Shown here piece after piece: positions 1-64,000 of a DNA stretch of 64,000 bases; positions within the stretch are counted from its first letter, which is position 1, and every line of letters starts with the position of its first letter. Source of the stretch: Spirochaetota bacterium. Lineage in GTDB: Bacteria > Spirochaetota > UBA4802 > UBA5550. The notes beneath the pieces were generated by a model. The model saw nothing but the letters and a program-made list of their open reading frames with translations, was not told where the DNA came from and searched no databases. The DNA lies in contig CAXXHB010000003.1 in NCBI GenBank assembly GCA_963664815.2, forward strand, positions 2,336,001 through 2,400,000. The letters are read 5' to 3'. Made by a program: the position numbers and the translations under genes.

Positions 1-600
1 AAAATGACCTCCTGCAATATAAGCAACCTTCCCTTTAAATAAATCAATTACACCGGAGGTAACAGTGCCCGGGAAATGATCATTAGAACTTATTGCCGTA
101 TGCACAAGAACAATATTTGCCTTGTCTGCATCAAGTATCTCAGCAAGAGAACGCGACATGTCTTCTATATAAATTCCCGGATATCCCATTGAATAAAAAT
201 ATATGCCGTCAATTATAACCGGTTCAAAAAGATAATCATTCTCATCATCAGGTATAACTGATGGCATATAAACAAGTTTTCTGTGTGCCAGATAGTTAAG
301 CCAGGTGGAGTCACTGCTCCCGCCGCGATCATGGTTACCCTCAGAGATAACTGTTTTAATACCGGATTCATTAAGTTTTAAGAATAACTTTTCCGCACGT
401 TCCAGTATCTCCGGAGTAATTTCACGACGGTCAAATATATCACCCGATATAATTACAGTGTTAACTGAATTCTCAACAGCGTACTCTGCAATATGGTTAA
501 ATGAATCAAAGTAATCATTAAACCTGGAGCCGGAATATTCCCCTATCCCGCCGACAGGACGCCTTCCAAGGTGAAGATCGGAACAGTGAAGTATTTTCAT
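1..600 (-). CDS. sbcD: SbcD/Mre11-family metallophosphoesterase (DNA repair exonuclease), 3' end outside window
   Basis: Not in the ORF track. Manual translation from ATG at 600 gives MKILHCSDLHLG...IISGDIFD...EGNHD...VLVH...YIAGGHF, the calcineurin-like motifs of SbcD/Mre11. GAGG lies upstream and the frame stays open to the window edge. Confidence 0.85.
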   Translation of the reverse strand, partial: MKILHCSDLHLGRRPVGGIGEYSGSRFNDYFDSFNHIAEYAVENSVNTVIISGDIFDRREITPEILERAEKLFLKLNESGIKTVISEGNHDRGGSSDSTWLNYLAHRKLVYMPSVIPDDENDYLFEPVIIDGIYFYSMGYPGIYIEDMSRSLAEILDADKANIVLVHTAISSNDHFPGTVTSGVIDLFKGKVAYIAGGHF

Positions 601-926
601 ATAACCTCTGAATCTTTGTTTATCTCATTCATTAAACGTTCAAGTCAAGTATCTTTAACAATTGTCTTTTAATAAAACGTCTGAATTGTATATTTTACCA
701 ATAATAATCCTGAACTATTTTATTTATTTATTATTTTTCCACTACATCACTCTTTTTTTATAATTATCTGAAAACTGTCAATTCAGCTGCACGGCTTCAT
801 ATGTATAATAATTCTATTTTTTTACAGTTTAATACGCCGGGAATTCTCGCATTACAATAAAATTTATTTGACTAAAGAATAAACACTTATATAAATTTGA
901 TCTATTATTTCAATAAGGAGTTTACC

Positions 927-1922
927 ATGTTGAGTTATCTTGCAGATTGTGTTACATTCTGCGTCAAATTTATACTTTTATTAGCATCATCACTTCCATG
1001 GACAGGAACGAAACTTGGTCTTGGCGCCTGGGCTCTTATTCTTGTTATAACCGGGATTCTGCTTTATTACCCGGTTTTCTTTGTTCTTTTAAAAAAAGGA
1101 AACAGCAGGGCTATCCTTGTATGGCAATGGTTTTTTTTCGGAATATTTTTCCTACCTACCGCTGTTTACGGCTCAGTACTTCTACATTACGCCTCCGGAC
1201 ATCTCGATTTTTTTTCTAAATCTGTCAGCTGGGTTCAATACTGGGGTGGAGACGGGAAGTCCATTCACTGGTTTTCTCTTCCTACATGGAAGTTTATCGG
1301 CATATGTCTCCTGATCGTCATCGGAGCATGGTTCGCGGCGGTCATGATAGAAAATATCCTTGTAGGATCATGGCGTTTTGATTTCACACAGATGGAAGAA
1401 GATCCACTGATGGTAGATTCAACAATGTGGATCATTTTAGGGGCAGTCGGCGGCGGATTTTACGGATTTTTTGCAATGCTCAACCGGAAGGAAACGTTCG
1501 ATTTTATAAACAATAAAGTGGCATCAGGAAAGTACTCCGGATTTTTTACCTGGCTCATGTTTCTTGCCCTTGTTATTATATTACTTATGTTTCTTTTTCT
1601 TGTGGCAAGGGCTGTTATATCATCCGGAATTTTTGCACCGGCATGGTTAGCCTGCATGCTGCCGGTAGCGGGCACGACTTTTTTCCTGGCTGCTTTTATG
1701 GTACCATTTGTTATCGCTGTTCTTGGTATATATTTTCTTCTAGGGGGACTTGCCGAAGCCGGCAGCGGAAAAGTAAGCCCGACTAATTTCAAAAGCGTTT
1801 CAATGGGCGCACCTCAGCAGGAGGACTTCTGGGCAAAGAACGCGCGTATGCAGGCTTCCGGGTTTGAATACTCTATGACGCAGGCGCAGTGGGTAAATAA
1901 AAATCCCTCTAATGATGACTGA
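927..1922 (+). CDS. Polytopic membrane protein of unknown function
   Basis: ORF 897-1922 has about 8 hydrophobic segments. AAGGAG precedes ATG at 927, the likely start. Convergent with the kinase operon. Confidence 0.7.
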   Translation: MLSYLADCVTFCVKFILLLASSLPWTGTKLGLGAWALILVITGILLYYPVFFVLLKKGNSRAILVWQWFFFGIFFLPTAVYGSVLLHYASGHLDFFSKSVSWVQYWGGDGKSIHWFSLPTWKFIGICLLIVIGAWFAAVMIENILVGSWRFDFTQMEEDPLMVDSTMWIILGAVGGGFYGFFAMLNRKETFDFINNKVASGKYSGFFTWLMFLALVIILLMFLFLVARAVISSGIFAPAWLACMLPVAGTTFFLAAFMVPFVIAVLGIYFLLGGLAEAGSGKVSPTNFKSVSMGAPQQEDFWAKNARMQASGFEYSMTQAQWVNKNPSNDD

Positions 1923-1950
1923 AAATCAGCGCCTTTGTAATTATAAATAA

Positions 1951-3342
1951 TCAGTCGTGTACCTGGACGAAGAGTTCTTCGTCCAGGTCGTAGAAAAGAT
2001 AAAACGTATTGTTTCCGGCCTTAACAATTCCTGAATTCAGCTGAGCTGCAAATTTCATTCTTTCACCACTGCTGTTAACTGGCGTCAGATCAATACCTCC
2101 GATCCACTTCGGAGCACCTTTCATGACACTGTTCAGATCAGGCATTATCCGTTTATGCATTCTGTTGCTTCGCTGTATCTCCTTTTGCAACAGATTCAGC
2201 ATTCTGGTCACAGTCATATCATCAGGTTCACTTTCAAACAGATTCTCACTTAAATTTTTTGCTTCAAAATGTGCAAGATAATGTAATATACGGCAATAGC
2301 GTCCTGATTCAGAGTGTACAGGAACATGTACAGATTTTGAATTAATGTTCCAGAACCATATAAGTTCCTCTTTTATTTCAGGACTGAAATTTTCAAAAGC
2401 AGCTAATTCTTCAGATGTAAACAGACGCTCATAACGACGAAACATTCTGTAATCACCTGAGAGAAAAAAACAGTTCCCCGTCCATTCCCTGTCAGATTCA
2501 CTGAGAAGACAACGCAGCAGCGGCCTAAGCCCTGCAGTTTTCTTATCACGTGAAGGAAAGGCAAAGACATTCTGAATTGAAGGATAGACATAACACATTG
2601 CAGGGAAAAAATCACTGACAGGTTTTGAGATTTTCTCTTCAGATGCTAAACCTGATTTGCCTATATCAGATACACTGAAATGTTCCGTTTCTATTATGAA
2701 GACTTCATCTGAATTTTTACGCGCCTGCCTCTCAATCTGCCTTAATACCAGCCGTGAATCATAATCCCTGAGATGTTTCTCCGCTGTTTCGATTGTTGAA
2801 ATTGCATCGGCAAAAAGTCCAAGCTCACGTTCAGCCTCAGCTTTTGCAATATAATCACCTGATTCTTCCGCCAAGAAAATTATTCTTTTCAGTGTTTCCG
2901 CAAGATCCAGGGGAAGACAGCTATCCGCCTCTACGGAGGTATATTTTCTCCTGTTATGATTTTGCTCCCACCATAGACGGGTATATAGTATATATTCATA
3001 TCGACGATCAGCGGGTTTTAATTTTCGGCTTTGAGGGAACAGCTCTGTTATAGCTTCAAGGTAACTGATATCATTCTTTTTATCGTCTATGCCTATAAAA
3101 GGGAGTTCCTGGTAATCTTCACTCCCCGGCACCTGTTTTTTTATTTTCGCTTTCGCTATAATAAACCATCTGCTACAATAATGACATAGTTCCACAACCG
3201 GCTCCATCGGATACATAACAGCACTGTAGTACCCGTCAGACCAGAACCTGGCACCAAAAGTATTCCCTGATATTAAGATCTGTTTTCTATACAGTCCTCC
3301 ACAATGAGTACATGATATTATTTCATCCTTTCCGGAACCCAT
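1951..3342 (-). CDS. Zinc-finger (CxxC...SGNTFGA.FWSDG...CxxC) plus TPR-like helical protein with a C-terminal YwqG/DUF1963-like segment
   Basis: CTHC/CHYC pair; helical segment IAKAEAERELGLFADAISTIE; C-terminal GAPKWIGG...MKFAAQL...FYLFYD. Last gene of the operon. Confidence 0.6.
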   Translation of the reverse strand: MGSGKDEIISCTHCGGLYRKQILISGNTFGARFWSDGYYSAVMYPMEPVVELCHYCSRWFIIAKAKIKKQVPGSEDYQELPFIGIDDKKNDISYLEAITELFPQSRKLKPADRRYEYILYTRLWWEQNHNRRKYTSVEADSCLPLDLAETLKRIIFLAEESGDYIAKAEAERELGLFADAISTIETAEKHLRDYDSRLVLRQIERQARKNSDEVFIIETEHFSVSDIGKSGLASEEKISKPVSDFFPAMCYVYPSIQNVFAFPSRDKKTAGLRPLLRCLLSESDREWTGNCFFLSGDYRMFRRYERLFTSEELAAFENFSPEIKEELIWFWNINSKSVHVPVHSESGRYCRILHYLAHFEAKNLSENLFESEPDDMTVTRMLNLLQKEIQRSNRMHKRIMPDLNSVMKGAPKWIGGIDLTPVNSSGERMKFAAQLNSGIVKAGNNTFYLFYDLDEELFVQVHD

Positions 3343-3345
3343 ACA

Positions 3346-3582
3346 CTATCCTGTGATTTTCACTATTTCTTCAAGACGATTTCTGAGAGTATCTGCTTCT
3401 TTAACATTTCCCTCCGCTTCTGCCTCAATGAGCATACGGCGTACATGTACTTTTTCAGCCCTTATGTTTTTATACTCCTCTTCAAGTTCTTCAAGTGTCT
3501 CAATCTTTCTGATCCGCTCGGACAGATCGCCAGGAAGAATTTCTTTCATCATTTTTTTGAACAAATCATTCTTCTCCGTCAT
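3346..3582 (-). CDS. Small coiled-coil protein
   Basis: 78 aa, highly charged and helical; 3-bp gaps to both neighbours. Confidence 0.65.
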   Translation of the reverse strand: MTEKNDLFKKMMKEILPGDLSERIRKIETLEELEEEYKNIRAEKVHVRRMLIEAEAEGNVKEADTLRNRLEEIVKITG

Positions 3583-3585
3583 AGC

Positions 3586-3873
3586 TCATACCATTATTTC
3601 ATCAGGTGTTATATCCCCGTTTTCAACAAGCACACGGATTGCACGAAGTGTCCTTTCCTTTCCCTCTTTATATCTTTCAAGATTATCTCGGTTTAATCTG
3701 CCGATCATCAGGATGAGTTCTTTTCTATCTTTTTCACGCATATTTTCCGCAAATAGATGAACAATTTTCTCATCCTTATCAAGAAGAAACCATGCTATAT
3801 CCTCCACATCCAGTTCGCGTATAATTTTTTTAACAGCCGTATCTGCAAAAGAGAGAAGATCATATTCCTGCAT
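3586..3873 (-). CDS. Stand-alone FliG C-terminal-domain-like protein
   Basis: YDLLSFADTAVKKIIRELDVEDIAWFL...LFAENMRE...AIRVLVENGDI resembles FliG-C (F.DL..L.DR.IQ..LREV....LA.AL...IF.NMS.R...IR.L...GEI). Confidence 0.65.
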   Translation of the reverse strand: MQEYDLLSFADTAVKKIIRELDVEDIAWFLLDKDEKIVHLFAENMREKDRKELILMIGRLNRDNLERYKEGKERTLRAIRVLVENGDITPDEIMV

Positions 3874-3934
3874 AATTTTTTCTCAATTCCTTTCCTTCAA
3901 TTATTGTTAAACAACACATTAGATACCGTAATTA

Positions 3935-6900
3935 TCAATTCTCATAGCTTCTGTACATACGATAAACCTTTTCAAATTTTTCAGAGATCGTTGTCATCAT
4001 AAACACTATTGCCATTGGTATTGCCAGCATAACAAGATATGCCGCAATAACCGCTGTACCGTCAGGAAATTTCTCTATTAGCCCGGGGATTAATCCGCCA
4101 GCCGCATATATCTTCTCACTCCCCGGAATCATAGAAGCCGCCCTGTGTCCGAAGGCAACCAGAACAGGGAATAAAACAGGTAATACAAAAATATACAGTA
4201 TCTGCCCCTCAAACCTGTTCAGCGTATTCACCAGTTTAATCCTGTAATTATAAAATGAACCACAGATTATCATCAGAGTATATGCAATAAAAAAATGTGA
4301 AAGTAAAAAAGCTATAAATCCAAGAAGTATCGGTGATAATGAAATCAATCCGGTAATCCTGCTTACGATATCAAAAGAGAAGAACAGCATCAGAATCGTT
4401 ATCCCTTTTATGGCCGATCCTGTTACACTATTTAACAGGTGCCGTATTTTTAAACCTTTCCCGGGATCAAGAATGGATGCTGTATCATTAAACTTTTCCC
4501 TCTTTGCATAGCAATACGCGGTTTCTCCATCCGGGTCTGCAAGCATTATATCAGCCCCGTATTTAATCAGCATCCTTACTATTCCATTATGACCATCTCC
4601 GGCGGCAAGCATAAGCGGAGTACATTCATCAACAGTGGTAAAAACATTTACCCTTGCACCTTTTTTAAGCAACAATTCCACGATTTCGGGTGAAGATTCC
4701 CTTTCTGTGATTTTGGAATGCTGTAATATGGCCCCCATAAGCGGAGTTATGCCATGTTCTTCCCCTCCATTGATATCAACTCCTGCATCTATAAGAGTTT
4801 TTACAGTCTCAAGCGCCTCCCCCTTTTCATCATTTCGTAAAGCATAGTGGAGCAGATTACAGCCATCTTCCAGAATGATCTTCGGATCAGCGCCCTTTTC
4901 AAGCAGAAGTTTAACAATAGTATTCTGTGATTCTGCTGTTGCTGTTTCATCAGGTGATCCCATAAGAAGAAGCTGCAGCGGCGCGTATTCTCTATCTTCC
5001 TCTTTCTGAGGAAGATTCGGATCAGCTCCTCTGTCAAGGAGCATGGAAGCAATTTCAACATTTCTCCAGCATGCAGCAAGACCCAGAGGAATCTGGCCAT
5101 TCAGGGCAGGACTGTTTACATCAGCGCCGTTGTCCAGGAGTATAGATGCCATTTTTTTATTGCCGGTCAGTATGGAACAATTAAGCGGAGTGGTGTCAAA
5201 ATCGAGAAGTTCAGGATGTGCATTCCCGTTGACCGGAAGGCCCTGAGAAATATAGAATTCCATAAGATCAATCCTGTTCCCACAGGCAATAATACAGGCA
5301 TCTTCAAGCCATTTATTATCATTCCATAAAAACAGAACATCACGGCAATTTCTGAATGGAAACATTTTCAGTACTGTAAAGCGCGAAACAGGATGCATGT
5401 TCATAAGACTGTATGTATCATTAATGATGTTTCTCTTTTCAAGCCATACCAGGAGTTTCGAATCGTCAGTCATTATCCCGCTGATAATCTCCTGCCGTAT
5501 TTCAGGATCTGTTTCCAGCGCCAATTCCTCAGGACTGTAGTAATATTTACCGAGTAGTTTTATCCGCCCTTCACCGTTACTCTGAAGACTAAGAATTACC
5601 GTGTTGAGGGCTCTCTCTTCTGTAATCGCGTCTGAATCAAAGAGATCCCAGAAAGAATCAGCAACGGTTTTCCCGTTTTCTCCGCCAACGGCTTCAAGAT
5701 AAAGATAAAACGGCGACAGGGGGTTTTTAAGCTCCTCCTGGTAATAGATATTGTCCTGATGTGTCAACTCGTCAATTTTAACCATGTCATGAGCTTCAGC
5801 CTCAAGCGCATCCCCCAGTTCCTCGGCAGTAGTACACAACCTGCCCTTATGAGAGATAAATGGTTTTCCCGGATCCAGAGTATATATGGCACGTGTAAGC
5901 CCCGCATTTCTTTCATCACTGCCACTGTATAATTCGATAATTTTCTCCATTTCAGTTGAAAGGGCCATATCATTTGCTTTTTCAAGCCATTCCTTGATTT
6001 TCCCCATATACAGATAATCTGCGCCGCGTTCCGGATGCTTTTCAAGAAGCACTGCTAGTTCTGCAGGGGTTGAGAATGTTTCCGTTGAACTGAATGACCG
6101 CTGTTCATAGGGCCGCAGTGTCGAATTGTAGCTGACTGTCAGTTTTTCTCCTGCAATCCATTTTTTTATTTCACTGTACCCCCACCTCTCTTTCGGAAGT
6201 GGGTTTATAAGTCCTTTGATAAGTACAGCAAGATCAGGGTCCATGCCTCCCGGAAATTCAACTGTTTTATCCCGCACCATTGCAGATCTTATTGCGTCGG
6301 GGATCCCCCTGAATGGTTTTTCTCCAAGCCAGAGATGATACATCGTTATCCCGAAAGCAAAATAATCGGCTGCCTTCCCGGCCATAACCTCCGTCTGGTT
6401 TCCAAACCTCATCAGTTCTGGTGCGGCATACTCTTTCGTACCGTTAGCCCTTACAATTGCCTCACCGGTTCCGTTTTTCATCAGGCTGGAAATACCAAAA
6501 TCCGCCAGCACTACAGATGATCTTGTCTGATCTGTAAAATACACATTTTCCGGTTTCAAATCCTGGTATATTATACCGAGTTCATCATGCAGAACACGCA
6601 GACCCTCGGCAATATTTCCTGCCAGCTTTTTGAGCTGAACAATATTGCTTAACGGTCCAATTTCACGAAGATAACTGTCAAGAGGCCCTCCTGAAGCATA
6701 ATCCATTATTTCAAAATCACGTTCTTCAAACTGTCCAAAATCATGTATTCCTATAATCATTCCCGAACGATCAGATCTGATTTTGCTTATAACATCTTCC
6801 GGAAATTTATATCCCTTCCTGTAATGTTTCATTACAAGAGGTTTCCCACCAAGCTCAATTTCATATATTATTGCCTCACCGGAGGAAATGCTGATAATTC

Positions 6901-7255
6901 TTTTTATTATATAGTTTATTCCATTCAGTTGTACAGTTTTCCCCGGTTCAAAAATTTCATCTCCCTCTGTCTGTTTATGCAATAATACCGACTGGCTGTT
7001 CATTATTCTGATGGTTTCCGCATCCTGCTGGGTATCACCTCCGGCTGCGGATGTAATTTTTATTGTTTCAGCGCTGTTATTATCAATACATACAGTTGAA
7101 TCTGCCGAATCTGCAGATTTTTGTTCATCCAGCCTTACTGTCGGCTGGTTTATATCATTGATCCTTACGGTTGCTTCTGCGGAATCATCAGCTTTTATAT
7201 CATCAATCCTTAACGTCGCATTATTAATTCTTACTGTTTTATTATTTTCACTCAT
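3935..7255 (-). CDS. Hanks-type Ser/Thr protein kinase with N-terminal TxxI repeat tail, ankyrin repeats and C-terminal TM helices
   Basis: Kinase motifs LVMKHY, YQDLKPEN, LADFG, GTKEYAAPE, DYFAFG. About 6-7 ankyrin repeats (TPLNCS..GN...LLDNGADVN; TPLMLAAGDGH..LIKYGAD). About 4 hydrophobic helices at the C-terminus. Confidence 0.92.
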   Translation of the reverse strand: MSENNKTVRINNATLRIDDIKADDSAEATVRINDINQPTVRLDEQKSADSADSTVCIDNNSAETIKITSAAGGDTQQDAETIRIMNSQSVLLHKQTEGDEIFEPGKTVQLNGINYIIKRIISISSGEAIIYEIELGGKPLVMKHYRKGYKFPEDVISKIRSDRSGMIIGIHDFGQFEERDFEIMDYASGGPLDSYLREIGPLSNIVQLKKLAGNIAEGLRVLHDELGIIYQDLKPENVYFTDQTRSSVVLADFGISSLMKNGTGEAIVRANGTKEYAAPELMRFGNQTEVMAGKAADYFAFGITMYHLWLGEKPFRGIPDAIRSAMVRDKTVEFPGGMDPDLAVLIKGLINPLPKERWGYSEIKKWIAGEKLTVSYNSTLRPYEQRSFSSTETFSTPAELAVLLEKHPERGADYLYMGKIKEWLEKANDMALSTEMEKIIELYSGSDERNAGLTRAIYTLDPGKPFISHKGRLCTTAEELGDALEAEAHDMVKIDELTHQDNIYYQEELKNPLSPFYLYLEAVGGENGKTVADSFWDLFDSDAITEERALNTVILSLQSNGEGRIKLLGKYYYSPEELALETDPEIRQEIISGIMTDDSKLLVWLEKRNIINDTYSLMNMHPVSRFTVLKMFPFRNCRDVLFLWNDNKWLEDACIIACGNRIDLMEFYISQGLPVNGNAHPELLDFDTTPLNCSILTGNKKMASILLDNGADVNSPALNGQIPLGLAACWRNVEIASMLLDRGADPNLPQKEEDREYAPLQLLLMGSPDETATAESQNTIVKLLLEKGADPKIILEDGCNLLHYALRNDEKGEALETVKTLIDAGVDINGGEEHGITPLMGAILQHSKITERESSPEIVELLLKKGARVNVFTTVDECTPLMLAAGDGHNGIVRMLIKYGADIMLADPDGETAYCYAKREKFNDTASILDPGKGLKIRHLLNSVTGSAIKGITILMLFFSFDIVSRITGLISLSPILLGFIAFLLSHFFIAYTLMIICGSFYNYRIKLVNTLNRFEGQILYIFVLPVLFPVLVAFGHRAASMIPGSEKIYAAGGLIPGLIEKFPDGTAVIAAYLVMLAIPMAIVFMMTTISEKFEKVYRMYRSYEN

Positions 7256-7267
7256 CGCTTTCTCCTT

Positions 7268-8080
7268 TTATTTCAGGTTCAGCGGAGGACGTTTATATCC
7301 CCTGTCGCTTTGTAGAATCATCATATTAATATTGCTTTTATCCAGATAATAGCTGTAAACCTTATCGATACCGTTTTTATCGCTTTTTTTAGCATAATAA
7401 CCGGCTTTTTTCTCTTCAATATCCTTCAATCTGAAATACTCGGGATTTTCTTCTTCAAACTTTCTCCTTTGTGCATCTGTCACTTTTTTTAATGCAAAAT
7501 TCTTTATTACATACTCCCTGTATGTTTTTTCAAAAGCATCTATTGCATTTTCCATATTGAACACAGTTACCGAATCCTCCCAGTGCCTCGGCATTAATAT
7601 GAAACCTCTGACAGGTGTTTCACCACTGTAAAATTCGGCAGGAGCCCATACATCGCCACCACGCCGTATAACTCCTCCGAGAATAACAACAGTTCCCCGC
7701 GGGACAGACATCACCGGCACCGTCGTTTTGATCATGTCGCTCCCTGTAATTTTAGTAAAGAAAGGTCTTTCTGCGGTAAGAGTATATGTAGCGCGGCTTT
7801 CACCTTTTACAATTGAACTAGAATAAGCCTCATGACCGTATATGTAGAAAGTTCTGATGTCAATCACATTACCCGCAGTTGAAATAATACGGCTGAAACC
7901 GCCTCCATTAAAAAAAAAGATCAGAAGCAAAACTACCCCTGCCGGAATACCGATTTTCAAAAACTGTACCAATCTGACTACAAACCTGGTAAACCAGTTT
8001 ACGCATTCCGGGCACTGCCTGTTATTAAAGAATCCTCCATCAAAATCGCTGTCACAGTTTGGACAAGTCCAAATGGTCAT
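7268..8080 (-). CDS. Zinc-ribbon, single-TM protein with a probable extracytoplasmic domain
   Basis: WTCPNC...QCPEC followed by hydrophobic GIPAGVVLLLIFFF. AGGAGG precedes ATG at 8080 (ORF track starts at 8104). Confidence 0.7.
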   Translation of the reverse strand: MTIWTCPNCDSDFDGGFFNNRQCPECVNWFTRFVVRLVQFLKIGIPAGVVLLLIFFFNGGGFSRIISTAGNVIDIRTFYIYGHEAYSSSIVKGESRATYTLTAERPFFTKITGSDMIKTTVPVMSVPRGTVVILGGVIRRGGDVWAPAEFYSGETPVRGFILMPRHWEDSVTVFNMENAIDAFEKTYREYVIKNFALKKVTDAQRRKFEEENPEYFRLKDIEEKKAGYYAKKSDKNGIDKVYSYYLDKSNINMMILQSDRGYKRPPLNLK

Positions 8081-8081
8081 T

Positions 8082-8807
8082 TTATACCTCCTGTATCGAT
8101 GCAATAATTACCGATATATTATCTTTACCACCCCCTGACTCAGCTGCAGAGACCAGTGCTTCCAGCGGACAGGGATTTGTTTTAAGTATATCTTCAATTT
8201 CATCAGTATGTACAATGTCATGCAGCCCGTCGCTTGAAAGTAAAATAATATCAGTTGATGATAGTCCCACATCTATCGGAGTAAACTCAAGAAACATTTT
8301 ACCACCTCCGCCGAATGAATTGGTTATTATATTTGACGGGGCATCGGGCATGCTCCCTGACTCCCTGAGAGAATGATCCATTGTCAGTCGTTTCAACAAT
8401 CCATGGCTGAAAAGCCAAAGTCTTGAATCACCCGCGTGAAAACGAAAAGCTTTACCCCGATAAAAAAGAATCCCAACCAATGTAGACCCGCTATTCTTTG
8501 GCACTTCCATGTGAGTTTCTTCGGCAAAAGTCCTGAAAACCTCAGCAATCTCATCGTCGGAAAGGTCACCCGGAATACCATGCATGAAATACAAGAGCCT
8601 TTCCAATACCATGGCGCTCGCTTCTTCGCCATTCTCAAGCCCCCCCATTCCATCAGCAACCGCAAGTACAAATGGTTTATCATTTTTATTAATAATTTCA
8701 GCTGAATATCTCCCGTCACGTAAAAGCTTATCGTCAACAAGTATCATATCTTCATTACTGGAGCGTACAAGACCGATATCACAGATTGCGGATACTGAAA
8801 TGCGCAT
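8082..8807 (-). CDS. PP2C/PPM-family Ser/Thr phosphatase (PrpC/Stp1-like)
   Basis: DIGLVRSSNED, AVADGMGG, GSTL, HAGDSR, LLSSDGL and GGKDNIS motifs. Confidence 0.95.
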   Translation of the reverse strand: MRISVSAICDIGLVRSSNEDMILVDDKLLRDGRYSAEIINKNDKPFVLAVADGMGGLENGEEASAMVLERLLYFMHGIPGDLSDDEIAEVFRTFAEETHMEVPKNSGSTLVGILFYRGKAFRFHAGDSRLWLFSHGLLKRLTMDHSLRESGSMPDAPSNIITNSFGGGGKMFLEFTPIDVGLSSTDIILLSSDGLHDIVHTDEIEDILKTNPCPLEALVSAAESGGGKDNISVIIASIQEV

Positions 8808-8809
8808 AA

Positions 8810-9382
8810 TCAGATTCTGGCAGTCGCGTTTTCAGATACTGCTATTTCTACACTAAAATCAATATCAGCTATTCTGAGGGTTGAACCGTTATTTACAGTA
8901 CCGGCTTTATTCGGGACAAGTTTAACCTTGTTAATATAAGTGCCATTGGTCGACCCTGTATCTGAAACAGTCCATATGCTGTCATTATATTCAATTTTAA
9001 TATGACTCCCGGACACCTGCGGAAACCGGCTGAATATTTCAGCAAACGGGCCTGATTTACGTCCAATAACATCTCCATGTGAAGGTGTTATATCTATTCC
9101 ATGCGTTTTACTGTAAAGCCTGAGCTTAAATGGCTGCAACTGCTTAGATTTATCTCCATGATCAGTAGTACCAGAAGATACTGCAGACATTTGCTGTACA
9201 GGAATTGTTTCCGTGCCAGTATTCACTTCATGACCAGGTTTAATCATCACCTGCCCGTCAAAGATACATCTTTTCCCCTTGCCCGGCCTTCCGCAGAGAG
9301 AACACAATAATATCTCTCCGCCACATTGGTCACAGTATATCGAATCATCATCTATTGTTTCCCTGCAATAAGGGCAGTTCAT
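8810..9382 (-). CDS. Double zinc-ribbon plus FHA domain protein
   Basis: CPYC/CDQC/CSLC at the N-terminus. FHA pThr-binding motifs IGR, VSGSH and GSTNGT. C-terminus is ...ENATARI. Confidence 0.92.
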   Translation of the reverse strand: MNCPYCRETIDDDSIYCDQCGGEILLCSLCGRPGKGKRCIFDGQVMIKPGHEVNTGTETIPVQQMSAVSSGTTDHGDKSKQLQPFKLRLYSKTHGIDITPSHGDVIGRKSGPFAEIFSRFPQVSGSHIKIEYNDSIWTVSDTGSTNGTYINKVKLVPNKAGTVNNGSTLRIADIDFSVEIAVSENATARI

Positions 9383-9405
9383 AATATTCCTCCTATCCTG
9401 TTCAC

Positions 9406-11958
9406 CTATCCTGTCACAGTACGGTCAAGATCCTCGGTACGCATTATCCTGATCTCTCTTTTCAGAATCTCATCTTCCACTCCCCTGTCCTGCATCCCGA
9501 TTATGCGGCTGGAGAGTTTTTCTCTTGTCTTTTCAAAAACCTGCCGGACTGTCCTTGCATTAGCGAATGTAGCGCTTTTACCCGAATGAATCTCTTTCAT
9601 TCTTTCCCTGAGCGTTGCTTCAAATCCGTCAGCATATTCAATTTTTTTACTCTTTGCCATGGAATTGAATATTTCAACCATTTCATCCGGAGTGTAATCC
9701 TCGAATGTAATGAAATTAGTGAAACGCGATTTAAATCCGGAGTTTGATTCAATGAACTCATCCATCTCACTTTTATATCCGGCTGCGATACATACGAACT
9801 TACCCCTGTCATCCTCCAGACGCTTAACAAGGGTGTCAACAGCCTCTTTGCCATACTGGTCACCAGCCCCCTGATTCAGCGAATATGCCTCATCTATAAA
9901 AAGTATACCACCCATTGCGCTGTCACATGCGGAATTAACAAGGGGCGGAGTCTGCCCCATATGCGTACCTACAAGCTTCCCGCGGTCCACCTCAACCCGG
10001 TTGTTTGAAGGAAGCATTCCGATTCCCTTAAAAACATCTCCAAGAATACGGGCAACAGTAGTTTTACCGGTACCCGGATTCCCATAAAAAATAAAATGTT
10101 TGGAGACTGCATCCTCCTCCCCCGAAATTTTACCCGCACGGATTGTATTTATTATTGCATTCACTGCTTCTTTAACCGACGCAAGACCTGTAAGTTCATT
10201 AAGCTCTTTCAAGGCATCGTCAACGGTTACAGCCTTTGCCGATGTAGTAAGAGGTATATCTGCCGCAGTTATGGTAAGTATATCTTTTGTGTTATATGCT
10301 TTACCTTCATCTGCCGATTTAGCCAGGCGGTCTGACTGATTGCGCCTGGCATCTTCAAACAGATTGCGCGCTTCACGGCCATTGGCAAAATCTTTCGTTT
10401 TTCTTGAGCAGCGGTCTTTAAAAAATAAAAGAACATTTTCTGCCGCATTTTCTTCTACTATATATTTCTGCTGCCTGGCTTCAATTTTAAATATTTCAAC
10501 AAGTTCTTCCGGATTGTAATCTTCAAGATGAAAACGTTTATTAAACCTGCTTTTAAGACCATCATTCGCCGAGATAAATTTATCCATAGGCTCTTTATAT
10601 CCGGCGGCGACAACCACGAATTTATCTCTGTCGTCCTCCATACGCTTGAGCAGAGCCTCAATAGCCTCAACTCCGAAATCGTTTTCACCACCCTTGGCAA
10701 GGGTATATGCCTCATCGATGAATAACACCCCCCCCATTGCCTGATCACAGAGTGCATTAGTCTGCGGAGCTGTCTGTGCAATATAACCGGCCACCATTTT
10801 ACTCCGATCAACTTCTATTACATGTCCTGTTTCAAGTACGCCCAGCCCTTCAAGTATGCTTCCGAGAAGACGTGCTACCTTTGTTTTACCTGTACCAGGA
10901 TTACCTGTGATGGTAAAATGGTTTACCGGTTTTTTAATTTCTGTCCCGCTGGCTGCCATATCCTGAACATTTTTCATCTGATTAAACAGACTTCGTATCT
11001 CTGCTTTAATGTTTTCCATACCGATAACAGCATCAAGTTCGGCCATTATTTCATCAAGACTTCTCTTCTTTTCAACGGGAAGCGTTACATCCTCTTCAAT
11101 TATAATTTTATCCGCTACTTTCCTTTTAAAATAAGAGGACATAATTTCACGGGCCTCTTTCAACGCGAGGTAACCGTTATGAGCACTGATCTCTGAATCT
11201 GACCTCTTCAGATCTTTTATCAAATATCTGAATCTTTTATTGATCTGATCTTTTACATCTCCGGAAACAATAAGTCCCTGCCTGTCAAGCTCATGACAGA
11301 CAATATCAGAACACTGCGCCGGTGTGTAATCCGGGACAAAAAAGATATTCTGGAAACGACCTGTAATATTTTTATTCTCCGGTTTTTTTACAAATTCCCT
11401 GAACCCGAAAGGAAGCCCGGCAAGTATTACAACAGGATCATTTTCAGATGAATCTATCTGTGTTATAAGAGTTCCAAAGCCGGATGATGCCTTTCCATCT
11501 GAATCAACAAGTTTATGTGCGTTATCAATGAAGAGTACTCCCCCTTTTGCAGCATTAAATATTTTTACAAAGTCAGATGAACCCATTTTTTCGAGTGAAC
11601 TGCCATCCAATACTTCCGGCGTCTTTTTTGTTATCACTCCATAAGATTCAAGAATAGAGGTAATAAGATTTCCTGTAAGCGTTTTTGCAGTACCTGAATT
11701 TCCGATAATAATTGTATTGTACGGTATTCTGAAAGAAGCGCCATTTCTCTTCATACCATCAAGGACATCACTCAGTCCATTCAGTTCTCTTTTAATCTCA
11801 TCAAGACCTACCAGACCATCAAGCAATCCGGGTACACCTGAGGAAATTATGTTATCACCAGCAGCCTGCATCACCGATACAAGACCTTTTCCGCAGTATC
11901 TGCAGAATTTTGCCGTACCGCGGTTATCCTTGCCGCAGTTGCCGCATTTTATAGACAT
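9406..11958 (-). CDS. Triple-module CbbX/SpoVK/EccA-type AAA+ ATPase with N-terminal zinc ribbon
   Basis: Three AAA modules: GNSGTAKT/VLFIDNAH, GNPGTGKT/VLFIDEAY, GNPGTGKT/ILFIDEAY, with SRF and FANGR/FANAR motifs. GGAGG precedes MSIKCGNC at 11958 (ORF track start 12051 overlaps the upstream gene). Confidence 0.92.
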   Translation of the reverse strand: MSIKCGNCGKDNRGTAKFCRYCGKGLVSVMQAAGDNIISSGVPGLLDGLVGLDEIKRELNGLSDVLDGMKRNGASFRIPYNTIIIGNSGTAKTLTGNLITSILESYGVITKKTPEVLDGSSLEKMGSSDFVKIFNAAKGGVLFIDNAHKLVDSDGKASSGFGTLITQIDSSENDPVVILAGLPFGFREFVKKPENKNITGRFQNIFFVPDYTPAQCSDIVCHELDRQGLIVSGDVKDQINKRFRYLIKDLKRSDSEISAHNGYLALKEAREIMSSYFKRKVADKIIIEEDVTLPVEKKRSLDEIMAELDAVIGMENIKAEIRSLFNQMKNVQDMAASGTEIKKPVNHFTITGNPGTGKTKVARLLGSILEGLGVLETGHVIEVDRSKMVAGYIAQTAPQTNALCDQAMGGVLFIDEAYTLAKGGENDFGVEAIEALLKRMEDDRDKFVVVAAGYKEPMDKFISANDGLKSRFNKRFHLEDYNPEELVEIFKIEARQQKYIVEENAAENVLLFFKDRCSRKTKDFANGREARNLFEDARRNQSDRLAKSADEGKAYNTKDILTITAADIPLTTSAKAVTVDDALKELNELTGLASVKEAVNAIINTIRAGKISGEEDAVSKHFIFYGNPGTGKTTVARILGDVFKGIGMLPSNNRVEVDRGKLVGTHMGQTPPLVNSACDSAMGGILFIDEAYSLNQGAGDQYGKEAVDTLVKRLEDDRGKFVCIAAGYKSEMDEFIESNSGFKSRFTNFITFEDYTPDEMVEIFNSMAKSKKIEYADGFEATLRERMKEIHSGKSATFANARTVRQVFEKTREKLSSRIIGMQDRGVEDEILKREIRIMRTEDLDRTVTG

Positions 11959-11971
11959 ATCGGAATCCTCC

Positions 11972-13003
11972 TTAACTTGGCCCTTTAATATTAACATCAA
12001 TTGTGCCGCCAGTATACCAATAACCGCCAAGTTTCGGTTCATCACAGGCATTAGGTCCTTCCGGACAGAGATGTACAGTATTTGTAAAATTGCAAAGCCA
12101 GCCTGTTACTTCCGGAGGCTTCATCGCCATATGATAACGCCGTGCCTCCTGCTGAGTGGTAAACTTTTTATTTCTGAATTTAAGCATTGCTTCATTAGCC
12201 GCCTTCTCCGCAGCGCTTTTTTTCTTCTCAAGTTCGGCTTTCTTCATCATTAACGCGTCAAATTCAGCATCTTTTACTGCACGTATTCGTTGCTCTTCCA
12301 ACTGTTCGTTACGTGCAGCTTCCTCTTCTTTAATTTTTTCGGCCTTTGCTATTGTCTTCTCAGACCCCAGAATTTCCTTAATCTGTGCATCTGAAAAAAA
12401 GGATGGTTTCACCGGTGACACCGCTGCAATTGAAGGAGATTGTCCCTCTTTATTTTTTCCCGCTTCTTCAATAAGACGTTCAATTTCCGACAGTTCTCTT
12501 TCAAGAGAAATTGATTCCCGTACTGTCTCTATAAAATTTTTTGCTTCTGGATCTTTCTGCGCAGCAACTGCTGCTGAACGCGCGTATTCTGTCAGAGGTT
12601 TATTACATTTTGAACAGAAATCAAATATGCTCTTTGTGCCGCAGGAGGGACATACTATACCATTTTTATCATTACCGCATTCCGGGCAAAACGAAGCATC
12701 ATCAGGAATTTCAGCATAACAGAATTTACATCTGCCGTCAAGAAGCCATTCTCCGCAGAATGTACAGATATCTGCTCCCGGATTAACCGGTTTACCACAA
12801 TGAGGACAAAAAAGCGGTGCATTCAACATCGAGCCGCATTCCAGACAGTACTCAGCTTCAGGAGGATTCACGGTACCACATGAAACGCATTTTATTCCAT
12901 CTTCAACAGACTGCTGATTGGATATCTCTTTTTGGAAAGCCTCTTCATGCTGTTGTTTTGCAAATGAAGACTGCTTCTCTTTGCCCTGATAATTACCGGT
13001 CAT
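11972..13003 (-). CDS. Multi zinc-ribbon (DZR) plus coiled-coil protein; first gene of the operon
   Basis: Eight CxxC motifs (CVSC, CLEC, CPHC, CTFC, CKFC, CPEC, CPSC, CSKC), a coiled coil, and a C-terminal Cys/His motif WLCNF...HLC...AC. Confidence 0.85.
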   Translation of the reverse strand: MTGNYQGKEKQSSFAKQQHEEAFQKEISNQQSVEDGIKCVSCGTVNPPEAEYCLECGSMLNAPLFCPHCGKPVNPGADICTFCGEWLLDGRCKFCYAEIPDDASFCPECGNDKNGIVCPSCGTKSIFDFCSKCNKPLTEYARSAAVAAQKDPEAKNFIETVRESISLERELSEIERLIEEAGKNKEGQSPSIAAVSPVKPSFFSDAQIKEILGSEKTIAKAEKIKEEEAARNEQLEEQRIRAVKDAEFDALMMKKAELEKKKSAAEKAANEAMLKFRNKKFTTQQEARRYHMAMKPPEVTGWLCNFTNTVHLCPEGPNACDEPKLGGYWYTGGTIDVNIKGPS

Positions 13004-13456
13004 TTTATGATACCTTTTATAAATATACTATGCTGATCTATTTTTTACCAGATATTAGTGTTGCCATTCTCTTTCATATTAAAACAAACCGCTCTATGAT
13101 ATGTTCCGACATAACATGGTCAAGCTTTTTACATATATTTATATATATAAATGTTTATTTTAAAACCTCTGATTGATACAATAATACAATGTGGGCATTC
13201 TGATAAAAGAGGTTTAATAAACTGAATCATACATTTGATAACTATTACTGAATTCGTATTAATAAGTTATAACACTATTTACTCAGATGATGTCAGTATT
13301 TAATTATTTCAACCTCTATACTGCACTTTATCAGGAATTTTTTGATTTTTCCGTAAATCAATATATGCTTGTTTTTTTTACTGTATTAATATTATTAGAT
13401 ATTTAAAATTTTTTACTTTTATTTGCTGATTAAAATTCAATAAAGAGGAATTTGCT

Positions 13457-14884
13457 ATGGACGATCTTTTCCCAGATAACGAATTACTTTCACTGCTGAA
13501 CAGCGTAATAAACGGAGATCAGTCATCCGGTAAAAGCCAACCTCAGCGTTTTATTCCTGACAACAAGCCATCACAGATACATAACCTTGATATTCTTCGA
13601 ACTTCTGTTTTTACAGACGACGATCTGGAATCCTTCACCCGTGCCCATGATAAAACTGCAGCCGAAATCGGCAAAATCATCGGCGGGATGGTTGTCACTG
13701 CAGACTTTTCAGGAGCGATTCTTACAGGAGAATTTCTGCGCAGCGTGCCTGCCGATTCTTTGACATATATTCTCGCTTTTCAATCCGGCCGTTATGACGG
13801 TTTTATTGAAACTGACCAACCACTGTGTGAATTTTTAAACGATGAAATTGTAAATGAAATAGTTTCAGTTATAAATCAATTCCCTGTAATAAATATGGAA
13901 CTGAATTGTACTCTGTCAGGGAAAACAGAGGGTCCTTTTCTCCAGAACCATGACAAAACAGTATTCTGTAAAATGTCAGCAAAATACGGTGATAAAGTCT
14001 TCGGCATAAATATCGGCTACGATATAAACCTGGCTGCAAAAATGCTGAATATTTCCCTGCCTCATGATATTCCGCTAAGTAGAGATACTTTCTATATCGG
14101 TTCCGCAGGAATATCAAAAATTTTACAGCTTATTCCCGGGAAAAGTATATCTTTGCCTGAAATCTGCCCGACTGTGTATCACACCCGTATAGAAAATACG
14201 GAAAAAAACATGGATTACACAACACTTAGTACAGATCCCTTTATGGAAAACATAAGGTTTCCTCTGACCGTTTCTTTCAGTCATTCTGTTTCAGATATTT
14301 ATATGACTGAAGGGGAACCAGCAAAACTCTATGCTGGTTCCAACCTGATTGCTTCAGTTGTAATCCGAAAAAAAAACGGCCTTCTCACAGCATCTGTAAC
14401 AGATCAAAATATAGACCACGAATACGATAATGCCGGGCAAAACACACTGATCCCTGTTTATGCGGAGTTAGGGAGATGCATATATACTGATGAATCGTTT
14501 TCTATCGGACAGATTCTCCATCTTTACAACGATCGTTTCCCGCATATCAGGCTTTATGCAGGATCAAATCTCTATATGGGGGAATGTGAGGCCATATCCT
14601 GTGACAGCAGTTTCGCAGCAAGAATACTTGATACCTCACCGATAGAACAAAATCCCTCTGAAAGAGGAAACCTCCGTTTTGTTCTTGCAGTAAGAAATTT
14701 TCCTTTACAGGATATATCATCCATTGAAAAGTACGACAACCTTATCTTTAACGGACCTTTTACCGGAGATATTCTGATTTATAATGGTAATCGTCAGGTC
14801 GCCTGGGGGCAGATATCCGAACAAAACAATGATTATTGCATACGTGTTATTTCAATTCCTGAAGACAAGGGTGATCATTTATGA
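13457..14884 (+). CDS. Divergent FliM/FliY-like protein with repeated SpoA (FliN-like) segments
   Basis: N-terminal DNELLSLLNSV and FTDDDLESFTRAHD echo the FliM N-terminus. C-terminal repeats such as IPVYAELGR...SIGQILHL...IRLYAG and DILIYNGNRQVAWGQISEQNNDYCIRV fit the SpoA pattern. Confidence 0.5.
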   Translation: MDDLFPDNELLSLLNSVINGDQSSGKSQPQRFIPDNKPSQIHNLDILRTSVFTDDDLESFTRAHDKTAAEIGKIIGGMVVTADFSGAILTGEFLRSVPADSLTYILAFQSGRYDGFIETDQPLCEFLNDEIVNEIVSVINQFPVINMELNCTLSGKTEGPFLQNHDKTVFCKMSAKYGDKVFGINIGYDINLAAKMLNISLPHDIPLSRDTFYIGSAGISKILQLIPGKSISLPEICPTVYHTRIENTEKNMDYTTLSTDPFMENIRFPLTVSFSHSVSDIYMTEGEPAKLYAGSNLIASVVIRKKNGLLTASVTDQNIDHEYDNAGQNTLIPVYAELGRCIYTDESFSIGQILHLYNDRFPHIRLYAGSNLYMGECEAISCDSSFAARILDTSPIEQNPSERGNLRFVLAVRNFPLQDISSIEKYDNLIFNGPFTGDILIYNGNRQVAWGQISEQNNDYCIRVISIPEDKGDHL

Positions 14885-15240
14885 CAGAGTCATTTCATGT
14901 AGGTTATCGTGCAGAAAATGACACCAGCGGATCAAGATTTTATCTTCTTTTCTGTAAAGCTCTTGAACTGAAAGATATACCACCGGCTGAAGATAACGAT
15001 CCCGATTTCTGGCATACAATCTCCCTTATCGGAGTTATAGCCTGGAACCTTAGCTTTGAACCTGAAACCGGAGAAAATCTGATTCAGCACATGGAAAAGG
15101 AATATGACATGTCCCTCCCCCCTTCATTTCATAAAATCATGACCACTATGATCGAAGACAGAAGAGCAGCTTTTCCGGATGAAAGTTGTCTGATAAAAAA
15201 GTGCCGTTTTGAATGGCCTGATATGATCGTGGAGTATTAG
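14881..15240 (+). CDS. Hypothetical protein
   Basis: 119 aa; ATGA overlap with the upstream gene. Confidence 0.6.
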   Translation: MTESFHVGYRAENDTSGSRFYLLFCKALELKDIPPAEDNDPDFWHTISLIGVIAWNLSFEPETGENLIQHMEKEYDMSLPPSFHKIMTTMIEDRRAAFPDESCLIKKCRFEWPDMIVEY

Positions 15241-15270
15241 TCATTTTGATTATTTGCCGTATATTCTGAA

Positions 15271-16050
15271 TCACCTGTCAAGCATCTCCTTTGTATGGGC
15301 AATCAGTTCAACTCCTCCGACAGCTCCATGCCCGGGGACAACTATTTCATAGCCAGTTGTATCTATGCGTCTTATAGTTTTCTTCCATTCATCAACATTA
15401 CCATCACTGACATTTCCATTCCCCTTTGCATTTCCGGGGAGAATTGCACAACCGCCGAAAATCAGCTTTTTCTCCGGAAGGAAGACAAAAAGATTATCCA
15501 CCGAATGCCCTGCACCGAGGAATCTGATTTCAGCCCTCTCTTTCCCGAAATTTAATGTTAATCCTTTTTTTGAATCGAATATTTTTGTCGGATATACATA
15601 TTTAAAGTTATGATAATACATCTTCATTGATTCATCAGTAACCCACGATTCAGTCAGCTTAATTGAATCTTCACCCCTGGTTTTTATTGCAGCAGGTGTA
15701 AGCTCCGAACTGTAAACGGGTATATTCCTTTTAACAAGAGCCGCGTTTCCTCCAAGCCGGTCAACATGGAAATGTGTATTAATCGCTATAATCTTTCTTT
15801 TACCGAACATCTTATCAATCCACTCTAAAACCGCCCCGGCAGCTTCAGGAGTATATGGAGTATCAATTATAAGAATATCAGAATTCTCCATAACTGCAAC
15901 CAGAGAATTTGAGGGCCATGGATACATATGAACAATGCAGAAAAGATCAGGCGCTAACCGGTTGATGGTTACATCTTTTTTTAAATCATTCGGAAATGAG
16001 GCAGTTACTGAAAACAGAAGAAGAATAAATGTTAAACATATTTTTTTCAT
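15271..16050 (-). CDS. Subclass B1-type metallo-beta-lactamase, secreted
   Basis: Signal peptide; SNSLV, IIDTP, HFHVDRLGG (His116/His118/Asp120), GHSVDN (His196), FGGC (Cys221), VPGHG (His263). Confidence 0.85.
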   Translation of the reverse strand: MKKICLTFILLLFSVTASFPNDLKKDVTINRLAPDLFCIVHMYPWPSNSLVAVMENSDILIIDTPYTPEAAGAVLEWIDKMFGKRKIIAINTHFHVDRLGGNAALVKRNIPVYSSELTPAAIKTRGEDSIKLTESWVTDESMKMYYHNFKYVYPTKIFDSKKGLTLNFGKERAEIRFLGAGHSVDNLFVFLPEKKLIFGGCAILPGNAKGNGNVSDGNVDEWKKTIRRIDTTGYEIVVPGHGAVGGVELIAHTKEMLDR

Positions 16051-16081
16051 ATAATATTCATTAAATATTTTTAATAACAGA

Positions 16082-17143
16082 CTAACTGAATTCCCTTTTC
16101 ATTACCTCTAGCAGCCGTTTCATATCATCATTCCTGCCGATCGTTATTCTTACAAAATCGGTTATACCTGGATGATTAAAAAAACGTACAAGTATCCCAG
16201 CTGATTTAAGAGTATTGTAAACGGTGATGCCGTCAGTTCCGTTTTTTCTTGCAAAGACAAAATTCGACAGTGATGGCAAAACTTCCCATCCCGCCTCACG
16301 AAGCCCGCTGGCAAAGACCTCGCGGGTCTCCTGTATCATTGAATTGATTTCCCTGTAATACTCACTCTCTTTACATGCTGCGATTCCAATACTCTGAGTC
16401 AATGTATCCACCGGGAAATGATTAAACGAGTTTTTTGTTGTGAAAACAGCATCTGTCAGTTCGGGATTTGCAATCATATAACCGAGACGTGACCCTGCGA
16501 AGCAGAAACCTTTTGAGAATGTTCTTATAATAACCAGGTTTTTGTACTCCCTTAGAAGAGGTACGGCAGACTCACCGCCGAAATCAATATAGGCTTCATC
16601 AACAACCACCACACGATCGGATGAATACTGCTCCATAATGTAACGTATTTCCGTCACAGGCATATATATCCCCGTGGGAGCATTTGGATTTGCAAAAATT
16701 ATACCCGAGCTTTTACCGTTCAACAGCGCATCACTGTCTATTGAAAAATCACCTTTCAGAGGAATTCTTCTGAAAGGTATTCCATAGTATCCTGCATATA
16801 CCGGATAGAAACTATATGTATGTTCAGGGAAATAAAGCGGCGCATCATTATCAAAAAAAGTATAAAAAACAAAAGAGAGAACTTCATCTGAGCCGTTACC
16901 TGCAAAGATCATATCCGGCGTTACATCGTCTCCATACATTGATGCTATTGCTTCACGCAGTTCACGTGCGTCAGGATCAGGATAAAGGCGCAGCTTTGAA
17001 TGATCAAACTCTTTCAAAGCTCTATTCACTTCAGGTGATGGCAGATATGGATTTTCATTTGCATTGAGTTTTATATATAACCTGTCAGATGGCTGTTCAC
17101 CCGGTACATAAGGTTTTAATTCTGAAAAGCGTTTAGAAAACAT
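16082..17143 (-). CDS. hisC: Histidinol-phosphate aminotransferase
   Basis: PYVPGEQP, KLNANENP, YPDP, GNGSDE, NPNAPTG, VDEAY and RTFSK motifs. Confidence 0.95.
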   Translation of the reverse strand: MFSKRFSELKPYVPGEQPSDRLYIKLNANENPYLPSPEVNRALKEFDHSKLRLYPDPDARELREAIASMYGDDVTPDMIFAGNGSDEVLSFVFYTFFDNDAPLYFPEHTYSFYPVYAGYYGIPFRRIPLKGDFSIDSDALLNGKSSGIIFANPNAPTGIYMPVTEIRYIMEQYSSDRVVVVDEAYIDFGGESAVPLLREYKNLVIIRTFSKGFCFAGSRLGYMIANPELTDAVFTTKNSFNHFPVDTLTQSIGIAACKESEYYREINSMIQETREVFASGLREAGWEVLPSLSNFVFARKNGTDGITVYNTLKSAGILVRFFNHPGITDFVRITIGRNDDMKRLLEVMKREFS

Positions 17144-17193
17144 GAATAAACTCCGGGGATTAAATTTATTTGTACTGAATCCATTTTATTTAT

Positions 17194-17730
17194 TCAGCTG
17201 TTTTTTTCAACCATTTCCCAGTCTGGTTCATTTTTAAATATAACCGGCAGGTCATTTTCGATGTATCCCCTTATTGAATCATCTGCAAGATATATGAATG
17301 TAATTTCTGTATCTTTTTTACATTTTGCATAAAGCCATCCAGGAATTTTAATCCTTTTTTCACCGATCTTCCCGGGAAGACCACCGGCAATACCATTTAA
17401 AGAAAAAGAGAATGTTGCAGCAACATCAAGAGTCAACCAGTATCGGTTAAATTCATCATCCGGACCGGAATCATATGTCTGATACCTGTTTTCCTGTTGT
17501 TTATCCTTTATTATTCCATAAATTGCATACGGCAGACCTTTTCCGGGTTTATTCCTTATAATAAAAAACCATATGGAAAATGCGTATGCCGGGAGTGTAA
17601 TAAACCAGAGCCCTAAAAACAGACACACAGTACCAATAAGCGCCCACAGGATGCATAGAAAAATATTACCTTTTACGGCATTTTTTATTTCAGGAATAAG
17701 TTCAACATATACAGATGACCAGTTTACCAT
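17194..17730 (-). CDS. Hypothetical membrane protein
   Basis: Two N-terminal TM helices followed by a soluble domain. Confidence 0.6.
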   Translation of the reverse strand: MVNWSSVYVELIPEIKNAVKGNIFLCILWALIGTVCLFLGLWFITLPAYAFSIWFFIIRNKPGKGLPYAIYGIIKDKQQENRYQTYDSGPDDEFNRYWLTLDVAATFSFSLNGIAGGLPGKIGEKRIKIPGWLYAKCKKDTEITFIYLADDSIRGYIENDLPVIFKNEPDWEMVEKNS

Positions 17731-17874
17731 ATTTTATCCCCTGTTTGATATTCTTTATAAATATTAACAATCTTTTTTTAATTTTGTTATTGATTACTCC
17801 GGATATTATACTGTAAATTAAATTTCAATTTTTTATGATAATATTAGGAATATAACATTCAGAATCCGGATGAT

Positions 17875-18612
17875 ATGAATAAAGATAACAGCGACGACGA
17901 AATTTATAATACTTTGCAAAACAATAATCCAGAAGATAGCATGATTGACGAATATGACCTGTACTATGGCGAAAATGCTGTTCCCGATAACGAAGTAAAA
18001 GTTAAAATCAGTGGCCCACTCAGCCGCCGGCCATCTTTAAAATCAGTTATGCCAGCTCTGTTTTTTTCAATACTGTTTATCATCTTTACTTATACTCTTA
18101 GCAATAACTCTTTTACAGATTATCTCTGGGCAAGCCATGATGCAATCTTCATAAAACATGAATACTGGCGCATTCTCACAGCTGTTTTTACGCATTCCGA
18201 CGGAATGCACCTTTTGTCCAATATGCCGTTTTTTATTATCTTCGGGTTTATTCTTTACGACTATTTCGGCTTTATACTTTTCCCGGTTATATCGCTTATA
18301 ACAGGCGTCGCTGCAAATATTATCACTCTCTGGTTCTACCCCGGCAATATAAAGCTTGTGGGGGCATCAGGGATGATTTACGGCATGGTGTCGCTCTGGC
18401 TTGTTCTCTATATTTTTCACGATACTGATCATACAATGACCAGGAGAATCTTCAGGGCAACCGGGTTTACATTGATAGTCCTTTTCCCTGAAACATACAA
18501 CCCGTCAACAAGCTATCTTGCCCACGCTGCCGGTTTTATTATAGGAATTTTATCAGCGCTGATAATTCTTCCATATACCATGTATAGAAATAAAAAGACC
18601 TCTGCTTCATAA
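17875..18612 (+). CDS. Rhomboid family intramembrane serine protease
   Basis: EYWR, HLLSNM, GASG and catalytic AHAAG motifs. Confidence 0.92.
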   Translation: MNKDNSDDEIYNTLQNNNPEDSMIDEYDLYYGENAVPDNEVKVKISGPLSRRPSLKSVMPALFFSILFIIFTYTLSNNSFTDYLWASHDAIFIKHEYWRILTAVFTHSDGMHLLSNMPFFIIFGFILYDYFGFILFPVISLITGVAANIITLWFYPGNIKLVGASGMIYGMVSLWLVLYIFHDTDHTMTRRIFRATGFTLIVLFPETYNPSTSYLAHAAGFIIGILSALIILPYTMYRNKKTSAS

Positions 18613-18762
18613 GACAGAGGTCTTAACAACATTTATAACAGATTCGTTTAATTTTTCAGCCTCTATACATGGTATATATAATAGTTAAAGAGCTTTAAAA
18701 TCCCCATCAATATTTCCAGACTGCCGCAAACAGCAGTCTGGAAAAAAATGCTGATAATTGCT

Positions 18763-19077
18763 TTATTTCAGAAATGAACAGCAGTAATCTGAAGGCGCTT
18801 TAACCCTCATCGTAAACTTTGAATTTGCAGGTATACTGAAAGATTCGCCCCCTTTTATCTGTTTCCACTCTTCACTCCCCGGCAGCTGGACATCAAGCTC
18901 ACCTGAATATATCTCCATAAGCTCGGCTGCGCCGGTATTAAACTGATATTCACCCTTCTGCATAAAACCGAGAGTCTTTTCCGTTCCGTCTGTAAAAATT
19001 ATCTTTCTGCTGACAACGTTTCCGTCGAAATATACATTTGCTTTTTTTACAATAGTAACATTTTTAAATTCAGACAT
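18763..19077 (-). CDS. ppnP: Pyrimidine/purine nucleoside phosphorylase (DUF1255)
   Basis: [13 protein letters not shown]...TLGFM..GEYQFNT..AELMEI..G...DYCCSF. Confidence 0.9.
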
Positions 19078-19282
19078 AAATTCCTCGCTATATAGGTTTA
19101 CAAATAGTGGACTAATTCAATTGTTATATTCTATAATCGAATCTTAAACGGCCATAATCAATCTTCAATGAAATTTGATATTTTTAATATTGATGAATAA
19201 TTTACAATGTAGTGTTTTATGATCAAATACTTTTTAAAACAGATTTGTTTAATGCGTGTTAATTTACCAGCGGATGAAGCAT

Positions 19283-19317
19283 AAATAAAAACCGGGGGCA
19301 TTAAGCCGCCCCCCGGT
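19283..19317 (-). terminator. Intrinsic terminator of the abfD-like gene
   Basis: ACCGGGGG...CCCCCGGT stem followed by a T-rich tract on the minus strand. Confidence 0.7.
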
Positions 19318-19326
19318 AATATTTCT

Positions 19327-20796
19327 TTATTTCTTTATTGTCATACCTGCAGTTTTTCTTACAAGGTTCTTTCTGAGTTTTATATCATACTGACTTGTAA
19401 TTGCAATCTGTTCCATAATTGGAGAACCGCCGCCATGATATCCGCCATAATTAAATACAGCACCCATCTTTGAGCATGCCATATCTGTATAATACAGCCA
19501 GAAACGAATCTGATCTTCAACAGTAAATTTGGCATTTCTGTTAAGGTATTTATCAATATATTTTTTAAGCTCAGGACTTGCCAGATCTGATTCATGTGGT
19601 AATGTTGCAGGAATACCGCCGGCTATCGCTGCAAGGATTTCCTGCTCATGGAACATCGCTTCACCTGTGAGGCAGCGTCCTACGTTACAATAAATTGCGT
19701 TTGGAATGCATGATCCCGGTCCAAAAGGCACCTGGCCGAAACCCGGGATATATACTTCAGGTTTTCCGAGATCTGAAGCTGTATATCCTGCTGCATACCC
19801 AAGCTCTGCAGTCATGATAAGTTCAGCAAGTTTCTCTTTTACATGAGATTCTTTTTCAATTCCGTTTATTTCAGCTGCTAATGCTGCAAGACCTGTCATC
19901 ATATCACCAACAGCAGGTTTGCAACCTGAATAACTGTGCCTGTGGAACAGAGCGAAAAGAAGTGCGCAAACGCCGCCAAGGAGATGTTCGCCACAGAGGA
20001 AAACTCTTTCCCATGGTACGAATACGTCGTCAAAAATTACATATGAATCAGTAAGACCGAAGTTGTGCTGTCTTTTAAAATGTTTTCTTCTGTCAACATT
20101 ATGCGGATCTATAATCTGTTTTACCCCTTCCCAGTCTCCGGGAATCGCAAAAGCTACAGCATAGTCTTTTTCATTTTCCATAAGGGCACGTGTAGGAAGA
20201 ACCAGAATCTCATCAACAACAGCAGCATTGGATATGTGAAGTTTGCAGCCCCTTACAACAATACCATCTGCTCTTCTTTCAACAACGTGCAGGTATTGAT
20301 CAGGATCTGTCTGCTCGCCCGGTCTTTTTAACCTTTCACCTTTAACGTCTGTCTGTGCGCATGTAGCTGTGAGGTCTTCTTTATGAAAGTTTGTAAGCCA
20401 TTTTGTAAAATTTTTATAATACTCAGTTTTACCGCCATTTGCCTTATCAGCTTCAAATGAAACAGCATTAATAGCATTGATAGCATCAGCACCCATACAA
20501 CGTCCTATACAGAAACCGACTTCACGTGTCAGCATCCTTGTCATATCCTGTTTTTTATGCAGATCATCAACATTCTGGTGAACATGTGAAAAACGGTTTA
20601 TTGTTTCTCCGGTTAAATGTGAAGTTGCAGTACAGAGATCCTTTGTTTCTGGATTGAACGCCGCATCAAATGTAACGCCAATAGTTTGTATTGATTCAGT
20701 TAACTGCTCATGGTCTCTTCCTACTATTTGTCCATCATAGTAGAGGTTCTTTTTCATCTTGTACAAACGTTCGATCCACTTCTCTTTGGTTATCAT
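19327..20796 (-). CDS. 4-hydroxybutyryl-CoA dehydratase / 4-HPA 3-hydroxylase family flavo-Fe-S protein (AbfD-like)
   Basis: CIGRC (CxxxC) and HRHSYSGCK provide the [4Fe-4S] ligand set; TDVKG, GIVVRGCK and HGGGSP also present. AGGAG precedes MITKEKW at 20796. Confidence 0.85.
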   Translation of the reverse strand: MITKEKWIERLYKMKKNLYYDGQIVGRDHEQLTESIQTIGVTFDAAFNPETKDLCTATSHLTGETINRFSHVHQNVDDLHKKQDMTRMLTREVGFCIGRCMGADAINAINAVSFEADKANGGKTEYYKNFTKWLTNFHKEDLTATCAQTDVKGERLKRPGEQTDPDQYLHVVERRADGIVVRGCKLHISNAAVVDEILVLPTRALMENEKDYAVAFAIPGDWEGVKQIIDPHNVDRRKHFKRQHNFGLTDSYVIFDDVFVPWERVFLCGEHLLGGVCALLFALFHRHSYSGCKPAVGDMMTGLAALAAEINGIEKESHVKEKLAELIMTAELGYAAGYTASDLGKPEVYIPGFGQVPFGPGSCIPNAIYCNVGRCLTGEAMFHEQEILAAIAGGIPATLPHESDLASPELKKYIDKYLNRNAKFTVEDQIRFWLYYTDMACSKMGAVFNYGGYHGGGSPIMEQIAITSQYDIKLRKNLVRKTAGMTIKK

Positions 20797-21223
20797 CTGC
20801 TTTCTCCTTATCTTAGTTTTCTTAATTTTCTTACAACCCAACTTTACTTTTTTAATAAAACCGATACAGTCAAGATTGTCTCTATATTTTTAACAATATT
20901 TATTGTATCACTTTATTTTAGTAATATGTTTAAATAGTTGCAACATGTTACACTATACTGTAAAAAAGTATAAGTTTATTCTGTCAAGTTTTTATCAATA
21001 ATAACTACAGATAGCTACTTTTTTTACTAAAATATTTAAAATTTTAATAAATTTTGAAATTAACTTTACATATTTATTGATTTGTCGACTTTTATCATAT
21101 TTTTGAGGTATTGAATCGATGAATTTAGTTACATTTAACAGGCAATTTATTAAACATATTTTATCAATTGTTTAATTTTTGCTGCCTGCAATATGTAATT
21201 TTTAATGCCTGAGAATAAAGAAA

Positions 21224-21904
21224 TTATTCCTCTTGAGAGTCGCGGCAGTTTTTAAGACGTATTTCATTTTGTACTGAATTTAACAGCGGACATGTATTTC
21301 TATCGGGGGGAACCGATCTAATACCATCAAGAATTGTATCTATAAGAGGATCAACATGTTCGACCAGATTTGAGGGTTCCCCAAGAAGAAGCCACCTGAT
21401 GCTGAGGTGTTCAATACATCCCAGTATCATAGACCTTACCAGAAGCGCATCAGTATTCTTTTTAAAAATACCACTGTCTATCCCCTCCTGTATTATACTC
21501 AGAAGTTTCCCCGCGACCTCACGAATCAGTTTATATGCATCAGTTTTTAAAAAATTCCTGTTGGATTTCAACTGCAGCATTATAAGAGCAGTATACTGGG
21601 CATTCTTCATATAAAGATTCATATACCCCTGCACCATTGCTCTTATCTTACTTTCGGTATCTCTCAGATACGGGAGGACAATCATCCACTCCCTGTAAGC
21701 CTCTTCCGTAATCTCCTCCGGAATTGCAAATAACAGCTCTTCCTTTGTTTTAAAATACTCATAAACCGTAGCTTCGGAAACATTTGCAGCCTTGCTTATT
21801 TCAGATATTGTAGAGTCCTGAAAACCCTTCTCGGCAAATATTACAAGAGCAGCCTGAATGATCTTGTTTCTTCTTACAACTCTTGGACTTGTATTTAACA
21901 TCAA
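21224..21904 (-). CDS. TetR/AcrR family regulator (FadR-like)
   Basis: IIQAALVIFAEKGF..STISEISKAANVSEATVYEYFKTKEELL helix-turn-helix. Confidence 0.92.
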   Translation of the reverse strand: MMLNTSPRVVRRNKIIQAALVIFAEKGFQDSTISEISKAANVSEATVYEYFKTKEELLFAIPEEITEEAYREWMIVLPYLRDTESKIRAMVQGYMNLYMKNAQYTALIMLQLKSNRNFLKTDAYKLIREVAGKLLSIIQEGIDSGIFKKNTDALLVRSMILGCIEHLSIRWLLLGEPSNLVEHVDPLIDTILDGIRSVPPDRNTCPLLNSVQNEIRLKNCRDSQEE

Positions 21905-22080
21905 ATACTCCTTTAATATATTAAGTTCCGGAGGTAAAAGATCAGACAGGTTTATCCGGAACCTGCATTATTTCCATTCAAATGGGAAAAAGATAATGCA
22001 CACCCTGTCAGGTATGATTCTGAAAGCAGAAATATCCATCACATCCGGAACTGCTTTAAAAAACAGGTTTTGAAAAAATT

Positions 22081-23217
22081 TTATCTCTTTTTCTTCGGCA
22101 GTATTACAACCTTTCTTTCACCTTCAACCAGCATTATAGCATCTGCCGGACAGGAAGCAGCACAAACACCGCATCCGATACAGGTATCAACAACCCTGTC
22201 TGCCTTCTTGTTGTCCTTCATGTACGCAGAACCGGTGTGGCATACCTCAACACACTTCCCGCAGCCGATACACGCATCCTGGTCAACAACTGCAAGATAA
22301 TTTGTTGCATTGGTTATGGGAACTATCATATTATCAACTGAATTTCCGCAGCAGCATCTGCAGCAGTTACAGATACTGGTTTCATCCTTGGTTATATCAA
22401 AGTTCGGATGGTAAGCTTTATGAACAAGCCCATCCTCTTCTGACTTTTTAAGCACCTGAAGAGCTTCCTCCTTTGTAATCATACGGGCAAATCCCTGTTC
22501 GGTTGTATAGTGAGCGGATTTTCCGAATGTGAAGCATGTCTCTCTCATATCCGTTACTTTGCACGGCGTTCCCAACACATCTTTATAATGGCGGCAGAAA
22601 CAGTGTCCGAGAGCTATCTCGTCATACTTCATTATAAGCTCTTCAACCCTCTGGGATGGCAGTATTTTATCCACATGTTCTTCAATTTGATGATTTATCT
22701 TAATTGTTTTACCTGTGGCCTTATTAACATGAACAGGAACCGTTCTATCCACAGGGGGCATATTTTTTAAAAATGGGATAAGGGCATCATATTTTTCCTG
22801 TACCATTTCATCCAGATCTTTGAACAGTTTAACAAAAAGCTGTGCAATTTCCCTGTTCCTGTCATTGAAATCCAGTTTGCCCATGAAAGTATATTCAAAG
22901 GTGCCGACGTTTAACAGAGGCAATAACCTGTAAACCAGTATTCCCTTGCTGTTAGGCTGATTGAAAATTACACCTTTTTTTGAAAGATCGTTTACCTTTT
23001 TTAATATTTCAGCTTCAGGAAGGCCTGTACTGATTTTAAGCTGATCGAGAGTTTGCGACTTCTGTTCTTTGTATGCTGCAATAAAATCAAGTTCATCTTC
23101 TTTAATAAAATATGTCAGCAGTTTTACAAGAGTATCATTGACAATAATATGCGTTCCGCCGGCTTTAGATATAATCTCCCCGGCTGTCAGGTATTTTTGC
23201 TCAATTGCTTTATCCAT
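22081..23217 (-). CDS. Iron-sulfur protein with C-terminal 2x[4Fe-4S] ferredoxin domain
   Basis: CFCRH, CNCCRCCC, CIGCGKCVEVC and CIGCGVCAASCP motifs. Confidence 0.88.
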   Translation of the reverse strand: MDKAIEQKYLTAGEIISKAGGTHIIVNDTLVKLLTYFIKEDELDFIAAYKEQKSQTLDQLKISTGLPEAEILKKVNDLSKKGVIFNQPNSKGILVYRLLPLLNVGTFEYTFMGKLDFNDRNREIAQLFVKLFKDLDEMVQEKYDALIPFLKNMPPVDRTVPVHVNKATGKTIKINHQIEEHVDKILPSQRVEELIMKYDEIALGHCFCRHYKDVLGTPCKVTDMRETCFTFGKSAHYTTEQGFARMITKEEALQVLKKSEEDGLVHKAYHPNFDITKDETSICNCCRCCCGNSVDNMIVPITNATNYLAVVDQDACIGCGKCVEVCHTGSAYMKDNKKADRVVDTCIGCGVCAASCPADAIMLVEGERKVVILPKKKR

Positions 23218-23995
23218 TTTTTTACTCCCGCTCCTTTATTTATTAATAGTTTTAATTTTTAAATAAACAGCCTGCTGATCTGAATCAGTAAATATCCCTT
23301 GTTTTTCAGTAAAAATATTATAATCTTCACAACGTCAGCGACACCGATTTGTTGGTTATCTTTATATTTACACTATAAAATCAAATCCGGAATTATAACT
23401 GAATCTTAATATATCTTCAAAAATTATAAATTTTGAATCAAGCATTTTATATCATTATCGAAATAAACAGGTTAAATCATATGCATAATCAGATTATTGC
23501 ACCTAATCATTACCAGCGTTCATGTATAGAATACTGTTTTTAAATTTACCCTGATTTTGCAATTATTTTTTAAAAATCCATAGCATTTATTTATTTTTTT
23601 TAATTTTTCTATTGACACAGACTGAATAGACTTTGCAATTCAAAGTGTTGCTATATGTTTTCATTATTATATAAAGAAAACAACTAAAAATGGTTATTTT
23701 TAATAAAAAAATAAACTTTCAGATTAAACTTCAGAGAGATGAAACAGTTCATTTTATATCAACCGCTTCACCGGCGCAGACCAGTTTCAATCACCCTGAA
23801 AAAAAACCGGAAAATAATATAATTTTCCATCCCGGCTGTTATCAAAACTCCGGGCGTTATATTACAACTGAAGATGCGGGCCTTTGCTGCTCTTTAATCT
23901 TCACTTTAAAACAGCATATACGGCAGTTTTAAAAAAATATAGACAAATATATTTTATGTTTAAAATTGCCATTAATAATTTTTTAAGGAGAGTGT

Positions 23996-24904
23996 ATGAA
24001 TATAAATGATATTAAAAAAGTAGTTATTCTCGGTGCAGGTACCATGGGTCAGCAGATCAGTATTCCGTGCGCACTCGGTGGTTATGATGTAGTTATTTAT
24101 GATATCAGCGAAGATGCTCTTCAGAAAGCCCTCAAGGGTATTCCGGAGATAATGGCAGCGATGATTGCCAATAAAAGACTTACACAGTCCGAGGCGGACG
24201 CCTTAATTAAACGTATAACAACAACTTCAAATCCAGAGGTAGCTGCAAAGGATGCTGATCTTATAAATGAATCAGTTCCCGAAGTACCTGAGCTTAAAGT
24301 AAAGGTTTTCTCACAGTTTAACAAGCTCTGTCCGGAACGTACCATCTTTACAACAAACACCTCATCTCTGCTCCCTTCAAAGTTTGCTGATGCCACTGGA
24401 AGACCTGAGAAATTTCTTTCACTTCACTATCACGACACAACTGTAACAGATGTTGTAGATATAATGCCTCACCCCGGAACTTCAAAAGAAATAATTGAGA
24501 TTGTGCGACAGTTTGCAGTTAAAACCGGACAGATTCCGATTATGATGAAAAAGGAAAACTCAGGTTACGTTTTCAACTATATGATGGGAGCCGTTTATAC
24601 AACCGCACTATCGCTTGTATCAAGAAACGTAGTTTCAGTTGAAGATGTGGACAGAGCATGGATGGGGGTCACTCATATGCCCTACGGCCCGTTCGGAATT
24701 ATGGATAATATCGGCCTGGATACGATGTATCATGTAACCGAATTCTGGGCTGAAAAAACACAGGAACCCCGTCAGCTGCAGAATGCTGTTTATCTTAAAA
24801 AATATATAGAAGCCGGAACTCTCGGAAGAAAGGTAAAAAAAGGATTCTACACTTACCCTAATCCAGCCTATGAGCATCCGGATTTTCTTAAACAGGCAAA
24901 ATAA
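23996..24904 (+). CDS. 3-hydroxyacyl-CoA dehydrogenase
   Basis: GAGTMG, INESVPE, NTSSL, GYVFN and GPFGIMD motifs. Confidence 0.93.
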   Translation: MNINDIKKVVILGAGTMGQQISIPCALGGYDVVIYDISEDALQKALKGIPEIMAAMIANKRLTQSEADALIKRITTTSNPEVAAKDADLINESVPEVPELKVKVFSQFNKLCPERTIFTTNTSSLLPSKFADATGRPEKFLSLHYHDTTVTDVVDIMPHPGTSKEIIEIVRQFAVKTGQIPIMMKKENSGYVFNYMMGAVYTTALSLVSRNVVSVEDVDRAWMGVTHMPYGPFGIMDNIGLDTMYHVTEFWAEKTQEPRQLQNAVYLKKYIEAGTLGRKVKKGFYTYPNPAYEHPDFLKQAK

Positions 24905-24921
24905 TTACAGAGGAGATAATA

Positions 24922-25686
24922 ATGAAAGCAAATTTTGATCTTACAGGTAAAGTAGCAATAGTAACCGGCGCAAGCCGCGGGATTGGCGAAGAGATAGCCA
25001 AAACCCTAGCTGCACATGGTGCAAAGGTTGTTATAACAAACAAAAATATTGAAGGTCTGCCGGAAGTTGAAGCAAAGATTAAAGCTGCCGGTGGTGAAGT
25101 AACTGCAATGACATGCCATAACGGAATTATGGCAGATATAGACAGACTCATGAAAGACGTTGAAGCAAAATATGGCAGGCTTGACATACTCGTAAATAAT
25201 GCAGCAGCAAATTTCTATTATGGCGAGATGATCGGAGCTGATGAGACTGTATGGGACAAAACAATGGAAGTCAATCTTAAAGGAACTTTCTTTATGAGCC
25301 AGTACGCAATGAAGCTTATGTTAAAATCCGGCGGCGGCTCAATTATCAATATAGCATCAGTAAATGGTATCGTACCGGCTGCCATGCAGGGAGTATATTC
25401 AATAACAAAAGCCGGCGTTATCTCAATGACCAAAGGATTTGCAAAAGAACTCGGACAGAAGGGAATCAGGGTCAATGCAGTCTGTCCAGGTCTGACAGAT
25501 ACAAAATTCGCAGCAGTTATGGTTCATAACGACGATCTTATGGAAAAAGAACTCCTCCCGAGAATTCCCATGCACCGTGCTGCTCAGCCCGATGAAATGA
25601 CAGGAGTTGTTGTATTCCTTGCATCTGAAGCCTCTTCATTTATGACAGGTTCAATAGTTGTAGTTGACGGCGGACAGACAGCGTAA
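24922..25686 (+). CDS. Short-chain dehydrogenase/reductase
   Basis: TGASRGIG, NNAA and YSITK (YxxxK) motifs. Confidence 0.93.
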   Translation: MKANFDLTGKVAIVTGASRGIGEEIAKTLAAHGAKVVITNKNIEGLPEVEAKIKAAGGEVTAMTCHNGIMADIDRLMKDVEAKYGRLDILVNNAAANFYYGEMIGADETVWDKTMEVNLKGTFFMSQYAMKLMLKSGGGSIINIASVNGIVPAAMQGVYSITKAGVISMTKGFAKELGQKGIRVNAVCPGLTDTKFAAVMVHNDDLMEKELLPRIPMHRAAQPDEMTGVVVFLASEASSFMTGSIVVVDGGQTA

Positions 25687-25698
25687 TTATAACACAAT

Positions 25699-25738
25699 TT
25701 ATATACAGGGATGAGATTTATCGCGTCCCTGTATATAA
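25699..25738. terminator. Hairpin between convergent SDR and ABC-F genes
   Basis: TTATATACAGGGA...TCCCTGTATATAA inverted repeat. Confidence 0.65.
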
Positions 25739-27544
25739 TTATATCTGTTTTTCATTCTTCATCTTCTCTTCAAGGTCCATCCATCTTTCAAAGAGTGACT
25801 CAAGTGCTGAATCAAGACCTTCAATCTCCCTGTTTACTTCACCGGCTTTGTGTGCCTGCTGTTTAAAAAAGTCAGGATCATGAAGCATTGCAACAAGTTC
25901 CTCTTTTCTTTTTTCAAGGGTTGATATTTCATCCGGAATAGTTTCAAATTCCCTTTTCTCTTTGAATGTCATTTTTGTTTTTTCCGGTTGTTTCTTCTCC
26001 CTCTGTACAGGTTTTTCCCTGACCTCTTTCACGACTGTTCTCTGCCTCAGCCAGTCATCGTAGCCGCCGGCATATTCCCTTACAGCGCCATTCCCCTCAA
26101 AGGCTATTGTGCTTGTTACTACATTGTTCAGAAACTCCCTGTCATGACTTACCACAATAAGTGTTCCCTCATATTCAACAAGCAGCTCTTCAAGAAGTTC
26201 AACAGTTTCCAGATCAAGATCATTAGTCGGTTCGTCCATTATCAGCAGATTAAACGGCCTGGCAAAAAGCCTGGCAAGCATCAGCCTGTTCTTCTCCCCG
26301 CCTGATAGTACCCCCACTTTTTCATCAGCCCTGTCGGGCGCAAAGAGAAAATCCTGCAGGTAACCTATTACATGCCTGTTTTTGCCGTTGAACTCAATAA
26401 TATCATTTCCGTCGGTTACATTCTGCCGTATTGTACGCTCATCGTCGAGCTGGTCTCTCAGCTGATCAAAATACGCTGTTTCAAGTCTGGTTCCATGTTT
26501 TACTCTGCCGGAGTTCATCTCCAGCTGCCGGAGGAGAAGCTTAATAAGTGTGCTTTTACCGCATCCATTGGGACCGATAATCCCCACTTTATCTCCCCGC
26601 ATTATTGTCGTGGAGAAATCTTTTATAATTTTATTATCATCATATCCGAATGATATGTTTTCAGCTTCAATAACAAGTTTTCCGGAACGTTCACCCTGTA
26701 TCCTTTCAAGCTTTACAACCCCCTGCTGCTCAAGGCGTTTACTCCTTTCAACCCTCAGAGCTTTCAAAGCCCTTACACGCCCCTCGTTTCTTGTACGGCG
26801 CGCCTTGATACCCTTCCTTATCCAGATCTCCTCCTGCTCAAGCTTTTTGTCAAAGAGTGCGTTCTGTATCTCTTCCGATTCAAGCCAGGCCTCCTTTCTT
26901 TTAAGAAAAGTCTGGTAATCACAGTTCCAGTCGAATATATTTCCACGGTCAATTTCCAGTATCCGCACGGCAACCTTCTGTAAAAAAGCCCTGTCATGAG
27001 TAACAAAGAAGACTGTTTTTTCATATCTTACAAGAAAATCCTCCAGCCACCTTATCGAATCAATATCAAGATGATTTGTCGGTTCATCGAGAAGAAGAAT
27101 ATCGGGATCATTTACAAGCGCCTGCCCCAGCAGAACGCGGCGCTTCATTCCTGCCGAAAGTGACTGGAATTCAGGTGAGGTATCAAGAGACATCTGGGAT
27201 ACAACCCTCTCTATCTGCCTGATGTGTTTCTGTTCAAGATGATCACGATGTACAACATACCCGTAATCAACAATTCCCCGTGCAAGTACAGAGTAGACAT
27301 CTCCGGTAATACCATCCGGTACCTCCTGCTGAAGAATTGATGTGCGAAGATCCCTGCTGCGGAAGATCTTACCCGAATCCGGTTCCACAAGCCCATGTAT
27401 TACCTTCATCAGCGTTGACTTCCCCGCGCCGTTTCTCCCCAGAAGAGATATCTTCTCCCCTTCATGGATCTGAATGTTCAGCCCGTTCAGAAGATTCGGA
27501 CCGCCGAATGATAATGATACATCCTGAAAATTTATCAGTGCCAT
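25739..27544 (-). CDS. uup: ABC-F family ATPase, Uup-like
   Basis: Two ABC domains, the interdomain linker IKARRTRNEGRVRAL, and a C-terminal coiled coil ending ERWMDLE. Confidence 0.88.
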   Translation of the reverse strand: MALINFQDVSLSFGGPNLLNGLNIQIHEGEKISLLGRNGAGKSTLMKVIHGLVEPDSGKIFRSRDLRTSILQQEVPDGITGDVYSVLARGIVDYGYVVHRDHLEQKHIRQIERVVSQMSLDTSPEFQSLSAGMKRRVLLGQALVNDPDILLLDEPTNHLDIDSIRWLEDFLVRYEKTVFFVTHDRAFLQKVAVRILEIDRGNIFDWNCDYQTFLKRKEAWLESEEIQNALFDKKLEQEEIWIRKGIKARRTRNEGRVRALKALRVERSKRLEQQGVVKLERIQGERSGKLVIEAENISFGYDDNKIIKDFSTTIMRGDKVGIIGPNGCGKSTLIKLLLRQLEMNSGRVKHGTRLETAYFDQLRDQLDDERTIRQNVTDGNDIIEFNGKNRHVIGYLQDFLFAPDRADEKVGVLSGGEKNRLMLARLFARPFNLLIMDEPTNDLDLETVELLEELLVEYEGTLIVVSHDREFLNNVVTSTIAFEGNGAVREYAGGYDDWLRQRTVVKEVREKPVQREKKQPEKTKMTFKEKREFETIPDEISTLEKRKEELVAMLHDPDFFKQQAHKAGEVNREIEGLDSALESLFERWMDLEEKMKNEKQI

Positions 27545-27550
27545 ATATTG

Positions 27551-29185
27551 TTACAGAGCCAGCCTGTTATGTCCGTGATACATTTTATCTCTTATAGACT
27601 TTATATCATCGCTTGCCAGGTATTCCTCGAAATTCATCCTTCTGTCTATAATTCCATCAGGTGTTATTTCAATAATCCTGTTCGCAACGGTTTCAACAAA
27701 CTCGTAATCGTGCGAAGTAAAAAGCACTACCTCGGGAAATTTTATCAGTGCATTGTTCAGGGATGTAATAGCTTCAAGATCAAGATGATTGGTCGGCTCA
27801 TCCAGTATAATTGCGTTTGCCCCGGAAAGCATCATACGTGAAAGCATACATCGCACCTTCTCCCCTCCGGAGAGAACCTTTATGCTCTTAAGTGACTCTT
27901 CTCCGGTAAACAGCATTCTCCCTAAAAAACCTCTCGCATAAGATTCATCCTTGCTGTCGGTAAACTGTCTTATCCACTGCAAAACTGAATAATCGCTTTC
28001 AAAATATGAGTTGTTCTCTTTCGGGAAATATGAAGTAGAGATAGTCTCTCCCCATCTAAACGTTCCTGAATCCTGTCTGGACTCGCCGGTAAGTATCTGA
28101 AACAGCGTTGTCTGAACAACATGGCTCCATGCAAGAAAGACTATTTTATCATCTTTCTCCACTCTGAAAGTCAGGTCCTTAATTATCTGCAGTCCATCGA
28201 CATTCTTATTCAGATTTTCTATCTCAAGAATAATCTTGCCGCACTCACGCTCCGGTTTGAACTCAATAAATGGATATTTTCTTGAAGAAGGCTTGATATC
28301 CTCCAGCGTAAGCTTTTCCAGAAGCTTTTTTCGCGATGTTGCCTGGCGCGCCTTTGATGCATTTGAACTGAACCGTTCAATGAATGACTTCAGCTCCTTT
28401 CTTTTATCTTCAATTTTTTTATTCTCATCCCTTTTCTGAGTCATGGCAAGCTCGCTCGCCTGGACCCAGAATGCATAATTTCCCACAAAGAGCTGAATCT
28501 TTCCGAAATCTATATCCGCAATATGTGTGCATACATTGTTCAGAAAATGCCTGTCATGGCTTACTACAATAACTGTATTTCTGAAGTTCATCAGATAATC
28601 TTCCAGCCATGTAACAGACTCAAGGTCAAGGTGATTGGTAGGTTCATCAAGAAGAAGAATGTCGGGACTTCCGAAAAGCGCCTGCGCCAGAAGCACCTTA
28701 ACCTTCTCTCCCCCCTCAAGCTCCTTCATCTTTTTTTTATGAAGCTTATCATCAACACCAAGCCCCTTCAGAAGAGTAGCAGCCTCGCTCTCCGCATCAT
28801 AACCGTTAAATTTCTCAACAAGTTCCTCAAGTTCCGAAGCCCTTATTCCATCTTCATCGGAGAAATCATCCTTGGCATAAATCTCGTTTCTCTCATTGAG
28901 CACATCAAAAAGCTCTTTATGCCCCATGATAACAGTATCTATAACCTCAAATTCATCAAAAGCAAACTGGTCCTGCCTTAAAATTGCTATTCTTTCATTG
29001 GCATCAACCTGGACTTCCCCGGTTGTCTGTTCAATTTCCCCGGAAACGATTTTCAGAAAAGTCGACTTCCCCGCTCCGTTAGCCCCGATAAGCCCGTAAC
29101 AGTTACCCGGCCTGAACTTTATATTTACATCCTTGAAAAGAATTCTCTTCCCGTAGGCTAAGGTTAAATTATTTACCTGAAGCAT
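27551..29185 (-). CDS. ABC-F family ATPase, YbiT/YkpA-like
   Basis: GNCYGLIGANGAGKST, RQDQFAFDE, FSSNASKARQATSRKK; degenerate second Walker A. Confidence 0.88.
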   Translation of the reverse strand: MLQVNNLTLAYGKRILFKDVNIKFRPGNCYGLIGANGAGKSTFLKIVSGEIEQTTGEVQVDANERIAILRQDQFAFDEFEVIDTVIMGHKELFDVLNERNEIYAKDDFSDEDGIRASELEELVEKFNGYDAESEAATLLKGLGVDDKLHKKKMKELEGGEKVKVLLAQALFGSPDILLLDEPTNHLDLESVTWLEDYLMNFRNTVIVVSHDRHFLNNVCTHIADIDFGKIQLFVGNYAFWVQASELAMTQKRDENKKIEDKRKELKSFIERFSSNASKARQATSRKKLLEKLTLEDIKPSSRKYPFIEFKPERECGKIILEIENLNKNVDGLQIIKDLTFRVEKDDKIVFLAWSHVVQTTLFQILTGESRQDSGTFRWGETISTSYFPKENNSYFESDYSVLQWIRQFTDSKDESYARGFLGRMLFTGEESLKSIKVLSGGEKVRCMLSRMMLSGANAIILDEPTNHLDLEAITSLNNALIKFPEVVLFTSHDYEFVETVANRIIEITPDGIIDRRMNFEEYLASDDIKSIRDKMYHGHNRLAL

Positions 29186-29499
29186 TATACCTTCTCTTGA
29201 TTATTATTATATTTTACTGCTGTTTTGATTGCTCTTCCCGAATTGCATAAAATGAAACGAAGATTGCCGGTACAGTAAGTATCTTACAATCAATTATTAT
29301 GCATCACGATGTCAATCTTTTTACCTGATTAAATCAGCGATTTCACCAGATAGCGGTTTTTTGTATGACAGGTACTTTTTCCGCGGGATTACTGAGTCAA
29401 TGCCCCCGTAATCCCACGCAGCACGCTTATGAGAAGCATACTCCCCCCTTAAAATAAATTGCTGCCTTTAGCGGAGATTATAAAAAAAAACTTTTTATC

Positions 29500-29530
29500 T
29501 TGACAGCAGTTTTGATGATAAATATATGGA
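29500..29530 (+). promoter_or_regulatory. Putative sigma70 promoter for the tRNA pair
   Basis: TTGACA at 29500-29505 with an AT-rich -10 region just before tRNA-Cys and an A/T-rich upstream element. Confidence 0.5.
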
Positions 29531-29540
29531 AAGTCAAAAT

Positions 29541-29612
<72 letters not shown>

Positions 29613-29655
29613 ATAAACTTATCTTTCACAGATAAGTCTCTTTTTTTAGTATTAT

Positions 29656-29742
29656 GCCCAGGTGGTGGAACTTGGTAGACACAAGGGACTTAAAATCCCT
29701 TGGCCCTTAGCGGCCGTGCGGGTTCAATTCCCGCCCTGGGCA
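29656..29742 (+). tRNA. tRNA-Leu (TAA)
   Basis: GCCCAGG/CCTGGGC acceptor stem, AGGGA-CTTAAAA-TCCCT anticodon arm, long variable arm, GGTTCAATTCC. Confidence 0.95.
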
Positions 29743-29744
29743 AA

Positions 29745-29777
29745 GAAACCTCTGATTTAATCAGAGGTTTTTCTTTT
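29745..29777 (+). terminator. tRNA operon terminator, also the left attachment-site repeat
   Basis: AAACCTCTGATT-T-AATCAGAGGTTT hairpin followed by a T tract. Confidence 0.8.
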
Positions 29778-29843
29778 CCTTCTTCAGCTCCGTTAATCGG
29801 AGTTTGATTTCCGGAAACCCGTTGCACATATATTGCACAGTTT

Positions 29844-30520
29844 TTATATCACTCTTTTAAAGGGTAGAATGTTATCTATTCTGGCCCCTTTCTCTATAAG
29901 ATCAGGTCTTGAAAATTGAGCATACCTTGCCTGGGTAGTGGTTATATGCTGATGTCGCAAAATATGCTGAACATCTGTCATATCCAACCCCTCATTTAAT
30001 AAAGTTTGTGCTGTAAGGTGCCTCAAATCATGAAATCTAAAATTAGTCCCGTTTTTGATATGGCCGAATGGTAATATTTTTATCAGCTTTCCCCATTGTT
30101 TCCTAAGCTGATCCATAGTGTAAAGGTCAGCAACCACATACTTGCCCTTGACATCAAGGGATTTTAATACCTCCTGTAATACCGGACTGACCGGCACAAG
30201 CCCGGAACGTTTACCCTTAGTTTTAGTCTCAGATAGAAGTATACGGTTATAATTAAACTGCACTTCACTCCACTCAAGACTGTATATCTCACCTCGCCGC
30301 ATTCCAGATAACAAAGCAATAATAATAACATTACAAAGCATGGGAGTAACTTCATTTGCCTTTTCCAGCAGAATTGTAATTTCATCCCTGTTTAAAGCAA
30401 CCTACCTGAAATTAAGTTCTGCTTTCTTTGTTTTAAGAAAAGGATTGCTGCGATTGTAAATTGGTACTTGACATACCCCTTTTCCACACCGGATTGATCC
30501 TTGACTTCTTTAAACCCCAT
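29844..30520 (-). pseudogene. Tyrosine recombinase/integrase, internally deleted with an in-frame stop
   Basis: The catalytic half is intact (SGMRRGE, FHDLRH, LRH, ARY). The same frame continues upstream as NPFLKTKKAELNFR*VALNRDEITILLE with TAG at 30402-30404. An AGGAG-ATG start at 30520 (MGFKEVKDQSGVEKGYVKYQFTI) is out of frame, and most of the N-terminal and core-binding region is missing. Confidence 0.8.
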
Positions 30521-30983
30521 ATTTCTCTCCTTAAATAAACATGGGGTTACGTTGCGTTATGTAGAACCTAACCCCATTAATCCGAATTGTCAATTGATTT
30601 TGTTATTTCGTTTTAGAACGGAGATTACTTCATCGGGGTCGTAAAGGTAGTGCTTGCCAACCTTATAGGCCGGGATACGCTTTTCCCGCGTATACTTGCC
30701 TGATGGTATAGGCTGGGATTGAAATGACTTCTGAAAGTCGTATAGTGGTTAATAACTTGTGCGATGCCACGATGTTTAAGTCTGCATTTTCCATATTGTT
30801 CTGTTGTCTTTGCATGGCATACCTCCATTTATGTTTTCTTAACACCAGTATCCCGAGTGTTGTGTTTTTGTAAACTTTTAAATCGAAGAAAACTTATTAC
30901 ATGTTAAAAATGTTGCACTCTTCCCTTTAAACATATAGTCAAGCAGATTAAAGGCTTAGCGAACAGTGCTAAGCCTTCTCATT

Positions 30984-32927
30984 CTACAATGTTTTCAATA
31001 AATAATCTGGATATCCCACAATTTTAAGTACTGAATTCCATATTCTCAGAGATCTATCCTCAATGAATGTTCGAAGGAGCTCTCCGCCAGTTTCCTGTTC
31101 TCTTGCTTCAAGAAGCCTTTCTATCTCGAAACAGGTAGACATCTCTGATTCCGAAACGCAATGTTCTGTCTTAATAAATTTTTTATTGAAATAGGTTTCT
31201 TCACAACCTTCTGCAGAATTGAACTTATGTGTCGGGGGTTTATCCTGAAACACACGATTGGCCCTTGCATCAATTATTGAAAAATTACCTATATAGTTCA
31301 GTAGTCCAACATAGTTCATATGAAAGTTATTACCTTTAATCCGGAACTTATTTCGAGCATAATTATATGCGTTAAGATGATCAAGATCTATAGTTTTATG
31401 TTTTACACCTTGGAAAATTGAAAGAATAATAGGCATGTTCTCATTACTCGAAGCAAGGTTCAATATATTGATTGAATTTTTATATTGTAAATCATTCTTT
31501 TTATCTGGCAGTTTGTCAGGATCAATGGACAGTTTATCAGGATATGGTTCAAGAGGTCTGCTATATTTTACCCTGGCATAATCAAAACAGTATTCCTGCA
31601 TCTTTTCATCGTCATATGGAAATATTTCACCCTTAGTTCCGGCATTCCATGCTACGCTAAGAGTTTCCCTATCAAATCTGCCTTTACCATGAGTCTTCGA
31701 TCCGAAAATACTTACCCAGAATAAATAGCTTATTATAGGTTGGATAAAAGTCATATCATCAACAGCCGGTAATTCTTTCCCTTTTCTGTATTGAAATGCC
31801 CATGCAATTACTGTCATTAAGTAAAAATGATTAATTTTACCAGCAGCAAAATACAAATGTTGTCTTGCTACTTTACTTGCCCATCTAACAGCTTCAATAA
31901 ATGGTGTATCCTTATCTATTGGAGTCAACTCTCTCATCTTTAGAACCAGGGGATAACTGCCATCTTTTTCATCATACCTTATGTGCTGAAGCTGCACATT
32001 AACCGGATCAAACGGTTTATCAAGTGATTTAGCTGCGCATCTGGCAAGACAGATGATAGCACTTGATCGAGTAAGCAAGCTTTCATTATTAACAATTGGA
32101 GCAAGGTGTTCTTCCGCATCATGCCATTCTTTTTTAATACCGGTAAAGAAAACGTCAACACCACTTAACGGGAGACCTCCTGTATTAATCCGTATAAAAA
32201 CATGGAAAATATCTTCAAGGTCTTTATGATCATCATTAAGAAAATGAACTGGAATGGTATTAGCTGTTAAAGCATACTTAATGGAATTTGAAATATTACC
32301 CATTACTATTTCGTCAATCTCATCAAGGGCTGATGATTTTTGAAGCTGTTTCAAAGACAACTTCCCTTGTACCATTGAAACCATATCTTTAAATGCAACC
32401 CATCCATTCACTGGAGACCTTGGCATAAATTTCTCTTGTTTCCTATCCGCGTCATTTAGGTTATTTATATTAGATCTGGCACTCCAGTGATAATAATATC
32501 TCTGATTTATCTTTTCATTAAACTCTTTAACTCCTTTATTATCCATTGAGATATTGATAAAAAGATGCTTTGTTAATCCATCATCTTTATCAACATATCC
32601 TTCTCCGTTAAATGCCGACTTGATAGCTAAACATCGTTGCTGCCCATCTATTATATGAGTATATTCATATCCCGAAGGAGCTTCCTGTTCTTCCCTGAAT
32701 CTTTTACTTCCATCAATATTATAATATGAATCTTTACTATCCATTACGAGAATACTTCCTATAGGGAAACCTCGGAGTAGAGAATCAATAAGATTAATGA
32801 CTCTGAGTTTATCCCATTCAAAGGCTCTCTGAGCGACGCTTAATTTCCAACTTGAATTATCCGTTGTTTCTTTAATTATCTGCTCTACAGACATCAATGC
32901 AGATTTTCTATCTATCTGTTTATTCAT
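30984..32927 (-). CDS. DUF262 (GmrS/ParB-like) plus C-terminal HNH-like (GmrD/DUF1524-type) protein; putative modification-dependent restriction/defence nuclease
   Basis: QRAFEW, LIDSLLRGFPIGSIL, IIDGQQR and FIRINTGG; C-terminal DLDHL...IGNFSII...N. Confidence 0.82.
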   Translation of the reverse strand: MNKQIDRKSALMSVEQIIKETTDNSSWKLSVAQRAFEWDKLRVINLIDSLLRGFPIGSILVMDSKDSYYNIDGSKRFREEQEAPSGYEYTHIIDGQQRCLAIKSAFNGEGYVDKDDGLTKHLFINISMDNKGVKEFNEKINQRYYYHWSARSNINNLNDADRKQEKFMPRSPVNGWVAFKDMVSMVQGKLSLKQLQKSSALDEIDEIVMGNISNSIKYALTANTIPVHFLNDDHKDLEDIFHVFIRINTGGLPLSGVDVFFTGIKKEWHDAEEHLAPIVNNESLLTRSSAIICLARCAAKSLDKPFDPVNVQLQHIRYDEKDGSYPLVLKMRELTPIDKDTPFIEAVRWASKVARQHLYFAAGKINHFYLMTVIAWAFQYRKGKELPAVDDMTFIQPIISYLFWVSIFGSKTHGKGRFDRETLSVAWNAGTKGEIFPYDDEKMQEYCFDYARVKYSRPLEPYPDKLSIDPDKLPDKKNDLQYKNSINILNLASSNENMPIILSIFQGVKHKTIDLDHLNAYNYARNKFRIKGNNFHMNYVGLLNYIGNFSIIDARANRVFQDKPPTHKFNSAEGCEETYFNKKFIKTEHCVSESEMSTCFEIERLLEAREQETGGELLRTFIEDRSLRIWNSVLKIVGYPDYLLKTL

Positions 32928-32985
32928 TTATATCACCAATAATTTAGATTATGAGCTTATGTATATAACTGAAACTTCTAAAGAG

Positions 32986-33534
32986 TCAAGCCATATAAGT
33001 GCAATATTTCTCCTTAACTTCAAGTCCCTCGGCAGACTCCCACATCCGATACATAATCTTAAGTCCGGCGATAGTAGAATCATCCTTCCTGCACTTTCCA
33101 ACAAGCTTAGATTCAGATGTATACTCGATCACAAGACCATTCTCATACCTGTACCAGGGAATAAAAGGGACATTCGGGATCTTGCCATACTCCATAGTCT
33201 GATAACCTTTTACTTCCTCAAAAGAGCTTGTTATTATTTCAGAAACCTTAGCAGTTGTACGGCCTGTAATACCGACACCGAAAAGTTCATTTGCTGATCC
33301 GAAATCACCATAAAAGATGGTAAACTTCTTTTCTCTGATTGTTTTGTTCTTAGACTCTGCTATCTTTTTAAGTGCCCGGAATAGTTGAATCTCCACTGGT
33401 AAAGTATATGTAGACATATCATACCCTGTCTGAATCGCCTGACTGTCAAATTCCCAGATAAGAACATTCTGATAGTCTGAAATAAAATCTGTATATTTAT
33501 CAAATATGTCTGATTGTTTCATAGTATCCTCCAT
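32986..33534 (-). CDS. Hypothetical island protein
   Basis: 182-aa ORF upstream of the DUF262 gene. GGAGG precedes MKQSD, the likely start at 33522. Confidence 0.6.
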   Translation of the reverse strand: MEDTMKQSDIFDKYTDFISDYQNVLIWEFDSQAIQTGYDMSTYTLPVEIQLFRALKKIAESKNKTIREKKFTIFYGDFGSANELFGVGITGRTTAKVSEIITSSFEEVKGYQTMEYGKIPNVPFIPWYRYENGLVIEYTSESKLVGKCRKDDSTIAGLKIMYRMWESAEGLEVKEKYCTYMA

Positions 33535-33543
33535 CGATCTTAA

Positions 33544-33574
33544 TAAAAAGCCCCTGCCTGGATAGGCAGAGGCA
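33544..33574 (-). terminator. Terminator after ssb
   Basis: Minus strand reads GCCTCTGCCTATCCAGGCAGGGGC followed by TTTTTATT. Confidence 0.6.
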
Positions 33575-33583
33575 ATGAGTTTC

Positions 33584-33934
33584 TTACTGTGCAGCTTCAG
33601 TCATGATACTTGCTCCACCCTCTGTTATCGGTTTGTGTCCAAAATCAAATTGTTCTAGAACTATACTCACATCATAGACTGTTTTCTTGTTCTCATCTTC
33701 ATACGTGTACTGATCAAGTCTTCCTGTAATGAAAAGCTCAGATCCGACTTTTACATGTTCTGCAATGATCTTCGCTTGATTCCCCCAGGCTGTTACCTTG
33801 TAGAATCCTGTTTTCTTGCTGTTACCGAAGTGGACATCATTTGCAATGAAGAATGTGCAGAGAGCGTTGTTGTTCTCAAGCTCCTTAAGGCTGGTTTCTT
33901 TGATGATACGGCCATTAATACATACTTTGTTCAT
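33584..33934 (-). CDS. ssb: Single-stranded DNA-binding protein of mobile-element type (no acidic DDIPF tail)
   Basis: MNKVCINGRI...FYKVTAWGNQAK...KVGSELFITGRL OB-fold signature; short C-terminus. Confidence 0.88.
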   Translation of the reverse strand: MNKVCINGRIIKETSLKELENNNALCTFFIANDVHFGNSKKTGFYKVTAWGNQAKIIAEHVKVGSELFITGRLDQYTYEDENKKTVYDVSIVLEQFDFGHKPITEGGASIMTEAAQ

Positions 33935-34072
33935 GGGTAAACCCCCAAATACTATAGATTTAATTATTGCAGCAACTCGTACTGCAACTTATTGGGATAA
34001 TATAACACAGGAAGTACGACACACAGTGACCTATACGTTTATGTAGCATTGAAAATCTGAAAGTAATGAGAA

Positions 34073-34313
34073 CTACTTTGACTTGAAAAGATGAGCCGGG
34101 TTAATACAAATCTTATTGTTACAACTATGTCTTATTCTTTCTCCTGATTCGATAGGCTTAATCCTTTCATTGTACATCATTCGGTGCAGATATCCTTTTA
34201 TAAATACCCTGTTAATAAAAATGTTACCTGCTGTATTTGGGCTTATTAGATATCACCATCCAATAGCCGGTTTTCTCATCAATTTTGTAACTTACTCCGT
34301 AAAAATGTGGCAT
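34073..34313 (-). pseudogene. Frameshifted HNH endonuclease (HNH_3 / zinc-binding-loop type)
   Basis: Not in the ORF track. ATG at 34313 gives MPHFYGVSYKIDEKTGYWMVISNKP. After a one-base shift near 34240 the frame reads NTAGNIFINRVFIKGYLHRMMYNERIKPIESGERIRHSCNNKICINPAHLFKSK*, matching HR..Y...PI..G...H.C.N..C.NP.HL. Length is 241 nt (3n+1). Confidence 0.75.
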
Positions 34314-34380
34314 AAACTCTCTCTTTAATACTAGCGGTGTCATTATATAAATTAATGTCCACTATATCAGGGGAAGATCA

Positions 34381-34420
34381 GATTTAATCAGAGGTTTTTC
34401 ATTTTTCTACCTCAGATCCG
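34381..34420 (+). repeat. Right attachment-site direct repeat
   Basis: Copy of 29754-29792: 20/20 identity, then about 15/19 after a 1-nt gap. Confidence 0.8.
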
Positions 34421-34602
34421 ACAATATCTGCGATGAAGTGCTGACTTCTCCGGCACAATTAAAACGATATTACGCCCCCTTTGAGGCAGGACAGGTGCTT
34501 ACGTTTCACCTTAAATATATAAAATGCTTGATAAAATCCATATTAACGCTTCAATACAGAATCATGAACTGAATAAAAAAATAAATTATCAGGGGAGCCA
34601 TT

Positions 34603-34875
34603 ATGAAGAAAATCGTTTTACTTCTTTCTGCTTTAACAATACTGTTTTATATTTCAGGCTGCTTATCAACTCAAAATTCTGATTCCAATTCTCAATCCGG
34701 CAACTCACAAACAACAGGCTTTAAAGCAGAATGCAAGGCTGAATGTATGAACAAAGCATCTAATTCATCATGTTTCAGAGTAGATGAACTACCGAATCGT
34801 ATAACGGCACCCAGCCTTGTGCAGATTGTAAGATTCTGGTGTCCAAATACTTCCAACAAATATGGAATAAGATAA
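34603..34875 (+). CDS. Small lipoprotein with Ser/Asn linker and Cys-rich domain
   Basis: Lipobox ISGC; GGGGAG RBS; ECKAECMNK...C...C. Confidence 0.6.
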   Translation: MKKIVLLLSALTILFYISGCLSTQNSDSNSQSGNSQTTGFKAECKAECMNKASNSSCFRVDELPNRITAPSLVQIVRFWCPNTSNKYGIR

Positions 34876-35258
34876 TATAATCCTTCTGAAAACTATATAA
34901 TTAAAACCGGCATTAAAGATATCAGAGATTAATCAATAATATTTAATTGTAAAAGCTGAACTGTCAGTTTCCCGCAGCAGGCTGTGGGGAACTGACAGTT
35001 CATGATACCAGATAATAAGCTATATGCCAAACTAAACTGAACAAAATAAATTCGGTTCACCCCGGTCTTAAAATCAAACTTAACATTCACTGGATATCCA
35101 TTAGATAATTTTTTAAAAAAAACACACAGATTTATAAACCTGGTCGAATTTTTTTAAAATTTCAGATTAAACTATCACGTTTTAACACATACCTGTTTTA
35201 AACAGGTGGAAACATATATAAAACCCGGTAACGGGTTAATAATGATTCAGGAAAGTTT

Positions 35259-36644
35259 ATGAACTTAAAAAAGATATTAGTATTGATGGTACTTGTTTCT
35301 GCGCTGTCTCTGCCGGCATCTGCAGAAGTTGTCTTCCTTAAGGATGGATCGATCTTTGACGGCACAATAGTAAGCGACGGTGCAAAATCTATAATTTTAC
35401 GCGATAAACAGAAAAAGACAAAGACGATACAGCGCAGCGATATATTGCGTATACTCTATACCGAACTCAAGATGGGGAAGATATACATCCAGAAGCGTGA
35501 CGGCAAGGGTATTGTTGCATTCATGGTTGATGAGGACAGGGAATCATATACATTCAGGATGGATTTATACAAACCGGAAGAGTTTATACTCAAAAGGAGC
35601 GATGTACTCTTTATTTCCGAGAAAAACCCCTCAGGACTGCAGACAGACGGCGATGTCGGAACAGACAGGGTTTCACTCAAATGGCTCCCGCCATATGATG
35701 CCGTAAAACGATACAATATCTATACGAAAAAGAGCGAAAAGGATAATTACGAGAAAACAGAGAGTACAGGGGGCAAGTCAATCACCCTTAAAAAGCTTTC
35801 CAGCAACACAACCTATTTTATCATTGTAACAAGTGTAGACACAACTGACTACGAGTCACCTCCAAGCAATGAAATCAAGATAAAGACCAAAAATATCCCC
35901 CCATATAAACCTGCAGGCATTGTACGTGAAAAAAAAGGGAATAAGCAGATTGTTAGATGGGAGGAATCAAAAGACCCCGACGGAATTGTCACCGGATATA
36001 ATATCTACAAACGCGGCGGAAAGATTCGTGAAAAAATTGCAACTGTCAAGAAAACTGAATACGCAGTGCCTGACGATGTATCCATATACAGGCTTGAGAT
36101 AACATCAATGGACGACCTCAATGCGGAGTCGGACAGGGTGCAGATGCTGCGTCCGCTGCAGCTTGTAATTTCACTGGCGCCTGCAGGATTTATGTCATCC
36201 GGGAAACTGGGCAGCAGTTTTAATCCAGGTTACGGCGGCCTTGTAAATATAGGTCTGCGCAACTTCATTTTTCAGAACTTCGAGGCCGGCATCAGTTCCG
36301 GGTACATTTCAATCAGCGGTAAGGAGAAGGACAACATGGACAGATGGGTCTTTATTCCTGCTGCGATGTACACCGGATACCATCTGAGAGCAGGAGACTG
36401 GTTTTCGTTTTTTCCCTACATTAAGGGTGGAGAGACTGTTTCGCTGGTTAAATATACAGGCTTCGCCGGTGATAAAAGCAAAACAGTTATTGATCCGGTT
36501 GCAGCGGCGGGCCTTGCGCTTACAGGGAGCAGTGACAGTTTTACATTCTCCATTGGGGGGGATTACGGCGTACTGGCCGAGAGCAAAGGTTTGAAGTCTT
36601 TTTACGAGGTATATTTAAGCTGTGGAATACTGATAGAGTTATAG
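35259..36644 (+). CDS. Secreted protein: N-terminal beta repeats, two FN3 domains, C-terminal outer-membrane beta-barrel (paralog A)
   Basis: Signal peptide; VVFLKDGS; FN3 motifs VSLKWLPP..YNIY..LSSNTTYFIIVTSVD..ES..SN; amphipathic C-terminal strands. Confidence 0.75.
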   Translation: MNLKKILVLMVLVSALSLPASAEVVFLKDGSIFDGTIVSDGAKSIILRDKQKKTKTIQRSDILRILYTELKMGKIYIQKRDGKGIVAFMVDEDRESYTFRMDLYKPEEFILKRSDVLFISEKNPSGLQTDGDVGTDRVSLKWLPPYDAVKRYNIYTKKSEKDNYEKTESTGGKSITLKKLSSNTTYFIIVTSVDTTDYESPPSNEIKIKTKNIPPYKPAGIVREKKGNKQIVRWEESKDPDGIVTGYNIYKRGGKIREKIATVKKTEYAVPDDVSIYRLEITSMDDLNAESDRVQMLRPLQLVISLAPAGFMSSGKLGSSFNPGYGGLVNIGLRNFIFQNFEAGISSGYISISGKEKDNMDRWVFIPAAMYTGYHLRAGDWFSFFPYIKGGETVSLVKYTGFAGDKSKTVIDPVAAAGLALTGSSDSFTFSIGGDYGVLAESKGLKSFYEVYLSCGILIEL

Positions 36645-36709
36645 CGGCTTCATCTCTCATCCACTCCATAGTACAGAGAATGAGAATATGTTATCAAGGA
36701 GTTGAATAT

Positions 36710-37867
36710 ATGAAATTTATAAAAATAATAATTTTAATGATACTACCCCTTATGCTTGGCGCATGCGAAGCGGGTTTTGACAGTATACTGAATGATGCAA
36801 GCAACGCAGATGCCGCACTGGCAAGCGTGACTTTGTCTGCCGGAAGTATCAGCCCCGCATTTGAAAGGGGGGTTACAAGTTATACGGTTAATGCAGGTGC
36901 AAATACAGACTCTCTCAACATTACCGCAGTGCCGGTTAAATCCGATTCAAAAATGCAGTACAGCATAGACAGCGGAACCTGGTCTGATTTATCAGGCGCA
37001 CAGGCAGTCTCAGGGCTGCTTGCTGCAACCAATTACACAAAAAAGTTTGAGATTCAGATTACATCAAATGACGGTAAAGGAATTGCCATATACAGTTTTA
37101 CTGTTGTATCACAACTGACAAAGATAAAAGTAACCTACAACGGCAATGGCAATACGGGTGGAACTGTCCCTTCAGACAGTACTGATTACCTTGTCGGTGC
37201 AGAGGTTACTGTAAAAAGTTCATGGAGTTCTACTACCGGCAACATGGTAAAGATTGAAGATACATCAGTCACAACCTCGAAGGCTTATCGCTGTTCAGGA
37301 TGGACCGATGGTACTAATACATACGCTGAAGGGGATAAATTCACAGTCAGTTCATCTTCGGTAACATTAACAGCTGTCTGGACTGAATATGCCGTCGGCG
37401 ATACAGGCCCGTCGGGCGGGAAAGTCTTTTATGTTGGTTCAGGCTATACAACAGGTGTTTCAAGCGGAAACTGGAGATATATGGAGGCTGCACCGTCAGA
37501 TGTTGGCTACTATAAATGGAGCAGCAGTAGTGCCAGTATTTCACAAACAGATGCACAAGATATTGGTACGGGATATGAGAATACGCAGGCCATTGTAAAC
37601 ACTAATTCCTCCGATAATAATGCAGCCGTCGCATGTAATTCACAGAATTATTGTTCATATAGCGGGTGGTTTCTCCCTTCAATAAATGAATTGTTAATCA
37701 TGGGTACAGTGTGCGGTCTGGACACCGACTATCCCACCGACTATCCCATCGGTTACTGGAGTTCAAGCCAGTATACTTCGTCGCAGGCATGCAGGGATGT
37801 AAGGAACAGTATATGGTCAATAGAAAAAAATATAGGCTGTTACGTCCGCGCTGCACGACGTTTCTGA
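36710..37867 (+). CDS. Lipoprotein with cadherin-like beta-sandwich, InlB B-repeat and C-terminal DUF1566/CLec-like domain
   Basis: Lipobox LGAC; SPAFERGVTSYTV; VTYNGNGNTGGTVP...LTAVW; YAVGDTGPSGGKVFY, WFLPSINEL, YWSSSQ, VRAARRF. AAGGAG precedes ATG at 36710. Confidence 0.8.
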   Translation: MKFIKIIILMILPLMLGACEAGFDSILNDASNADAALASVTLSAGSISPAFERGVTSYTVNAGANTDSLNITAVPVKSDSKMQYSIDSGTWSDLSGAQAVSGLLAATNYTKKFEIQITSNDGKGIAIYSFTVVSQLTKIKVTYNGNGNTGGTVPSDSTDYLVGAEVTVKSSWSSTTGNMVKIEDTSVTTSKAYRCSGWTDGTNTYAEGDKFTVSSSSVTLTAVWTEYAVGDTGPSGGKVFYVGSGYTTGVSSGNWRYMEAAPSDVGYYKWSSSSASISQTDAQDIGTGYENTQAIVNTNSSDNNAAVACNSQNYCSYSGWFLPSINELLIMGTVCGLDTDYPTDYPIGYWSSSQYTSSQACRDVRNSIWSIEKNIGCYVRAARRF

Positions 37868-37952
37868 TCTTTTACTGCCGCAGAAAGAAAAAAACATTTC
37901 TGCATATATAAATCTCTTCCACATCATTCATGATGTATTATACTCAGGTGTG

Positions 37953-38096
37953 TCAGTTTTCATGTCCTGTTTTATATTTAAGTATACCGCCACAATGATA
38001 ACATGGTATATCTTTGATTTTTTGTATGTCGTTTAAATCGTCATACTCAATCTTTCGTATTAATCCACAAGTACACTCGCCTGACACTTTTAACAT
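37953..38096 (-). CDS. 47-aa zinc-ribbon microprotein
   Basis: Below the ORF-track cutoff. MLKVSGECTCGLIRKIEYDDLNDIQKIKDIPCYHCGGILKYKTGHEN* has CxCG and CxxCGG knuckles; purine-rich GGGAAG/AAGGA upstream. Confidence 0.6.
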   Translation of the reverse strand: MLKVSGECTCGLIRKIEYDDLNDIQKIKDIPCYHCGGILKYKTGHEN

Positions 38097-38442
38097 TCCT
38101 TCACTTCCCGATAGAGTATAAAATAATTACTGAAAGAGGGATTTCATATATTATCCGGAAACAAAGTCCGCTGCCAGGGCTGTGAGGAACCGGCTGCCGG
38201 TAACAAATAATTAACAATTATTCCTGTTTTTCCGGTATAATATCCCTTTTCTGTATAAAATTGACTCTTATAGTCAATAGTGCGGCAATCTCTGCAGTAT
38301 TCAAGTGTTTTTCATAAAATCTCAGAAATATCGACCCGTTTTTAAACGAAATGTTCCATCCATTTAAATAATTTAAAACCAGTTGCAGCAGAAGTGCCAT
38401 TAAAGCACTACTGCTGCAACTGGCAAAAAGAGACACTGTTTT

Positions 38443-38946
38443 TTATTGTTCTACCTGTATCCCATTCTTAATCAGGTACCCGAAAAGAGCGGCAATTATA
38501 ATCCCCATAACTATTACTCCAAGCATTGCATATATTCTTGAATTGTCACCCTCCACTATAAAAAGTTCAGGATCTTTGCGGCTGTATCTTACTTTAAGAT
38601 CTGTACCTTCAGCATATTTTTTACCGGATCTCCCGCTCTGCTCTCTGGCATGTATCTTTTTACCATCATTTGTGGTATATTCAACTTCCATTGTGTACAT
38701 CGTAACCCTGCCATCGCTCCCTCCACTGCTCTGATATACACAATAACCTGTCACTTTCGCAGCTGCTGTATCGGAATCTCCGCGCCATGTCATCTCCATT
38801 TTAAGGGTAACTATACCAATAATAATAATTGCCACTCCCGAGAGCAGCATAATTATCTCCATGCTTATCCCCATATAATACATAATAACCGCCGCAAGGA
38901 TAAAACCCCCTATAAAAATAAACAGCCATTTTGATTTCATAGACAC
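38443..38946 (-). CDS. DUF3592-like membrane protein
   Basis: TM helices, then AKVTGY...VEYTTNDGK...GTDLKVRYSRKDPE, then a TM helix. Confidence 0.75.
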   Translation of the reverse strand: MSMKSKWLFIFIGGFILAAVIMYYMGISMEIIMLLSGVAIIIIGIVTLKMEMTWRGDSDTAAAKVTGYCVYQSSGGSDGRVTMYTMEVEYTTNDGKKIHAREQSGRSGKKYAEGTDLKVRYSRKDPELFIVEGDNSRIYAMLGVIVMGIIIAALFGYLIKNGIQVEQ

Positions 38947-39310
38947 ACCTCTTCTCTGTTTTTTAAGAATTTTTTTAAAGTATATAGTTAATCTTATTAA
39001 CTTTACCGCAACAACTTTACCGGATTCATCAGCAGCTTTATCTGTTTATTTATTTCTGAAAAAACAGCTTTTAACAATAAATGCTGAAGCAATTTTTAAG
39101 AAACAGGGGGTATCCGGATAAAACAGAAATCTGATTGACAACCGAGTTATAATCAGCATATTATGTTTATCATTGTCTGTTATAAATTAATCATCAGTTT
39201 TTACAATGTTGAAAACTCCGGCTGATATCGGTTACAGACGATTGTTGTACATCCGTGAATCTGCTGAATAGTACACCTTAATAACTACTGAAGAGGAAAG
39301 AAAAAAAATT

Positions 39311-39547
39311 ATGGATACATCTTATATTCAGATTATAATAATGCTGCTTTTTATACTTGGCGTAATCGGAGCAAAGAGCACATGGAGACTGACCAGGGCT
39401 CTTGCAGAATTCCTGGGTATTGGAATTGACAGCGTTGAGGGATTTGTTTTTTCGATAATCATCTTTATTATTGTTTTCGCTGTTCTGTCACCAGTCATGG
39501 GAGTGGTTACTATAATAAAGCGTGTAACGGGCACTCCGGTTAAATAA
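39311..39547 (+). CDS. Small membrane protein
   Basis: 78 aa with two hydrophobic helices; GAGG upstream. Confidence 0.55.
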   Translation: MDTSYIQIIIMLLFILGVIGAKSTWRLTRALAEFLGIGIDSVEGFVFSIIIFIIVFAVLSPVMGVVTIIKRVTGTPVK

Positions 39548-39750
39548 TCCCGGTACTGATATCATATCCGGTTAAAAACCCGTATTCATTATCCTGATTA
39601 ATAGAGAGTTCAGTTTTCATTATAATTTTTTTGTGAAGATATTCGACCCAGATTCATGTTCTTTTTAAATGGGTCTTTACGGGGATTACATAAAATAAAA
39701 TAAGCCCGAAGACGGTTGTATATCCATCCTCAGGCTTAAAATTGAAAATA

Positions 39751-39984
39751 TTATTTTCCTTCAGCAGGTTTGTCGCAATTTGCTTTACAGTCTTTTTTTG
39801 CGGTTGCACAGGCTGCTTTTGCAGCTTTATCTTTTTTAGCATCCTTCATACACTGTTTGTAAGATGTTTCACAGGTTTTTTTACATTCAGCATTTGGGCC
39901 AGCTTCTTTTTTTGCCCCTGCAAAAGACATTGTTGTTGCAAAAACAAGAATTACCAGTGCACTTACTACTTTTTTCATAAGCAT
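39751..39984 (-). CDS. Small secreted Cys-rich helical-hairpin protein
   Basis: Signal peptide ending SFA; CxxxCxxxxxxC...CxxxxxxCxxxC; AAGGAG RBS. Confidence 0.7.
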   Translation of the reverse strand: MLMKKVVSALVILVFATTMSFAGAKKEAGPNAECKKTCETSYKQCMKDAKKDKAAKAACATAKKDCKANCDKPAEGK

Positions 39985-40096
39985 ATTCTCCTTGGTTTAA
40001 TTTACCATATTATAAAATCATCCAGATAAAAAATCAATGATATTTTTAAAATCGCTGCAAATGATTTCATTTATCGTATGATCAGCCCCTCCGTTA

Positions 40097-42010
40097 TTAT
40101 TCTTCATACATTTTTTCGATAAGATCTTTAAACTTTTCCTGAACAACCTTTCTTTTAATCTTCATTGTAGGTGTCATTTCACCGCTCTCCTGTGAAAATT
40201 CTTTCGAAAGAAGAGTGAATCTTTTTATCTGTTCCACCTGGCCAAGATCCTTCTGCCTTTTGTCTATAATCTCCTGATACAGCGCAGTTACCTCAGGCTG
40301 TCTGATCAGATCTTCCCTTGAAGAGAACCGGATTGAATTTTTTCCGGCCCATGCTTCGAGATTTTCAAACGATGGAACTATGAGAGCCGTAATATATCTT
40401 CTTTTATCTCCGATTACAGCTATGTATTCAATAAAAAGGTCCTCAGCCATTATAATCTCAATCATCTGCGGTGCAACATTCTTGCCCCCGGAAGTAATAA
40501 TCAGGTCTTTAAGCCTGTCCGTGAGTATAAGGTAACCGTCCTCATCAAACCTGCCTATGTCTCCTGTTTTGAACCATCCATCAGCCGTGAATGCCTCTTT
40601 TGTCTTTGCCGGCTGTTTGTAATACTCTTTGAAGATATTCGGACCTTTTGCCTGTATCTCACCGGTTTCATGATCAATTCTTATATCGACAAGCGGAGCG
40701 GCAGGCCCCACTGTCCCAGGTTTAAAGCAGTGAGGTCCACCCATGGCCAGGACAGGTGACGTTTCGGTTAAACCGTAACCCGATTTACACATCATTCCGC
40801 AATAAAAAAGAAATTTTTCAATTTCAGGATTCATCGGTGCTCCGCCATAGTTGAGCCAGTTCAGGTTTTTACCAAATACTCCCCGTATTTTATCCAGTAC
40901 AAGCTTACCTGCTATTTTTCGTTTAAATGTAAGTACAGCTCCGGGCTGTTTCCCGGCCAGTACCATTTCTCCATGCCTTCTGCCCATTTCCATGGACCAA
41001 TGGAAAATTTTCTGTTTCAAAGGGGGCGCATCATTTATCCCTGAATAAACCGCAGAGTATATTTTTTCTGAAATCCGTGGAACGCTGTTCATGGATGTCG
41101 CATTTGCTTCGTTCATATACATGACGACTTCGTTGTGGTCTTCACAGAACCACACCTGGTTTCCCATGGATATTACACCGAAATCCCATGATCTTTCAAG
41201 AACATGGCTCAATGGAAGAATCGCCAGTGTTGAATCCGTATCAGGGAACCCTTTTCCATCTTCAGATTCAACAAGACGTCCGACAGACCATGAATTATGC
41301 ATAAGCGTCTTATGAGTATGAACAACACCCTTCGGGTCGCCGGTTGTACCTGAAGTATAAATTACAGTGCAGGTGTCGTCGTAACTGGCCCTTTTCATTA
41401 TCTCTTCAATTTCATTCCTGCGGTTTTCCTTCCGGCCTTCAGCAAGATAATCATCCCACATGACAACCCGCCTGTCGTCATGTATCTTTGTGCCGCGGTG
41501 GAATACCACAATTTTTTCAAGTGACGGACATTTATCAAGCAGCATATACGACCTGTCATACTGTATCTGTCTTCCGACAAACAATACACGTATTTCAGCG
41601 TCGTTGATTATATACTCAGCCTCCTTTTCTGCATTTGTAGCGTATATCGGCACTGGTATGCACCTGATAAGTTGCCCTCCCAGGTCCGCAAGCGTCCATT
41701 CAGCCCTGTTCGGCGAGAAGATACCTGTCCTGTCACCCTCTTTGAGCCCGTCTTTTAAAAGTGCGCCGGCTGTAGCAAACATTATCTCCGAAATCTGGTT
41801 CCATGTGAATGTCTCCCATTGCCCGTATGGTTTGTGATGAAATTCAACCCTGTCGCCATATTTTTCAGCAAGGTTGACTACCATTACAGCCGTCTGTTTC
41901 CATTCATCAAGGTACTTCTGAAATTCCTTCTCAAGATCAGCCTTTTCTTTTTTGTATTTTTCCGTGTAATTGATCCTTGGCGGAATAGCCTTAAGTGTGT
42001 TGTAAGTCAT
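40097..42010 (-). CDS. Long-chain fatty acid--CoA ligase (AMP-dependent synthetase)
   Basis: YTSGTTGDPKG, GYGLTETSP, GWFKTGDIG and DRLKDLIITSGGKNVAP motifs. Confidence 0.93.
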   Translation of the reverse strand: MTYNTLKAIPPRINYTEKYKKEKADLEKEFQKYLDEWKQTAVMVVNLAEKYGDRVEFHHKPYGQWETFTWNQISEIMFATAGALLKDGLKEGDRTGIFSPNRAEWTLADLGGQLIRCIPVPIYATNAEKEAEYIINDAEIRVLFVGRQIQYDRSYMLLDKCPSLEKIVVFHRGTKIHDDRRVVMWDDYLAEGRKENRRNEIEEIMKRASYDDTCTVIYTSGTTGDPKGVVHTHKTLMHNSWSVGRLVESEDGKGFPDTDSTLAILPLSHVLERSWDFGVISMGNQVWFCEDHNEVVMYMNEANATSMNSVPRISEKIYSAVYSGINDAPPLKQKIFHWSMEMGRRHGEMVLAGKQPGAVLTFKRKIAGKLVLDKIRGVFGKNLNWLNYGGAPMNPEIEKFLFYCGMMCKSGYGLTETSPVLAMGGPHCFKPGTVGPAAPLVDIRIDHETGEIQAKGPNIFKEYYKQPAKTKEAFTADGWFKTGDIGRFDEDGYLILTDRLKDLIITSGGKNVAPQMIEIIMAEDLFIEYIAVIGDKRRYITALIVPSFENLEAWAGKNSIRFSSREDLIRQPEVTALYQEIIDKRQKDLGQVEQIKRFTLLSKEFSQESGEMTPTMKIKRKVVQEKFKDLIEKMYEE

Positions 42011-42607
42011 GAGCCTCCTCCCTCTTCAAATATTTTTTATATGTGTTAAAGTACTGAAACAAAAAATTAAATTTCCCTGTCTCAGGGTTTAATTTTCATT
42101 AAACAACATCATTAAAACTGCTTTTATGGAACTGGATGCAACGAAAATATTTTTATTAAAATGCTGTCATAAAGTGATAATGTATAATCATGGGGAATAG
42201 ATTTACTGCTCGATTATGATTAATTATTTTTTATAAGACAGCGGAGCTGAATTGAACATCTCTTCCATTTTTATTACTCACCGGCATGCGATAATATCTT
42301 TTCATACTTCCGTAAAAATGTCATTAACCTGAGTTAATATGCAGTTAAATAAATTCAGTTTTTTAATCCAGGGAATTTATGCGTAATTGAATTCATCAGG
42401 TATCATAAACAATCCCTGATTCATGTAACATCCTGTAATCTTACCAGCACTAAAGATTAAAACCGTCAGCAAGTCGGATCAAATCATTTGCGCTTTACGG
42501 AAACATCATTCGGTGTTTTCAGGCGAAGAAAATCATAACCCTGTGTCCGGGAATAGTTACTACCTTTTTGCATCAACCACATATAACGGTATTAGTATTT
42601 TTCCGCT

Positions 42608-43357
42608 TTACGGCTGCCAATTTTCAAAATTGTGATGAATACTGTAATGAATTTTTTGCAGTCTGCCCTCTTTTTTCAACTTTAACAATGCATCTGACAA
42701 TAATTTATTAATCCTGTCTCCACGGGGGCTTTTTTGAATTATTATAACATCCTCAAAATACATCCAGTAATCCCTCCGGATGTTTTTCAGTTTTAATTTT
42801 TTTAAGGTATAATCAACCTCCTCCTGTGCCCAGACCAGAGCATCGATTCTGCCAGCAGATACTTTTTTCAGGGATTGTTCAATATCGTTTATTGAATTTC
42901 CGTTAAAAGGAAATTGATCTTCAATCCCTCTGGCAATTTCGATAATATATGGGAATCTTCCCTTTTTTGCTATTGCATTATCGAGCATTTTTTTTGTAAC
43001 TGGTCTGTTTTTACTGGAGTAGATAACAAAACAGACTCTTCCCATCGGGACCTTCACAGTGTTATATGGAAGTTTAGTCTGATCAATATCAGAATTCCTT
43101 ATTGAAGGAATATGAAAATCTGATACGCCGTCTATTACATTCTGAACTGATCTTTTAAATGGATAAACCCTTATATGAATTTTACCATCAGTATATACAT
43201 CGTCAATTGCTTTTACAAGTTTAACAAATGTGCCTTGATTATTTGAATCAGTCAATAACGGCAGCTCGGCAAGACCGGCTTCAAGGTCTTTTGATTTCTC
43301 AAGTGAAAAAAAAGATGTAAATGTAATCATCATAAAAAATAAAATAAAATATCGCAT
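42608..43357 (-). CDS. Solute-binding protein family 3-like periplasmic protein
   Basis: Signal peptide; YPFKRS, KKVSAGRIDA and ALLKLKKEGRLQKI patterns. Confidence 0.75.
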   Translation of the reverse strand: MRYFILFFMMITFTSFFSLEKSKDLEAGLAELPLLTDSNNQGTFVKLVKAIDDVYTDGKIHIRVYPFKRSVQNVIDGVSDFHIPSIRNSDIDQTKLPYNTVKVPMGRVCFVIYSSKNRPVTKKMLDNAIAKKGRFPYIIEIARGIEDQFPFNGNSINDIEQSLKKVSAGRIDALVWAQEEVDYTLKKLKLKNIRRDYWMYFEDVIIIQKSPRGDRINKLLSDALLKLKKEGRLQKIHYSIHHNFENWQP

Positions 43358-44134
43358 ATTGCCATTCCGGGTTTTACTTAAGCTTTGGTCTTTTTGAAAA
43401 CGAAAAAATATTTTTTCAGTTTTTTATTACAATTCAATGTATTTATCCGTTTTAATCTCTGAACATTCTAAAATAAAAAACTATACCCCCATCGACGAAG
43501 ACTGCGGGAGATATAATCGTTTATTTTACACACAAATATACTTTAATAATTTTACATTTATGTATTATATAGAATTTCATTTAAAAATAATATATAATAT
43601 AAAGAAGTACAGGCTGGATGTTATAAATATTTTTAAAAAAAGCCATATATGTAAATATATATGCTGATTTTTCTAATAAAATTAATTACCTGATACAGAT
43701 AAAACATGTGTTTGTCAATACGTGATGCATCAATACTCTTTCCGGTTGATGTTTATTTATTTCAGGAAAGAATCTGACCTGTTTGTCTGTGCATCTCCTG
43801 CTCATTCAGTATTTACTCGGAATATCTTCAATTTTAAAATAAAATCTGGATGTTTATCACATTAACGTTTTTTTATTTTGACATAATAAATAACCATGTA
43901 TAATATAAATCATATTAACATTGTAAAATATAAAACCTTTGTATAATAGAATCCCGAAGGAAACCTGAATGCCTGAAAAAGCTGATACTATATGTAGTAT
44001 AAAATTTTTCATTGACGCAGGATGGCAGAATTCCATTTACCAGGAAGACTTTAAATACTATCACATCTCCGGCGTGCATGTATTTGGCGGGCTGAGTTTC
44101 CCGCTGTCAGGCATCAGTACAATCAGGAAGGATT

Positions 44135-45232
44135 ATGTATAAGATAAGAATAATAACATGTTTAATTACAGCTTTTTTTTCCTCATCATGCAATGATATA
44201 CTTAATGTTGCAGAGGAGAAACTGCTTTCTGACGGCCTTATACTCTCTGGAGTTGTTACTACACTTGCCGGTACCGGCACAGCCCTGAGCAGTGATGGTA
44301 CCGGGACAGGTGCAGGTTTTAACCAGCCAAACGGGATAACATCAGACGGCACATATCTGTATTTAACAGATACCGGCGGAGCAAAAATCAGGAAGATAGA
44401 AATATCAACCGGTGTTGTCACCACCATTGCAGGCTCAGGAACCCAGGTATCCGCTGATGGAACCGGGCTCTCTGCCAGTTTCAACAGCCCCAATGGAATA
44501 ACTACGGATAAAGTGAACCTTTATGTTGCAGATGTTACCGGAAACTGCATCCGTAAAATAGTAATAGCAACAGGCGTAGTCACCACTATAGCCGGTTCAG
44601 GTACAGGCTCACATGTGGATGCAAACGGCACCTCTGCAACATTCCTGCAGCCACAGGGGATAACAACAGATGGTACAAATCTGTACGTGGCGGAAGCCGG
44701 CAATAACTGCATACGAAAAATAGTCATTTCTACCGGCGAGGTTACAACCTTTGCCGGAACTACCGGCACTACTTCCGGAAACAGTAACGGAACAGGCACC
44801 GCAGCATTGTTCTACCAGCCATGTGGAATGGTTACTGACGGGACATACCTCTACGTGGCTGACATGGGCAACAACTGCATACGAAAAATACTCTTAGCTA
44901 CTGCGGAGGTCTCCACACTTGCAGGTTCAACTGCCAACCCCGGTGATTCCGGATACATTGATGCAACGGGAACTGTTGCAAGATTTAATGGCACGTACGG
45001 AATAACAACTGACAGGGTAAACTTATATGTGACCGATACAAATGGATACAGGGTCAGGAAAGTGGTAATTGCGACCGGACAGGTGACCACCGTTGCAGGT
45101 TCAGGTATTGCGGCAAGCACTGACGGCACAGGCACTTCTGCCAGCTTTAAAAACCCGGCCGGGATAACCACAGACGGGTATTTTCTTTTTGTCCCGGAAT
45201 ATTTAGGCTACAAAATCAGGATGATACAGTAA
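44135..45232 (+). CDS. NHL-repeat beta-propeller lipoprotein
   Basis: Lipobox SSSC; six repeats of VTT.AG.G....DGTG..A.F..P.GITTDG..LYV.D.G...IRKI. Confidence 0.88.
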   Translation: MYKIRIITCLITAFFSSSCNDILNVAEEKLLSDGLILSGVVTTLAGTGTALSSDGTGTGAGFNQPNGITSDGTYLYLTDTGGAKIRKIEISTGVVTTIAGSGTQVSADGTGLSASFNSPNGITTDKVNLYVADVTGNCIRKIVIATGVVTTIAGSGTGSHVDANGTSATFLQPQGITTDGTNLYVAEAGNNCIRKIVISTGEVTTFAGTTGTTSGNSNGTGTAALFYQPCGMVTDGTYLYVADMGNNCIRKILLATAEVSTLAGSTANPGDSGYIDATGTVARFNGTYGITTDRVNLYVTDTNGYRVRKVVIATGQVTTVAGSGIAASTDGTGTSASFKNPAGITTDGYFLFVPEYLGYKIRMIQ

Positions 45233-45612
45233 AGCCGGTTTTTCCGCAGTATAAAGACTCTGCTGAAAACCGCTTCAATATCGTTTCAATACCGTTTAAG
45301 ACAGAGAAAAATGCACGTTTTTAACTGTCGGTAAGGTGTTTGAGGCGTAATTTAAGCGAAACTGACTTTTCTGTAAAAAGAGTCAGGCTTTTATCATAAA
45401 TCAGCTGTGGTACAGATCATAAACCTGTTGATGCACAACGTTGAATTCGTTAGTGCACAATACCTCTATCTGCAGGAAATTCCGATAATCCTTAAATACT
45501 GTAATCGTGTTCAGAGTATCATATCATAAAAAACAACATACTTGACAGCAATAGTTAACCGGAATAATCCGGTTTTATCTGTATTAAATTCTGGCAAACT
45601 GGAAATATTGAA

Positions 45613-46500
45613 ATGATTCAAAAGATAAATAAAAGTATATCCATATTTTTTACGGAAGAGGGATTTGGTAAATCCAATGCTGTTCTTATTGATGATGACA
45701 TAAGGATAATGATCGACAGCGGCCCGGGAAAAATTATTGAAGAGGCCAGGCCCGGCAATATAGATATACTTCTCAACTCTCACTGCCATATTGATCATGT
45801 ATGGAACAACAGTTTTTTTGTTAATGCCCGCATTATGACCCACCCGCTGGAGCGTGAAAACTTCAAAAGCCATAAAAAAATCGGCTCACTTGAAAACTGG
45901 GAAAAATATATGAGTGATGATCTTGAAGATAATCTTCACTTAATAGATACTATGGGTGACTCATTTACCAGAGAATGGCGCATCGATGATACAATTGATG
46001 ATGGGGACATACTTGATACAGGCAGAACAAAAATTAAAATAATTCATACACCGGGTCATACTTCAGGTCACCTCTCTTTTCTTTTCCCGGAAGAAAGCCT
46101 TCTCTTTTGTGGAGACATCTGCCTCACTAAAGTCGGGCCATGGTATGGCGATTCCGTTACTCCTGTTGATGATCTGATCACCTCAATTAACCGGATTATC
46201 GAGATGAATCCGGAAAGGGTTGTTTCCGGTCATAACAAAGAGGTTTTAACTTCAGGAATCAGCGGGACTTTTATTGATTACAGAAACAGGATATTCATGC
46301 GCGACGACAGAGTACTTAATTCGCTTAAAAAAAACCCGGGATCACTTGATGATCTTGCATCCAGAAAACTTATATATCCGGACCACCCGACAATATTTGT
46401 AGTATACTGGGAAAAAGCAATGATAATTAAGCATCTTGAAAGACTTATGAAAAACGGAGTTGTATCTGTTGATGATTCCGGCATATATTACCACAATTGA
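45613..46500 (+). CDS. MBL-fold metallo-hydrolase (glyoxalase II-like)
   Basis: SHCHIDH, TPGHTSGH, CGD and SGH motifs. Confidence 0.88.
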   Translation: MIQKINKSISIFFTEEGFGKSNAVLIDDDIRIMIDSGPGKIIEEARPGNIDILLNSHCHIDHVWNNSFFVNARIMTHPLERENFKSHKKIGSLENWEKYMSDDLEDNLHLIDTMGDSFTREWRIDDTIDDGDILDTGRTKIKIIHTPGHTSGHLSFLFPEESLLFCGDICLTKVGPWYGDSVTPVDDLITSINRIIEMNPERVVSGHNKEVLTSGISGTFIDYRNRIFMRDDRVLNSLKKNPGSLDDLASRKLIYPDHPTIFVVYWEKAMIIKHLERLMKNGVVSVDDSGIYYHN

Positions 46501-46540
46501 TTAATTAAACAGGTTTTCTCACTTGATATAGATATTTTTT

Positions 46541-47185
46541 TTGAGGAAAACTTTTATGGATGATAAATTCAAAACTATGCTTCAAAATATGCTTCCGGAT
46601 GTTCCAGTAAATGACTTCATAGAAATGGCAATTAAAACCTTTGAAATATCCTTCGTGTATGATCTCCGGACGATAAGCTATGTATTCGCCTATGTTGATG
46701 AGGATTTATGGAGTTTTAACGCACAAGACATACTCAGTTATGTACTTGGGGAAAGGCTATGTACAATGCACAGGGAAAAGATGAAGAAGCTCCTCACCGA
46801 GGGAATTGTAAAAGCCAACACTGAAAAGCAGAATGTGAAGCTGCCTGCCGCACATGTTTCACACAGAGACGGCAAAGACAATATAATACCCTCTGTTGTT
46901 AAACTCACAATCTACTACAATCATAAAGAAGGCTGCGCTACACATCTCTTCGGAACTGCCGAGACATCATACTCATACAAGTATTATGAATCATTGGTAA
47001 ACAAACTCTCACAGCGCGAGAAAGAATGCCTCGAATGTATACTTGCCAACAGGAGCCCCAAAGAGATAATCCGCATCATGGGCGTTGAAGAAAGCACGGT
47101 GAGCACATTTAAAAAACGCATTGCACAGAAGATAGGTATGCCTATTAAAGAAATAATCAAGCTGTATAAAAGCTTGGATTTGTGA
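46541..47185 (+). CDS. LuxR-type C-terminal HTH transcriptional regulator
   Basis: KLSQREKECLECILANRSPKEIIRIMGVEESTVSTFKKRIAQKIG. Confidence 0.78.
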   Translation: MRKTFMDDKFKTMLQNMLPDVPVNDFIEMAIKTFEISFVYDLRTISYVFAYVDEDLWSFNAQDILSYVLGERLCTMHREKMKKLLTEGIVKANTEKQNVKLPAAHVSHRDGKDNIIPSVVKLTIYYNHKEGCATHLFGTAETSYSYKYYESLVNKLSQREKECLECILANRSPKEIIRIMGVEESTVSTFKKRIAQKIGMPIKEIIKLYKSLDL

Positions 47186-47407
47186 ACTGCTACAACCTTG
47201 TAGGATAATTTACCCGGTGTTACAGATATGTACACTGCTGGTACAACTTCGATTTTTTTATCAAACACTCACTATTATTTTATCTATCTATAGAAGAGAA
47301 TTTTCCGTTTCAACTCTTTTTATATTTACATCATCTATCGGATGTTCATCTGTTCTACATGCTGAATAATAAATACTATTTAAACTGAACAAGGAGTTAG
47401 ATGAAAC

Positions 47408-48772
47408 ATGAAAAGCTATCTGGATGATTACAAAAGCAAACTCGTTACTGCCGAAAAAGCAGCCCGGTTTGTCAAAAACGGGGACAGAGTGGAATATGCC
47501 GGTTTCTGCGCGAAACCTGTGGATTTCGATATTGCACTTGCAAAAAGAGTTAATGATGAAAATTTTAAGGTAACTGTCCGCGGAACAGCTACCGTTCCAC
47601 CCATACCTGAAGTAATTAAAGCCGACCCCAATCAGAATACATTTCAATACACCAGCTGGTATTACACTGCGCTTGACAGAATACTGGGTGACCGGGGGCT
47701 CTGCACATACAATCCGACAAATTACCATGAAGCAAGTGAAATGTTCTACAGCGAAGATTATAAAAGGTTCTGGTGTGACGTATGGATTTCGCAGGTTGCT
47801 CCGATGGACGAAAGTGGTTATTTCAACTTCGGACTTGCCAATTCATACACCCGTGCTCTTGCAATGGGCGCAAGATGCAGAATTGTGGAAATAAACAACA
47901 ATTTCCCAAGATGCCTGGGGGGTTGTGAAGAGGGGGTGCATATAAGCGAAATTGATTATGTTATTGAAGGGTCTAACAGCCCTGTTTTCACTATTCCGGC
48001 CTCAACAGAATATACGCCAGCGGATAAAAAAATAGCCGAACTGATAGTTGAAGATATCCGCAATGGCGACTGCATCCAGCTTGGTATCGGCTCCCTCCCC
48101 GGAGCTATCGGAGAACTGATTGCAGAATCGGAATTAAAGGACCTTGGGATACAATCCGAACTCTTCTGCGACTCCTACACAAAGATGTACGAACTGGGGA
48201 AAATAACCAATGATAAAAAGCGGGTTGACCGCTTCAAGTCTGTTTACACTTTCTCATTTGCCACAAAGGATACTCTGGATTTTATGCATGAAAATCCAAG
48301 TCTCGCATCATGTTCATCCGGTTACACAAATGATCCGTCAAGAATACGGATGAATGACAATGTTATTTCAGTAAACAATATACTTGAAGTCGATTTATTC
48401 AGCCAGGTCTGTTCCGAGACAAAAGGGGTGAGGCAGATTTCAGGAACCGGAGGCCAGCTGGACTGGGTTCTCGGAGCGCAGAAATCAAAGGGGGGCAAAA
48501 GCTTCCTGGCATTCAACTCAACCTACAAGGATAAAAACGGCAAAATGCATTCAAGGATAAAACCTATGCTGTCGCCGGGAGGCGTAGTTACCGTGCCGCG
48601 TACTATGGTACAATGGCTTGTTACTGAATACGGAAAGGTAAATGTGAAAGCGTGTTCTATATGGGAAAGGAGTGAAGCTCTCATCAGCCTTGCTCATCCC
48701 GATTTCAGAGATGAGCTTATCAAAAATGCTGAAGAGATGAAGATATGGCGACCCACAAATAAAATTGCATAA
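47408..48772 (+). CDS. Acetyl-CoA hydrolase/transferase family CoA-transferase (butyryl-/4-hydroxybutyryl-CoA type)
   Basis: IQLGIGSLP, DLGIQSE, ISGTGGQLD, VTEYG and AHPDFR motifs. Confidence 0.92.
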   Translation: MKSYLDDYKSKLVTAEKAARFVKNGDRVEYAGFCAKPVDFDIALAKRVNDENFKVTVRGTATVPPIPEVIKADPNQNTFQYTSWYYTALDRILGDRGLCTYNPTNYHEASEMFYSEDYKRFWCDVWISQVAPMDESGYFNFGLANSYTRALAMGARCRIVEINNNFPRCLGGCEEGVHISEIDYVIEGSNSPVFTIPASTEYTPADKKIAELIVEDIRNGDCIQLGIGSLPGAIGELIAESELKDLGIQSELFCDSYTKMYELGKITNDKKRVDRFKSVYTFSFATKDTLDFMHENPSLASCSSGYTNDPSRIRMNDNVISVNNILEVDLFSQVCSETKGVRQISGTGGQLDWVLGAQKSKGGKSFLAFNSTYKDKNGKMHSRIKPMLSPGGVVTVPRTMVQWLVTEYGKVNVKACSIWERSEALISLAHPDFRDELIKNAEEMKIWRPTNKIA

Positions 48773-48822
48773 AACAGATTTAATATTAAAATACTATGGT
48801 ATTTTATTAAGTGCCTGATTTT

Positions 48823-48858
48823 AAAACAGAAAGTGAACCACCGCTTTCTGTTTTTTTT
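48823..48858. terminator. Bidirectional terminator
   Basis: AAAACAGAAAG...CTTTCTGTTTTTTTT between convergent genes. Confidence 0.7.
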
Positions 48859-48883
48859 ATAGATGTGTTCCCCGGATATCCGG

Positions 48884-50815
48884 TCAGAAGTAGAAATTAA
48901 CCTTTGCCGAATATTCATGCCATGTGAAGTTATAATCTCTGTTAAAGGAGTAGTCCGCCATTATCGAAACTGTATCAGTGATGCTGAATCTTTCACATGC
49001 TCCGGCTGAAGACCTTGTGTGATTGTTCCAGAATGGCGCATAATAAACCCTGCCGTAGATATGATTCTTCCAGAGACCAAGTATTGTTATTAATCCCGTT
49101 TCTGCAGTTACAGAAAGATCAGTATTGTATTCATATTCCGGGGAGAAATTCGATTTAACCCCTCCGAACAGATATACCTGTGCAAGGTCAGAAAAAACAG
49201 TTGTGCTGAGACCTGATGCACCTTTAATCTGATATGTAAGTGTTTCTCTCTTTTCCTTAATCACATCCTGATTGAATCCGGTGTTGAACTGGTAGCCCTG
49301 ACAGATATAAAAAGAATTGGATCTGGGTATCGACAGTATGTCTATTATGTCAAATCTTTGAAGTAAAAACTTTTTATCGTCATAATAATAACGTGCTGCT
49401 ATCTTCCCGAAAATTACCTGTGAGTTAAGATTATATCCCTCGTCCCTGTCCATAAGCTCATGTGCTGTATGCCTGTAGCTCAGTTGAGAGTACCAGCCGT
49501 TTAAACCATATCCCGATTCCGGGGCCAGGTCTTTTGATAAATGGGAATTTTCCGGGGAAACAGGTTCCGGCATATCTTTAAATGGATCATATTTCCCCAG
49601 CAAATTTCTCTGGGTCAGGACTGCCATGTATCTCGCTTTATAATCGTTTATCTCTATCTTTTTTTTTACTGCAAGGAATTTAAGGTAATCAGTGGAAAGT
49701 TCACATATAAGAATTTTTTTTTCTTCGCCAGACTGAAGTGACCCGATCTCAGTAAAGCTTTTTTTCCCGCTGCAGAGATCCAGAACAAAACTCTGTTCAT
49801 CTTCAGTCAGGAGCGATTTCATATACATGATGCGTGAATACAGGGACGGCCTGTAAATTCTCTTCACGACAAGACCTCTCTTTTTAACAAGTCTGACAAT
49901 ATCGACAGGTTCAACTCCTGCTGAAAAAGAACCTGTAAGATTTGATCCCGGTTCGGCAGCTTCGATCAGATAAAGAAGGTTGAATGAACAGTTTTCATCA
50001 ATGAAATAGTAGTCTGAATATATATCCTCCATCTCAACGACATAGCGCAGCAGTTTTCTTTTCCCTTCCGGTGACATGGATAGCTCATATTCCCAGATAT
50101 CACGCATTTCACTGTCGCTGTATTCCTGAATTTTTTTATAATATGGAAGAAAGGAGTAATATCCCCTGTACAGACCGAAAAGTCCCCTGAATGCAAATAC
50201 AGGTCCGAATGAATCATCTGTCTGCGCAGCGTAATTTATCGAATGTGACACAATACGGCTTTCACCCTCGGTATCAACCAGGATGAGGGTATGCCCGAAC
50301 ATCGATGCAGGGCTGCTCATATAACCTGTGGGGAAAACCAGTGAAACCGTAGATGGGTTTATCGTGTTATAGAAGGCATTAAACGCTGTATCACCATCAT
50401 AGGGGAGCCTTGTGTGATCAATATTCAGTTTTTCACTGAGCCAGTTAAATCTTAAAGCGTATTTGGCTGTAGGGTGTATTTTCCCTTTTTCATAATCTGT
50501 AAAAAAAGCCCGCAGTGTCGATTCAAGTTCAGCTTTGGGGTCCCTTCTACCTTTTTCAGAAAAAAAATACCCAGGATCAGTAACGCGGCTCTTATACCCG
50601 GTTAAAACCTTTTTATAATGCATAACCATATGCCAGTAGGGGTCGTCATAAAGTTTAAGATCATCCCCTTTTTTTATCAGCTCCTCGAGATATATTTTAT
50701 CAACCGATAAAGCAGTTTCGGTTTCCGCACCATAGATAAATACGGGGAAGATAATTAACATAAAAAGTACGGCCCCAAGGCCGTACCTTTGAATTTTAAA
50801 GAATAGATTAAGCAA
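48884..50815 (-). CDS. DUF4105 (Lnb N-terminal-like) domain protein with C-terminal beta-barrel
   Basis: PASMFGHT, EMRDIWEYEL and YYFIDENCS motifs; C-terminal ...KVNFYF. Confidence 0.8.
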   Translation of the reverse strand: MLNLFFKIQRYGLGAVLFMLIIFPVFIYGAETETALSVDKIYLEELIKKGDDLKLYDDPYWHMVMHYKKVLTGYKSRVTDPGYFFSEKGRRDPKAELESTLRAFFTDYEKGKIHPTAKYALRFNWLSEKLNIDHTRLPYDGDTAFNAFYNTINPSTVSLVFPTGYMSSPASMFGHTLILVDTEGESRIVSHSINYAAQTDDSFGPVFAFRGLFGLYRGYYSFLPYYKKIQEYSDSEMRDIWEYELSMSPEGKRKLLRYVVEMEDIYSDYYFIDENCSFNLLYLIEAAEPGSNLTGSFSAGVEPVDIVRLVKKRGLVVKRIYRPSLYSRIMYMKSLLTEDEQSFVLDLCSGKKSFTEIGSLQSGEEKKILICELSTDYLKFLAVKKKIEINDYKARYMAVLTQRNLLGKYDPFKDMPEPVSPENSHLSKDLAPESGYGLNGWYSQLSYRHTAHELMDRDEGYNLNSQVIFGKIAARYYYDDKKFLLQRFDIIDILSIPRSNSFYICQGYQFNTGFNQDVIKEKRETLTYQIKGASGLSTTVFSDLAQVYLFGGVKSNFSPEYEYNTDLSVTAETGLITILGLWKNHIYGRVYYAPFWNNHTRSSAGACERFSITDTVSIMADYSFNRDYNFTWHEYSAKVNFYF

Positions 50816-50820
50816 AGCTC

Positions 50821-51270
50821 TTAACTGTTAATTTCTTTAATACTTGCAACAACTTCTTTTGAAGTTACATCTTTTGATGTGTAGATCCTGTTGAAGTTTT
50901 TATGAAGTTTGTCTTTGAAAGAAACTTTGTCCTGAATTTTCATTAAATGGGCAAGTGTATCAACATATTCACCATCGCCTTTGGCTATATCATTGGCAAG
51001 TGAATCCATATTTTCGGCAACATAAACATCTACAATGTTAACACCGATAACCGCGCCTTCTTTATATCCCAGTGTACCTGTGGATATAGCGAATGTCTGA
51101 CTTCCTGAACAACCATTAAGTGTTGCGCCAAGGATATCAAAGAGTTTTCCGCTTTTACCTGACAGGAGGAATCCCCCAAAACCGATACCGATATTCTGAG
51201 ATCCTGCGAACAGAGTTGAACTTGAAAACGCCATACATAGAGCAAAAGTTACTACGAGAATCTTTTTCAT
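50821..51270 (-). CDS. DUF3015 family secreted protein
   Basis: ATLNGCSGSQTFAISTGTLG and NMDSLANDIAKGDGEY..LA motifs. Confidence 0.8.
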   Translation of the reverse strand: MKKILVVTFALCMAFSSSTLFAGSQNIGIGFGGFLLSGKSGKLFDILGATLNGCSGSQTFAISTGTLGYKEGAVIGVNIVDVYVAENMDSLANDIAKGDGEYVDTLAHLMKIQDKVSFKDKLHKNFNRIYTSKDVTSKEVVASIKEINS

Positions 51271-51603
51271 TAAAGTCTCCTTTTTTTTAATATTTGAGTA
51301 TCTTCATATATAATAAATTAATACATCTTCGGAAAATTTCAATTTTTAGTCCGAAATTCCAATTTTTAAGAAAAATAATAACCGGTTTAAAATCATACAT
51401 ATTATGTTTCCCTTAATAACGGTTATTTGGAATATAAAGAGTTTTAATGTGGCTGTACTTTCAAAATACCGTAAAATCAACTCCTTTAATACACAATCTT
51501 TTCCGTATGATTTGAATAGATCCGCTTCTATATAAGTTCATCTCCCCGGAATGTAAAAAAAACTGTTGATAGCATAAAAAATAGTTGAAATTATTTGTAT
51601 TAA

Positions 51604-51634
51604 GAACACATTTGTAATCATTACAAATGTGTTC
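51604..51634. promoter_or_regulatory. PerR/Fur box (perfect 15-1-15 palindrome)
   Basis: GAACACATTTGTAAT-C-ATTACAAATGTGTTC. The core TTGTAATnATTACAA resembles the 7-1-7 Per box and lies immediately upstream of the Fur-family gene. Confidence 0.75.
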
Positions 51635-52057
51635 AGGATGGTTTTTATGGAGAGAATCGATTTTTTCAGGGAGCTTTCAGACAGGGGAATTCAGCCCTCT
51701 GTTCAGAGAGCAAGAATTCTGGAGTTTCTATGGAATGAAAGAATTCACCCCACTGCAGATGACATATTTGAGCGTCTGCATCCGGAAATCCCGACTCTCT
51801 CGCGGACAACAGTTTATAATACTGTAAAACTCTTTACTGAACATCAGATGCTGCAGCCCATTGTAATTGAGGAGAAAGAGATCCGATACGATATCGATAC
51901 ATCCCTTCACGGGCATTTCAAATGCGAATCGTGCGGAAAGATCTTTGATTTCAGCGCTGACGATACAGGTGAAGCCGGGATTCCGGAACTCGACGGATTC
52001 CTGATTCGTGAACGCCACATCTATCTCAAAGGGCTATGCTCATCCTGCCGTAATTAA
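51629..52057 (+). CDS. perR: Fur family regulator, PerR-like (true start probably ATG at 51638 or 51647)
   Basis: [25 protein letters not shown] and CSSC motifs; upstream of rubrerythrin. Confidence 0.85.
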
Positions 52058-52079
52058 AATGAATAATAAGGAGATTACC

Positions 52080-52628
52080 ATGAAACAGTTTGTTTGCACC
52101 ATATGCGGATATATACACACAGGGGATACACCACCGGATACATGTCCGCAGTGCAGCGCACCTGCCTCAAAATTCAAAGAGCAGTCAGCCGGGGGGCTCA
52201 ACTGGGCTGACGGACATGTGATAGGCGTGGCGAAAGGTGTTGATGCTGAAATACTCGAAGGGCTGAGAATGAATTTCACAGGCGAATGCACAGAAGTGGG
52301 TATGTATCTCGCCATGAGCCGCCAGGCAGACAGGGAGGGCTACCCTGAAATAGCAGAGGCATACAAACGTATCGCCTTCGAAGAGGCTGAACATGCTGCA
52401 AAATTTGCAGAACTTCTAGGAGAGGTCGTCATGGCAGATACAAAAGCAAACCTGAAGGCCCGTGTCGCCGCTGAATACGGCGCATGTGAAGGTAAAAAGG
52501 GAATTGCAGCAAAGGCAAAGCAGCTGAACCTCGATGCAATTCATGACACGGTTCATGAAATGTGCAAAGATGAAGCGCGTCATGGACAGGCCTTCGCAGG
52601 ACTTCTTAAAAGATACTTCGGGGAATAG
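52080..52628 (+). CDS. Reverse rubrerythrin / NADH peroxidase (N-terminal rubredoxin)
   Basis: CTICGY...CPQC followed by diiron motifs GECTE, EAEH and DEARH. AAGGAG precedes ATG at 52080. Confidence 0.92.
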
Positions 52629-52674
52629 GAGATTACTGACTTCGTTGTGAGGTGAAAACGCGGGTACAGAATCA

Positions 52675-52712
52675 ACACAGGCCTGACATGGTCAGGCCTG
52701 TGAAAATGTTTT
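52675..52712 (+). terminator. Hairpin after rubrerythrin
   Basis: CACAGGCCTGAC-ATG-GTCAGGCCTGTG followed by an A/T-rich tract. Confidence 0.6.
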
Positions 52713-52996
52713 TTGCCTGTATATCATTCTTTGTGCCGTTATTAACAATCGCTTCATACATTTTAACAGCGCCGGCTGCAATGTAATCCCGCTTGTACTG
52801 AGCGAAGTGGAACCATCGGAAAAATAAACGTTATTCTGAGTTGACAAACCAGTCATTTATTAGTATTAATTAAATTTTGATACAGTGATTGCTGCGCCAG
52901 GTATTATCAGCAAAAATATAATTCTGTCTTGACAAATGTTGTTTTTATCAGTACGAGCCATTAAATTCTATTATAACATCAGAAAAAGAGAAGTAA

Positions 52997-53248
52997 TTGA
53001 AATTTGAACTGACAAAACATGCTTCTGAAGTGATAAGTGAACGGAATATATCAGAAGAATATCTTGAAAGGGCAATCGATAATCCCGGGTTAAAGATGGA
53101 TGACAGGGAAGACCCGGCCCTTGAACATCTTCTTGCAAAAATAATGGAAAATGACAACCGGGTACTTCGGGTTATTGTAATAAAAAACAGCGACCCTGTA
53201 CGTGTAATTACAGCATTCTTTGACAGGTCAATGAGAGGAAAATTATGA
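52997..53248 (+). CDS. DUF4258 protein (BrnT/RelE-like putative toxin)
   Basis: LTKHA..ISERNI..EYLERAIDNP...RVLRVIV...RVITAFFDR. Confidence 0.78.
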   Translation: MKFELTKHASEVISERNISEEYLERAIDNPGLKMDDREDPALEHLLAKIMENDNRVLRVIVIKNSDPVRVITAFFDRSMRGKL

Positions 53249-53445
53249 AGATAAAGATTGATGAAAAAGCAGACGCACTTTACCTGAGAATAGATGACTC
53301 AGAAATAATTGAATCAGAAGAGGTTACTCCAGGCGTAATTATTGACTTTAACGAGAACAATCAGGTTGTAGGAGTGGAGATACTCAAACTGTCAAAAAGA
53401 TCATCTTCTATAAATTATCATTCGATACAATATGAAATAGCCTGA
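53245..53445 (+). CDS. DUF2283 protein (putative antitoxin partner)
   Basis: MKIKIDEKADALYLRI...ESEEVTPGVIIDF...VVGVEIL; ATGA overlap with the upstream gene. Confidence 0.85.
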   Translation: MKIKIDEKADALYLRIDDSEIIESEEVTPGVIIDFNENNQVVGVEILKLSKRSSSINYHSIQYEIA

Positions 53446-53610
53446 CACAACTGCCTCTCCATTGTTTCATGGATCAGTCCACTAATCAGGTTCTTCCCTG
53501 TATCTGTTCAGTAAAGGCCCACATACCTGTGGTGGAACCGGAAGTTTCCGGGTTACCCGGATTTCCATTACAGGGTATTTATAAAAAATGAAACACGGTT
53601 GTAACAGCTT

Positions 53611-55119
53611 TCACTGAACAAGTTTGAGCAGAAATATATCATTACCCCCGGCAGTTGTTATGCTCTCAATACCTGTGCCGAGATCAAAATCAACCGGTCC
53701 GCTGAAATACCCGGTGAGAAAAATGTTCCCGAACCTGCTTATTTTTACTGATAAGCCGCCATCAGCGCCGGTACTTCCAAGTGTTCTGGTCCACCCGTAT
53801 GTGCCGTCAGAACTTATCTTTGTAAGAAATATATCAGAATCCCCTGCGGCTGTTTTGCTGTCTGATCCGCTGAAGTCTCCGGCAAAATTAATTGTACCTG
53901 TAAAATCACCTGCCAGATATACATTGCCTGAACCATCCACTGCAACAGAACGGCCTTCATCAACACCTGTTGCGCCGGCGAATGTTTTTGTCCATCCGTA
54001 TGTTGCATCTGCATTTATCTTCGTGATATATATATCATAACTACTTGCGGCTGTTTTATTATCTGTTCCGCTGAAATCTTTCGCGAAATTAACAGTATTT
54101 CCGAAATAACCTGTTATATATAGATTGCCTGAGCTGTCTGCAGTGACTGAAAGACCTACGTTCGAAACGACGCTACTGGAATCCCCGAATGTTTTTGTCC
54201 ATCCGTAAGAGCCGTCTGCATTTATCTTCGTTAGAAAAATATTAGCATATGAGGGTGGGGCAACCCTGCTGTCTGTCCCCGTACCGGGATTAAAATCAAA
54301 AGTTCCGGTAAAAGAACCTGTTATATACGCATTGCCTGAACCGTCGAGTGTTACCGATCTGCATGTTCCACCATTTCCCGACCCTGGAAGGAAATTTTTT
54401 GTCCAGCCGTATGTGACATCTGAATTTATCTTCGTGAGAAAAAAATTAGTAGTAGTCCCCGTAGACTTGCTGTCAGACTGTCCAAAGTCCTGGCCAAAAT
54501 TAACTGTGCCGAAACAATAACCGGTCAGAAATATATTGCCTGTACTGTCTAAAGCTATAGAAAAACCAGTAGAATAGTTTGACCCGGAGGAACTACTTAT
54601 AAGCTGTTTTGTCCATCCGTATGTGCCGTCCGCATTTATTTTTGTCAGAAATAATTCATTACCTGTCCCGCCGGCAGTCTTAGTATCTGTACTATCGCCG
54701 GGATCAAAATCAGCCGTTCCGTTAAAATAACCGGTCATATACACGTTGCCCGAAGCGTCTGTTGTTACTGATTGCCCCCTATCTTCACCTGTTCCGCCAA
54801 ATTGTTTTGTCCATCCGTATGTGCCGTCTGCATTTATCTTGGTAAGAAAAATATCTTGACTCCCGCCGTTAGACGTTTTACTGTCTGTCCCTGCGCCGGG
54901 ATCAAAATCAACAGTTCCGGTAAAATAACCGGTGATGTACGCGTTGCCCGAAGCGTCTGTTGTTACTGATTGCCCCTTATCTGCACCTGTTCCCCCTGCG
55001 TTGTACAGCCAGGGGAGATTAACGCCGTTGTATTCATCATAAACTTCATTAAGCCCGTTATAGCACGACAACAGGCTAAAAAACAGGCAAAAAACTGATA
55101 TCTGTACCGCTCGTTTCAT
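53611..55119 (-). CDS. SBBP-repeat beta-propeller lipoprotein
   Basis: Lipobox LLSC; about seven repeats of D.G.SV..D.SGN.YITGYF.GTVDF...DIFLTKINADGTYGWTK, near-identical at DNA level. Confidence 0.85.
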   Translation of the reverse strand: MKRAVQISVFCLFFSLLSCYNGLNEVYDEYNGVNLPWLYNAGGTGADKGQSVTTDASGNAYITGYFTGTVDFDPGAGTDSKTSNGGSQDIFLTKINADGTYGWTKQFGGTGEDRGQSVTTDASGNVYMTGYFNGTADFDPGDSTDTKTAGGTGNELFLTKINADGTYGWTKQLISSSSGSNYSTGFSIALDSTGNIFLTGYCFGTVNFGQDFGQSDSKSTGTTTNFFLTKINSDVTYGWTKNFLPGSGNGGTCRSVTLDGSGNAYITGSFTGTFDFNPGTGTDSRVAPPSYANIFLTKINADGSYGWTKTFGDSSSVVSNVGLSVTADSSGNLYITGYFGNTVNFAKDFSGTDNKTAASSYDIYITKINADATYGWTKTFAGATGVDEGRSVAVDGSGNVYLAGDFTGTINFAGDFSGSDSKTAAGDSDIFLTKISSDGTYGWTRTLGSTGADGGLSVKISRFGNIFLTGYFSGPVDFDLGTGIESITTAGGNDIFLLKLVQ

Positions 55120-55141
55120 ATTATCCTCACATCAATCATAT

Positions 55142-56584
55142 TCAGAACTTGTACTTAAAAGCAAGTGAGAGTGACGCGAAGCGCATCGGGCCGTCCTTCT
55201 CCATAAACATTCCATACCCTGCAGAAATTGCTGCTGCTGTTTTATCACCGGTTATGTACTCCCCTTCGAGCCCGGCCATTACAGTGGGGTCCAGGGTGTT
55301 TTTTGACTTTTCAGCATACAACATGGTATCCGGATCAGTACTTTTATATGATATTGTTATATAGCTAATCCCGAAAGAAAAATATGGCATTATTGAAAAG
55401 GTGTTACTGAATCTGATCCTGTACCCTGTATTTATAAGCAGAGGCGTAATCATGAAGCTGTCATATATCGGTTTTTTCTCACTGCTTTTATCTTTACCAG
55501 GCGCGTAATAAAATCCTGCTCCGGCCCCTGCCTCAATCCCATAAAGGAAAAGATTTCTCACACCGAAGAAGAACATACCCCCGCAACCTGTTTCGGCCAT
55601 TTCTCCGAATTTTCCCAGAGGTATAATCACACCCGGGTAGAAACCGAAAGTGAGCCTGGTTTGTAAAAGGGGCAATTCCTCAACATCAGATTCCGCGCCA
55701 AGGTCATCAATCGCCGTCAGTTCCAGCATAAAAAAACTATCAGGATTTTTAAGAGTGTAAACATCCCCCTTTTCCTCCGCGATCAGTTCTCTTTTACTAT
55801 CACTGGTGCCGTAAATCCTGTACTTTACGACTTCGCCGTCCGGGTCGGAAGCACGGTTCCACCTGTATGTTATTGATCCATCCACGGCATTCTTTTCCGC
55901 TGATAACATATCCGGTTTTTCAGGATGCAGGTTGGCAGTAGTTATCTTAAGTTCGTTACTCGGTGTCGATTCAAAATCATCCCTGTCAACACTTGTAACA
56001 AGAATATAATATGTTGTATTGCTTGAAAGGTTCTTAATGGTAGCGGATTTACCTTTAGTACTCCCCCCGGATTCATATTTTGAGTTTTCACCCTTTTTAA
56101 TATAAATATTATAACTCTTCACATCTCCATAAGGTGCCAGCCATGTCAGCGACACCCTGTCTGTACCGATCTCACCCTCCGCTTTCAGGGCGGAGGGATT
56201 CTTCTCCGCCATAAAGAGGATATCGCTCCTGTTAAGACTGAACTCTTCAGGTTTATAGAGCTCTTTGCGGCATGTGTAGCTTTCCTGATCCTCATCTACA
56301 ATAAATGCCACTACAGCTTTGCCGTCCCTCAACTGTATATATACTTTCGCCATTTTAAGCTTTGTATAAAGGATACGTTTAATATCACCCCGCCTGATCC
56401 GCTTCAGCTTTTTATCAGCCGAACGCAGAGTAAGAAAACCGGAATTATCGGAAATAATGGTCCCTTCAACTATTGATCCATCGTTCATGAAAACTGCCTC
56501 TCCGTGAACAGGCTTTCCGGAAATAACGGTAAAAGCTGTAAAAACAACCGTTAAAATTACTATAAACAGCATATTATTATTCAT
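55142..56584 (-). CDS. Secreted protein: N-terminal beta repeats, two FN3 domains, C-terminal outer-membrane beta-barrel (paralog B)
   Basis: Aligns by eye with 35259-36644 (ILYTKLKMAKVYIQLRDGK..VAFIVDEDQESYT..ELYKPEEF; NLSSNTTYYILVTSVD). Ends in AFKYKF, a barrel-assembly-type signal. Confidence 0.78.
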   Translation of the reverse strand: MNNNMLFIVILTVVFTAFTVISGKPVHGEAVFMNDGSIVEGTIISDNSGFLTLRSADKKLKRIRRGDIKRILYTKLKMAKVYIQLRDGKAVVAFIVDEDQESYTCRKELYKPEEFSLNRSDILFMAEKNPSALKAEGEIGTDRVSLTWLAPYGDVKSYNIYIKKGENSKYESGGSTKGKSATIKNLSSNTTYYILVTSVDRDDFESTPSNELKITTANLHPEKPDMLSAEKNAVDGSITYRWNRASDPDGEVVKYRIYGTSDSKRELIAEEKGDVYTLKNPDSFFMLELTAIDDLGAESDVEELPLLQTRLTFGFYPGVIIPLGKFGEMAETGCGGMFFFGVRNLFLYGIEAGAGAGFYYAPGKDKSSEKKPIYDSFMITPLLINTGYRIRFSNTFSIMPYFSFGISYITISYKSTDPDTMLYAEKSKNTLDPTVMAGLEGEYITGDKTAAAISAGYGMFMEKDGPMRFASLSLAFKYKF

Positions 56585-56917
56585 GTCTGTTTCCTTAAAA
56601 TAGATTCATTTAATAACAGAAATAACAGTTTAAAGAAAATTACTGATAACTAGTAGTAGAAAAAACCGGCTAAATCTGCCCGGGAAAATCAGAAAAAAAT
56701 CAGAATTTATAATTTTATTTATATACAATTATTCCGCAGTCAATCCATTAATTTTCTGCGGGTAATTCCGAAAAATAACAAATCCTGAATCGGTATTCCA
56801 GATACAACAATGGTCCGATGTTCCTGGAAAATATACCGGTCAGCAGCATACAGTTAATTACCTGTGTAAAAAAATGCATTATGCCGACTGGCGCTGCCGG
56901 TAAATGAAATTGAGGTA

Positions 56918-58291
56918 TTAACGAGGAACAGGAGGGTCAGCCCAGATAAATCCACCGCTTTTTACTATACGCTCCATTATCATAAACATTGTAAGCTCCT
57001 GATTTATATAGCACCTGCTCCCCGGCTCAAGGAGTTCCCCTTTTGATACAGCGATATTTTTGGCAGCGCAATCGCCGGCGCAATGCCACTTGCAGAAACA
57101 CTCACTGCAGTGTTTTATATTGTACACAGTCCTGGAATAATGCCTCTGTAATTTATCGTTTTCAATTATAAACTTACCGTTGCCGCTGTATCTCCCGACG
57201 AAGAATAGCCCGCTGTCAGGATGTTCCTTACCGAAAGATTCAAAACAGGTGGTTACATCACCGTCAGCAGTAATTACAAGCGCCCTGCACGCTGCAAGAC
57301 AGAACCTCTGCGTAATAATTCCCTGACGAGCACCGGAGTAGAATACTTCTATATTTTTTTCAGCAGCGTACCTGTATGATCTGATAAACTGTGAGATAAA
57401 GTCATCCTGACTGGACAGGATGGAATTATTCACAACTGCCCTCCCCTCCTCAAATGCAGGTTCAACCTGGATCTTATACGGCCTGAAATTATCACATATA
57501 AAAGAAACGCTGTTATAAAGGGTATGAACCGTCTCCTCTGTGACTGTAAGCCTGATCCCGTATCTGAATCCGGCCCTGTCCAGTTCTTTTAATGTTTCAG
57601 AAACCCCGGAGAAAGACTCTCCGCCCCCCTTTGCCGGCCGGTTAAGATTCTGGACTTCAGGAGGGCCGTCAAAGGATATGCTTAAATCAGTAAAATTGCC
57701 GATTATATATTCCCTGGCTCTACTGCTCCAGACACCGTTAAACGCGCCGGAGATATCATAGCTCACATTGTTCTGCAGCGCAAGTTTTTTGAAATATTCA
57801 ACGGATTCAGTTAAAAGAGGCCAGTTTAAAGACGGCTCTCCCCCCCCGTGAAAGCCCAGTGATGCATGCTTCAGACTGTTCTCTTTTATACTCCTGAAAA
57901 TCATGTCAATCGCGGCCATAGCGGTTTCGCTTTCCATCCGCTTTACAGGATACTCACCCGATGAAGCATAGCAGTATTTACAGCGGAGATTGCATTCATT
58001 AGTCAGGAACAGGACAACAGAATCATAATACGTTCCCTTTCCGGGGAAGTCATCAACCGGGAAAGCTTCCGGGACAAAGAAATTCAGTTCATCAAGTATA
58101 TCAAGATTAACAGCTCCGCTGCTGCCGGTAATCGTTCCGGACTCTCTGCTTACTGAGGTCTCACCGCTACTCCTGATGATTATTTCATTCACAAGCGCGG
58201 AGTTCGCGATAAACGCGATTCGTTTAAGGGGTGCATAAACCAGGAAGGAATTGTCACCCGCAGGAATTGAAAATATCTGTTTTAAAAGCAT
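56918..58291 (-). CDS. Radical SAM/SPASM-domain maturase
   Basis: CNLRCKYC, FHGGGEP and SFDG motifs. SPASM cysteines in FCLAAC..ADGDVTTC and CSECFCKWHCAGDC..RC. About 85-aa N-terminal extension. Confidence 0.9.
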   Translation of the reverse strand: MLLKQIFSIPAGDNSFLVYAPLKRIAFIANSALVNEIIIRSSGETSVSRESGTITGSSGAVNLDILDELNFFVPEAFPVDDFPGKGTYYDSVVLFLTNECNLRCKYCYASSGEYPVKRMESETAMAAIDMIFRSIKENSLKHASLGFHGGGEPSLNWPLLTESVEYFKKLALQNNVSYDISGAFNGVWSSRAREYIIGNFTDLSISFDGPPEVQNLNRPAKGGGESFSGVSETLKELDRAGFRYGIRLTVTEETVHTLYNSVSFICDNFRPYKIQVEPAFEEGRAVVNNSILSSQDDFISQFIRSYRYAAEKNIEVFYSGARQGIITQRFCLAACRALVITADGDVTTCFESFGKEHPDSGLFFVGRYSGNGKFIIENDKLQRHYSRTVYNIKHCSECFCKWHCAGDCAAKNIAVSKGELLEPGSRCYINQELTMFMIMERIVKSGGFIWADPPVPR

Positions 58292-58335
58292 AAATACTCT
58301 GATAATATATCATTACTGATTAAGTCATATAATGT

Positions 58336-59754
58336 TCATTTAACCGGTATACATGTACATATCCGGTATGAACCACCGCCTGAAGTTCCGCCGGAATATC
58401 CCCCTGAAGAATGCCCGACGCATGAACAGTCATAATGTCCTTCGACAGAGTTACAGGTGCATACCACTCCTTTAGGAAGGGTAAAGCTTTCAGGTTTAGT
58501 GTATGTTACTACCCGTCCATCAGCAGTTTTCTCTGTATATTGTACAAATTTTTTACCCTCTTCCAGAACGGAGGGATCCTGCAGGCATGCAACAAATTCA
58601 CCGGACTGCATATTCCAGATTTTCACGGTTTTATCCCTGGAACCTGATGCAAGGAATTTACCGTCAGGGCTGATATGTACCGAAGTTACAGTCTCTGAGT
58701 GACCCATGAGTACCTTTTCCAGCTTTCCGGATGGTATATCCCAGAGCAGCACATAGCCTTTAAAACAACCTCCGGCAAGAAACCTGCCGTCAGGGCTGAA
58801 GCTTAAAGATTCCACCATATCAGAAGATTCTTTTCCCTTTAAACTCATTATGAAAGTTAACGATGGGAATTCCCAGAGTCCACCGCTGTTGCCAGTAGAA
58901 CCTACAGCAAGAATCCTGCCATCAGGGCTGAAATCCAATGAAGATATACTTAATTTATCTTTCTTTAATTCACGTACGAATCCGCCTGACGGCATCTCCC
59001 ATATTTGAACTGATCCATCTTTAGAACCAGTTGCCAGAAATTTACCGTCAGGGCTGAATTTTACCGAGTTTAACTCATCAGTATAAGCCGGCGATTCTTT
59101 TACCAGTCTGCCGGTAGATATATCCCATATTCTGAATGTTTTATCGACAGAACCTGACACGACAAGTTTCCCATCCGGGCTGAAGTTTACTGAATTTACA
59201 GCCCATGTATGCCCTTTTAACTCTTTCAGCAATTTGCCCGCTGGAACCTGCCATATATCAACCTTACCCGAAGTACCTGAAGCAAGAAGTTTACCATTCG
59301 GGCTGAAATTTACCGATGATACATCGGCTGAAGTGCCAGGAAAATCCTTCGGGCGGCAGTTTATCTTTTTCAGCAGTTTACCCGAGGGGATCTGCCATAT
59401 CTTAACAGTTTCATCGCCAGAACTCGTTGCGAGGAGCCTGCTGTCCGGGCTGAAGTTTACCGAATTTACAACATAACGATGTGACAATATCAATTCTTCA
59501 CATCCTCCGGATATTTCCTGTGCCGTAATTTCCTTTTGCGGTTCATTTTCAGGTTTCGGTTCAGGTTTTGGTGTACATGCAAGAATACCTGCACCGATTG
59601 CAACAGAAGCTCCCATTAAAAATCCACGTCTCGACATAGACCAGTCTGCGACATTTTCATCAAGAAGTTCCTTCACCTCGTATAGTTTAGGTTCCTCTTT
59701 TGTTCCGTCAGAGTTTATTGACTGAATAAGAAAATACGGCTTCTTCATAATCAC
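58336..59754 (-). CDS. WD40 beta-propeller protein with twin-arginine lipoprotein signal and Cys/Gly-rich C-terminal tail
   Basis: SRRGFL...GILAC; seven WD repeats (V.SV.FSPDG..LA.GS.D.TVKIW); tail VCTCNSVEGHYDCSCVGHSSGGYSGGTSGGGSYRICTCIPVK. Confidence 0.88.
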   Translation of the reverse strand: MIMKKPYFLIQSINSDGTKEEPKLYEVKELLDENVADWSMSRRGFLMGASVAIGAGILACTPKPEPKPENEPQKEITAQEISGGCEELILSHRYVVNSVNFSPDSRLLATSSGDETVKIWQIPSGKLLKKINCRPKDFPGTSADVSSVNFSPNGKLLASGTSGKVDIWQVPAGKLLKELKGHTWAVNSVNFSPDGKLVVSGSVDKTFRIWDISTGRLVKESPAYTDELNSVKFSPDGKFLATGSKDGSVQIWEMPSGGFVRELKKDKLSISSLDFSPDGRILAVGSTGNSGGLWEFPSLTFIMSLKGKESSDMVESLSFSPDGRFLAGGCFKGYVLLWDIPSGKLEKVLMGHSETVTSVHISPDGKFLASGSRDKTVKIWNMQSGEFVACLQDPSVLEEGKKFVQYTEKTADGRVVTYTKPESFTLPKGVVCTCNSVEGHYDCSCVGHSSGGYSGGTSGGGSYRICTCIPVK

Positions 59755-60086
59755 CTTCCGGTTTAATGCAATAGCTTTGTTTTTTTGATTCAGGAACTTC
59801 CGCGTATTAAAACACCAGTATAATTCTGCTTCACCATTGCTTCAGTAAACACAATTTCACCCTGCCGGCACTGAATTGCATTGAAACACTCGTGCTGACA
59901 TTTTTTTAATAACTAACCATAATTTCAATATTACAGCCATCCATAAAAATCAACATCTTTTTGGAGTGTTTGGAGCAAAAACAAGTTTTTTACCGAGGCC
60001 CCGCCTGGCTGAAAAAAACCGTTCCTGCACGATTGAAGATAGCGCAGGAACGATTTAAATTTTTATCATGCGGCTTCGTTTCCATA

Positions 60087-60125
60087 ACAGAAAGCCCCGG
60101 TAAGCATACCCCGGGGCTGTTTCTT
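60087..60125 (-). terminator. Terminator after the lipoprotein gene
   Basis: AGCCCCGG...CCGGGGCT stem with TTTCTGTT following on the minus strand. Confidence 0.55.
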
Positions 60126-60146
60126 CAGGAAAAAGATTTAAACGGA

Positions 60147-61298
60147 TTATTTATATACGAATAAAGCGGCAGCGTCTGCATTGGAGATGTTTTTATCGGT
60201 TATATCCGTAAGGTCTGTCCTTGTTGTCCCCTTCCAGTAGCATGCAACGTCTACCAGGCCAGAATCATACGTCCCGGAATAATTACCTGCCGCGTAGACT
60301 GTGCCGCTGCCTGCATAAATGGAATTAACCTCACCCTCAGCAGAGCCCAGTTCTGTTATTGTGGTGCCTGTCCAGTAACATGGATAAAAACCATTGCGGC
60401 GGCCGGCAGTATATACTGTGCCGTCACTGTCCACGGCTATAGAATACACATACGAATTTGTAACCGCCGCATGATCATACCGTGTTGTACTTTCGTCGGT
60501 AATTACCCAATACACACCGGTAAAAGTTACCGTTTCTTCATCATAGAGCTTACCGCAAACATATATGGTTCCGTCTTTTACAAGGATGCCGTTAGCCTGC
60601 TGACCGGAAAGCAAATATGACGGTGTTATGCCTCCGGTTGTTGCCTTTCCCTCAGACACCTTCCAACAGCATGCCACCTCTTTCGTTCCGCTGGAATAAT
60701 TTCCCGCGACATAAACCGCATCGTCATTGACAAAGATCGAGTTTGCATTACCAAAACTGTAGTCCAGAACGAATGCCAGGTCTTTTCTTGTCACGGTACC
60801 GCTGCTGTTTATTGTCCAGTAGCAGGCCGTTGTTTTCACCGTAGTGCCGCAATTCCCTGCGATATACGCCATGCCGTCGTGAACATAAACAGAGGGGGCA
60901 TCCAGGCCGCCGCTCAGGTCGTACCTTGTAACCGTGCCGTCACCTGAAATTATCCAGCAGCACGCGATATACGATTCTGATGAGCTGTTCCAGGTCGTTC
61001 CTGAAACATATATTGTGTTGTTATACACGCAAACAGATTCAGGATAGGAATCATTTGTAAGTACTGTTTCAGTTTTTCCGCTCTCTGTTATTTTCCATAC
61101 ACAGCTTATATATTGAGATTCTCCCTCTTTTGAGTTGTCGACATAATTTCCGGCAACATAAACAGCAGTAACTCCGTTAGTACTGTTACCTCCGCCGTTA
61201 CCAGCCCCATCTCCGCTGCCGCCTCCGCCGCTGCAGGATGTAAAGGCCATCAAGATTGCGTACAGTACTACCAGTATTTTTTTAAAAGACAGTTTCAT
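60147..61298 (-). CDS. Beta-propeller-like lipoprotein (VYVAG...ACYW repeats)
   Basis: Lipobox FTSC, Gly-rich linker, repeated SI.V....VYVAG.....ACYW. Confidence 0.8.
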   Translation of the reverse strand: MKLSFKKILVVLYAILMAFTSCSGGGGSGDGAGNGGGNSTNGVTAVYVAGNYVDNSKEGESQYISCVWKITESGKTETVLTNDSYPESVCVYNNTIYVSGTTWNSSSESYIACCWIISGDGTVTRYDLSGGLDAPSVYVHDGMAYIAGNCGTTVKTTACYWTINSSGTVTRKDLAFVLDYSFGNANSIFVNDDAVYVAGNYSSGTKEVACCWKVSEGKATTGGITPSYLLSGQQANGILVKDGTIYVCGKLYDEETVTFTGVYWVITDESTTRYDHAAVTNSYVYSIAVDSDGTVYTAGRRNGFYPCYWTGTTITELGSAEGEVNSIYAGSGTVYAAGNYSGTYDSGLVDVACYWKGTTRTDLTDITDKNISNADAAALFVYK

Positions 61299-61320
61299 AT
61301 AAATTAATCTCCTTTTCTTC

Positions 61321-61370
61321 TATCAATTACTTTCAATTACTTCCAGCTACTTTCAGCTACTTTCAATTCA
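61321..61370. repeat. Five tandem imperfect 10-bp repeats upstream of the lipoprotein RBS
   Basis: TATCAATTAC TTTCAATTAC TTCCAGCTAC TTTCAGCTAC TTTCAATTCA. Confidence 0.7.
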
Positions 61371-61901
61371 ACACCGCCTTCCCTTACAGCTTCAGTTCTC
61401 TATTTACCCGTATTACATCACAGACGCATAACCGGCGTTTCCTTCGACACTATACACTACAAAGTATGTATTATTTGAATTGAGCATTCGGGAGGTATAT
61501 ATCATCTCACCGCTTCCGGCGGGATAGCCACCTTCGGTTTTGCAGCGGATGATGACGACTGTCTGCATCGCATTATCGAACCCCCCTTCAGGAGTAAACT
61601 CCATGCCGCATTCATGAATGTGCTGTTTGAATCATCGATATGATATTTTCAGAGGTTTGTCTGGCAAAATGCTGATAAGATCAGAAAATTGCCGGTCAGG
61701 AACGGTTTGCGTCAGAGCTGTCGCAGAAACGCGCCGGTTTTTTGCCGACAGTGTTCATAAAGGTGTTATTAAAGGTGTGCAGACTGCATATAAACAGATT
61801 TTTGTCCTGATAAATCTGCATAAACAATCAGTTCCGCCAGTTAGTGATAAAACCGGTTTTGCATAACATATGTTCATTAAATAAAAAAATCCGCGATTAA
61901 A

Positions 61902-63002
61902 TCATCTTTCACTGCTGACAAGTGCAATGGCTATATAATTGGGATTATTACCAACAGTAATGCTCCTGTTAAAAGTTATTACCCCTGTCGAACTATCTAC
62001 ATTCAGTATTGAAACTGAATTTGTCGATGGATGGGTCACGTACATCCAGTTACCGTCAGGGTAAAAAGCCGCCATAAAGGGTGTTGTGTTTAATGTATAG
62101 GTACCGATGTCTGTCAACGTACCTGTTGACTGGTTGATGCTGTAACCGTAGATTGTTGTACCGACTATTGTATAGATGAATTTACCGTCAGGACGCATAT
62201 ATATGCCAAAATTAGTTCCGCTTGTTGTTGTATAATATGCTTTATTGGCTTCATCAAGGTCGGCTCCGCCGCTGATTACCGGAACAAGCCACATGTTGTT
62301 GTCACTTACATTTACTCCGTACAAAAATTTTCCCGATGGATGTATAACACACCTGTGCGGAGGTGAATATGAACCGCTCCATGAAGTATTAACGCCGGCT
62401 GTTACAGTACCGGTATCGGAGATTGCATATACTAAATAAGTACTTGAAGCAAAGCAGAAAACATAAAAATATTTGCCATTTGGATGGATTATTGATGAGT
62501 TCGGCCAGTTATTGGTTCCTGTTGATGATATCTGTGTCAGTTCACCGGTACTCTGATTGATAGAATCAAAATAAACAGCTGTGTTATCTCCGTTCACACA
62601 GGTATGCCATTTTCCGTTAGGATGAAAAAAATGCATCCATTCGCTGTATATTCCAAAATAGTAAGTTCCTCTTGCAGGATTTGCAAATACATTATAACTG
62701 CTCAGGGCACCATCATTTTCAGCCGTATACACAGCATAGGTATAACCTGAACCGGTTGTCAGCTGCAAATATACAAATTTTTTGTTCGGATGAATCTGCA
62801 TATACATCTGGCCTGCTGTCCCACCGGGAAGGGTTACAGCTCCCTTATTAAAAATATTACCGTTGAAATCAATGTTCAAACATGAAATTGTTAAATCATT
62901 GTCATTAACCACATACATGTTTACGTGCTCATCGTAATTAGTCCTGTTGCATGAAAAATTAAATATTATGACTGCAGCAAGAATAAACATTTTCATAACC
63001 AA
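61902..63002 (-). CDS. Lactonase/6-phosphogluconolactonase-like beta-propeller lipoprotein
   Basis: Lipobox NFSC; repeats of IHPNGKYFYV, HPSGKFLY, RPDGKFIY and INQSTG.LT. Confidence 0.8.
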   Translation of the reverse strand: MVMKMFILAAVIIFNFSCNRTNYDEHVNMYVVNDNDLTISCLNIDFNGNIFNKGAVTLPGGTAGQMYMQIHPNKKFVYLQLTTGSGYTYAVYTAENDGALSSYNVFANPARGTYYFGIYSEWMHFFHPNGKWHTCVNGDNTAVYFDSINQSTGELTQISSTGTNNWPNSSIIHPNGKYFYVFCFASSTYLVYAISDTGTVTAGVNTSWSGSYSPPHRCVIHPSGKFLYGVNVSDNNMWLVPVISGGADLDEANKAYYTTTSGTNFGIYMRPDGKFIYTIVGTTIYGYSINQSTGTLTDIGTYTLNTTPFMAAFYPDGNWMYVTHPSTNSVSILNVDSSTGVITFNRSITVGNNPNYIAIALVSSER

Positions 63003-63251
63003 TCTCCCGGTATAATAATAACAATAATTATCTGTTCAGACCATTACAGAATCTATCAGTAAAGAATTTTATTTAAACATATATTCTTCACTTTTTACTA
63101 CTATTGGTTATAAAAAATTCTGTATTGTAAAAACCCGACAAAAGCTGAAAAATCAGGGGATATTCATGAAATAAAAACAAACTGCGAAGATTATAGCTGT
63201 CAGCGGCTGAAAAAGCAAACTAATTTGAATTTTTACTTAAGTATACAGGTA

Positions 63252-64000
63252 CTAAAAAGTGGTCTGCTTTTCAAGTTCTATACAGTCCCTGAAAAAATTC
63301 TCCTGGTGTGATGCCACCTTCTCCCTGAAAATAAAAAAATTGGCGCTCTTGACAATCTTTTTATTAAGCTGGTCGCGGAAATAACCGGGAGTAAATGTTG
63401 TTGCCGCTTTAAATTCTTTTATGAAATGCGAATCGTCAAAATAAACGAACGACTCCGGGTGTTCCTGCCATTTGAATTTCCTTTGAGAAATCATTATGGC
63501 AAGAACATGCTTAAAACGCGAAACCCTGATAAATTCCCCGGGGGAAAGTCCTATGCATCCTGTAAAAGTACGCTCCAGCATCCTTTCTGTTATACCCAGG
63601 TAATCCCTTATTTCGCGGACGGTAATTCTGCCGGGATTGCTCTGGATCAGTTTTACCGCCGAATCCGCCCTGCCGGCAACCCGTAGCGGGCTGGACGTCT
63701 TTTTATACCTGAGAAGAAAACTTTCGATTATACTCTTCCTTGTTTCGAAGGAGTCGGAATTATTCAGGTCGTTCTCCAGTGTCCCTGCTTCGTTGCCAAG
63801 CACATCATAGACCGCGAAAGACGAATTCTTCAATTCAGCCTGCGGCATTCCGAACAGCTTCTGAAACGCACCCGTTCTGAACCTGACATGAAAGGTCTTG
63901 TTTGTCTTTGTTATGTTATCCGCACGGCAGATAGTCTGAAGAGTATGCTGGCCGACTATTTTACCGTACGACTGGCTGGAATAATTTTCGTTCCTGAGCC
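63252..64000 (-). CDS. AraC family transcriptional regulator, 5' end outside window
   Basis: ITERMLERTF..CIGLSPGEFIRVSRF and YFDDSHFIKEFK. The frame is open upstream of 63848 (IVGQHT...FHVRFRTGAFQKLFG). Confidence 0.85.
   Translation of the reverse strand, partial: LRNENYSSQSYGKIVGQHTLQTICRADNITKTNKTFHVRFRTGAFQKLFGMPQAELKNSSFAVYDVLGNEAGTLENDLNNSDSFETRKSIIESFLLRYKKTSSPLRVAGRADSAVKLIQSNPGRITVREIRDYLGITERMLERTFTGCIGLSPGEFIRVSRFKHVLAIMISQRKFKWQEHPESFVYFDDSHFIKEFKAATTFTPGYFRDQLNKKIVKSANFFIFREKVASHQENFFRDCIELEKQTTF

Follow-up and report, generated by a model that had tools for sequence, protein, structure and literature searches.

The six adjacent genes g1–g6 in the window, i.e., the whole stretch of 64,000 nucleotides analysed here, form a conserved unit as judged from their sequences and arrangement, and g7–g9, which follow them, are neighbours that are not conserved with them. 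With moderate confidence, we interpret g1–g6 as one self-contained phospho-threonine switch, which would centre on the membrane-bound kinase and the chained AAA+ protein as motor. This cassette is apparently undescribed and common to several phyla.

The nine ORFs (Table 1) all lie on the minus strand between 1951 and 13003. A first-pass annotation of this DNA had described nine co-oriented genes at this place, and the ORF coordinates bear this out, including the sizes of the intergenic gaps (13, 23, 2, 1, 12, 61, 3 and 3 bp from g1 to g9). Searches of Pfam and NCBIfam agreed with nearly all of its domain calls, and zinc ribbons are present, as it had claimed, on five of the nine proteins (g1, g2, g3, g5 and g9). 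The host genome is 5.2 Mb in size and 96.2% complete, and contig comparison found the window DNA in three runs from two studies; a look-up of RNA runs for it returned none.

Table 1. Genes and sequence features of the cassette and its downstream neighbours (window coordinates)
Feature	Description	Coordinates	Strand	Basis
g1, 343 aa	four zinc ribbons (8 CxxC), charged helical linker, C-terminal Cys/His knuckle	11972..13003	-	Pfam DZR/Zn_Ribbon_1
g2, 850 aa	zinc ribbon, degenerate AAA+ module D1, canonical CbbX/EccA-type modules D2 and D3	9406..11958	-	Pfam AAA x3, AAA_lid_6
g2 zinc ribbon	residues 4-25, C..C...NR..A.FC..CG	11884..11949	-	alignment of 32 N-terminal segments
g3, 190 aa	double zinc ribbon, linker, FHA domain, C-terminal T-x-R-I tail	8810..9382	-	Pfam FHA 6e-12
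g3 C-terminal end	last five residues A-T-A-R-I, copy of the kinase-tail motif	8813..8827	-	motif comparison, 4 window-type loci
g4, 241 aa	PP2C phosphatase	8082..8807	-	Pfam PP2C/PP2C_2
g5, 270 aa	cytoplasmic zinc ribbon, one TM helix, outward-facing domain including SH3-like barrel (94-174), as predicted	7268..8080	-	hydropathy, AF2 model, weak fold matches
g6, 1106 aa	Thr-repeat tail, Hanks kinase, conserved post-kinase region, ankyrin repeats, C-terminal 4-TM bundle	3935..7255	-	Pfam Pkinase, Ank
g6 N-terminal tail	residues 1-102, repeated T-x-[RKC]-[IL]	6950..7255	-	motif positions
g7, 95 aa	stand-alone FliG_C-like domain	3586..3873	-	Pfam FliG_C 7e-7
g8, 78 aa	charged helical protein	3346..3582	-	no family match
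g9, 463 aa	zinc ribbon, TPR-like helices, alpha/beta C-terminal domain	1951..3342	-	alignment, AF2 model

The conserved unit was delimited with 70 loci, which were collected with an alignment of the zinc-ribbon (ZnR)-FHA protein g3, and g1, g2, g3, g4 and g6 were taken as the five core genes. The complete core is present in 46 of the 70 loci, in the order g1-g6-g2-g3-g4 in 41 and g6-g1-g2-g3-g4 in five. The AAA+ gene is directly followed by the ZnR-FHA gene in 65 of the 70 loci and the FHA gene directly by the PP2C gene in 61, and according to the coordinates 4-nt overlaps of start and stop codons are frequent. A gene-neighbourhood search with the triple-AAA and ZnR-FHA proteins had been proposed as a means to distinguish conserved synteny from scattered homologues, and with the FHA protein the outcome is conserved synteny; the recurrence of the core likewise upholds the earlier proposal that a writer/eraser/reader triad and an AAA+ motor constitute a self-contained unit. 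The hosts belong to Prevotella, other Bacteroidales, Spirochaetota, Fibrobacterota, Desulfuromonadales and Cloacimonadota. The window cassette shares the defining traits, i.e., co-oriented and adjacent core genes, zinc ribbons on both the AAA+ and FHA proteins, a degenerate first AAA module and a C-terminal TM bundle on the kinase, and it differs in that the kinase gene comes last, g5 is added and two instead of three AAA modules are active. The order g2-g3-g4-g5-g6 recurs in locus L092 and partly in L018 and L019, and these three loci together with the window are referred to as window-type loci (n = 4). Because g1–g4 and g6 recur jointly elsewhere, their clustering exceeds what is expected by chance, and g7–g9 lack such recurrence: L018, L019 and L092, which are the three nearest loci having downstream sequence, contain no homologue of g7, g8 or g9 after the kinase gene. 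The nine-gene unit of the first-pass annotation is thus not borne out.

The cassette is absent from all seven other genomes of the same genus, and ZnR-bearing orthologues, i.e., those whose match starts at profile position 2–4, were found in about nine of the 401 sampled genomes of the phylum; this lineage can therefore do without it. In a literature search covering article texts, we found neither a paper describing this gene set nor a published name for it, in accord with the earlier view that the cassette belongs to no named system. In the part of an eLife 2020 paper on conflict systems that deals with these domains (PMC7159879), FHA, PP2C and zinc ribbons appear only within other systems.

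Threonine motifs connect the kinase with its presumed reader. In the N-terminal tail of g6, T-x-[RKC]-[IL] occurs at residues 7, 14, 29, 39, 54, 64 and 81; for the pattern T-x-[RK]-[ILMV], six occurrences are found there against 0.2 expected, a number reached in none of 2000 shuffles. The latter pattern occurs nowhere else in g6, and among the 12 proteins tested it is confined to g6 and g3. In all four window-type loci, the C-terminal end of the FHA protein is [GA]-T-x-R-[IL], which matches the tail motif of its own kinase. The threonine richness extends to the other cassettes. In 43 distinct kinases, the segment preceding the kinase domain (median length, 49 aa) contains 13% Thr, about 3-fold the 4.4% of the remaining sequence, and the Ser contents are 6.9% and 6.5%, respectively; Thr enrichment is observed in 42 of the 43 tails and at least two T-x-[RK] motifs in 36, and in the 10 kinases missed by the G-loop pattern Thr repeats are visible by eye. 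The residue three positions after the candidate phospho-threonine (pT+3) depends on the clade, being I, L or M in the window type, P or V in Prevotella and A in loci with T-A-T-A-P-Q repeats, and therefore one binding rule cannot fit all clades. As for the reader, G107, S124, H127 and N146 of the g3 FHA pocket are invariant in 36 orthologues and R108 is conserved in at least 90% of them, so that the Gly-Arg, Ser-x-x-His and Asn elements of a putative phospho-threonine pocket are all present. The similarity of g3 to solved FHA proteins is confined to this domain.

The kinase g6 was assigned by Pfam (Pkinase, 1e-27; ankyrin repeats, 6e-34) and retains the catalytic Lys, the D-x-K-x-x-N loop, DFG and APE, which are readable as VMK, DLKPEN, DFG and APE; the loop reads Y-Q-D, which makes it a non-RD kinase. 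Homology with its orthologues covers residues about 105–480. Hydropathy places four TM segments towards the C-terminus, at 952, 971, 1015 and 1065, and at least one C-terminal hydrophobic segment, mostly three to six, is found in all 54 full-length orthologous kinases among those listed, so that the membrane anchoring supposed earlier holds for every full-length orthologue examined. The phosphatase g4 passes the Pfam cut-offs for PP2C and PP2C_2 and stays under that of NCBIfam Stp1_PP2C (2e-32); its sequence contains NED, DGMGG, GDSR, SDG and DN, which we take to be the PP2C metal-binding motifs. Since g6 is the sole Pkinase match of the genome, g4 the sole PP2C_2 match and g3 one of only two FHA matches, the switch appears self-contained, and with a single Hanks kinase in the organism the pathway should be free of cross-talk.

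The protein g5, which matches no Pfam family, combines a zinc ribbon with a single TM helix, the latter placed by hydropathy (helix 24–56 in the model). Orthologues are present in L019 and in L091–L094, where they lie between the PP2C and kinase genes wherever the contig extends that far; g5 alone as a query found no relative among genome contigs, and its alignment as a query found four metagenome loci. The AF2 model has a pLDDT of 85–93 for residues 100–270, and its best folds are bacterial SH3b cell-wall-binding domains, which are weak matches (VIA Z 4.5–5.5; Foldseek E 0.03).

In g2, Pfam recognizes three AAA stretches (3e-41) and AAA_lid_6 behind an N-terminal zinc ribbon. Walker A/B motifs are located at 86/139 in D1, whose Walker B is a non-canonical D-N, and at 352/409 and 626/683 in D2 and D3, where it is the canonical D-E; the orthologues have one degenerate and three active modules. 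In 32 N-terminal segments, C5, C8, N12, R13, A16, C19, C22 and G23 of the ribbon are invariant, and all 56 long g2 orthologues among those listed begin with it, on the basis of which we set the start of g2 at 11958. The cut-offs of the NCBIfam models EccA (475 bits, cut-off 467) and spore_V_K (493 bits, cut-off 423) are exceeded when the three modules are summed, in the case of spore_V_K only then, and a single-module paralogue, separate from g2, is the one conserved in this spirochaete family. Prediction of a complex between the N-terminal part of g2 (1–306) and g3 gave scores of 0.23, 0.43 and 0.22 around the mark of 0.32, a result that speaks neither for nor against contact. In g1 (Zn_Ribbon_1/DZR, 2e-18; eight CxxC by direct reading), alignment of 25 orthologues showed C106, C109, C118, C121, C130, C133, G327 and W329 to be invariant and W302, H311 and C320 to be conserved at 90% or more, giving a knuckle of the form W-x-C-N ... 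H ... C ... G-G-x-W. The T-x-R motif is present in 21 of 50 g1 orthologues and absent from the window g1, which is therefore tied to the switch by synteny alone.

From these components we propose the following mode of action. The kinase g6 would be held in the inner membrane by its C-terminal TM bundle with all soluble parts facing the cytoplasm, and after activation it would phosphorylate the threonines in its disordered N-terminal tail. Activation probably follows from a membrane or envelope state, which in the window clade may be sensed together with g5; this input is suggested solely by the weak fold match of g5 and the TM topology. The FHA domain of g3 would then bind pT-x-x-[I/L/M] sites of the tail, and at rest the T-x-R-I tail of g3 itself may fill the pocket of this domain or compete for it, as in GarA/OdhI. 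Such docking of a kinase tail to an FHA reader would resemble that of PknG, in which, as described in the part of PMC8546545 dealing with this region, the FHA domain of GarA/OdhI is anchored to autophosphorylated threonines of the disordered N-terminal extension. Docking of the phospho-reader probably gates the AAA+ motor: bound g3 would bring in or release g2 and the zinc-ribbon scaffold g1, though g2 could be merely co-expressed. Within g2, the zinc ribbon and the ATPase-dead module may serve as an adaptor part and the two active CbbX/EccA-type modules as the motor, and the PP2C phosphatase g4 would erase the marks and reset the switch. More tentatively, and we regard this extension as rather doubtful, signal strength could equal the number of phospho-threonines on the tail, which the ZnR-FHA adaptors would read and relay to an AAA+ ring with covalently chained modules. 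The ring would then unfold a specific client or extract it, and this client might be the multi-zinc-ribbon protein or else the kinase. If so, the cassette would be a phospho-gated unfoldase with a built-in reset by PP2C and self-inhibited adaptors, i.e., an undescribed and widely spread bacterial machine.

Comparison with known systems helps to define what is special to this cassette. GarA is an FHA protein with a phospho-acceptor tail, and g3 has the T-x-R-I end; in both modules helical repeats follow the kinase core, which are TPR in PknG and in the g6 orthologue G011 and ankyrin in g6. Unlike g6, PknG is soluble, controls 2-oxoglutarate metabolism and has neither an AAA+ partner nor a dedicated PP2C in the same operon, whereas the cassette has a polytopic membrane kinase with a tail of up to seven near-identical repeats, two zinc ribbons on the FHA protein and a tandem AAA+ gene always adjoining. 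CbbX, EccA and SpoVK, the last of which is a protein of endospore formers, assemble into homo-hexamers from chains with a single AAA+ module. Modules D2 and D3 of g2 align full-length with the closest solved chains, EccA1 (9lur, 1e-50) and CbbX (3syk, 7e-46), but in g2 one degenerate and two active modules are chained behind a zinc ribbon, and it is not a single module encoded beside red-type RuBisCO, the only RuBisCO_large-family match (87.8 bits) being 1.4 Mb away. A further likeness is to ArnA-ArnB of Sulfolobus acidocaldarius, where, in the part of PMC6509490 concerning these proteins, a reader with zinc finger and FHA domain binds a multiply phosphorylated partner under the control of Hanks kinases and a phosphatase. 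The cassette differs in that a vWA partner is missing, the kinase tail is presumed to serve as the ligand and there is an AAA+ motor in addition; neither the nine proteins nor the flanking proteins scanned contain a vWA family.

Two other readings connect the cassette with large machines. In the T6SS threonine-phosphorylation pathway of P. aeruginosa, the membrane-bound Hanks kinase PpkA, the PP2C PppA, the FHA scaffold Fha1 and the AAA+ protein ClpV1 are co-encoded and phosphorylation of an FHA-linked step precedes ATPase action, so that by its parts list the cassette could be the regulatory module of such a secretion machine, or of a T7SS with EccA, since EccA1 is the solved chain most similar to g2 and the summed modules pass the EccA cut-off. 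This reading is largely refuted for the present genome and we consider it very improbable. The sheath protein VipB/TssC and WXG100 gave no match in the genome, at the completeness given above, under a search whose sheath control gave its match in E. coli; for these two markers the result extends to the genome the earlier statement that the window contains no secretion-system structural genes. Secretion genes were also not found in the flanks of those loci whose gene families were examined. The ATPase belongs to the CbbX/EccA/SpoVK clade and is not ClpB-like, has three to four modules per chain, and bears a zinc ribbon and extra modules instead of the N-terminal TPR domain of EccA; zinc ribbons are also present on the FHA protein, and an extra multi-zinc-ribbon protein is encoded. 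Somewhat less remote, though still improbable, is control of the flagellar motor through the FliG_C-like g7 and a FliM/N-like protein, in the manner of the archaeal ArnA, which represses motility with ArnB. The genome belongs to a flagellate and encodes three full FliG paralogues, g7 scores above the FliG_C cut-off of Pfam (29.9 vs. 23.3 bits), and a divergently transcribed protein of 475 aa at 13457–14884 matches FliMN_C (25.9 bits, cut-off 23.8), but no single stretch of the latter match passes alone. Prevotella and other Bacteroidales, in which the core cassette is most frequent, have no flagella, and none of the related loci has a homologue of g7 or of the FliM/N-like gene. ArnA, a zinc-finger FHA protein, modulates motility with ArnB (PMC6509490, in the part noted above), and Pfam detected no vWA partner comparable to ArnB among the nine proteins.

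An anti-phage or other conflict system, with the kinase as sensor of infection or membrane damage and with the AAA+ protein or the kinase as an abortive-infection effector restrained by PP2C and FHA, is to our judgement unlikely, though less so than the preceding two. It would account for the patchy occurrence in the genus and phylum, for the flanking genes within a stretch of at least 897–14884 that likewise have no matches in five same-genus genomes, and for the variation from locus to locus of the genes after the kinase; the nearest relatives belong to other phyla (for g3, Fibrobacterota, 42% identity; Brevinematales, 47%), which suggests horizontal transfer. At the level of domains, PADLOC matched kinases and ATPases of defence systems (mad6, 5e-32; PD-T4-6; IetA, 6e-17), but these matches are confined to generic kinase, ankyrin and AAA cores, g3, g5 and g7–g9 match nothing, and the matched models (mad6, PD-T4-6, IetA and TRIP13) differ in system, so that no one system of PADLOC-DB 2.0 has full-length matches to several components. 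No recognizable effector (nuclease, TIR, protease or pore-former) was found among the conserved genes, no tRNA is present in 1–25000, and integrase and transposase families are absent from the flanking proteins scanned. In rumen Prevotella, moreover, the cassette occupies a fixed chromosomal position between an M13 peptidase gene and homoserine O-succinyltransferase/U32 peptidase genes in 8 of the 17 mapped loci, unlike mobile defence islands. With generic matches and a location between housekeeping genes, the anti-phage role raised in the first-pass annotation has gained no positive evidence. The SbcD-like gene on the left (window 1–600) and an aminotransferase gene (16082–17143) are 3.8 Mb apart in G006, a complete genome of the same genus, and therefore no clean insertion site can be drawn.

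Kinase/phosphatase/FHA triads are known in bacteria, and their outputs in most of them are not. In the phospho-threonine switch proposed here, such a triad is joined by a multi-zinc-ribbon protein and by an AAA+ motor with tandem modules of the CbbX/EccA type, and the cassette recurs in abundant rumen and gut Bacteroidales; its Thr-repeat tails and the matching FHA tail provide a docking code that is directly testable. If the motor is phospho-gated, this would be a new bacterial coupling of membrane signals to protein remodelling, and it would suggest a function for a large class of orphan CbbX/SpoVK-like ATPases.

Concerning the downstream neighbours, scans for promoters and terminators gave numbers close to those of shuffled sequences (26 vs. 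29.5 and 12 vs. 8.5, respectively) and do not discriminate whether g7–g9 have a separate transcript. Among the FliG_C matches of the genome, g7 ranks fourth and has the lowest score. The protein g8, which is rich in charged residues and leucine, matches no family in Pfam, NCBIfam or PADLOC and has no homologue in the related loci. For g9, a quicker homologue search had found no relative, and its status as an orphan was rejected after a full HMMER search, which found 876 representatives (E<=1e-3) of an unnamed family outside Pfam; one weak match was found in 400 other genomes of the phylum, and a narrower alignment of the family found no locus among genome contigs. The AF2 model of g9 has a pLDDT of 85, and matches in the ESM Atlas (best score, 0.85) are leads only. 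Residues about 109–211 have a weak likeness to TPR (Z 9.0 to 4cgu_A, under the tool's caution mark for helical repeats), and C11, C14, C53 and C56 are conserved among the relatives aligned.

The stretch at 1951-13003 holds nine open reading frames (g1 to g9), and the cassette at its core, consisting of g1, g2, g3, g4 and g6, is classed here with kinase/PP2C/FHA signalling of a known kind, with an undescribed output arm. The first-pass annotation had described nine co-oriented, tightly spaced genes, and the gaps computed from the coordinates (13, 23, 2, 1, 12, 61, 3 and 3 bp from g1 to g9) confirm this; its domain calls for g1-g7 were likewise reproduced by the Pfam, NCBIfam and PADLOC scans with which we assigned domains. 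The start of g2 was set at the position listed in the table because a zinc ribbon opens all long orthologues.

Genes of the cassette and of the flanking stretch (window coordinates)
Feature	Position	Strand	Content
g1	11972-13003	-	multi-zinc-ribbon protein, eight CxxC
g2	start 11958	-	zinc ribbon and three CbbX/SpoVK/EccA-type AAA+ modules
g3		-	zinc-ribbon-FHA protein
g4		-	PP2C
g5		-	zinc ribbon and one TM helix; without known family
g6		-	Pkinase, ankyrin repeats, four C-terminal hydrophobic segments
g7		-	FliG_C, 29.9 bits (cut-off 23.3)
g8		-	small charged protein; without family
g9	1951-3342	-	zinc ribbon and TPR-like helices; without Pfam family
FliM/N-like gene	13457-14884	+	475 aa, divergent from cassette; weak FliMN_C (SpoA), 25.9 bits (cut-off 23.8)
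ORF after FliM/N-like gene	14881-15240	+	119 aa
9-TM gene	897-1922	+	341 aa, about nine hydrophobic segments, without Pfam family; just downstream of g9
SbcD-like metallophosphoesterase	1-600	-	directly left of the strain-specific stretch
Aminotransferase	16082-17143		

Related cassettes were collected by searching an alignment of the zinc-ribbon-FHA protein against one genome per species, and the ORFs of the resulting 70 loci were scored against the proteins of the window. Bacteroidales, among them Prevotella of rumen and gut, supply the majority, and the remainder include Spirochaetota, a Brevinematales MAG, Candidatus Fibrimonas, Desulfuromonadales, Smithella and Cloacimonadota; three loci (L085-L087) are not the cassette. 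Cultured carriers are the isolates Prevotella sp. tc2-28 and Prevotella sp. P5-50. All five core genes are present in 46 of the 70 loci, most of the incomplete ones ending at contig edges, and the order is g1-g6-g2-g3-g4 in 41 of these 46 and g6-g1-g2-g3-g4 in the other five. The FHA gene directly follows the AAA+ gene in 65/70 loci and the PP2C gene directly follows the FHA gene in 61/70, with stop and start codons often overlapping across these junctions. In the window the kinase comes last and g5 separates it from PP2C; this order was found again in Fibrimonas, without g5 in Brevinematales, and once more in metagenome contigs obtained through a g5 alignment (L091-L094). In two genomes of the same family (G011 and G009) the row is kinase, zinc-ribbon protein, four-module AAA+, zinc-ribbon-FHA and PP2C. 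Three loci of Muribaculaceae and Bacteroides (L068, L072 and L075) have one more gene, about 290-310 aa in length and without Pfam family, which separates the kinase from an AAA+ gene of three modules.

Synteny is thus kept for g1-g6, but the last three genes of the proposed nine-gene operon have no counterpart in the three loci of the window type that continue past the kinase: a desulfoferrodoxin and a B12-binding protein follow in metagenome contig L092, DUF4760 and a TPR protein in the Brevinematales locus, and a BspA-type LRR protein in the Fibrimonas locus, all unrelated to g7-g9. Judged from this gene content, the conserved unit is therefore six genes in the clade of the window and five in general, and g7-g9 are tightly spaced neighbours outside it. 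No description of this gene set was found in the main texts searched, passages of a paper on conflict systems (eLife 2020, PMC7159879) included, in line with the first-pass annotation, which did not recognise it as a named system. Reported here are a variant in spirochaetes and Fibrobacterota that places the kinase last, includes g5, bears ankyrin repeats and has two active AAA modules, together with threonine-specific kinase tails, a tail motif common to the kinase and the FHA protein, and a kinase that is single in its whole genome.

The solved chains closest to g2 are EccA1 (1e-50) and CbbX (7e-46). Every AAA+ orthologue begins with one zinc ribbon, in which C5, C8, N12, R13, A16, C19, C22 and G23 are invariant among 32 sequences; a module with Walker A and a non-canonical Walker B (D-N in the window) comes next, and then canonical modules, two in the window and some Bacteroidales and three in Prevotella and other spirochaetes. 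If the dead module lies outside the ring, a hexamer would take three chains with two active modules each, or two chains with three. The triple AAA+ protein is absent from all seven other genomes of the genus, where its sole counterpart is a single-module paralogue, about 640 aa long, with 41-44% identity. Such a single-module CbbX/SpoVK-like protein, whose open frame is again about 640 aa long and whose identity to the g2 modules falls in the same range, is also encoded outside the window in its own genome (G000:C3:280965-281798), and it is kept in most genomes of the spirochaete family. A CbbX function for g2 would lack a linked RuBisCO, the sole family match lying 1.4 Mb away; that match to RuBisCO_large (G000:C3:922437-923135, 87.8 bits), in a heterotrophic-looking genome, is probably a RuBisCO-like protein.

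Homology between g6 and its orthologues extends over the kinase core and some 110 residues beyond it, and each full-length orthologous kinase listed has at least one C-terminal hydrophobic segment, mostly 3 to 6, which bears out the membrane anchoring previously proposed. Ahead of the core is a short threonine-rich tail: in 43 distinct kinases its median Thr content is 13% against 4.4% in the rest, with enrichment in 42 and at least two T-x-[RK] in 36, whereas Ser is not enriched (6.9% vs 6.5%). The repeats vary by clade (T-V-R-I, T-E-R-M, T-x-R-P, G-T-A-T-A-P-Q, S-T-G-R-A-S-G-R). In the g6 tail, T-x-[RKC]-[IL] occurs at residues 7, 14, 29, 39, 54, 64 and 81; six sites match T-x-[RK]-[ILMV] against 0.2 expected, none of 2000 shuffles reached six, and among the 12 proteins of the region this motif is restricted to g6 and g3. 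In all four window-type loci the FHA protein ends with [GA]-T-x-R-[IL], the repeat of its own kinase; the C-terminal threonine of g3 is T187. T-x-R also occurs, in one to three copies, before the first zinc ribbon in 21 of 50 g1 orthologues, mostly of Prevotella (loci L020-L059), and is missing from that tail in g1 of the window. The Prevotella motifs resemble the tail repeats of the adjacent kinase, and from this likeness a kinase may also act on the multi-zinc-ribbon protein in Prevotella.

The genome has no Pkinase match besides g6, no PP2C_2 match besides g4 and a single FHA match in addition to g3. The FHA pocket residues, R108, S124 and H127 among them, are conserved in g3 orthologues. 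The ligand of FHA domains is phospho-threonine, not phospho-serine, and one FHA protein, GarA, carries a self-binding or competing tail. A threonine-specific tail on the sole kinase, beside a conserved reader of phospho-threonine, points to a switch in which g6 would autophosphorylate its own tail as a docking signal for g3, and PP2C g4 would reset the marks. Since g3 ends in a repeat-like motif, it may, by analogy, carry a self-binding or competing tail as in GarA, and the adjacency of the AAA+, FHA and PP2C genes with their frequent overlaps suggests that the reader may work with motor g2. PknG with GarA/OdhI is the studied precedent for such docking: the FHA domain of GarA/OdhI is held by autophosphorylated threonines in the disordered N-terminal extension of PknG (PMC8546545). 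A model of good confidence for the outward-facing part of g5 contains an SH3-like barrel; envelope input through g5 is a lead only, because the best fold matches, cell-wall-binding SH3b domains (Z 4.5-5.5), are within the stated noise range of the tool.

The patchy occurrence of the cassette (of 401 genomes sampled from the phylum, about 9 have zinc-ribbon-bearing AAA+ orthologues) and the likely horizontal transfer indicated by nearest g3 relatives in other phyla would suit an anti-phage or conflict system, as the first-pass annotation had suggested. We consider this unlikely, since PADLOC gave only generic, domain-level matches, no effector, integrase or tRNA was found in the scanned region, and the Prevotella cassette occupies a fixed site between housekeeping genes. 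Control of flagella, for which ArnA/ArnB provide a precedent (PMC6509490), is less probable still: the two genes on which it draws, the FliG_C-like g7 and the adjacent FliM/N-like gene, are not conserved together with the cassette. A role as regulator of a secretion system is highly improbable, being contradicted by the absence of VipB and WXG100 matches from the genome, in line with the earlier statement that the window has no structural genes of secretion systems.

The FliM/N-like gene and the 9-TM gene have no matches in five genomes of the genus, and therefore the strain-specific stretch exceeds the operon; within it, the FliM/N-like protein and g7 constitute two flagellar-switch-like domains. 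Left of this stretch, the SbcD-like gene is accompanied by an SbcC-like SMC ATPase (L090, 16568-20000). In a complete genome of the genus (G006), 3.8 Mb separate the SbcD-like gene from the aminotransferase orthologue, and thus the region has been rearranged. Although g9 has one weak match among 400 other genomes of the phylum, it is not an orphan, because 876 representatives at E<=1e-3 came up in a full HMMER search. Its residues 1-190, covering the zinc ribbon and TPR-like helices, also exist alone as proteins of about 210 aa, and in g9 they are followed by a middle domain and a conserved beta-rich C-terminal domain; the family is unnamed, its members being labelled 'hypothetical' or 'TPR repeat protein' in the sources.

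What the first reader, a model, noticed from the sequence alone, without database searches (positions are those of the whole stretch)
7004..7255. Kinase N-terminal tail is an array of seven T-x-x-I/L motifs, a probable multivalent FHA docking platform
Seen: the low-complexity first 84 aa contain TVRI (T7), TLRI (T14), TVRI (T29), TVRL (T39), TVCI (T54), TIKI (T64) and TIRI (T81), separated by acidic or polar spacers. The 25-aa spacing of T29->T54 and T39->T64 suggests an internal duplication. Established: FHA domains bind phospho-Thr with selectivity set mainly by the +3 residue, and pT-x-x-I/L is a classic class. Inference: autophosphorylation converts this tail into a scaffold that loads several copies of the operon's FHA protein, conceptually similar to Rad53 TQ clusters or TIFA oligomerisation.
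Basis: partly seen in the sequence, partly recalled or inferred. Interest (0 to 1): 0.85.

Follow-up and report, generated by a model that had tools for sequence, protein, structure and literature searches.

The report
Repeated threonine docking motif on kinase tail
A membrane protein kinase carries a floppy front end with seven copies of a short threonine motif that is conserved across several bacterial phyla and reappears at the very end of the neighbouring phospho-threonine-reader protein, which suggests a phosphorylation-controlled docking switch of a known type in a gene set nobody has studied.

Summary
Residues 1-84 of the kinase (window 3935-7255, minus strand) contain seven T-[VIL]-[RKC]-[IL] motifs. 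The other 1023 residues contain none, and 0 of 20000 shuffles matched the count.

In 118 homologues the motif recurs as G-T-x-R-[LIMV]-D, in 0-8 copies. It is about 135 times denser in the tails than elsewhere. AlphaFold2 predicts the tail to be disordered.

New here:
- The neighbouring zinc-ribbon-FHA protein ends in the same motif (T-A-R-I-stop). So do 75 of 85 of its homologues.
- Position 0 is Thr in 409 of 413 occurrences and Ser in only 1. FHA domains are known to read pThr only, so this fits an FHA ligand.
- The ZnR / triple-AAA+ / ZnR-FHA / PP2C / kinase cassette is conserved across Spirochaetota, Fibrobacterota and Burkholderiales.

An FHA-docking tail is the best reading, and it follows the logic of PknG-GarA and MST2-SLMAP. 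Neither phosphorylation nor binding has been shown. The conserved core is T, R(+2), hydrophobic(+3) and D(+4), not T-[VIL]-[RK]-[IL]. The proposed 25-residue duplication is not supported. Typical spacings of 7-9 residues make simultaneous loading of many FHA copies doubtful.

It is a new variant of a known kind.

The parts
3935..7255 (-). Ser/Thr protein kinase, 1106 aa. Layout: disordered N-tail, Hanks-type non-RD kinase domain, helical middle region, ankyrin repeats, C-terminal multi-pass membrane region.
   Evidence: ORF and translation. Pfam Pkinase E 1e-27 and Ank_2 E 6e-34. Catalytic motifs and hydrophobic segments. AlphaFold2 mean pLDDT 80.8.
6962..7255 (-). N-terminal tail, residues 1-98. 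It is acidic (net charge -9 over the first 100 aa), has no aromatic residues and is predicted to be disordered. The finding's 7004-7255 corresponds to residues 1-84.
   Evidence: pLDDT below 50 for residues 1-98. Composition.
7226..7237 (-). Motif copy 1: T7-V-R-I. Fits the family core T-x-R-[LIMV].
7205..7216 (-). Motif copy 2: T14-L-R-I-D. T14 and R16 are at least 90% conserved in alignment A1.
7160..7171 (-). Motif copy 3: T29-V-R-I. Its DNA shares a 26-nt repeat at 81% identity with copy 2.
7130..7141 (-). Motif copy 4: T39-V-R-L-D. T39 is invariant and R41 is at least 90% conserved in alignment A1.
7085..7096 (-). Motif copy 5, degenerate: T54-V-C-I-D. It has Cys instead of Arg at +2.
7055..7066 (-). 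Motif copy 6, degenerate: T64-I-K-I. It has Lys at +2. In the family, K fills +2 in 13 of 289 T-x-?-[LIMV]-D sites.
7004..7015 (-). Motif copy 7: T81-I-R-I.
6146..6937 (-). Kinase catalytic domain, about residues 107-370. Carries K143, Y-Q-D232 (non-RD), N237, DFG252 and APE278.
3980..4420 (-). C-terminal hydrophobic region, residues 946-1092, with about 4-5 membrane helices.
   Evidence: Hydropathy scan. Long helices in the AlphaFold2 model.
8810..9382 (-). Zinc-ribbon-FHA protein, 190 aa. Layout: zinc ribbon 1-50, disordered linker 51-80, FHA domain 85-182, short C-tail.
   Evidence: Pfam FHA E 6e-12 and DZR. AlphaFold2 pLDDT about 97 over the FHA domain. G107, R108, S124, H127, S144, T145 and N146 are conserved.
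8813..8824 (-). C-terminal copy of the same motif on the FHA protein: T187-A-R-I190, followed by the stop codon.
   Evidence: T187 and R189 are at least 90% conserved.
8082..8807 (-). PP2C Ser/Thr phosphatase, the presumed eraser.
   Evidence: Pfam PP2C. NCBIfam Stp1_PP2C E 2e-32, below the curated cutoff. Conserved next to the FHA gene in 17 loci.
7268..8104 (-). 278-aa zinc-ribbon plus membrane-helix protein with no known family. It lies between the PP2C and kinase genes.
   Evidence: No Pfam, NCBIfam or PADLOC hit. Orthologues found only in L013 and L014.
9406..12051 (-). Zinc-ribbon plus three-module AAA+ ATPase of the SpoVK/EccA/CbbX class.
   Evidence: Pfam AAA, 3 stretches. NCBIfam spore_V_K E 1e-148 and EccA E 3e-142.
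11972..13003 (-). 343-aa protein with several zinc ribbons. It is the first gene of the cassette.
   Evidence: Pfam Zn_Ribbon_1 (3 stretches) and DZR. Orthologues in 16 loci.

Best explanation
The disordered N-terminal tail of this membrane kinase is an array of phospho-acceptor and docking sites with the family consensus G-T-x-R-(L/M/I/V)-D.

Proposed mechanism, in order:
1. When the kinase is active it phosphorylates the tail threonines (inferred).
2. The resulting pT-x-R-hydrophobic sites are read by the FHA domain of the zinc-ribbon-FHA protein encoded three genes upstream (inferred).
3. That docking brings the FHA protein's own C-terminal G-T-x-R-(I/L)-COOH motif to the kinase, which phosphorylates it (inferred).
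4. The phosphorylated C-terminus then competes for FHA domains. Only about 5 residues separate it from the last beta-strand, so this most likely happens in trans. The result would be either release of the adaptor or head-to-tail chains (inferred).
5. The cassette's PP2C resets the system (inferred).

This is the logic known from PknG with GarA/OdhI and from MST2 with SLMAP.

Shown: the motif, its conservation, its strict use of Thr, the disorder of the tail, intact catalytic and pThr-binding residues, and gene linkage.
Inferred: phosphorylation, FHA binding and the order of events.
Unknown: what the cassette controls. The output presumably runs through the triple AAA+ ATPase and the zinc-ribbon proteins.
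For: (1) The motif is real and not due to chance: 7 copies in 84 aa, 0 in the other 1023 aa, and 0 of 20000 shuffles reach 7.

(2) Family-wide conservation. In 118 of the 120 listed homologues that could be anchored, T-x-R-[LIMV] occurs 409 times in 6961 tail residues and 54 times in 124232 other residues. Copy number runs from 0 to 8. G is at -1 in 256 of 363 sites and D is at +4 in 242 of 363.

(3) The motif survives swaps of the kinase's C-terminal domain: ankyrin, LRR_5 (P0048), RCC1 (P0055), SH3/Sel1 (P0108), MORN (P0112) and FGE-sulfatase (P0101). Its reader must therefore be a constant component.

(4) Position 0 is Thr 409 times, Ser once, and A, E and N once each, although the tails contain 483 Ser. 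FHA domains are pThr-specific (established knowledge; see the FHA passages in PMC5663475), whereas Hanks kinases generally accept both Ser and Thr.

(5) The same motif ends the FHA protein. 75 of 85 homologues end exactly in T-x-R-[LIMV], and none ends in S-x-R-[LIMV]. In a set clustered at 50% identity, 36 of 150 do. The free C-terminal carboxylate sits where the kinase-tail copies have Asp at +4.

(6) No conserved copy of the motif appears in the ZnR343, AAA+, PP2C or U278 orthologues.

(7) Gene linkage. FHA and PP2C orthologues accompany the kinase in L013, L014, L016-L020, L022-L024, L027-L030, L032 and L034. These come from Treponema, Fibrimonas, Brevinematales, Burkholderiales, Melioribacteraceae and Prevotella.

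(8) More distant kinase relatives show a different tail repeat (T-I-[LI]-E). No FHA neighbour was detected at 14 verrucomicrobial-type loci by phmmer, nor at two of them among 10 ORFs scanned against Pfam.

(9) The tail is predicted to be disordered, with pLDDT below 50 for residues 1-98.

(10) The kinase catalytic residues and the FHA G-R / S-x-x-H / N residues are intact.

(11) Precedents read in passages. PknG's N-terminal autophosphorylated threonines anchor the FHA domain of GarA/OdhI (PMC8546545). Seven pT-M sites in the MST2 linker bind the SLMAP FHA domain, with consensus E/D-G-pT-M-x-R/K, which also has G at -1 (PMC5663475).
Against: - There is no direct evidence that any of these threonines is phosphorylated, or that the FHA domain binds them.
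- The link is not universal. Prevotella cassettes (L029, L030, L032) and L034 have FHA and PP2C but no T-x-R-[LIMV] in the kinase tail. Melioribacteraceae have T-V-R-[G/F/L]-D, so +3 is not always hydrophobic.
- The 6 Burkholderiales and Niveibacterium FHA orthologues (L016-L020, L022) lack the C-terminal motif, although their kinases carry 4-7 copies.
- 9 of 118 kinase homologues scored 0 copies and 10 scored 1. Some of the zeros are truncated or mis-anchored sequences. Multivalency is typical but not obligatory.
- The commonest spacings are 9 residues (93 of 300) and 7 residues (59 of 300). That is tight for simultaneous occupancy by several FHA domains.
- AlphaFold2 leaves the unphosphorylated FHA C-tail undocked, with pLDDT below 50 for residues 187-189.
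- The homologues are related to one another, so the counts overstate the number of independent observations.
Confidence: 0.55

Rival explanations
1. The motif is only the kinase's own substrate or pseudosubstrate consensus. The tail copies would be autophosphorylation sites, or decoys that occupy the active site and regulate activity. The FHA protein's C-terminus would be a substrate site. The FHA domain would read some other phospho-site, not this motif.
For: The motif occurs on exactly the two proteins expected to be kinase substrates, namely the kinase itself and an FHA protein. A fixed Arg at +2 and a hydrophobic residue at +3 look like a kinase specificity signature. The Burkholderiales FHA proteins lack the motif, so the two motif locations are separable.
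Against: Hanks kinases usually tolerate Ser. Here Ser replaces Thr once in 413 sites, which fits a pThr-only reader better. Repeating a site up to 8 times is hard to explain by active-site occupancy, because one site would be enough. The kinase is non-RD (Y-Q-D), a class that by recalled knowledge often does not depend on activating phosphorylation.
Confidence: 0.2
2. The motif is a phospho-independent short linear motif read by another constant cassette component. Candidates are a zinc ribbon, the PP2C, or the pore or N-domain of the triple AAA+ ATPase. It would tether the kinase and the FHA protein to that partner.
For: AAA+, PP2C and ZnR343 are as tightly co-conserved with the kinase as FHA is. 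Every cassette protein carries a zinc ribbon of unknown function. The FHA protein bearing the motif itself would then simply be a second client.
Against: An invariant Thr that excludes Ser, in a disordered segment of a kinase, is most simply a phospho-site. The cassette encodes a dedicated pThr reader with intact binding residues. None of the other cassette proteins has a domain known to read such motifs.
Confidence: 0.12
3. The repeats are short beta-strand units that fold or assemble on oligomerisation, for example into a beta-arcade or on the membrane. They would play a structural rather than a signalling role.
For: T-V-R-I-D has some alternating character. The repeats have a fairly regular period, with mode 9.
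Against: Position +1 is freely A, V, Q, D, T, R or E, so there is no conserved amphipathic pattern. AlphaFold2 gives pLDDT 27-39 across the tail with a 25-sequence alignment. The spacers vary widely in length (7-42 residues) and in composition.
Confidence: 0.05

Closest known systems
PknG with GarA/OdhI (Mycobacterium, Corynebacterium)
   Same: The kinase has a disordered N-terminal extension holding several autophosphorylated threonines. These anchor the FHA domain of a small FHA protein. The FHA protein is itself phosphorylated on a Thr in its own unstructured tail (passages of PMC8546545). That GarA's phospho-tail then binds its own FHA domain is recalled, not read here.
   Different: PknG's tail is poorly conserved and has no repeated consensus (PMC8546545). 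Here one stereotyped G-T-x-R-hydrophobic-D unit is repeated up to 8 times and reused on the partner. The partner's site is at the extreme C-terminus, about 5 residues after the FHA domain, not in a long N-terminal arm. The kinase here is membrane-anchored with ankyrin repeats and has no TPR or rubredoxin domain. The gene context is different (triple AAA+, zinc ribbons).
MST2 linker with the SLMAP FHA domain (human Hippo pathway)
   Same: An autophosphorylated, flexible kinase segment carries seven short pThr motifs that redundantly dock one FHA domain. The consensus E/D-G-pT-M-x-R/K also has Gly at -1 (passages of PMC5663475). Docking there recruits a phosphatase complex, and here a PP2C is in the cassette.
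   Different: The MST2-SLMAP system is eukaryotic and unrelated in sequence. Its motif is T-M, not T-x-R-hydrophobic-D. Its sites lie in a linker after the kinase domain. SLMAP carries no copy of the motif.
ArnA/ArnB of Sulfolobus acidocaldarius
   Same: The FHA protein has the same zinc-ribbon plus FHA architecture as ArnA. The A2 profile matches 5a8i and 8s05 over positions 2-178 at E about 9e-5. ArnA binds its partner in two modes: through the zinc finger without phosphate, and through the FHA domain to multiple pThr sites (passages of PMC12852372).
   Different: ArnA's ligand is a vWA protein with a helical bundle, not a kinase tail. This cassette has no vWA gene. No repeated consensus motif or C-terminal self-motif is described for ArnA in the passages read.
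   Same: TIFA has a pThr site and an FHA domain in one small protein, which allows intermolecular self-assembly (recalled). The ZnR-FHA protein here has the same two elements. In Rad53, clustered Thr sites near a kinase are read by FHA domains (recalled).
   Different: The defining [ST]-Q of SCD clusters is absent: Q is at +1 in only 73 of 363 copies. Nothing here shows TIFA-type oligomerisation.
Type VI secretion threonine-phosphorylation pathway (PpkA, PppA, Fha1, ClpV)
   Same: The parts list is the same: a membrane Hanks kinase, a PP2C, an FHA protein and an AAA+ ATPase (recalled; also named as closest known in earlier scan note e1-5201989).
   Different: The AAA+ here is SpoVK/EccA/CbbX-class, not ClpV. 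None of the cassette proteins matched a T6SS structural family in Pfam. No repeated tail motif is known for PpkA (recalled).

Membership tests
FHA-domain ligand of the pT-x-x-(I/L) class | The phospho-acceptor is threonine, and serine is not accepted. | tested here: met
   Position 0 is T 409 times and S once among 413 x-x-R-[LIMV] sites in 118 tails that contain 483 Ser. Among FHA C-termini, 75 of 85 end in T-x-R-[LIMV] and 0 end in S-x-R-[LIMV].
FHA-domain ligand of the pT-x-x-(I/L) class | Aliphatic residue at +3. | tested here: met
   In T-x-R-?-D sites, +3 is L 99, M 76, I 64, V 29 and Q 1. The exception is Melioribacteraceae, which have G or F at +3 in some copies.
FHA-domain ligand of the pT-x-x-(I/L) class | The threonine is actually phosphorylated. 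| not testable with these tools
   This needs mass spectrometry. Only the intact catalytic residues of the kinase could be checked.
FHA-domain ligand of the pT-x-x-(I/L) class | Phospho-dependent binding by an FHA domain. | not testable with these tools
   This needs ITC, FP or pull-downs. The cassette's FHA domain keeps G107-R108, S124, H127 and N146.
PknG-GarA-type docking (kinase tail recruits an FHA substrate) | Disordered extension next to the kinase domain that carries several Thr sites. | tested here: met
   pLDDT is below 50 for residues 1-98. There are 10 Thr in the first 100 residues, 7 of them in the motif.
PknG-GarA-type docking (kinase tail recruits an FHA substrate) | The partner is a small FHA protein with its own phospho-acceptor Thr outside the FHA domain. 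| tested here: met
   The partner is a 190-aa ZnR-FHA protein with a conserved C-terminal T187. This holds at sequence level only, and phosphorylation was not tested.
PknG-GarA-type docking (kinase tail recruits an FHA substrate) | Orthology to PknG (kinase core with TPR, with or without a rubredoxin domain) and to GarA/OdhI. | tested here: not met
   The kinase has ankyrin repeats and membrane helices and no TPR or rubredoxin hit. The FHA protein scores 24 bits against NCBIfam OdhI, whose cutoff is 200. The resemblance is in how the system works, not in family membership.
Rad53-type SQ/TQ cluster domain | Clustered [ST]-Q sites. | tested here: not met
   Q is at +1 in 73 of 363 family copies and in none of the 7 copies in the window.
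Known anti-phage defence systems (PADLOC) | Cassette proteins match a system-specific model over most of its length. | tested here: not met
   Only generic matches to the kinase, ankyrin and AAA domains were found. The FHA and U278 proteins had none.

The most novel reading that the evidence does not exclude
The cassette is a phosphorylation-triggered assembly switch. A multivalent writer (up to 8 pT-x-R-hydrophobic-D sites on the kinase tail) combines with a self-complementary adaptor, which has a zinc ribbon, an FHA reader and its own C-terminal pT-x-R-hydrophobic-COOH ligand. Together they build head-to-tail, higher-order FHA chains at the membrane, like a bacterial TIFA-type signalosome. 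The triple SpoVK/EccA-class AAA+ ATPase would then remodel or disassemble these chains. The terminal carboxylate mimicking the +4 Asp would be a new way of encoding an FHA ligand.
Probability: 0.2. Interest if true: 0.8.

Novelty: new variant of a known kind. Interest (0 to 1): 0.6.

Why it matters
Most bacterial FHA ligands are known only case by case, and kinase docking tails such as PknG's have no recognisable consensus. This family offers a sharply defined candidate FHA ligand, G-pT-x-R-hydrophobic-D or a terminal carboxylate. A variant occurs in Ignavibacteriota.

That makes several questions directly testable with peptides:
- What sets FHA specificity beyond +3?
- Do repeated sites act by avidity or by stoichiometric loading?
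- Does a reader that carries its own ligand self-assembles or self-inhibits?

It also gives an experimental handle on a conserved ZnR / triple-AAA+ / FHA / PP2C / kinase cassette. Six full-text searches found no description of that cassette, and its biological output is unknown.

Tried and rejected
- **Complex prediction.** I submitted FHA residues 80-183 (alignment A2) with kinase tail residues 1-45 (alignment A1). The tool returned no verdict: score 0.02 against a mark of 0.32, and the controls were not run. The tool cannot model phosphothreonine here, so this result counts neither for nor against binding.
- **Cis-docking of the FHA C-tail.** The AlphaFold2 model of the whole FHA protein leaves residues 183-190 at low confidence. 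This is uninformative for a phospho-dependent contact.
- **Internal 25-aa duplication.** Rejected.
- **Known defence system.** PADLOC gave only generic domain matches.
- **The Aravind-type NTP-dependent conflict systems paper** (PMC7159879). I read only the passages containing FHA, PP2C or phosphopeptide. It mentions FHA only sporadically and does not describe this cassette.
- **The Esr pathway preprint** (PMC13622651). I read the outline and section 8. It is a MoxR/vWA-based system, not this one.
- **The bacterial Ser/Thr-kinase atlas preprint** (10.1101/2025.01.12.632604). I ran a term search only. It does not mention ankyrin kinases, spirochaetes or a repeat motif. Its supplementary tables could not be seen and might list the family.
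- **Orthologue in close relatives.** It was not found with this query in the 40 related genomes searched. The best hits were 31-32% identical over the kinase domain only. Five of the 7 same-genus genomes gave no hit and two gave E of 7.5e-5 or weaker.
- **Covariation between motif variants and FHA residues.** I considered this but did not attempt it, for lack of paired sequences with context.
Full report
**What is there.** The finding's coordinates (7004-7255, minus strand) encode residues 1-84 of a 1106-aa protein (3935-7255). Its ATG is preceded by AAGGAG at a spacing of 6 nt, and it lies 12 nt after the stop of the upstream gene (read). Pfam finds a protein kinase domain (E 1e-27) and ankyrin repeats (E 6e-34). 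A hydropathy scan finds 4-5 hydrophobic helices at residues 946-1092. The catalytic residues are all present: K143, Y-Q-D232 (a non-RD kinase), N237, DFG252 and APE278. AlphaFold2 with a 25-sequence alignment gives a mean pLDDT of 80.8. Residues 1-98 score 27-39, which indicates disorder, and order begins near residue 105.

- T-[VIL]-[RKC]-[IL] occurs 7 times in the tail and never in the other 1023 residues.
- Shuffles of the tail average 0.029 copies, and 0 of 20000 reach 7. For the looser T-x-x-[IL], the mean is 1.24 and again 0 of 20000 reach 7.
- Genome-wide, T-x-R-[LIMV] occurs 0.058 times per 100 aa in 5235 ORFs. No other credible ORF has a cluster.
- The proposed 25-aa duplication is not supported. 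The only DNA repeat is a 26-nt pair at 81% identity that links the T14 and T29 units. Tandem Repeats Finder finds nothing.

**Conservation.** A search with residues 1-400 found 939 proteins at E of 0.001 or better among 7999 scored candidates, and 120 were listed. In the 118 that I could anchor on the S-G-E-A loop:
- T-x-R-[LIMV] occurs 409 times in 6961 tail residues and 54 times in 124232 other residues.
- Copy number is distributed as 0:9, 1:10, 2:15, 3:28, 4:23, 5:17, 6:8, 7:4, 8:4. Some of the zeros are truncated or mis-anchored sequences.
- The unit is G(-1; 256 of 363) - T - x(+1: A 137, V 84, Q 73, D 26) - R - L/M/I/V - D(+4; 242 of 363).

The conserved residues, however, are T, R(+2), hydrophobic(+3) and D(+4), and +1 is free. 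In the window, five copies fit this core, and T54 (Cys at +2) and T64 (Lys at +2) are degenerate.

The motif persists whatever follows the kinase domain: ankyrin, LRR, RCC1, SH3/Sel1, MORN or FGE-sulfatase. Whatever reads it is therefore a constant component.

Copy number changes by tandem duplication. In Paucibacter (L017) the tail is encoded by a 135-nt array of 2.3 copies at 89% identity. The window's copies are old and have diverged outside the core.

**Two results that bear on the interpretation.**
1. Position 0 is Thr 409 times, Ser once, and A, E and N once each, although the tails hold 483 Ser. Exclusion of Ser is what a pThr-only reader such as FHA would impose. A Hanks kinase alone would not be expected to impose it (established knowledge).
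2. The cassette's zinc-ribbon-FHA protein (8810-9382) ends in N-A-T187-A-R-I190-stop, which is the same motif.
   - Of 85 homologues, 75 end exactly in T-x-R-[LIMV] and none in S-x-R-[LIMV].
   - T187 and R189 are at least 90% conserved.
   - In an independent search clustered at 50% identity, 36 of the best 150 end this way. Most of the others stop right after the last beta-strand.
   - The free carboxylate falls where the kinase copies have Asp at +4.
   - No conserved copy exists in the other cassette proteins.

It ties the motif to the kinase-FHA pair specifically.

**Context.** On the minus strand the genes run in this order:
- a multi-zinc-ribbon protein (11972-13003);
- a zinc-ribbon plus three-module AAA+ ATPase of the SpoVK/EccA/CbbX class (9406-12051);
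- ZnR-FHA;
- PP2C (8082-8807);
- a zinc-ribbon membrane protein with no known family (7268-8104);
- the kinase.

The ZnR / AAA+ / FHA / PP2C / kinase set recurs in Treponema, Fibrimonas, Brevinematales, Pelomonas, Paucibacter, Roseateles and Niveibacterium. It recurs in rearranged order in Melioribacteraceae and Prevotella.

Tail motifs track this only partly:
- The closer cassettes have 1-7 strict copies: 3-7 in nine loci, and 1 plus degenerate copies in L014.
- Melioribacteraceae have T-V-R-[G/F/L]-D on the kinase and T-F-R-L or T-I-K-L at the FHA C-terminus.
- Prevotella and L034 have neither.
- The 6 Burkholderiales and Niveibacterium loci (L016-L020, L022) have 4-7 kinase copies but no FHA C-terminal copy.
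- More distant verrucomicrobial-type kinases have two T-I-[LI]-E units instead. I detected no FHA neighbour there.

The orthologue was not found in the 40 related genomes searched, so the cassette is patchily distributed. PADLOC gives only generic domain hits.

**Mechanism.** The best-supported reading has four steps.
1. The active kinase phosphorylates its tail threonines.
2. The FHA domain docks on pT-x-R-hydrophobic. G107-R108, S124, H127 and N146 are conserved.
3. Docking presents the FHA protein's own C-terminal Thr for phosphorylation.
4. The PP2C resets the system.

The C-terminal Thr lies only about 5 residues beyond the last strand. By recalled FHA geometry, the termini lie opposite the pThr-binding loops. 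I therefore infer that the C-terminal site acts in trans, either competing the adaptor off the kinase or chaining adaptors head to tail. All of these steps are inferred. Only the sequence features are shown.

The commonest spacings between copies are 9 residues (93 of 300) and 7 residues (59 of 300). The window's spacings are 7, 15, 10, 15, 10 and 17. I therefore think avidity or redundancy is at least as likely as simultaneous loading of many FHA copies.

**Comparison with known systems.** The logic is that of PknG with GarA/OdhI, where N-terminal autophosphorylated threonines anchor the FHA substrate (PMC8546545 passages). It is also that of MST2 with SLMAP, where seven pT-M sites dock one FHA domain with consensus E/D-G-pT-M-x-R/K (PMC5663475 passages). 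The ZnR-FHA architecture matches ArnA (PDB 5a8i and 8s05; PMC12852372 passages). Membership in any of these families fails on orthology. The Rad53 TQ-cluster analogy fails on its defining Q.

Six full-text searches found no description of the cassette or the motif. My loci L029-L032 agree with its gene order.

**Verdict.** This is a new variant of a known design, made more interesting by the shared writer/reader motif and by the uncharacterised, multi-phylum cassette. Confidence that the tail is an FHA-docking array is 0.55. Confidence that it is a conserved phospho-acceptor motif shared by the kinase and the FHA protein is higher, about 0.8 by my judgement.

Noticed in passing
window 8813-8824 (-): The ZnR-FHA protein ends in T-A-R-I-stop, the same motif as the kinase tail. 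75 of 85 homologues end exactly in T-x-R-[LIMV]. This became part of the main argument.
   Followed up: yes
window 7268-13003 (-) and 1951-3342 (-): Every cassette protein except the PP2C and the kinase starts with or contains C-x2-C...C-x2-C zinc ribbons: ZnR343, the AAA+ N-terminus, the FHA N-terminus and U278. The non-conserved 463-aa ORF downstream (1951-3342) has one too. A shared zinc-ribbon interaction code is possible.
   Followed up: no
window 11972-12051: The ZnR343 ORF and the longest AAA+ ORF overlap by 80 nt on the same strand. The true AAA+ start is probably a downstream Met.
   Followed up: no
L036-L051 (for example L041:9791-13141, L038:9797-12400): Verrucomicrobial-type relatives of the kinase carry two T-I-[LI]-E units in their N-tails instead of T-x-R-hydrophobic. 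They also have an FtsK-gamma-like domain, with or without RCC1 repeats. No FHA gene was found among the 10 neighbouring ORFs scanned. This may be a different tail code for a different reader.
   Followed up: partly
L054:6541-9066: A distant cassette with PP2C and a weak FHA hit (E 2.6e-5) has tail units N-E-T-R-M-E, G-V-T-R-V-D and G-T-T-R-M-E. These may place the Thr directly before the Arg, which would be a shifted variant of the motif.
   Followed up: no
L017:9620-9927: The Paucibacter kinase tail is encoded by a 135-nt tandem DNA array (2.3 copies, 89% matches; three motif units per period). This shows recent copy-number expansion.
   Followed up: partly
window 3935-7255 and genomes G001-G040: No orthologue of the kinase was found in the 7 same-genus and 33 other related genomes searched. 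The nearest relatives are metagenomic proteins at 48-49% identity, so the distribution is patchy and probably reflects horizontal spread.
   Followed up: partly
window 13457-14884 (+): A 475-aa protein with only a C-terminal FliN/FliM_C domain (E 9e-6) lies divergently upstream of the cassette. Its relation to the cassette is unknown.
   Followed up: no

Follow-up and report, generated by a model that had tools for sequence, protein, structure and literature searches.

A conserved C-terminal T-x-R-φ tail on a zinc ribbon-FHA adaptor and its likeness to the motif array of the cognate kinase

The small zinc ribbon-FHA (ZnR-FHA) adaptor of a five-gene cassette in a Spirochaetota bacterium ends in a threonine motif that is also found as an array in the cassette's own kinase, and that is conserved at the extreme C-terminus in a large part of the family. 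The adaptor gene (P0001, 8810..9382, on the minus strand as are all features given below) lies in the window, by which is meant the whole 64,000-nucleotide stretch of contig CAXXHB010000003.1 that was analysed. The 190 amino acid ORF has the C-terminus ...SENATARI*. The codons of T187-A188-R189-I190, a terminal T-x-R-φ (φ, hydrophobic), occupy 8813..8824, the TGA stop follows at 8810-8812, and two bases further on is the start codon of a PP2C phosphatase gene. A preliminary description of this DNA had read the final four residues as a motif of the kinase type and had compared them with NNATLRI and AEATVRI in the kinase. The terminal TARI is confirmed, and the two strings are indeed present at residues 11-17 and 26-32 of the 1106 amino acid kinase. 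Judged by its conservation and codon usage, the TARI-type tail is a short linear motif under protein-level selection. A tentative reading, to which we give a little less than an even chance, is that the kinase phosphorylates the tail and that a second adaptor molecule then reads the phospho-tail with its FHA pocket. The placement of the motif at the C-terminus suggests a kind of self-recognition switch of which the literature covered, which was that outside subscription journals, gave no description; neither the cassette nor a C-terminal FHA self-motif was found there. To our knowledge, all well-studied FHA proteins that read themselves (GarA/OdhI, DgcB, TIFA and MDC1) use an N-terminal site. 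If the reading is correct, a site at the very C-terminus, a mere few residues past the domain, would leave intermolecular reading as the only option, and bacterial assembly driven by phosphorylation would then follow a simple rule that is open to test.

The adaptor starts with a Cys-rich zinc ribbon (residues 3-34, or 3-43 at its widest, 9254..9376), assigned from alignments and from matches to Pfam DZR and Zn_Ribbon_1 that are under the cut-off. Within it, C27, C30 and C39 are invariant in 148 family sequences, and C3, C6, C17 and C20 are invariant in a 33-sequence alignment and conserved in at least 90% of the 148. The linker to the FHA domain (residues 44-84, 9131..9253) differs in length and sequence across the family, and in the AF2 model residues 57-76 have a pLDDT below 50. 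Some single linkers of untailed members carry suggestive sequences, such as ERTIRPQ in L066 (where the kinase has T-φ-R-P repeats), ATTRMD in L165 and GATRRL in P0088. The FHA beta-sandwich (residues 85-182, 8837..9130) is assigned by Pfam, alignments, AF2 and Foldseek. The PF00498 match covers residues 105-171 with 46.2 bits against a cut-off of 20.7, and in the AF2 model (mean pLDDT 87.2) the 10-residue blocks over residues 81-180 have mean values of 90-98. Foldseek finds a canonical FHA fold with 121 PDB matches at E ≤ 0.001, and among the matches listed all are FHA domains; the top ones include MDC1, DgcB and the OdhI/GarA FHA domains solved with their own phospho-tails. The phosphothreonine pocket had been described as intact, and it is: G107-R108, S124-x-x-H127 and S144-T-N-G-T148 are all present. 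In 148 family members G107, S124, H127, S144 and N146 are invariant and R108 is conserved in at least 90%, with the same result in the 33-sequence alignment. In the model residues 174-182 form the last FHA strand, a coil tail follows, and only S-E-N-A, four residues, serves as spacer between the end of the strand and T187. Across family representatives the spacer has a median of 6 residues and a range of 2-9, counted as aligned residues, which makes the maximum of 9 a lower bound. Each chain carries one FHA domain and one terminal motif.

Within one genome, a single terminal T-x-R-[ILVM] is unremarkable: it occurs in 5 of the 5932 ORFs of at least 100 amino acids, with 3.7 expected from composition. 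It is the conservation across homologues that makes the tail significant rather than a chance match. The check for orthologues proposed in the preliminary description was carried out, and T-x-R-φ is kept at the extreme C-terminus of orthologous ZnR-FHA proteins. An exact T-x-[RK]-[ILVM] ending is found in 76 of the 84 nearest homologues (29-54% identity, best local alignment) and in 120 of 220 unique family proteins, as compared with only 5 of 3371 non-FHA ORFs from the same loci. Among these 120 tails there is a Gly at -1 in 113 and an Arg at +2 in 118, and the residue at +3 is I, L or V in every case (71, 35 and 14, respectively). Nearly all tails (120/122) end exactly after +3. A survey of spacers and tails in 142 representatives of 50%-identity clusters, limited to proteins of at most 300 amino acids, found 52 with at least four residues beyond the last strand. 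In 34 of these the strict motif is at the end, in 6 it is followed by one or two extra residues, 8 are degenerate with the Thr kept, and 4 are without the motif. The threonine is therefore the most persistent residue of the tail, outlasting a decayed Arg or final residue, as would be expected of a phospho-acceptor. In 58 distinct tail-coding sequences the Thr is encoded by ACA (38), ACT (8), ACC (6) and ACG (6), and the Arg by CGA (23), AGA (17), AGG (9), CGG (6) and CGT (3). As both residues are spread over many synonymous codons, selection acts at the protein level.

The tail is a feature of certain clades, and this had been missed before: it is confined to one half of the family. In a tree of 148 sequences it is found in none of the 58 Bacteroidales rows, and it is also missing in 12 of the 90 others. 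These untailed non-Bacteroidales rows include Sphaerotilaceae/Comamonadaceae and Melioribacteraceae, whose kinases have T-x-R-[I/M/V] repeats. The tail is thus dispensable for the cassette as a whole. One locus (L129) has neither the FHA tail nor the kinase T-x-R motifs. Another (L006) has the tail GTVRLS, and the repeats of its kinase read GTVRL/I followed by S, G, E or N, not Asp. A linker site like that of GarA, taking the place of the tail in untailed members, was considered and rejected for lack of enrichment: the linkers of 88 untailed proteins contain 19 T-x-[RK] with 15.2 expected, and those of tailed proteins contain 9 with 14.3 expected.

The kinase (3935..7255, from ORF and Pfam) consists of a T-x-R array, a Ser/Thr kinase domain and ankyrin repeats, with a C-terminal region that is hydrophobic, and its gene lies two downstream of the FHA gene. 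It is the only match to Pkinase (Hanks type) in the genome, and for this reason the assignment of the cognate kinase is unambiguous, in agreement with what had been proposed. The N-terminal array, as read from the motifs, covers residues 6-85 (7001..7240), and six T-x-[RK]-[IL] copies fall within the first 85 residues: KTVRI, ATLRI, ATVRI, PTVRL, ETIKI and ETIRI, to which a degenerate STVCI can be added. When the genome was scanned for at least three T-x-R-[ILVM] within 60 residues, the kinase was the only genuine cluster; the sole other match was a low-complexity repeat ORF. The array is a general property of these kinases. Of the 112 kinases whose N-terminus is intact, 111 have one or more T-x-[RK] ahead of the kinase domain and 102 have two or more. 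The number of T-x-[RK] observed in the 112 is 386 against 85.8 expected from shuffles, and the density is 4.98 per 100 amino acids before the kinase domain versus 0.48 in the remainder. The family-wide invariant is the T-x-R array of the kinase and not the Ile at +3, a point that the preliminary description did not make.

In loci with a tailed FHA protein, 102 of 115 kinase motifs have I, L, M or V at +3, and at +4 there is D or E in 75 and N in 17. The tail copies these T-x-R-[M/L/I]-[D/N/E] units, which sit in a kinase N-terminus that looks disordered. That tails stop after +3 would be explained by the terminal carboxylate standing in the place of the acidic +4 residue of the kinase. In 10 of 35 loci the +1 residue of the tail recurs at +1 in a motif of the cognate kinase, with 5.6 for shuffled pairing (p 0.013, for related loci that are not independent of each other). 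Co-variation at +3 was rejected, with 6 identical residues in 35 loci and 7.0 on shuffling. The kinases of one tailed clade (L127-L141) have Asp at +3 of the motif, not a hydrophobic residue.

The cassette comprises five genes, which encode a multi-zinc-ribbon protein, a triple or quadruple AAA+ protein, the ZnR-FHA adaptor, the PP2C phosphatase and the kinase with its T-x-R array. The first of these is P0006 (11972..13003, from ORF and Pfam), with several zinc ribbons and a coiled coil. It is followed by a protein that combines a zinc ribbon with three SpoVK/EccA/CbbX-family AAA+ modules (9406..12051, from ORF and profile matches); translation of this protein probably begins at Met 32 of the ORF (about 11958), in which case the overlap with the upstream gene would vanish. 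The PP2C phosphatase (8082..8807, 241 amino acids) is of Stp1/IreP type (E 1.8e-32, under the equivalog cut-off). Between it and the kinase lies P0004 (7268..8104), a zinc-ribbon and transmembrane protein without a family match that is an accessory member, present in only 9 of 160 related loci. The partner genes across those 160 loci are AAA+, PP2C, kinase and zinc-ribbon protein, and in the 83 related loci of at least 15 kb, AAA+ and FHA genes are present in all 83, the multi-zinc-ribbon protein and the kinase in 81 each, and PP2C in 77. The cassette falls into 223 clusters at 50% identity, and its hosts are spirochaete and termite-gut metagenome lineages, Prevotellaceae, Bacteroidaceae, Melioribacteraceae, Calditrichaceae and some Burkholderiales. 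In the window the flanking genes encode a FliN-like protein, a metallo-beta-lactamase fold protein, an aminotransferase and a phosphoesterase. A known anti-phage defence system was considered and rejected: in PADLOC the FHA protein and P0004 are without a match, and what the remaining proteins hit are generic kinase, AAA+ or PP2C models belonging to different systems, with no coherent single system. Mentions of FHA, PP2C and zinc ribbons in the available text of Kaur et al. 2020 (PMC7159879) concern other systems.

The mechanism that we propose would start with autophosphorylation of the kinase on its N-terminal array, to which the ZnR-FHA adaptor would be recruited through its phosphothreonine pocket. 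The kinase would then phosphorylate the adaptor tail, and the shared consensus would suit the same enzyme. With the Thr about four residues (2-9 in the family) past the last strand, the adaptor's own pocket would be out of reach and the phospho-tail would be read in trans. Such putative intermolecular head-to-tail contacts, the other option offered in the preliminary description, fit the anatomy of the protein better than closure in cis. Trans reading could lead to head-to-tail chains seeded on the multivalent kinase, or it could compete adaptors off the kinase. PP2C, whose gene appears translationally coupled to the FHA gene, would reset the system, and the adjacent triple AAA+ protein may dismantle the assemblies. 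The tail offers a concrete handle on the five-gene cassette, as the motif predicts a kinase substrate consensus of G/S-T-x-R-φ-D/N/E and singles out T187, mutation of which should split adaptor recruitment from self-association. Some findings weigh against the reading: the cassette can do without the tail, the +3 residues of tail and kinase do not co-vary, the kinases of a tailed clade have Asp at +3, the Bacteroidales kinase motif has no hydrophobic +3, a Bat-operon protein keeps a similar terminus in same-genus genomes where no cassette was found, and the PP2C overlap fixes the last base of the tail codons in 41 of 58 loci. A complex prediction with two copies of residues 80-190 (78-row alignment), run twice in a method where phosphothreonine is not representable, scored an ipSAE of 0.00 each time (mark 0.42) and speaks neither for nor against the reading.

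A more elaborate version of the trans reading would make the cassette a bacterial signalosome of TIFA type. Each adaptor has one phosphothreonine pocket and one C-terminal pThr-x-R-φ-COO- ligand, and could for this reason form polymers. In this scheme the phosphorylated array of the membrane kinase would nucleate head-to-tail ZnR-FHA polymers, the carboxylate would mimic the Asp at +4, the display of zinc ribbons would recruit the zinc-ribbon proteins of the cassette, and PP2C together with a tail-threading triple CbbX-type AAA+ protein would carry out disassembly. As a complete scheme this is doubtful.

It is unlikely that the tail is a substrate or docking motif of the kinase without also being a ligand of the cassette's FHA pocket. 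It might instead be read by another protein, might change how the zinc ribbon behaves, or might tether the adaptor to the substrate-binding groove of the kinase. The genome encodes two FHA proteins, and the second, with a vWA-TM-FHA architecture, would be a possible reader. The motif equals the presumed autophosphorylation consensus of the kinase, with T-x-R as the part that is conserved, and an Arg at +2 is not known as a classical FHA determinant. The Bacteroidales kinase motif, T-[LIVM]-R-[P/T/A], has no hydrophobic +3 and is no classical pT+3 FHA ligand, and a Bat-operon protein of the same genome has the same terminal motif. However, the only dedicated phosphothreonine reader of the cassette is the tailed protein itself. 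Several bacterial FHA domains are reported to prefer a hydrophobic residue at pT+3, which the tail +3 fits, and in tailed clades that residue is present throughout the tails and in most of the kinase motifs, as given above.

That the tail and the kinase array are handles for the pore of the adjacent CbbX/SpoVK/EccA-type AAA+ protein, which would remodel or extract adaptor and kinase with phosphorylation as a possible gate, is improbable. The AAA+ gene is immediately upstream and accompanies the adaptor in every one of the loci of at least 15 kb, and the motif is at the extreme terminus in both adaptor and kinase. The second AAA+ module aligns to CbbX (3zuh/3syk, E 1.1e-43) and keeps a Tyr aligned to the pore-loop-1 Tyr of CbbX (position 114, counted along the 3syk alignment). 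The red-type Rubisco activase CbbX is described as transiently threading the C-terminal peptide of RbcL, and loss of 2-4 C-terminal residues abolishes its action (PMC5437159), which is a precedent for such a handle. Against it, an invariant Thr beside a kinase, a phosphatase and a phosphothreonine reader is explained more simply as a phospho-site, the copies in the kinase are internal repeats and not just terminal, and Bacteroidales and other clades have the AAA+ protein yet no FHA tail.

Autoinhibition in cis, where the phospho-tail would fold into its own pocket and switch the adaptor off as in GarA/OdhI, is very improbable here. This had been one of the options offered in the preliminary description, and as stated it lacks support, as closure is made unlikely by the mere four residues, S-E-N-A, that part the last FHA strand from the Thr (family median 6). 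The termini of FHA domains also sit on the face opposite the peptide-binding loops. In its favour, the closest structural matches include the FHA domains of OdhI, GarA and DgcB, and the spacers of up to 9 aligned residues (a lower bound) in some representatives might just reach. Binding of the own tail is established for GarA/OdhI and has been proposed as one option for DgcB (PMC6733907). But the known cis binders have N-terminal tails with far longer spacers, about 17 residues between pT14 and the domain start in DgcB (PMC6733907), and the NCBIfam OdhI model (NF041660) gives only 24.2 bits against a cut-off of 200.

The last alternative, that the tail is functionless and conserved by nucleotide constraint from the overlapping PP2C start region, was rejected as extremely improbable and is largely refuted by codon usage. 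In 41 of 58 tailed loci the FHA stop and PP2C start do overlap as ATGA, so that the final codon has to end in A, and NTA codons dominate there; the upstream Gly-Gly codons could, as a speculation, serve as ribosome-binding site. But between 3 and 5 synonymous codons occur for each of Thr, Arg and Gly (with both Arg codon families), and the overlap sets one base only, yet the final residue is always I, L or V. The motif is kept in loci with a gap of 2-15 bases, including this window, and the same peptide motif occurs in the kinase without any overlap.

Among known systems, GarA from Mycobacterium and OdhI from Corynebacterium share with the ZnR-FHA adaptor a small size, a Thr acceptor of their own, a Hanks kinase and a reader of their own FHA type, although for the adaptor phosphorylation and reading are what we would predict. 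They are among the closest FHA folds and sequence-profile matches of the family. In GarA/OdhI, however, the site is N-terminal on a long tail, and binding in cis turns off the binding to metabolic enzymes; the ZnR-FHA proteins have an added zinc ribbon, a different operon and a motif at the extreme C-terminus, four residues past the last strand. For trans reading the best analogue is TIFA from human innate immunity, which likewise has one FHA domain and one phosphothreonine site of its own; the adaptor matches it in having one pocket and one own site per chain, separated in this case by the short spacer. In TIFA, pThr9 binds the FHA domain of another dimer, leading to head-to-tail oligomerisation (PMC7083832). 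TIFA differs in being eukaryotic and an intrinsic dimer with an N-terminal site and an unrelated kinase (ALPK1); the likeness is one of FHA fold, and oligomerisation of ZnR-FHA is predicted only. The MDC1 FHA domain, a top Foldseek match (3uot/3unn), reportedly reads its own pThr4 near the terminus to form head-to-tail dimers; it too is eukaryotic with an N-terminal site, and its kinase is ATM with an SQ/TQ-type site. DgcB of Bdellovibrio (FHA-GGDEF) is a top match both by sequence profile and by Foldseek (6hc0/6hc1), and its FHA domain binds its own phosphopeptide, with intra- and intermolecular modes discussed (PMC6733907). It differs from the adaptor in its N-terminal pT14 tail, its fused diguanylate cyclase output and the absence of a repeated kinase motif.

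ArnA of Sulfolobus acidocaldarius is the only solved protein with the same architecture, an N-terminal zinc finger followed by a C-terminal FHA domain. The family profile matches it remotely over profile positions 2-179 (5a8i_A, E 1.2e-5; 8s05_C, E 1.4e-5). ArnA works with kinases and a phosphatase, and both of its domains, the zinc finger and the FHA domain, make contact with a partner (PMC12852372). Unlike the adaptor as proposed here, it reads phosphothreonine on ArnB, a separate protein with a vWA domain; Pfam gave no vWA match in the six proteins of the cassette, and no self-tail of ArnA is reported in the available text of PMC12852372. The T6SS pathway (PpkA, PppA, Fha1/TagH and ClpV) also combines a membrane Hanks kinase, a PP2C, an FHA adaptor and an AAA+ protein in one locus. 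In the cassette, by contrast, the AAA+ protein is of SpoVK/CbbX type and not ClpV, the TagH/Fha1 model (TIGR03354) gives 26.4 bits against 120.25, and a scan of the neighbouring genes showed none for T6SS structural proteins.

A scan of the proteome for further clients gave one candidate, the Bat-operon membrane protein already mentioned, which ends in NNGTVRL and is unrelated to the FHA protein. It was rejected as a client of the cassette: its same-genus orthologues end in ENGTVRI, and a search of 7 same-genus genomes did not turn up the cassette. A terminal G-T-x-R-φ can therefore persist without this kinase/FHA pair.

The 190-aa adaptor protein, with a zinc ribbon and an FHA domain (ZnR-FHA; 8810-9382, minus strand), ends in ...S-E-N-A-T187-A-R-I190 followed directly by a TGA stop, the codons of the T-A-R-I tail lying at 8813-8824. 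Its gene is the third of six in a tightly packed cassette on the minus strand. It is preceded by genes for a multi-zinc-ribbon, coiled-coil protein (11972-13003) and for a protein of the SpoVK/EccA/CbbX family that combines a zinc ribbon with three AAA+ modules (9406-12051). It is followed by a PP2C phosphatase (8082-8807), a zinc-ribbon and transmembrane protein without a family match (7268-8104) and a Ser/Thr kinase of 1106 aa with ankyrin repeats and a hydrophobic C-terminus (3935-7255). Conservation of the cassette is seen across the 83 loci that are 15 kb or longer: AAA+ and FHA genes are present in all 83, the zinc-ribbon protein and the kinase in 81 each, and PP2C in 77. Among the relatives of this organism its occurrence is patchy. 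In the genomes searched, the adaptor turned up in none of 7 from the same genus and in 2 of 36 from the same family, and both same-family homologues lack the tail. The annotated AAA+ reading frame overlaps the upstream gene by 80 bases, and translation more probably starts at the methionine of residue 32, directly ahead of the zinc ribbon. By eye, the first AAA+ module has FIDNAH where modules 2 and 3 have FIDEAY, so its Walker B motif looks degenerate, and module 3 has a histidine at the place of the pore-loop tyrosine of module 2 and CbbX. The divergent neighbour gene (13457-14884) encodes a FliN-like C-terminal domain (PF01052, 25.9 bits).

The N-terminal part of the adaptor is a cysteine-rich zinc ribbon, for which the Pfam matches to DZR and Zn_Ribbon_1 both stay below their cut-offs. 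The FHA domain is clear (PF00498, 46.2 bits against a cut-off of 20.7). The preliminary description considered its pocket intact, and this holds: all the named residues are found, with G107, S124, H127, S144 and N146 invariant and R108 at least 90% conserved across 148 family members. The AlphaFold2 model, for which the alignment of all 148 rows was used, averages a pLDDT of 87.2; the linker is variable in sequence, and its residues 57-76 fall below 50. In this model the last FHA strand spans residues 174-182 and residues 183-190 are coil. Among the Foldseek matches listed there are only FHA domains, with those of MDC1, DgcB and OdhI/GarA near the top, several of them solved with their own phospho-tails.

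A tail such as this means little in a single genome, where T-x-R-[ILVM] closes 5 of the 5932 ORFs that are 100 aa or longer and 3.7 are expected from composition; across relatives it is clearly more than chance. Conservation in orthologous ZnR-FHA proteins, which the preliminary description proposed as a check, is high. Among 84 homologues from a collection of 5.8 billion proteins (29-54% identity, best local alignment), 76 have T-x-[RK]-[ILVM] as their exact ending. The other eight are P0009 (...TVRS), P0072 (...ITRL) and six that have no tail. When these homologues are pooled with the ORFs of 160 related loci and duplicates removed, 120 of 220 unique family proteins have the strict ending and two more carry one or two extra residues, compared with 5 of 3371 other ORFs of the same loci. 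In the 120 strict tails the residue before the threonine (-1) is glycine in 113, the second after it (+2) is arginine in 118, and the last is I in 71, L in 35 and V in 14. Searching 1.84 billion cluster representatives with a profile gave 223 clusters at E <= 1e-30, and of the best 150 the 142 with at most 300 aa were aligned. In 52 of these at least four residues follow the last strand: 34 have the strict ending, 6 run on for one or two residues and 4 have no motif, while 8 have decayed tails that keep the threonine (TMRS, TVQL, TVKA, TVRDNA, TVRF, TKRGET, TQHL, TIVL). Judged from these alignments, a C-terminal extension in this family is almost always a T-x-R motif, with threonine its most persistent residue. 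The original observation is confirmed and considerably strengthened.

The same motif is found in the kinase. In line with the two kinase strings to which the preliminary description compared the tail, the first 85 residues hold copies of T-x-[RK]-[IL], namely KTVRI, ATLRI, ATVRI, PTVRL, ETIKI and ETIRI, together with a degenerate STVCI. In 112 unique kinases with an intact N-terminus, T-x-[RK] occurs before the kinase domain at least once in 111 and at least twice in 102. The total is 386 against 85.8 expected from shuffles, and the density is 4.98 per 100 aa against 0.48 in the rest of the protein. By these counts the kinase repeats, rather than the adaptor tail, are the family-wide feature. 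In tailed loci the repeat reads G/S-T-x-R-[M/L/I]-[D/N/E], with I/L/M/V at +3 in 102 of 115 motifs and, at +4, D/E in 75 and N in 17. It is GTARID in Burkholderiales and KTIRMDD in Melioribacteraceae, and in Bacteroidales it is T-[LIVM]-R-[P/T/A], where +1 and not +3 is hydrophobic. Many cassette kinases (loci L001-L160) start with MSTER[M/L/T], itself a copy of the motif; the array in the window lies at 7001-7240. Read by eye, the translation still shows the VMK lysine, a catalytic loop DLKPEN and DFG. YQD takes the place of the HRD found in most kinases, which makes the enzyme a non-RD kinase. SSGEA replaces the glycine-rich loop (relatives conserve SGEA), and the Pfam match covers profile positions 59-258 only. 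The 5.2-Mb genome has no second Pkinase match, and its one other FHA protein is encoded away from the cassette, so the pairing of kinase and adaptor is not in doubt.

The adaptor tail is thus one copy of the local kinase unit that ends right after +3. Its free carboxylate stands at the place of the acidic residue of the repeats, which would explain the exact ending in 120 of 122 tails. At locus L006 the tail is one residue longer (GTVRLS), and there the kinase repeats continue with S, G, E or N, not Asp. At L129, on a metagenome contig, the adaptor ends in ...WRNNL without a tail and the kinase has only KTLLV and KTIQV and no T-x-[RK], which looks like a joint loss of the arginine-containing motif. 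At 10 of 35 loci the +1 residue of the tail also occurs at +1 in its own kinase, against 5.6 when shuffled (p 0.013, related loci not being independent). All three observations agree with a reader or writer common to tail and repeats. Two others run against it: exact identity at +3 shows no co-variation (6 of 35 against 7.0 shuffled), and in one tailed clade, L127-L141, the kinase motifs have Asp at +3.

With an intact phosphothreonine pocket, a dedicated kinase and PP2C, an invariant threonine and a motif shared with the kinase, the most economical reading is that the tail threonine is a predicted phospho-acceptor that is also an FHA ligand. In mycobacteria, FHA adaptors that bind kinase-proximal phosphothreonine sites are established. 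FHA domains that read the phospho-tail of their own protein are established for GarA/OdhI, DgcB, TIFA and MDC1 (PMC6733907, PMC7083832 and the titles of PDB matches). The new element here is the position of the site.

It is possible, if rather unlikely, that the tail is a phospho-site recognised by something else than this FHA pocket, or that it serves for docking to the kinase. In favour of this, the same genome encodes a 351-aa protein with a signal peptide and a transmembrane segment (G000:C3:4036149-4037204, corresponding to L167:2150-3205; minus strand, outside the window) that ends in NNGTVRL. It lies in a Bat-type operon in the order MoxR AAA_3, DUF58, the 351-aa protein and two vWA proteins. 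Orthologues of this protein within the genus have ENGTVRI or ENGTPGI at their ends, although a search of 7 genomes of that genus did not find the cassette. Of 86 homologues, 19 end in T-x-[RK]-[ILVM] (at most two trailing residues allowed) and many others in T-x-G-[ILV]; beyond the genus the tail decays to x-x-[R/G]-[V/I/L] and the threonine is not fixed. By sequence, this protein represents a second family with a terminal G-T-x-R-phi. The other FHA protein of the genome (G000:C3:135820-137253, L161:295-1728) has 477 aa with a signal peptide, vWA, a transmembrane segment and FHA, and no terminal T-x-R motif; it could be an alternative reader of phosphothreonine tails. A second possibility, which we regard as unlikely, is that the exposed termini are handles for the adjacent AAA+ protein. 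Its module 2 aligns to CbbX (E 1.1e-43) and, by our own count along the 3syk alignment, retains a tyrosine aligned to pore-loop-1 Tyr114, and CbbX threads the C-terminal peptide of its substrate (excerpts of PMC5437159).

The interpretation in the preliminary description, a switch by autoinhibition or by chain formation, is partly supported: the tail does copy the kinase motif, and the geometry speaks against autoinhibition. The C-terminus of FHA domains lies opposite to the peptide-binding face, and in the model just four residues lie between strand 174-182 and T187 (family median six). DgcB needs a stretch of about 17 residues to link pT14 to the domain (PMC6733907). A GarA-like cis closure was therefore rejected for this protein, autoinhibition by the tail is very improbable, and reading in trans, by the FHA domain of another adaptor, is the favoured and plausible prediction. 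Trans reading might produce head-to-tail chains that grow from adaptors bound to the multivalent kinase; alternatively, adaptors might be competed off the kinase as feedback, and PP2C would reset the state.

The stop of the FHA gene and the start of the PP2C gene overlap (ATGA) in 41 of 58 distinct tailed loci and are 2 bases apart in the window (8805-8815), which implies translational coupling of reader and eraser. That the tail is a by-product of this overlap is hardly credible, as the overlap fixes only one base, an A at the third position of the last codon, where NTA codons dominate, and the motif is retained across gaps of 2-15 bases, the window included. In the 58 loci threonine is encoded by ACA (38), ACT (8), ACC (6) and ACG (6), arginine by five codons of both families (CGA 23, AGA 17, AGG 9, CGG 6, CGT 3) and the glycine at -1 by three. 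This spread, together with the retention despite gaps, shows that selection acts on the peptide.

TIFA, with one pocket, one own site and trans reading, is the closest likeness of the adaptor in its proposed function, and GarA/OdhI and DgcB are the closest in bacteria. The adaptor is not a member of those families; its scores against the OdhI, TagH and FhaB equivalog models are all far below the cut-offs. ArnA of Sulfolobus has a similar two-domain architecture, matching at profile level, but reads a separate vWA partner (excerpts of PMC12852372), whereas the adaptor's cassette has no vWA gene. The parts list also resembles the T6SS threonine-phosphorylation pathway, but no T6SS genes were found among the neighbours scanned, and PADLOC finds no known defence system among the cassette proteins. 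Searches of openly available literature returned no account of the five-gene cassette.

In a FastTree phylogeny of 148 family members, built without the tail columns, all 58 Bacteroidales (Prevotellaceae, Bacteroidaceae) fall on one side, none of them tailed, and 78 of 90 members on the other side are tailed. Tails are lacking there in Melioribacteraceae/Calditrichaceae, in a Sphaerotilaceae/Comamonadaceae group on a long branch and in single losses scattered over that side. The distribution requires seven or more changes of state, or four if only well-supported branches are counted, and on this unrooted tree gains cannot be told from losses. Linker motifs are not enriched in the untailed adaptors (19 observed, 15.2 expected). 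Copies of the local kinase motif are seen in the linkers of some of them, with ERTIRPQ at L066, where the adjoining kinase has T-phi-R-P repeats, ATTRMD at L165 (genome G011) and GATRRL in protein P0088.
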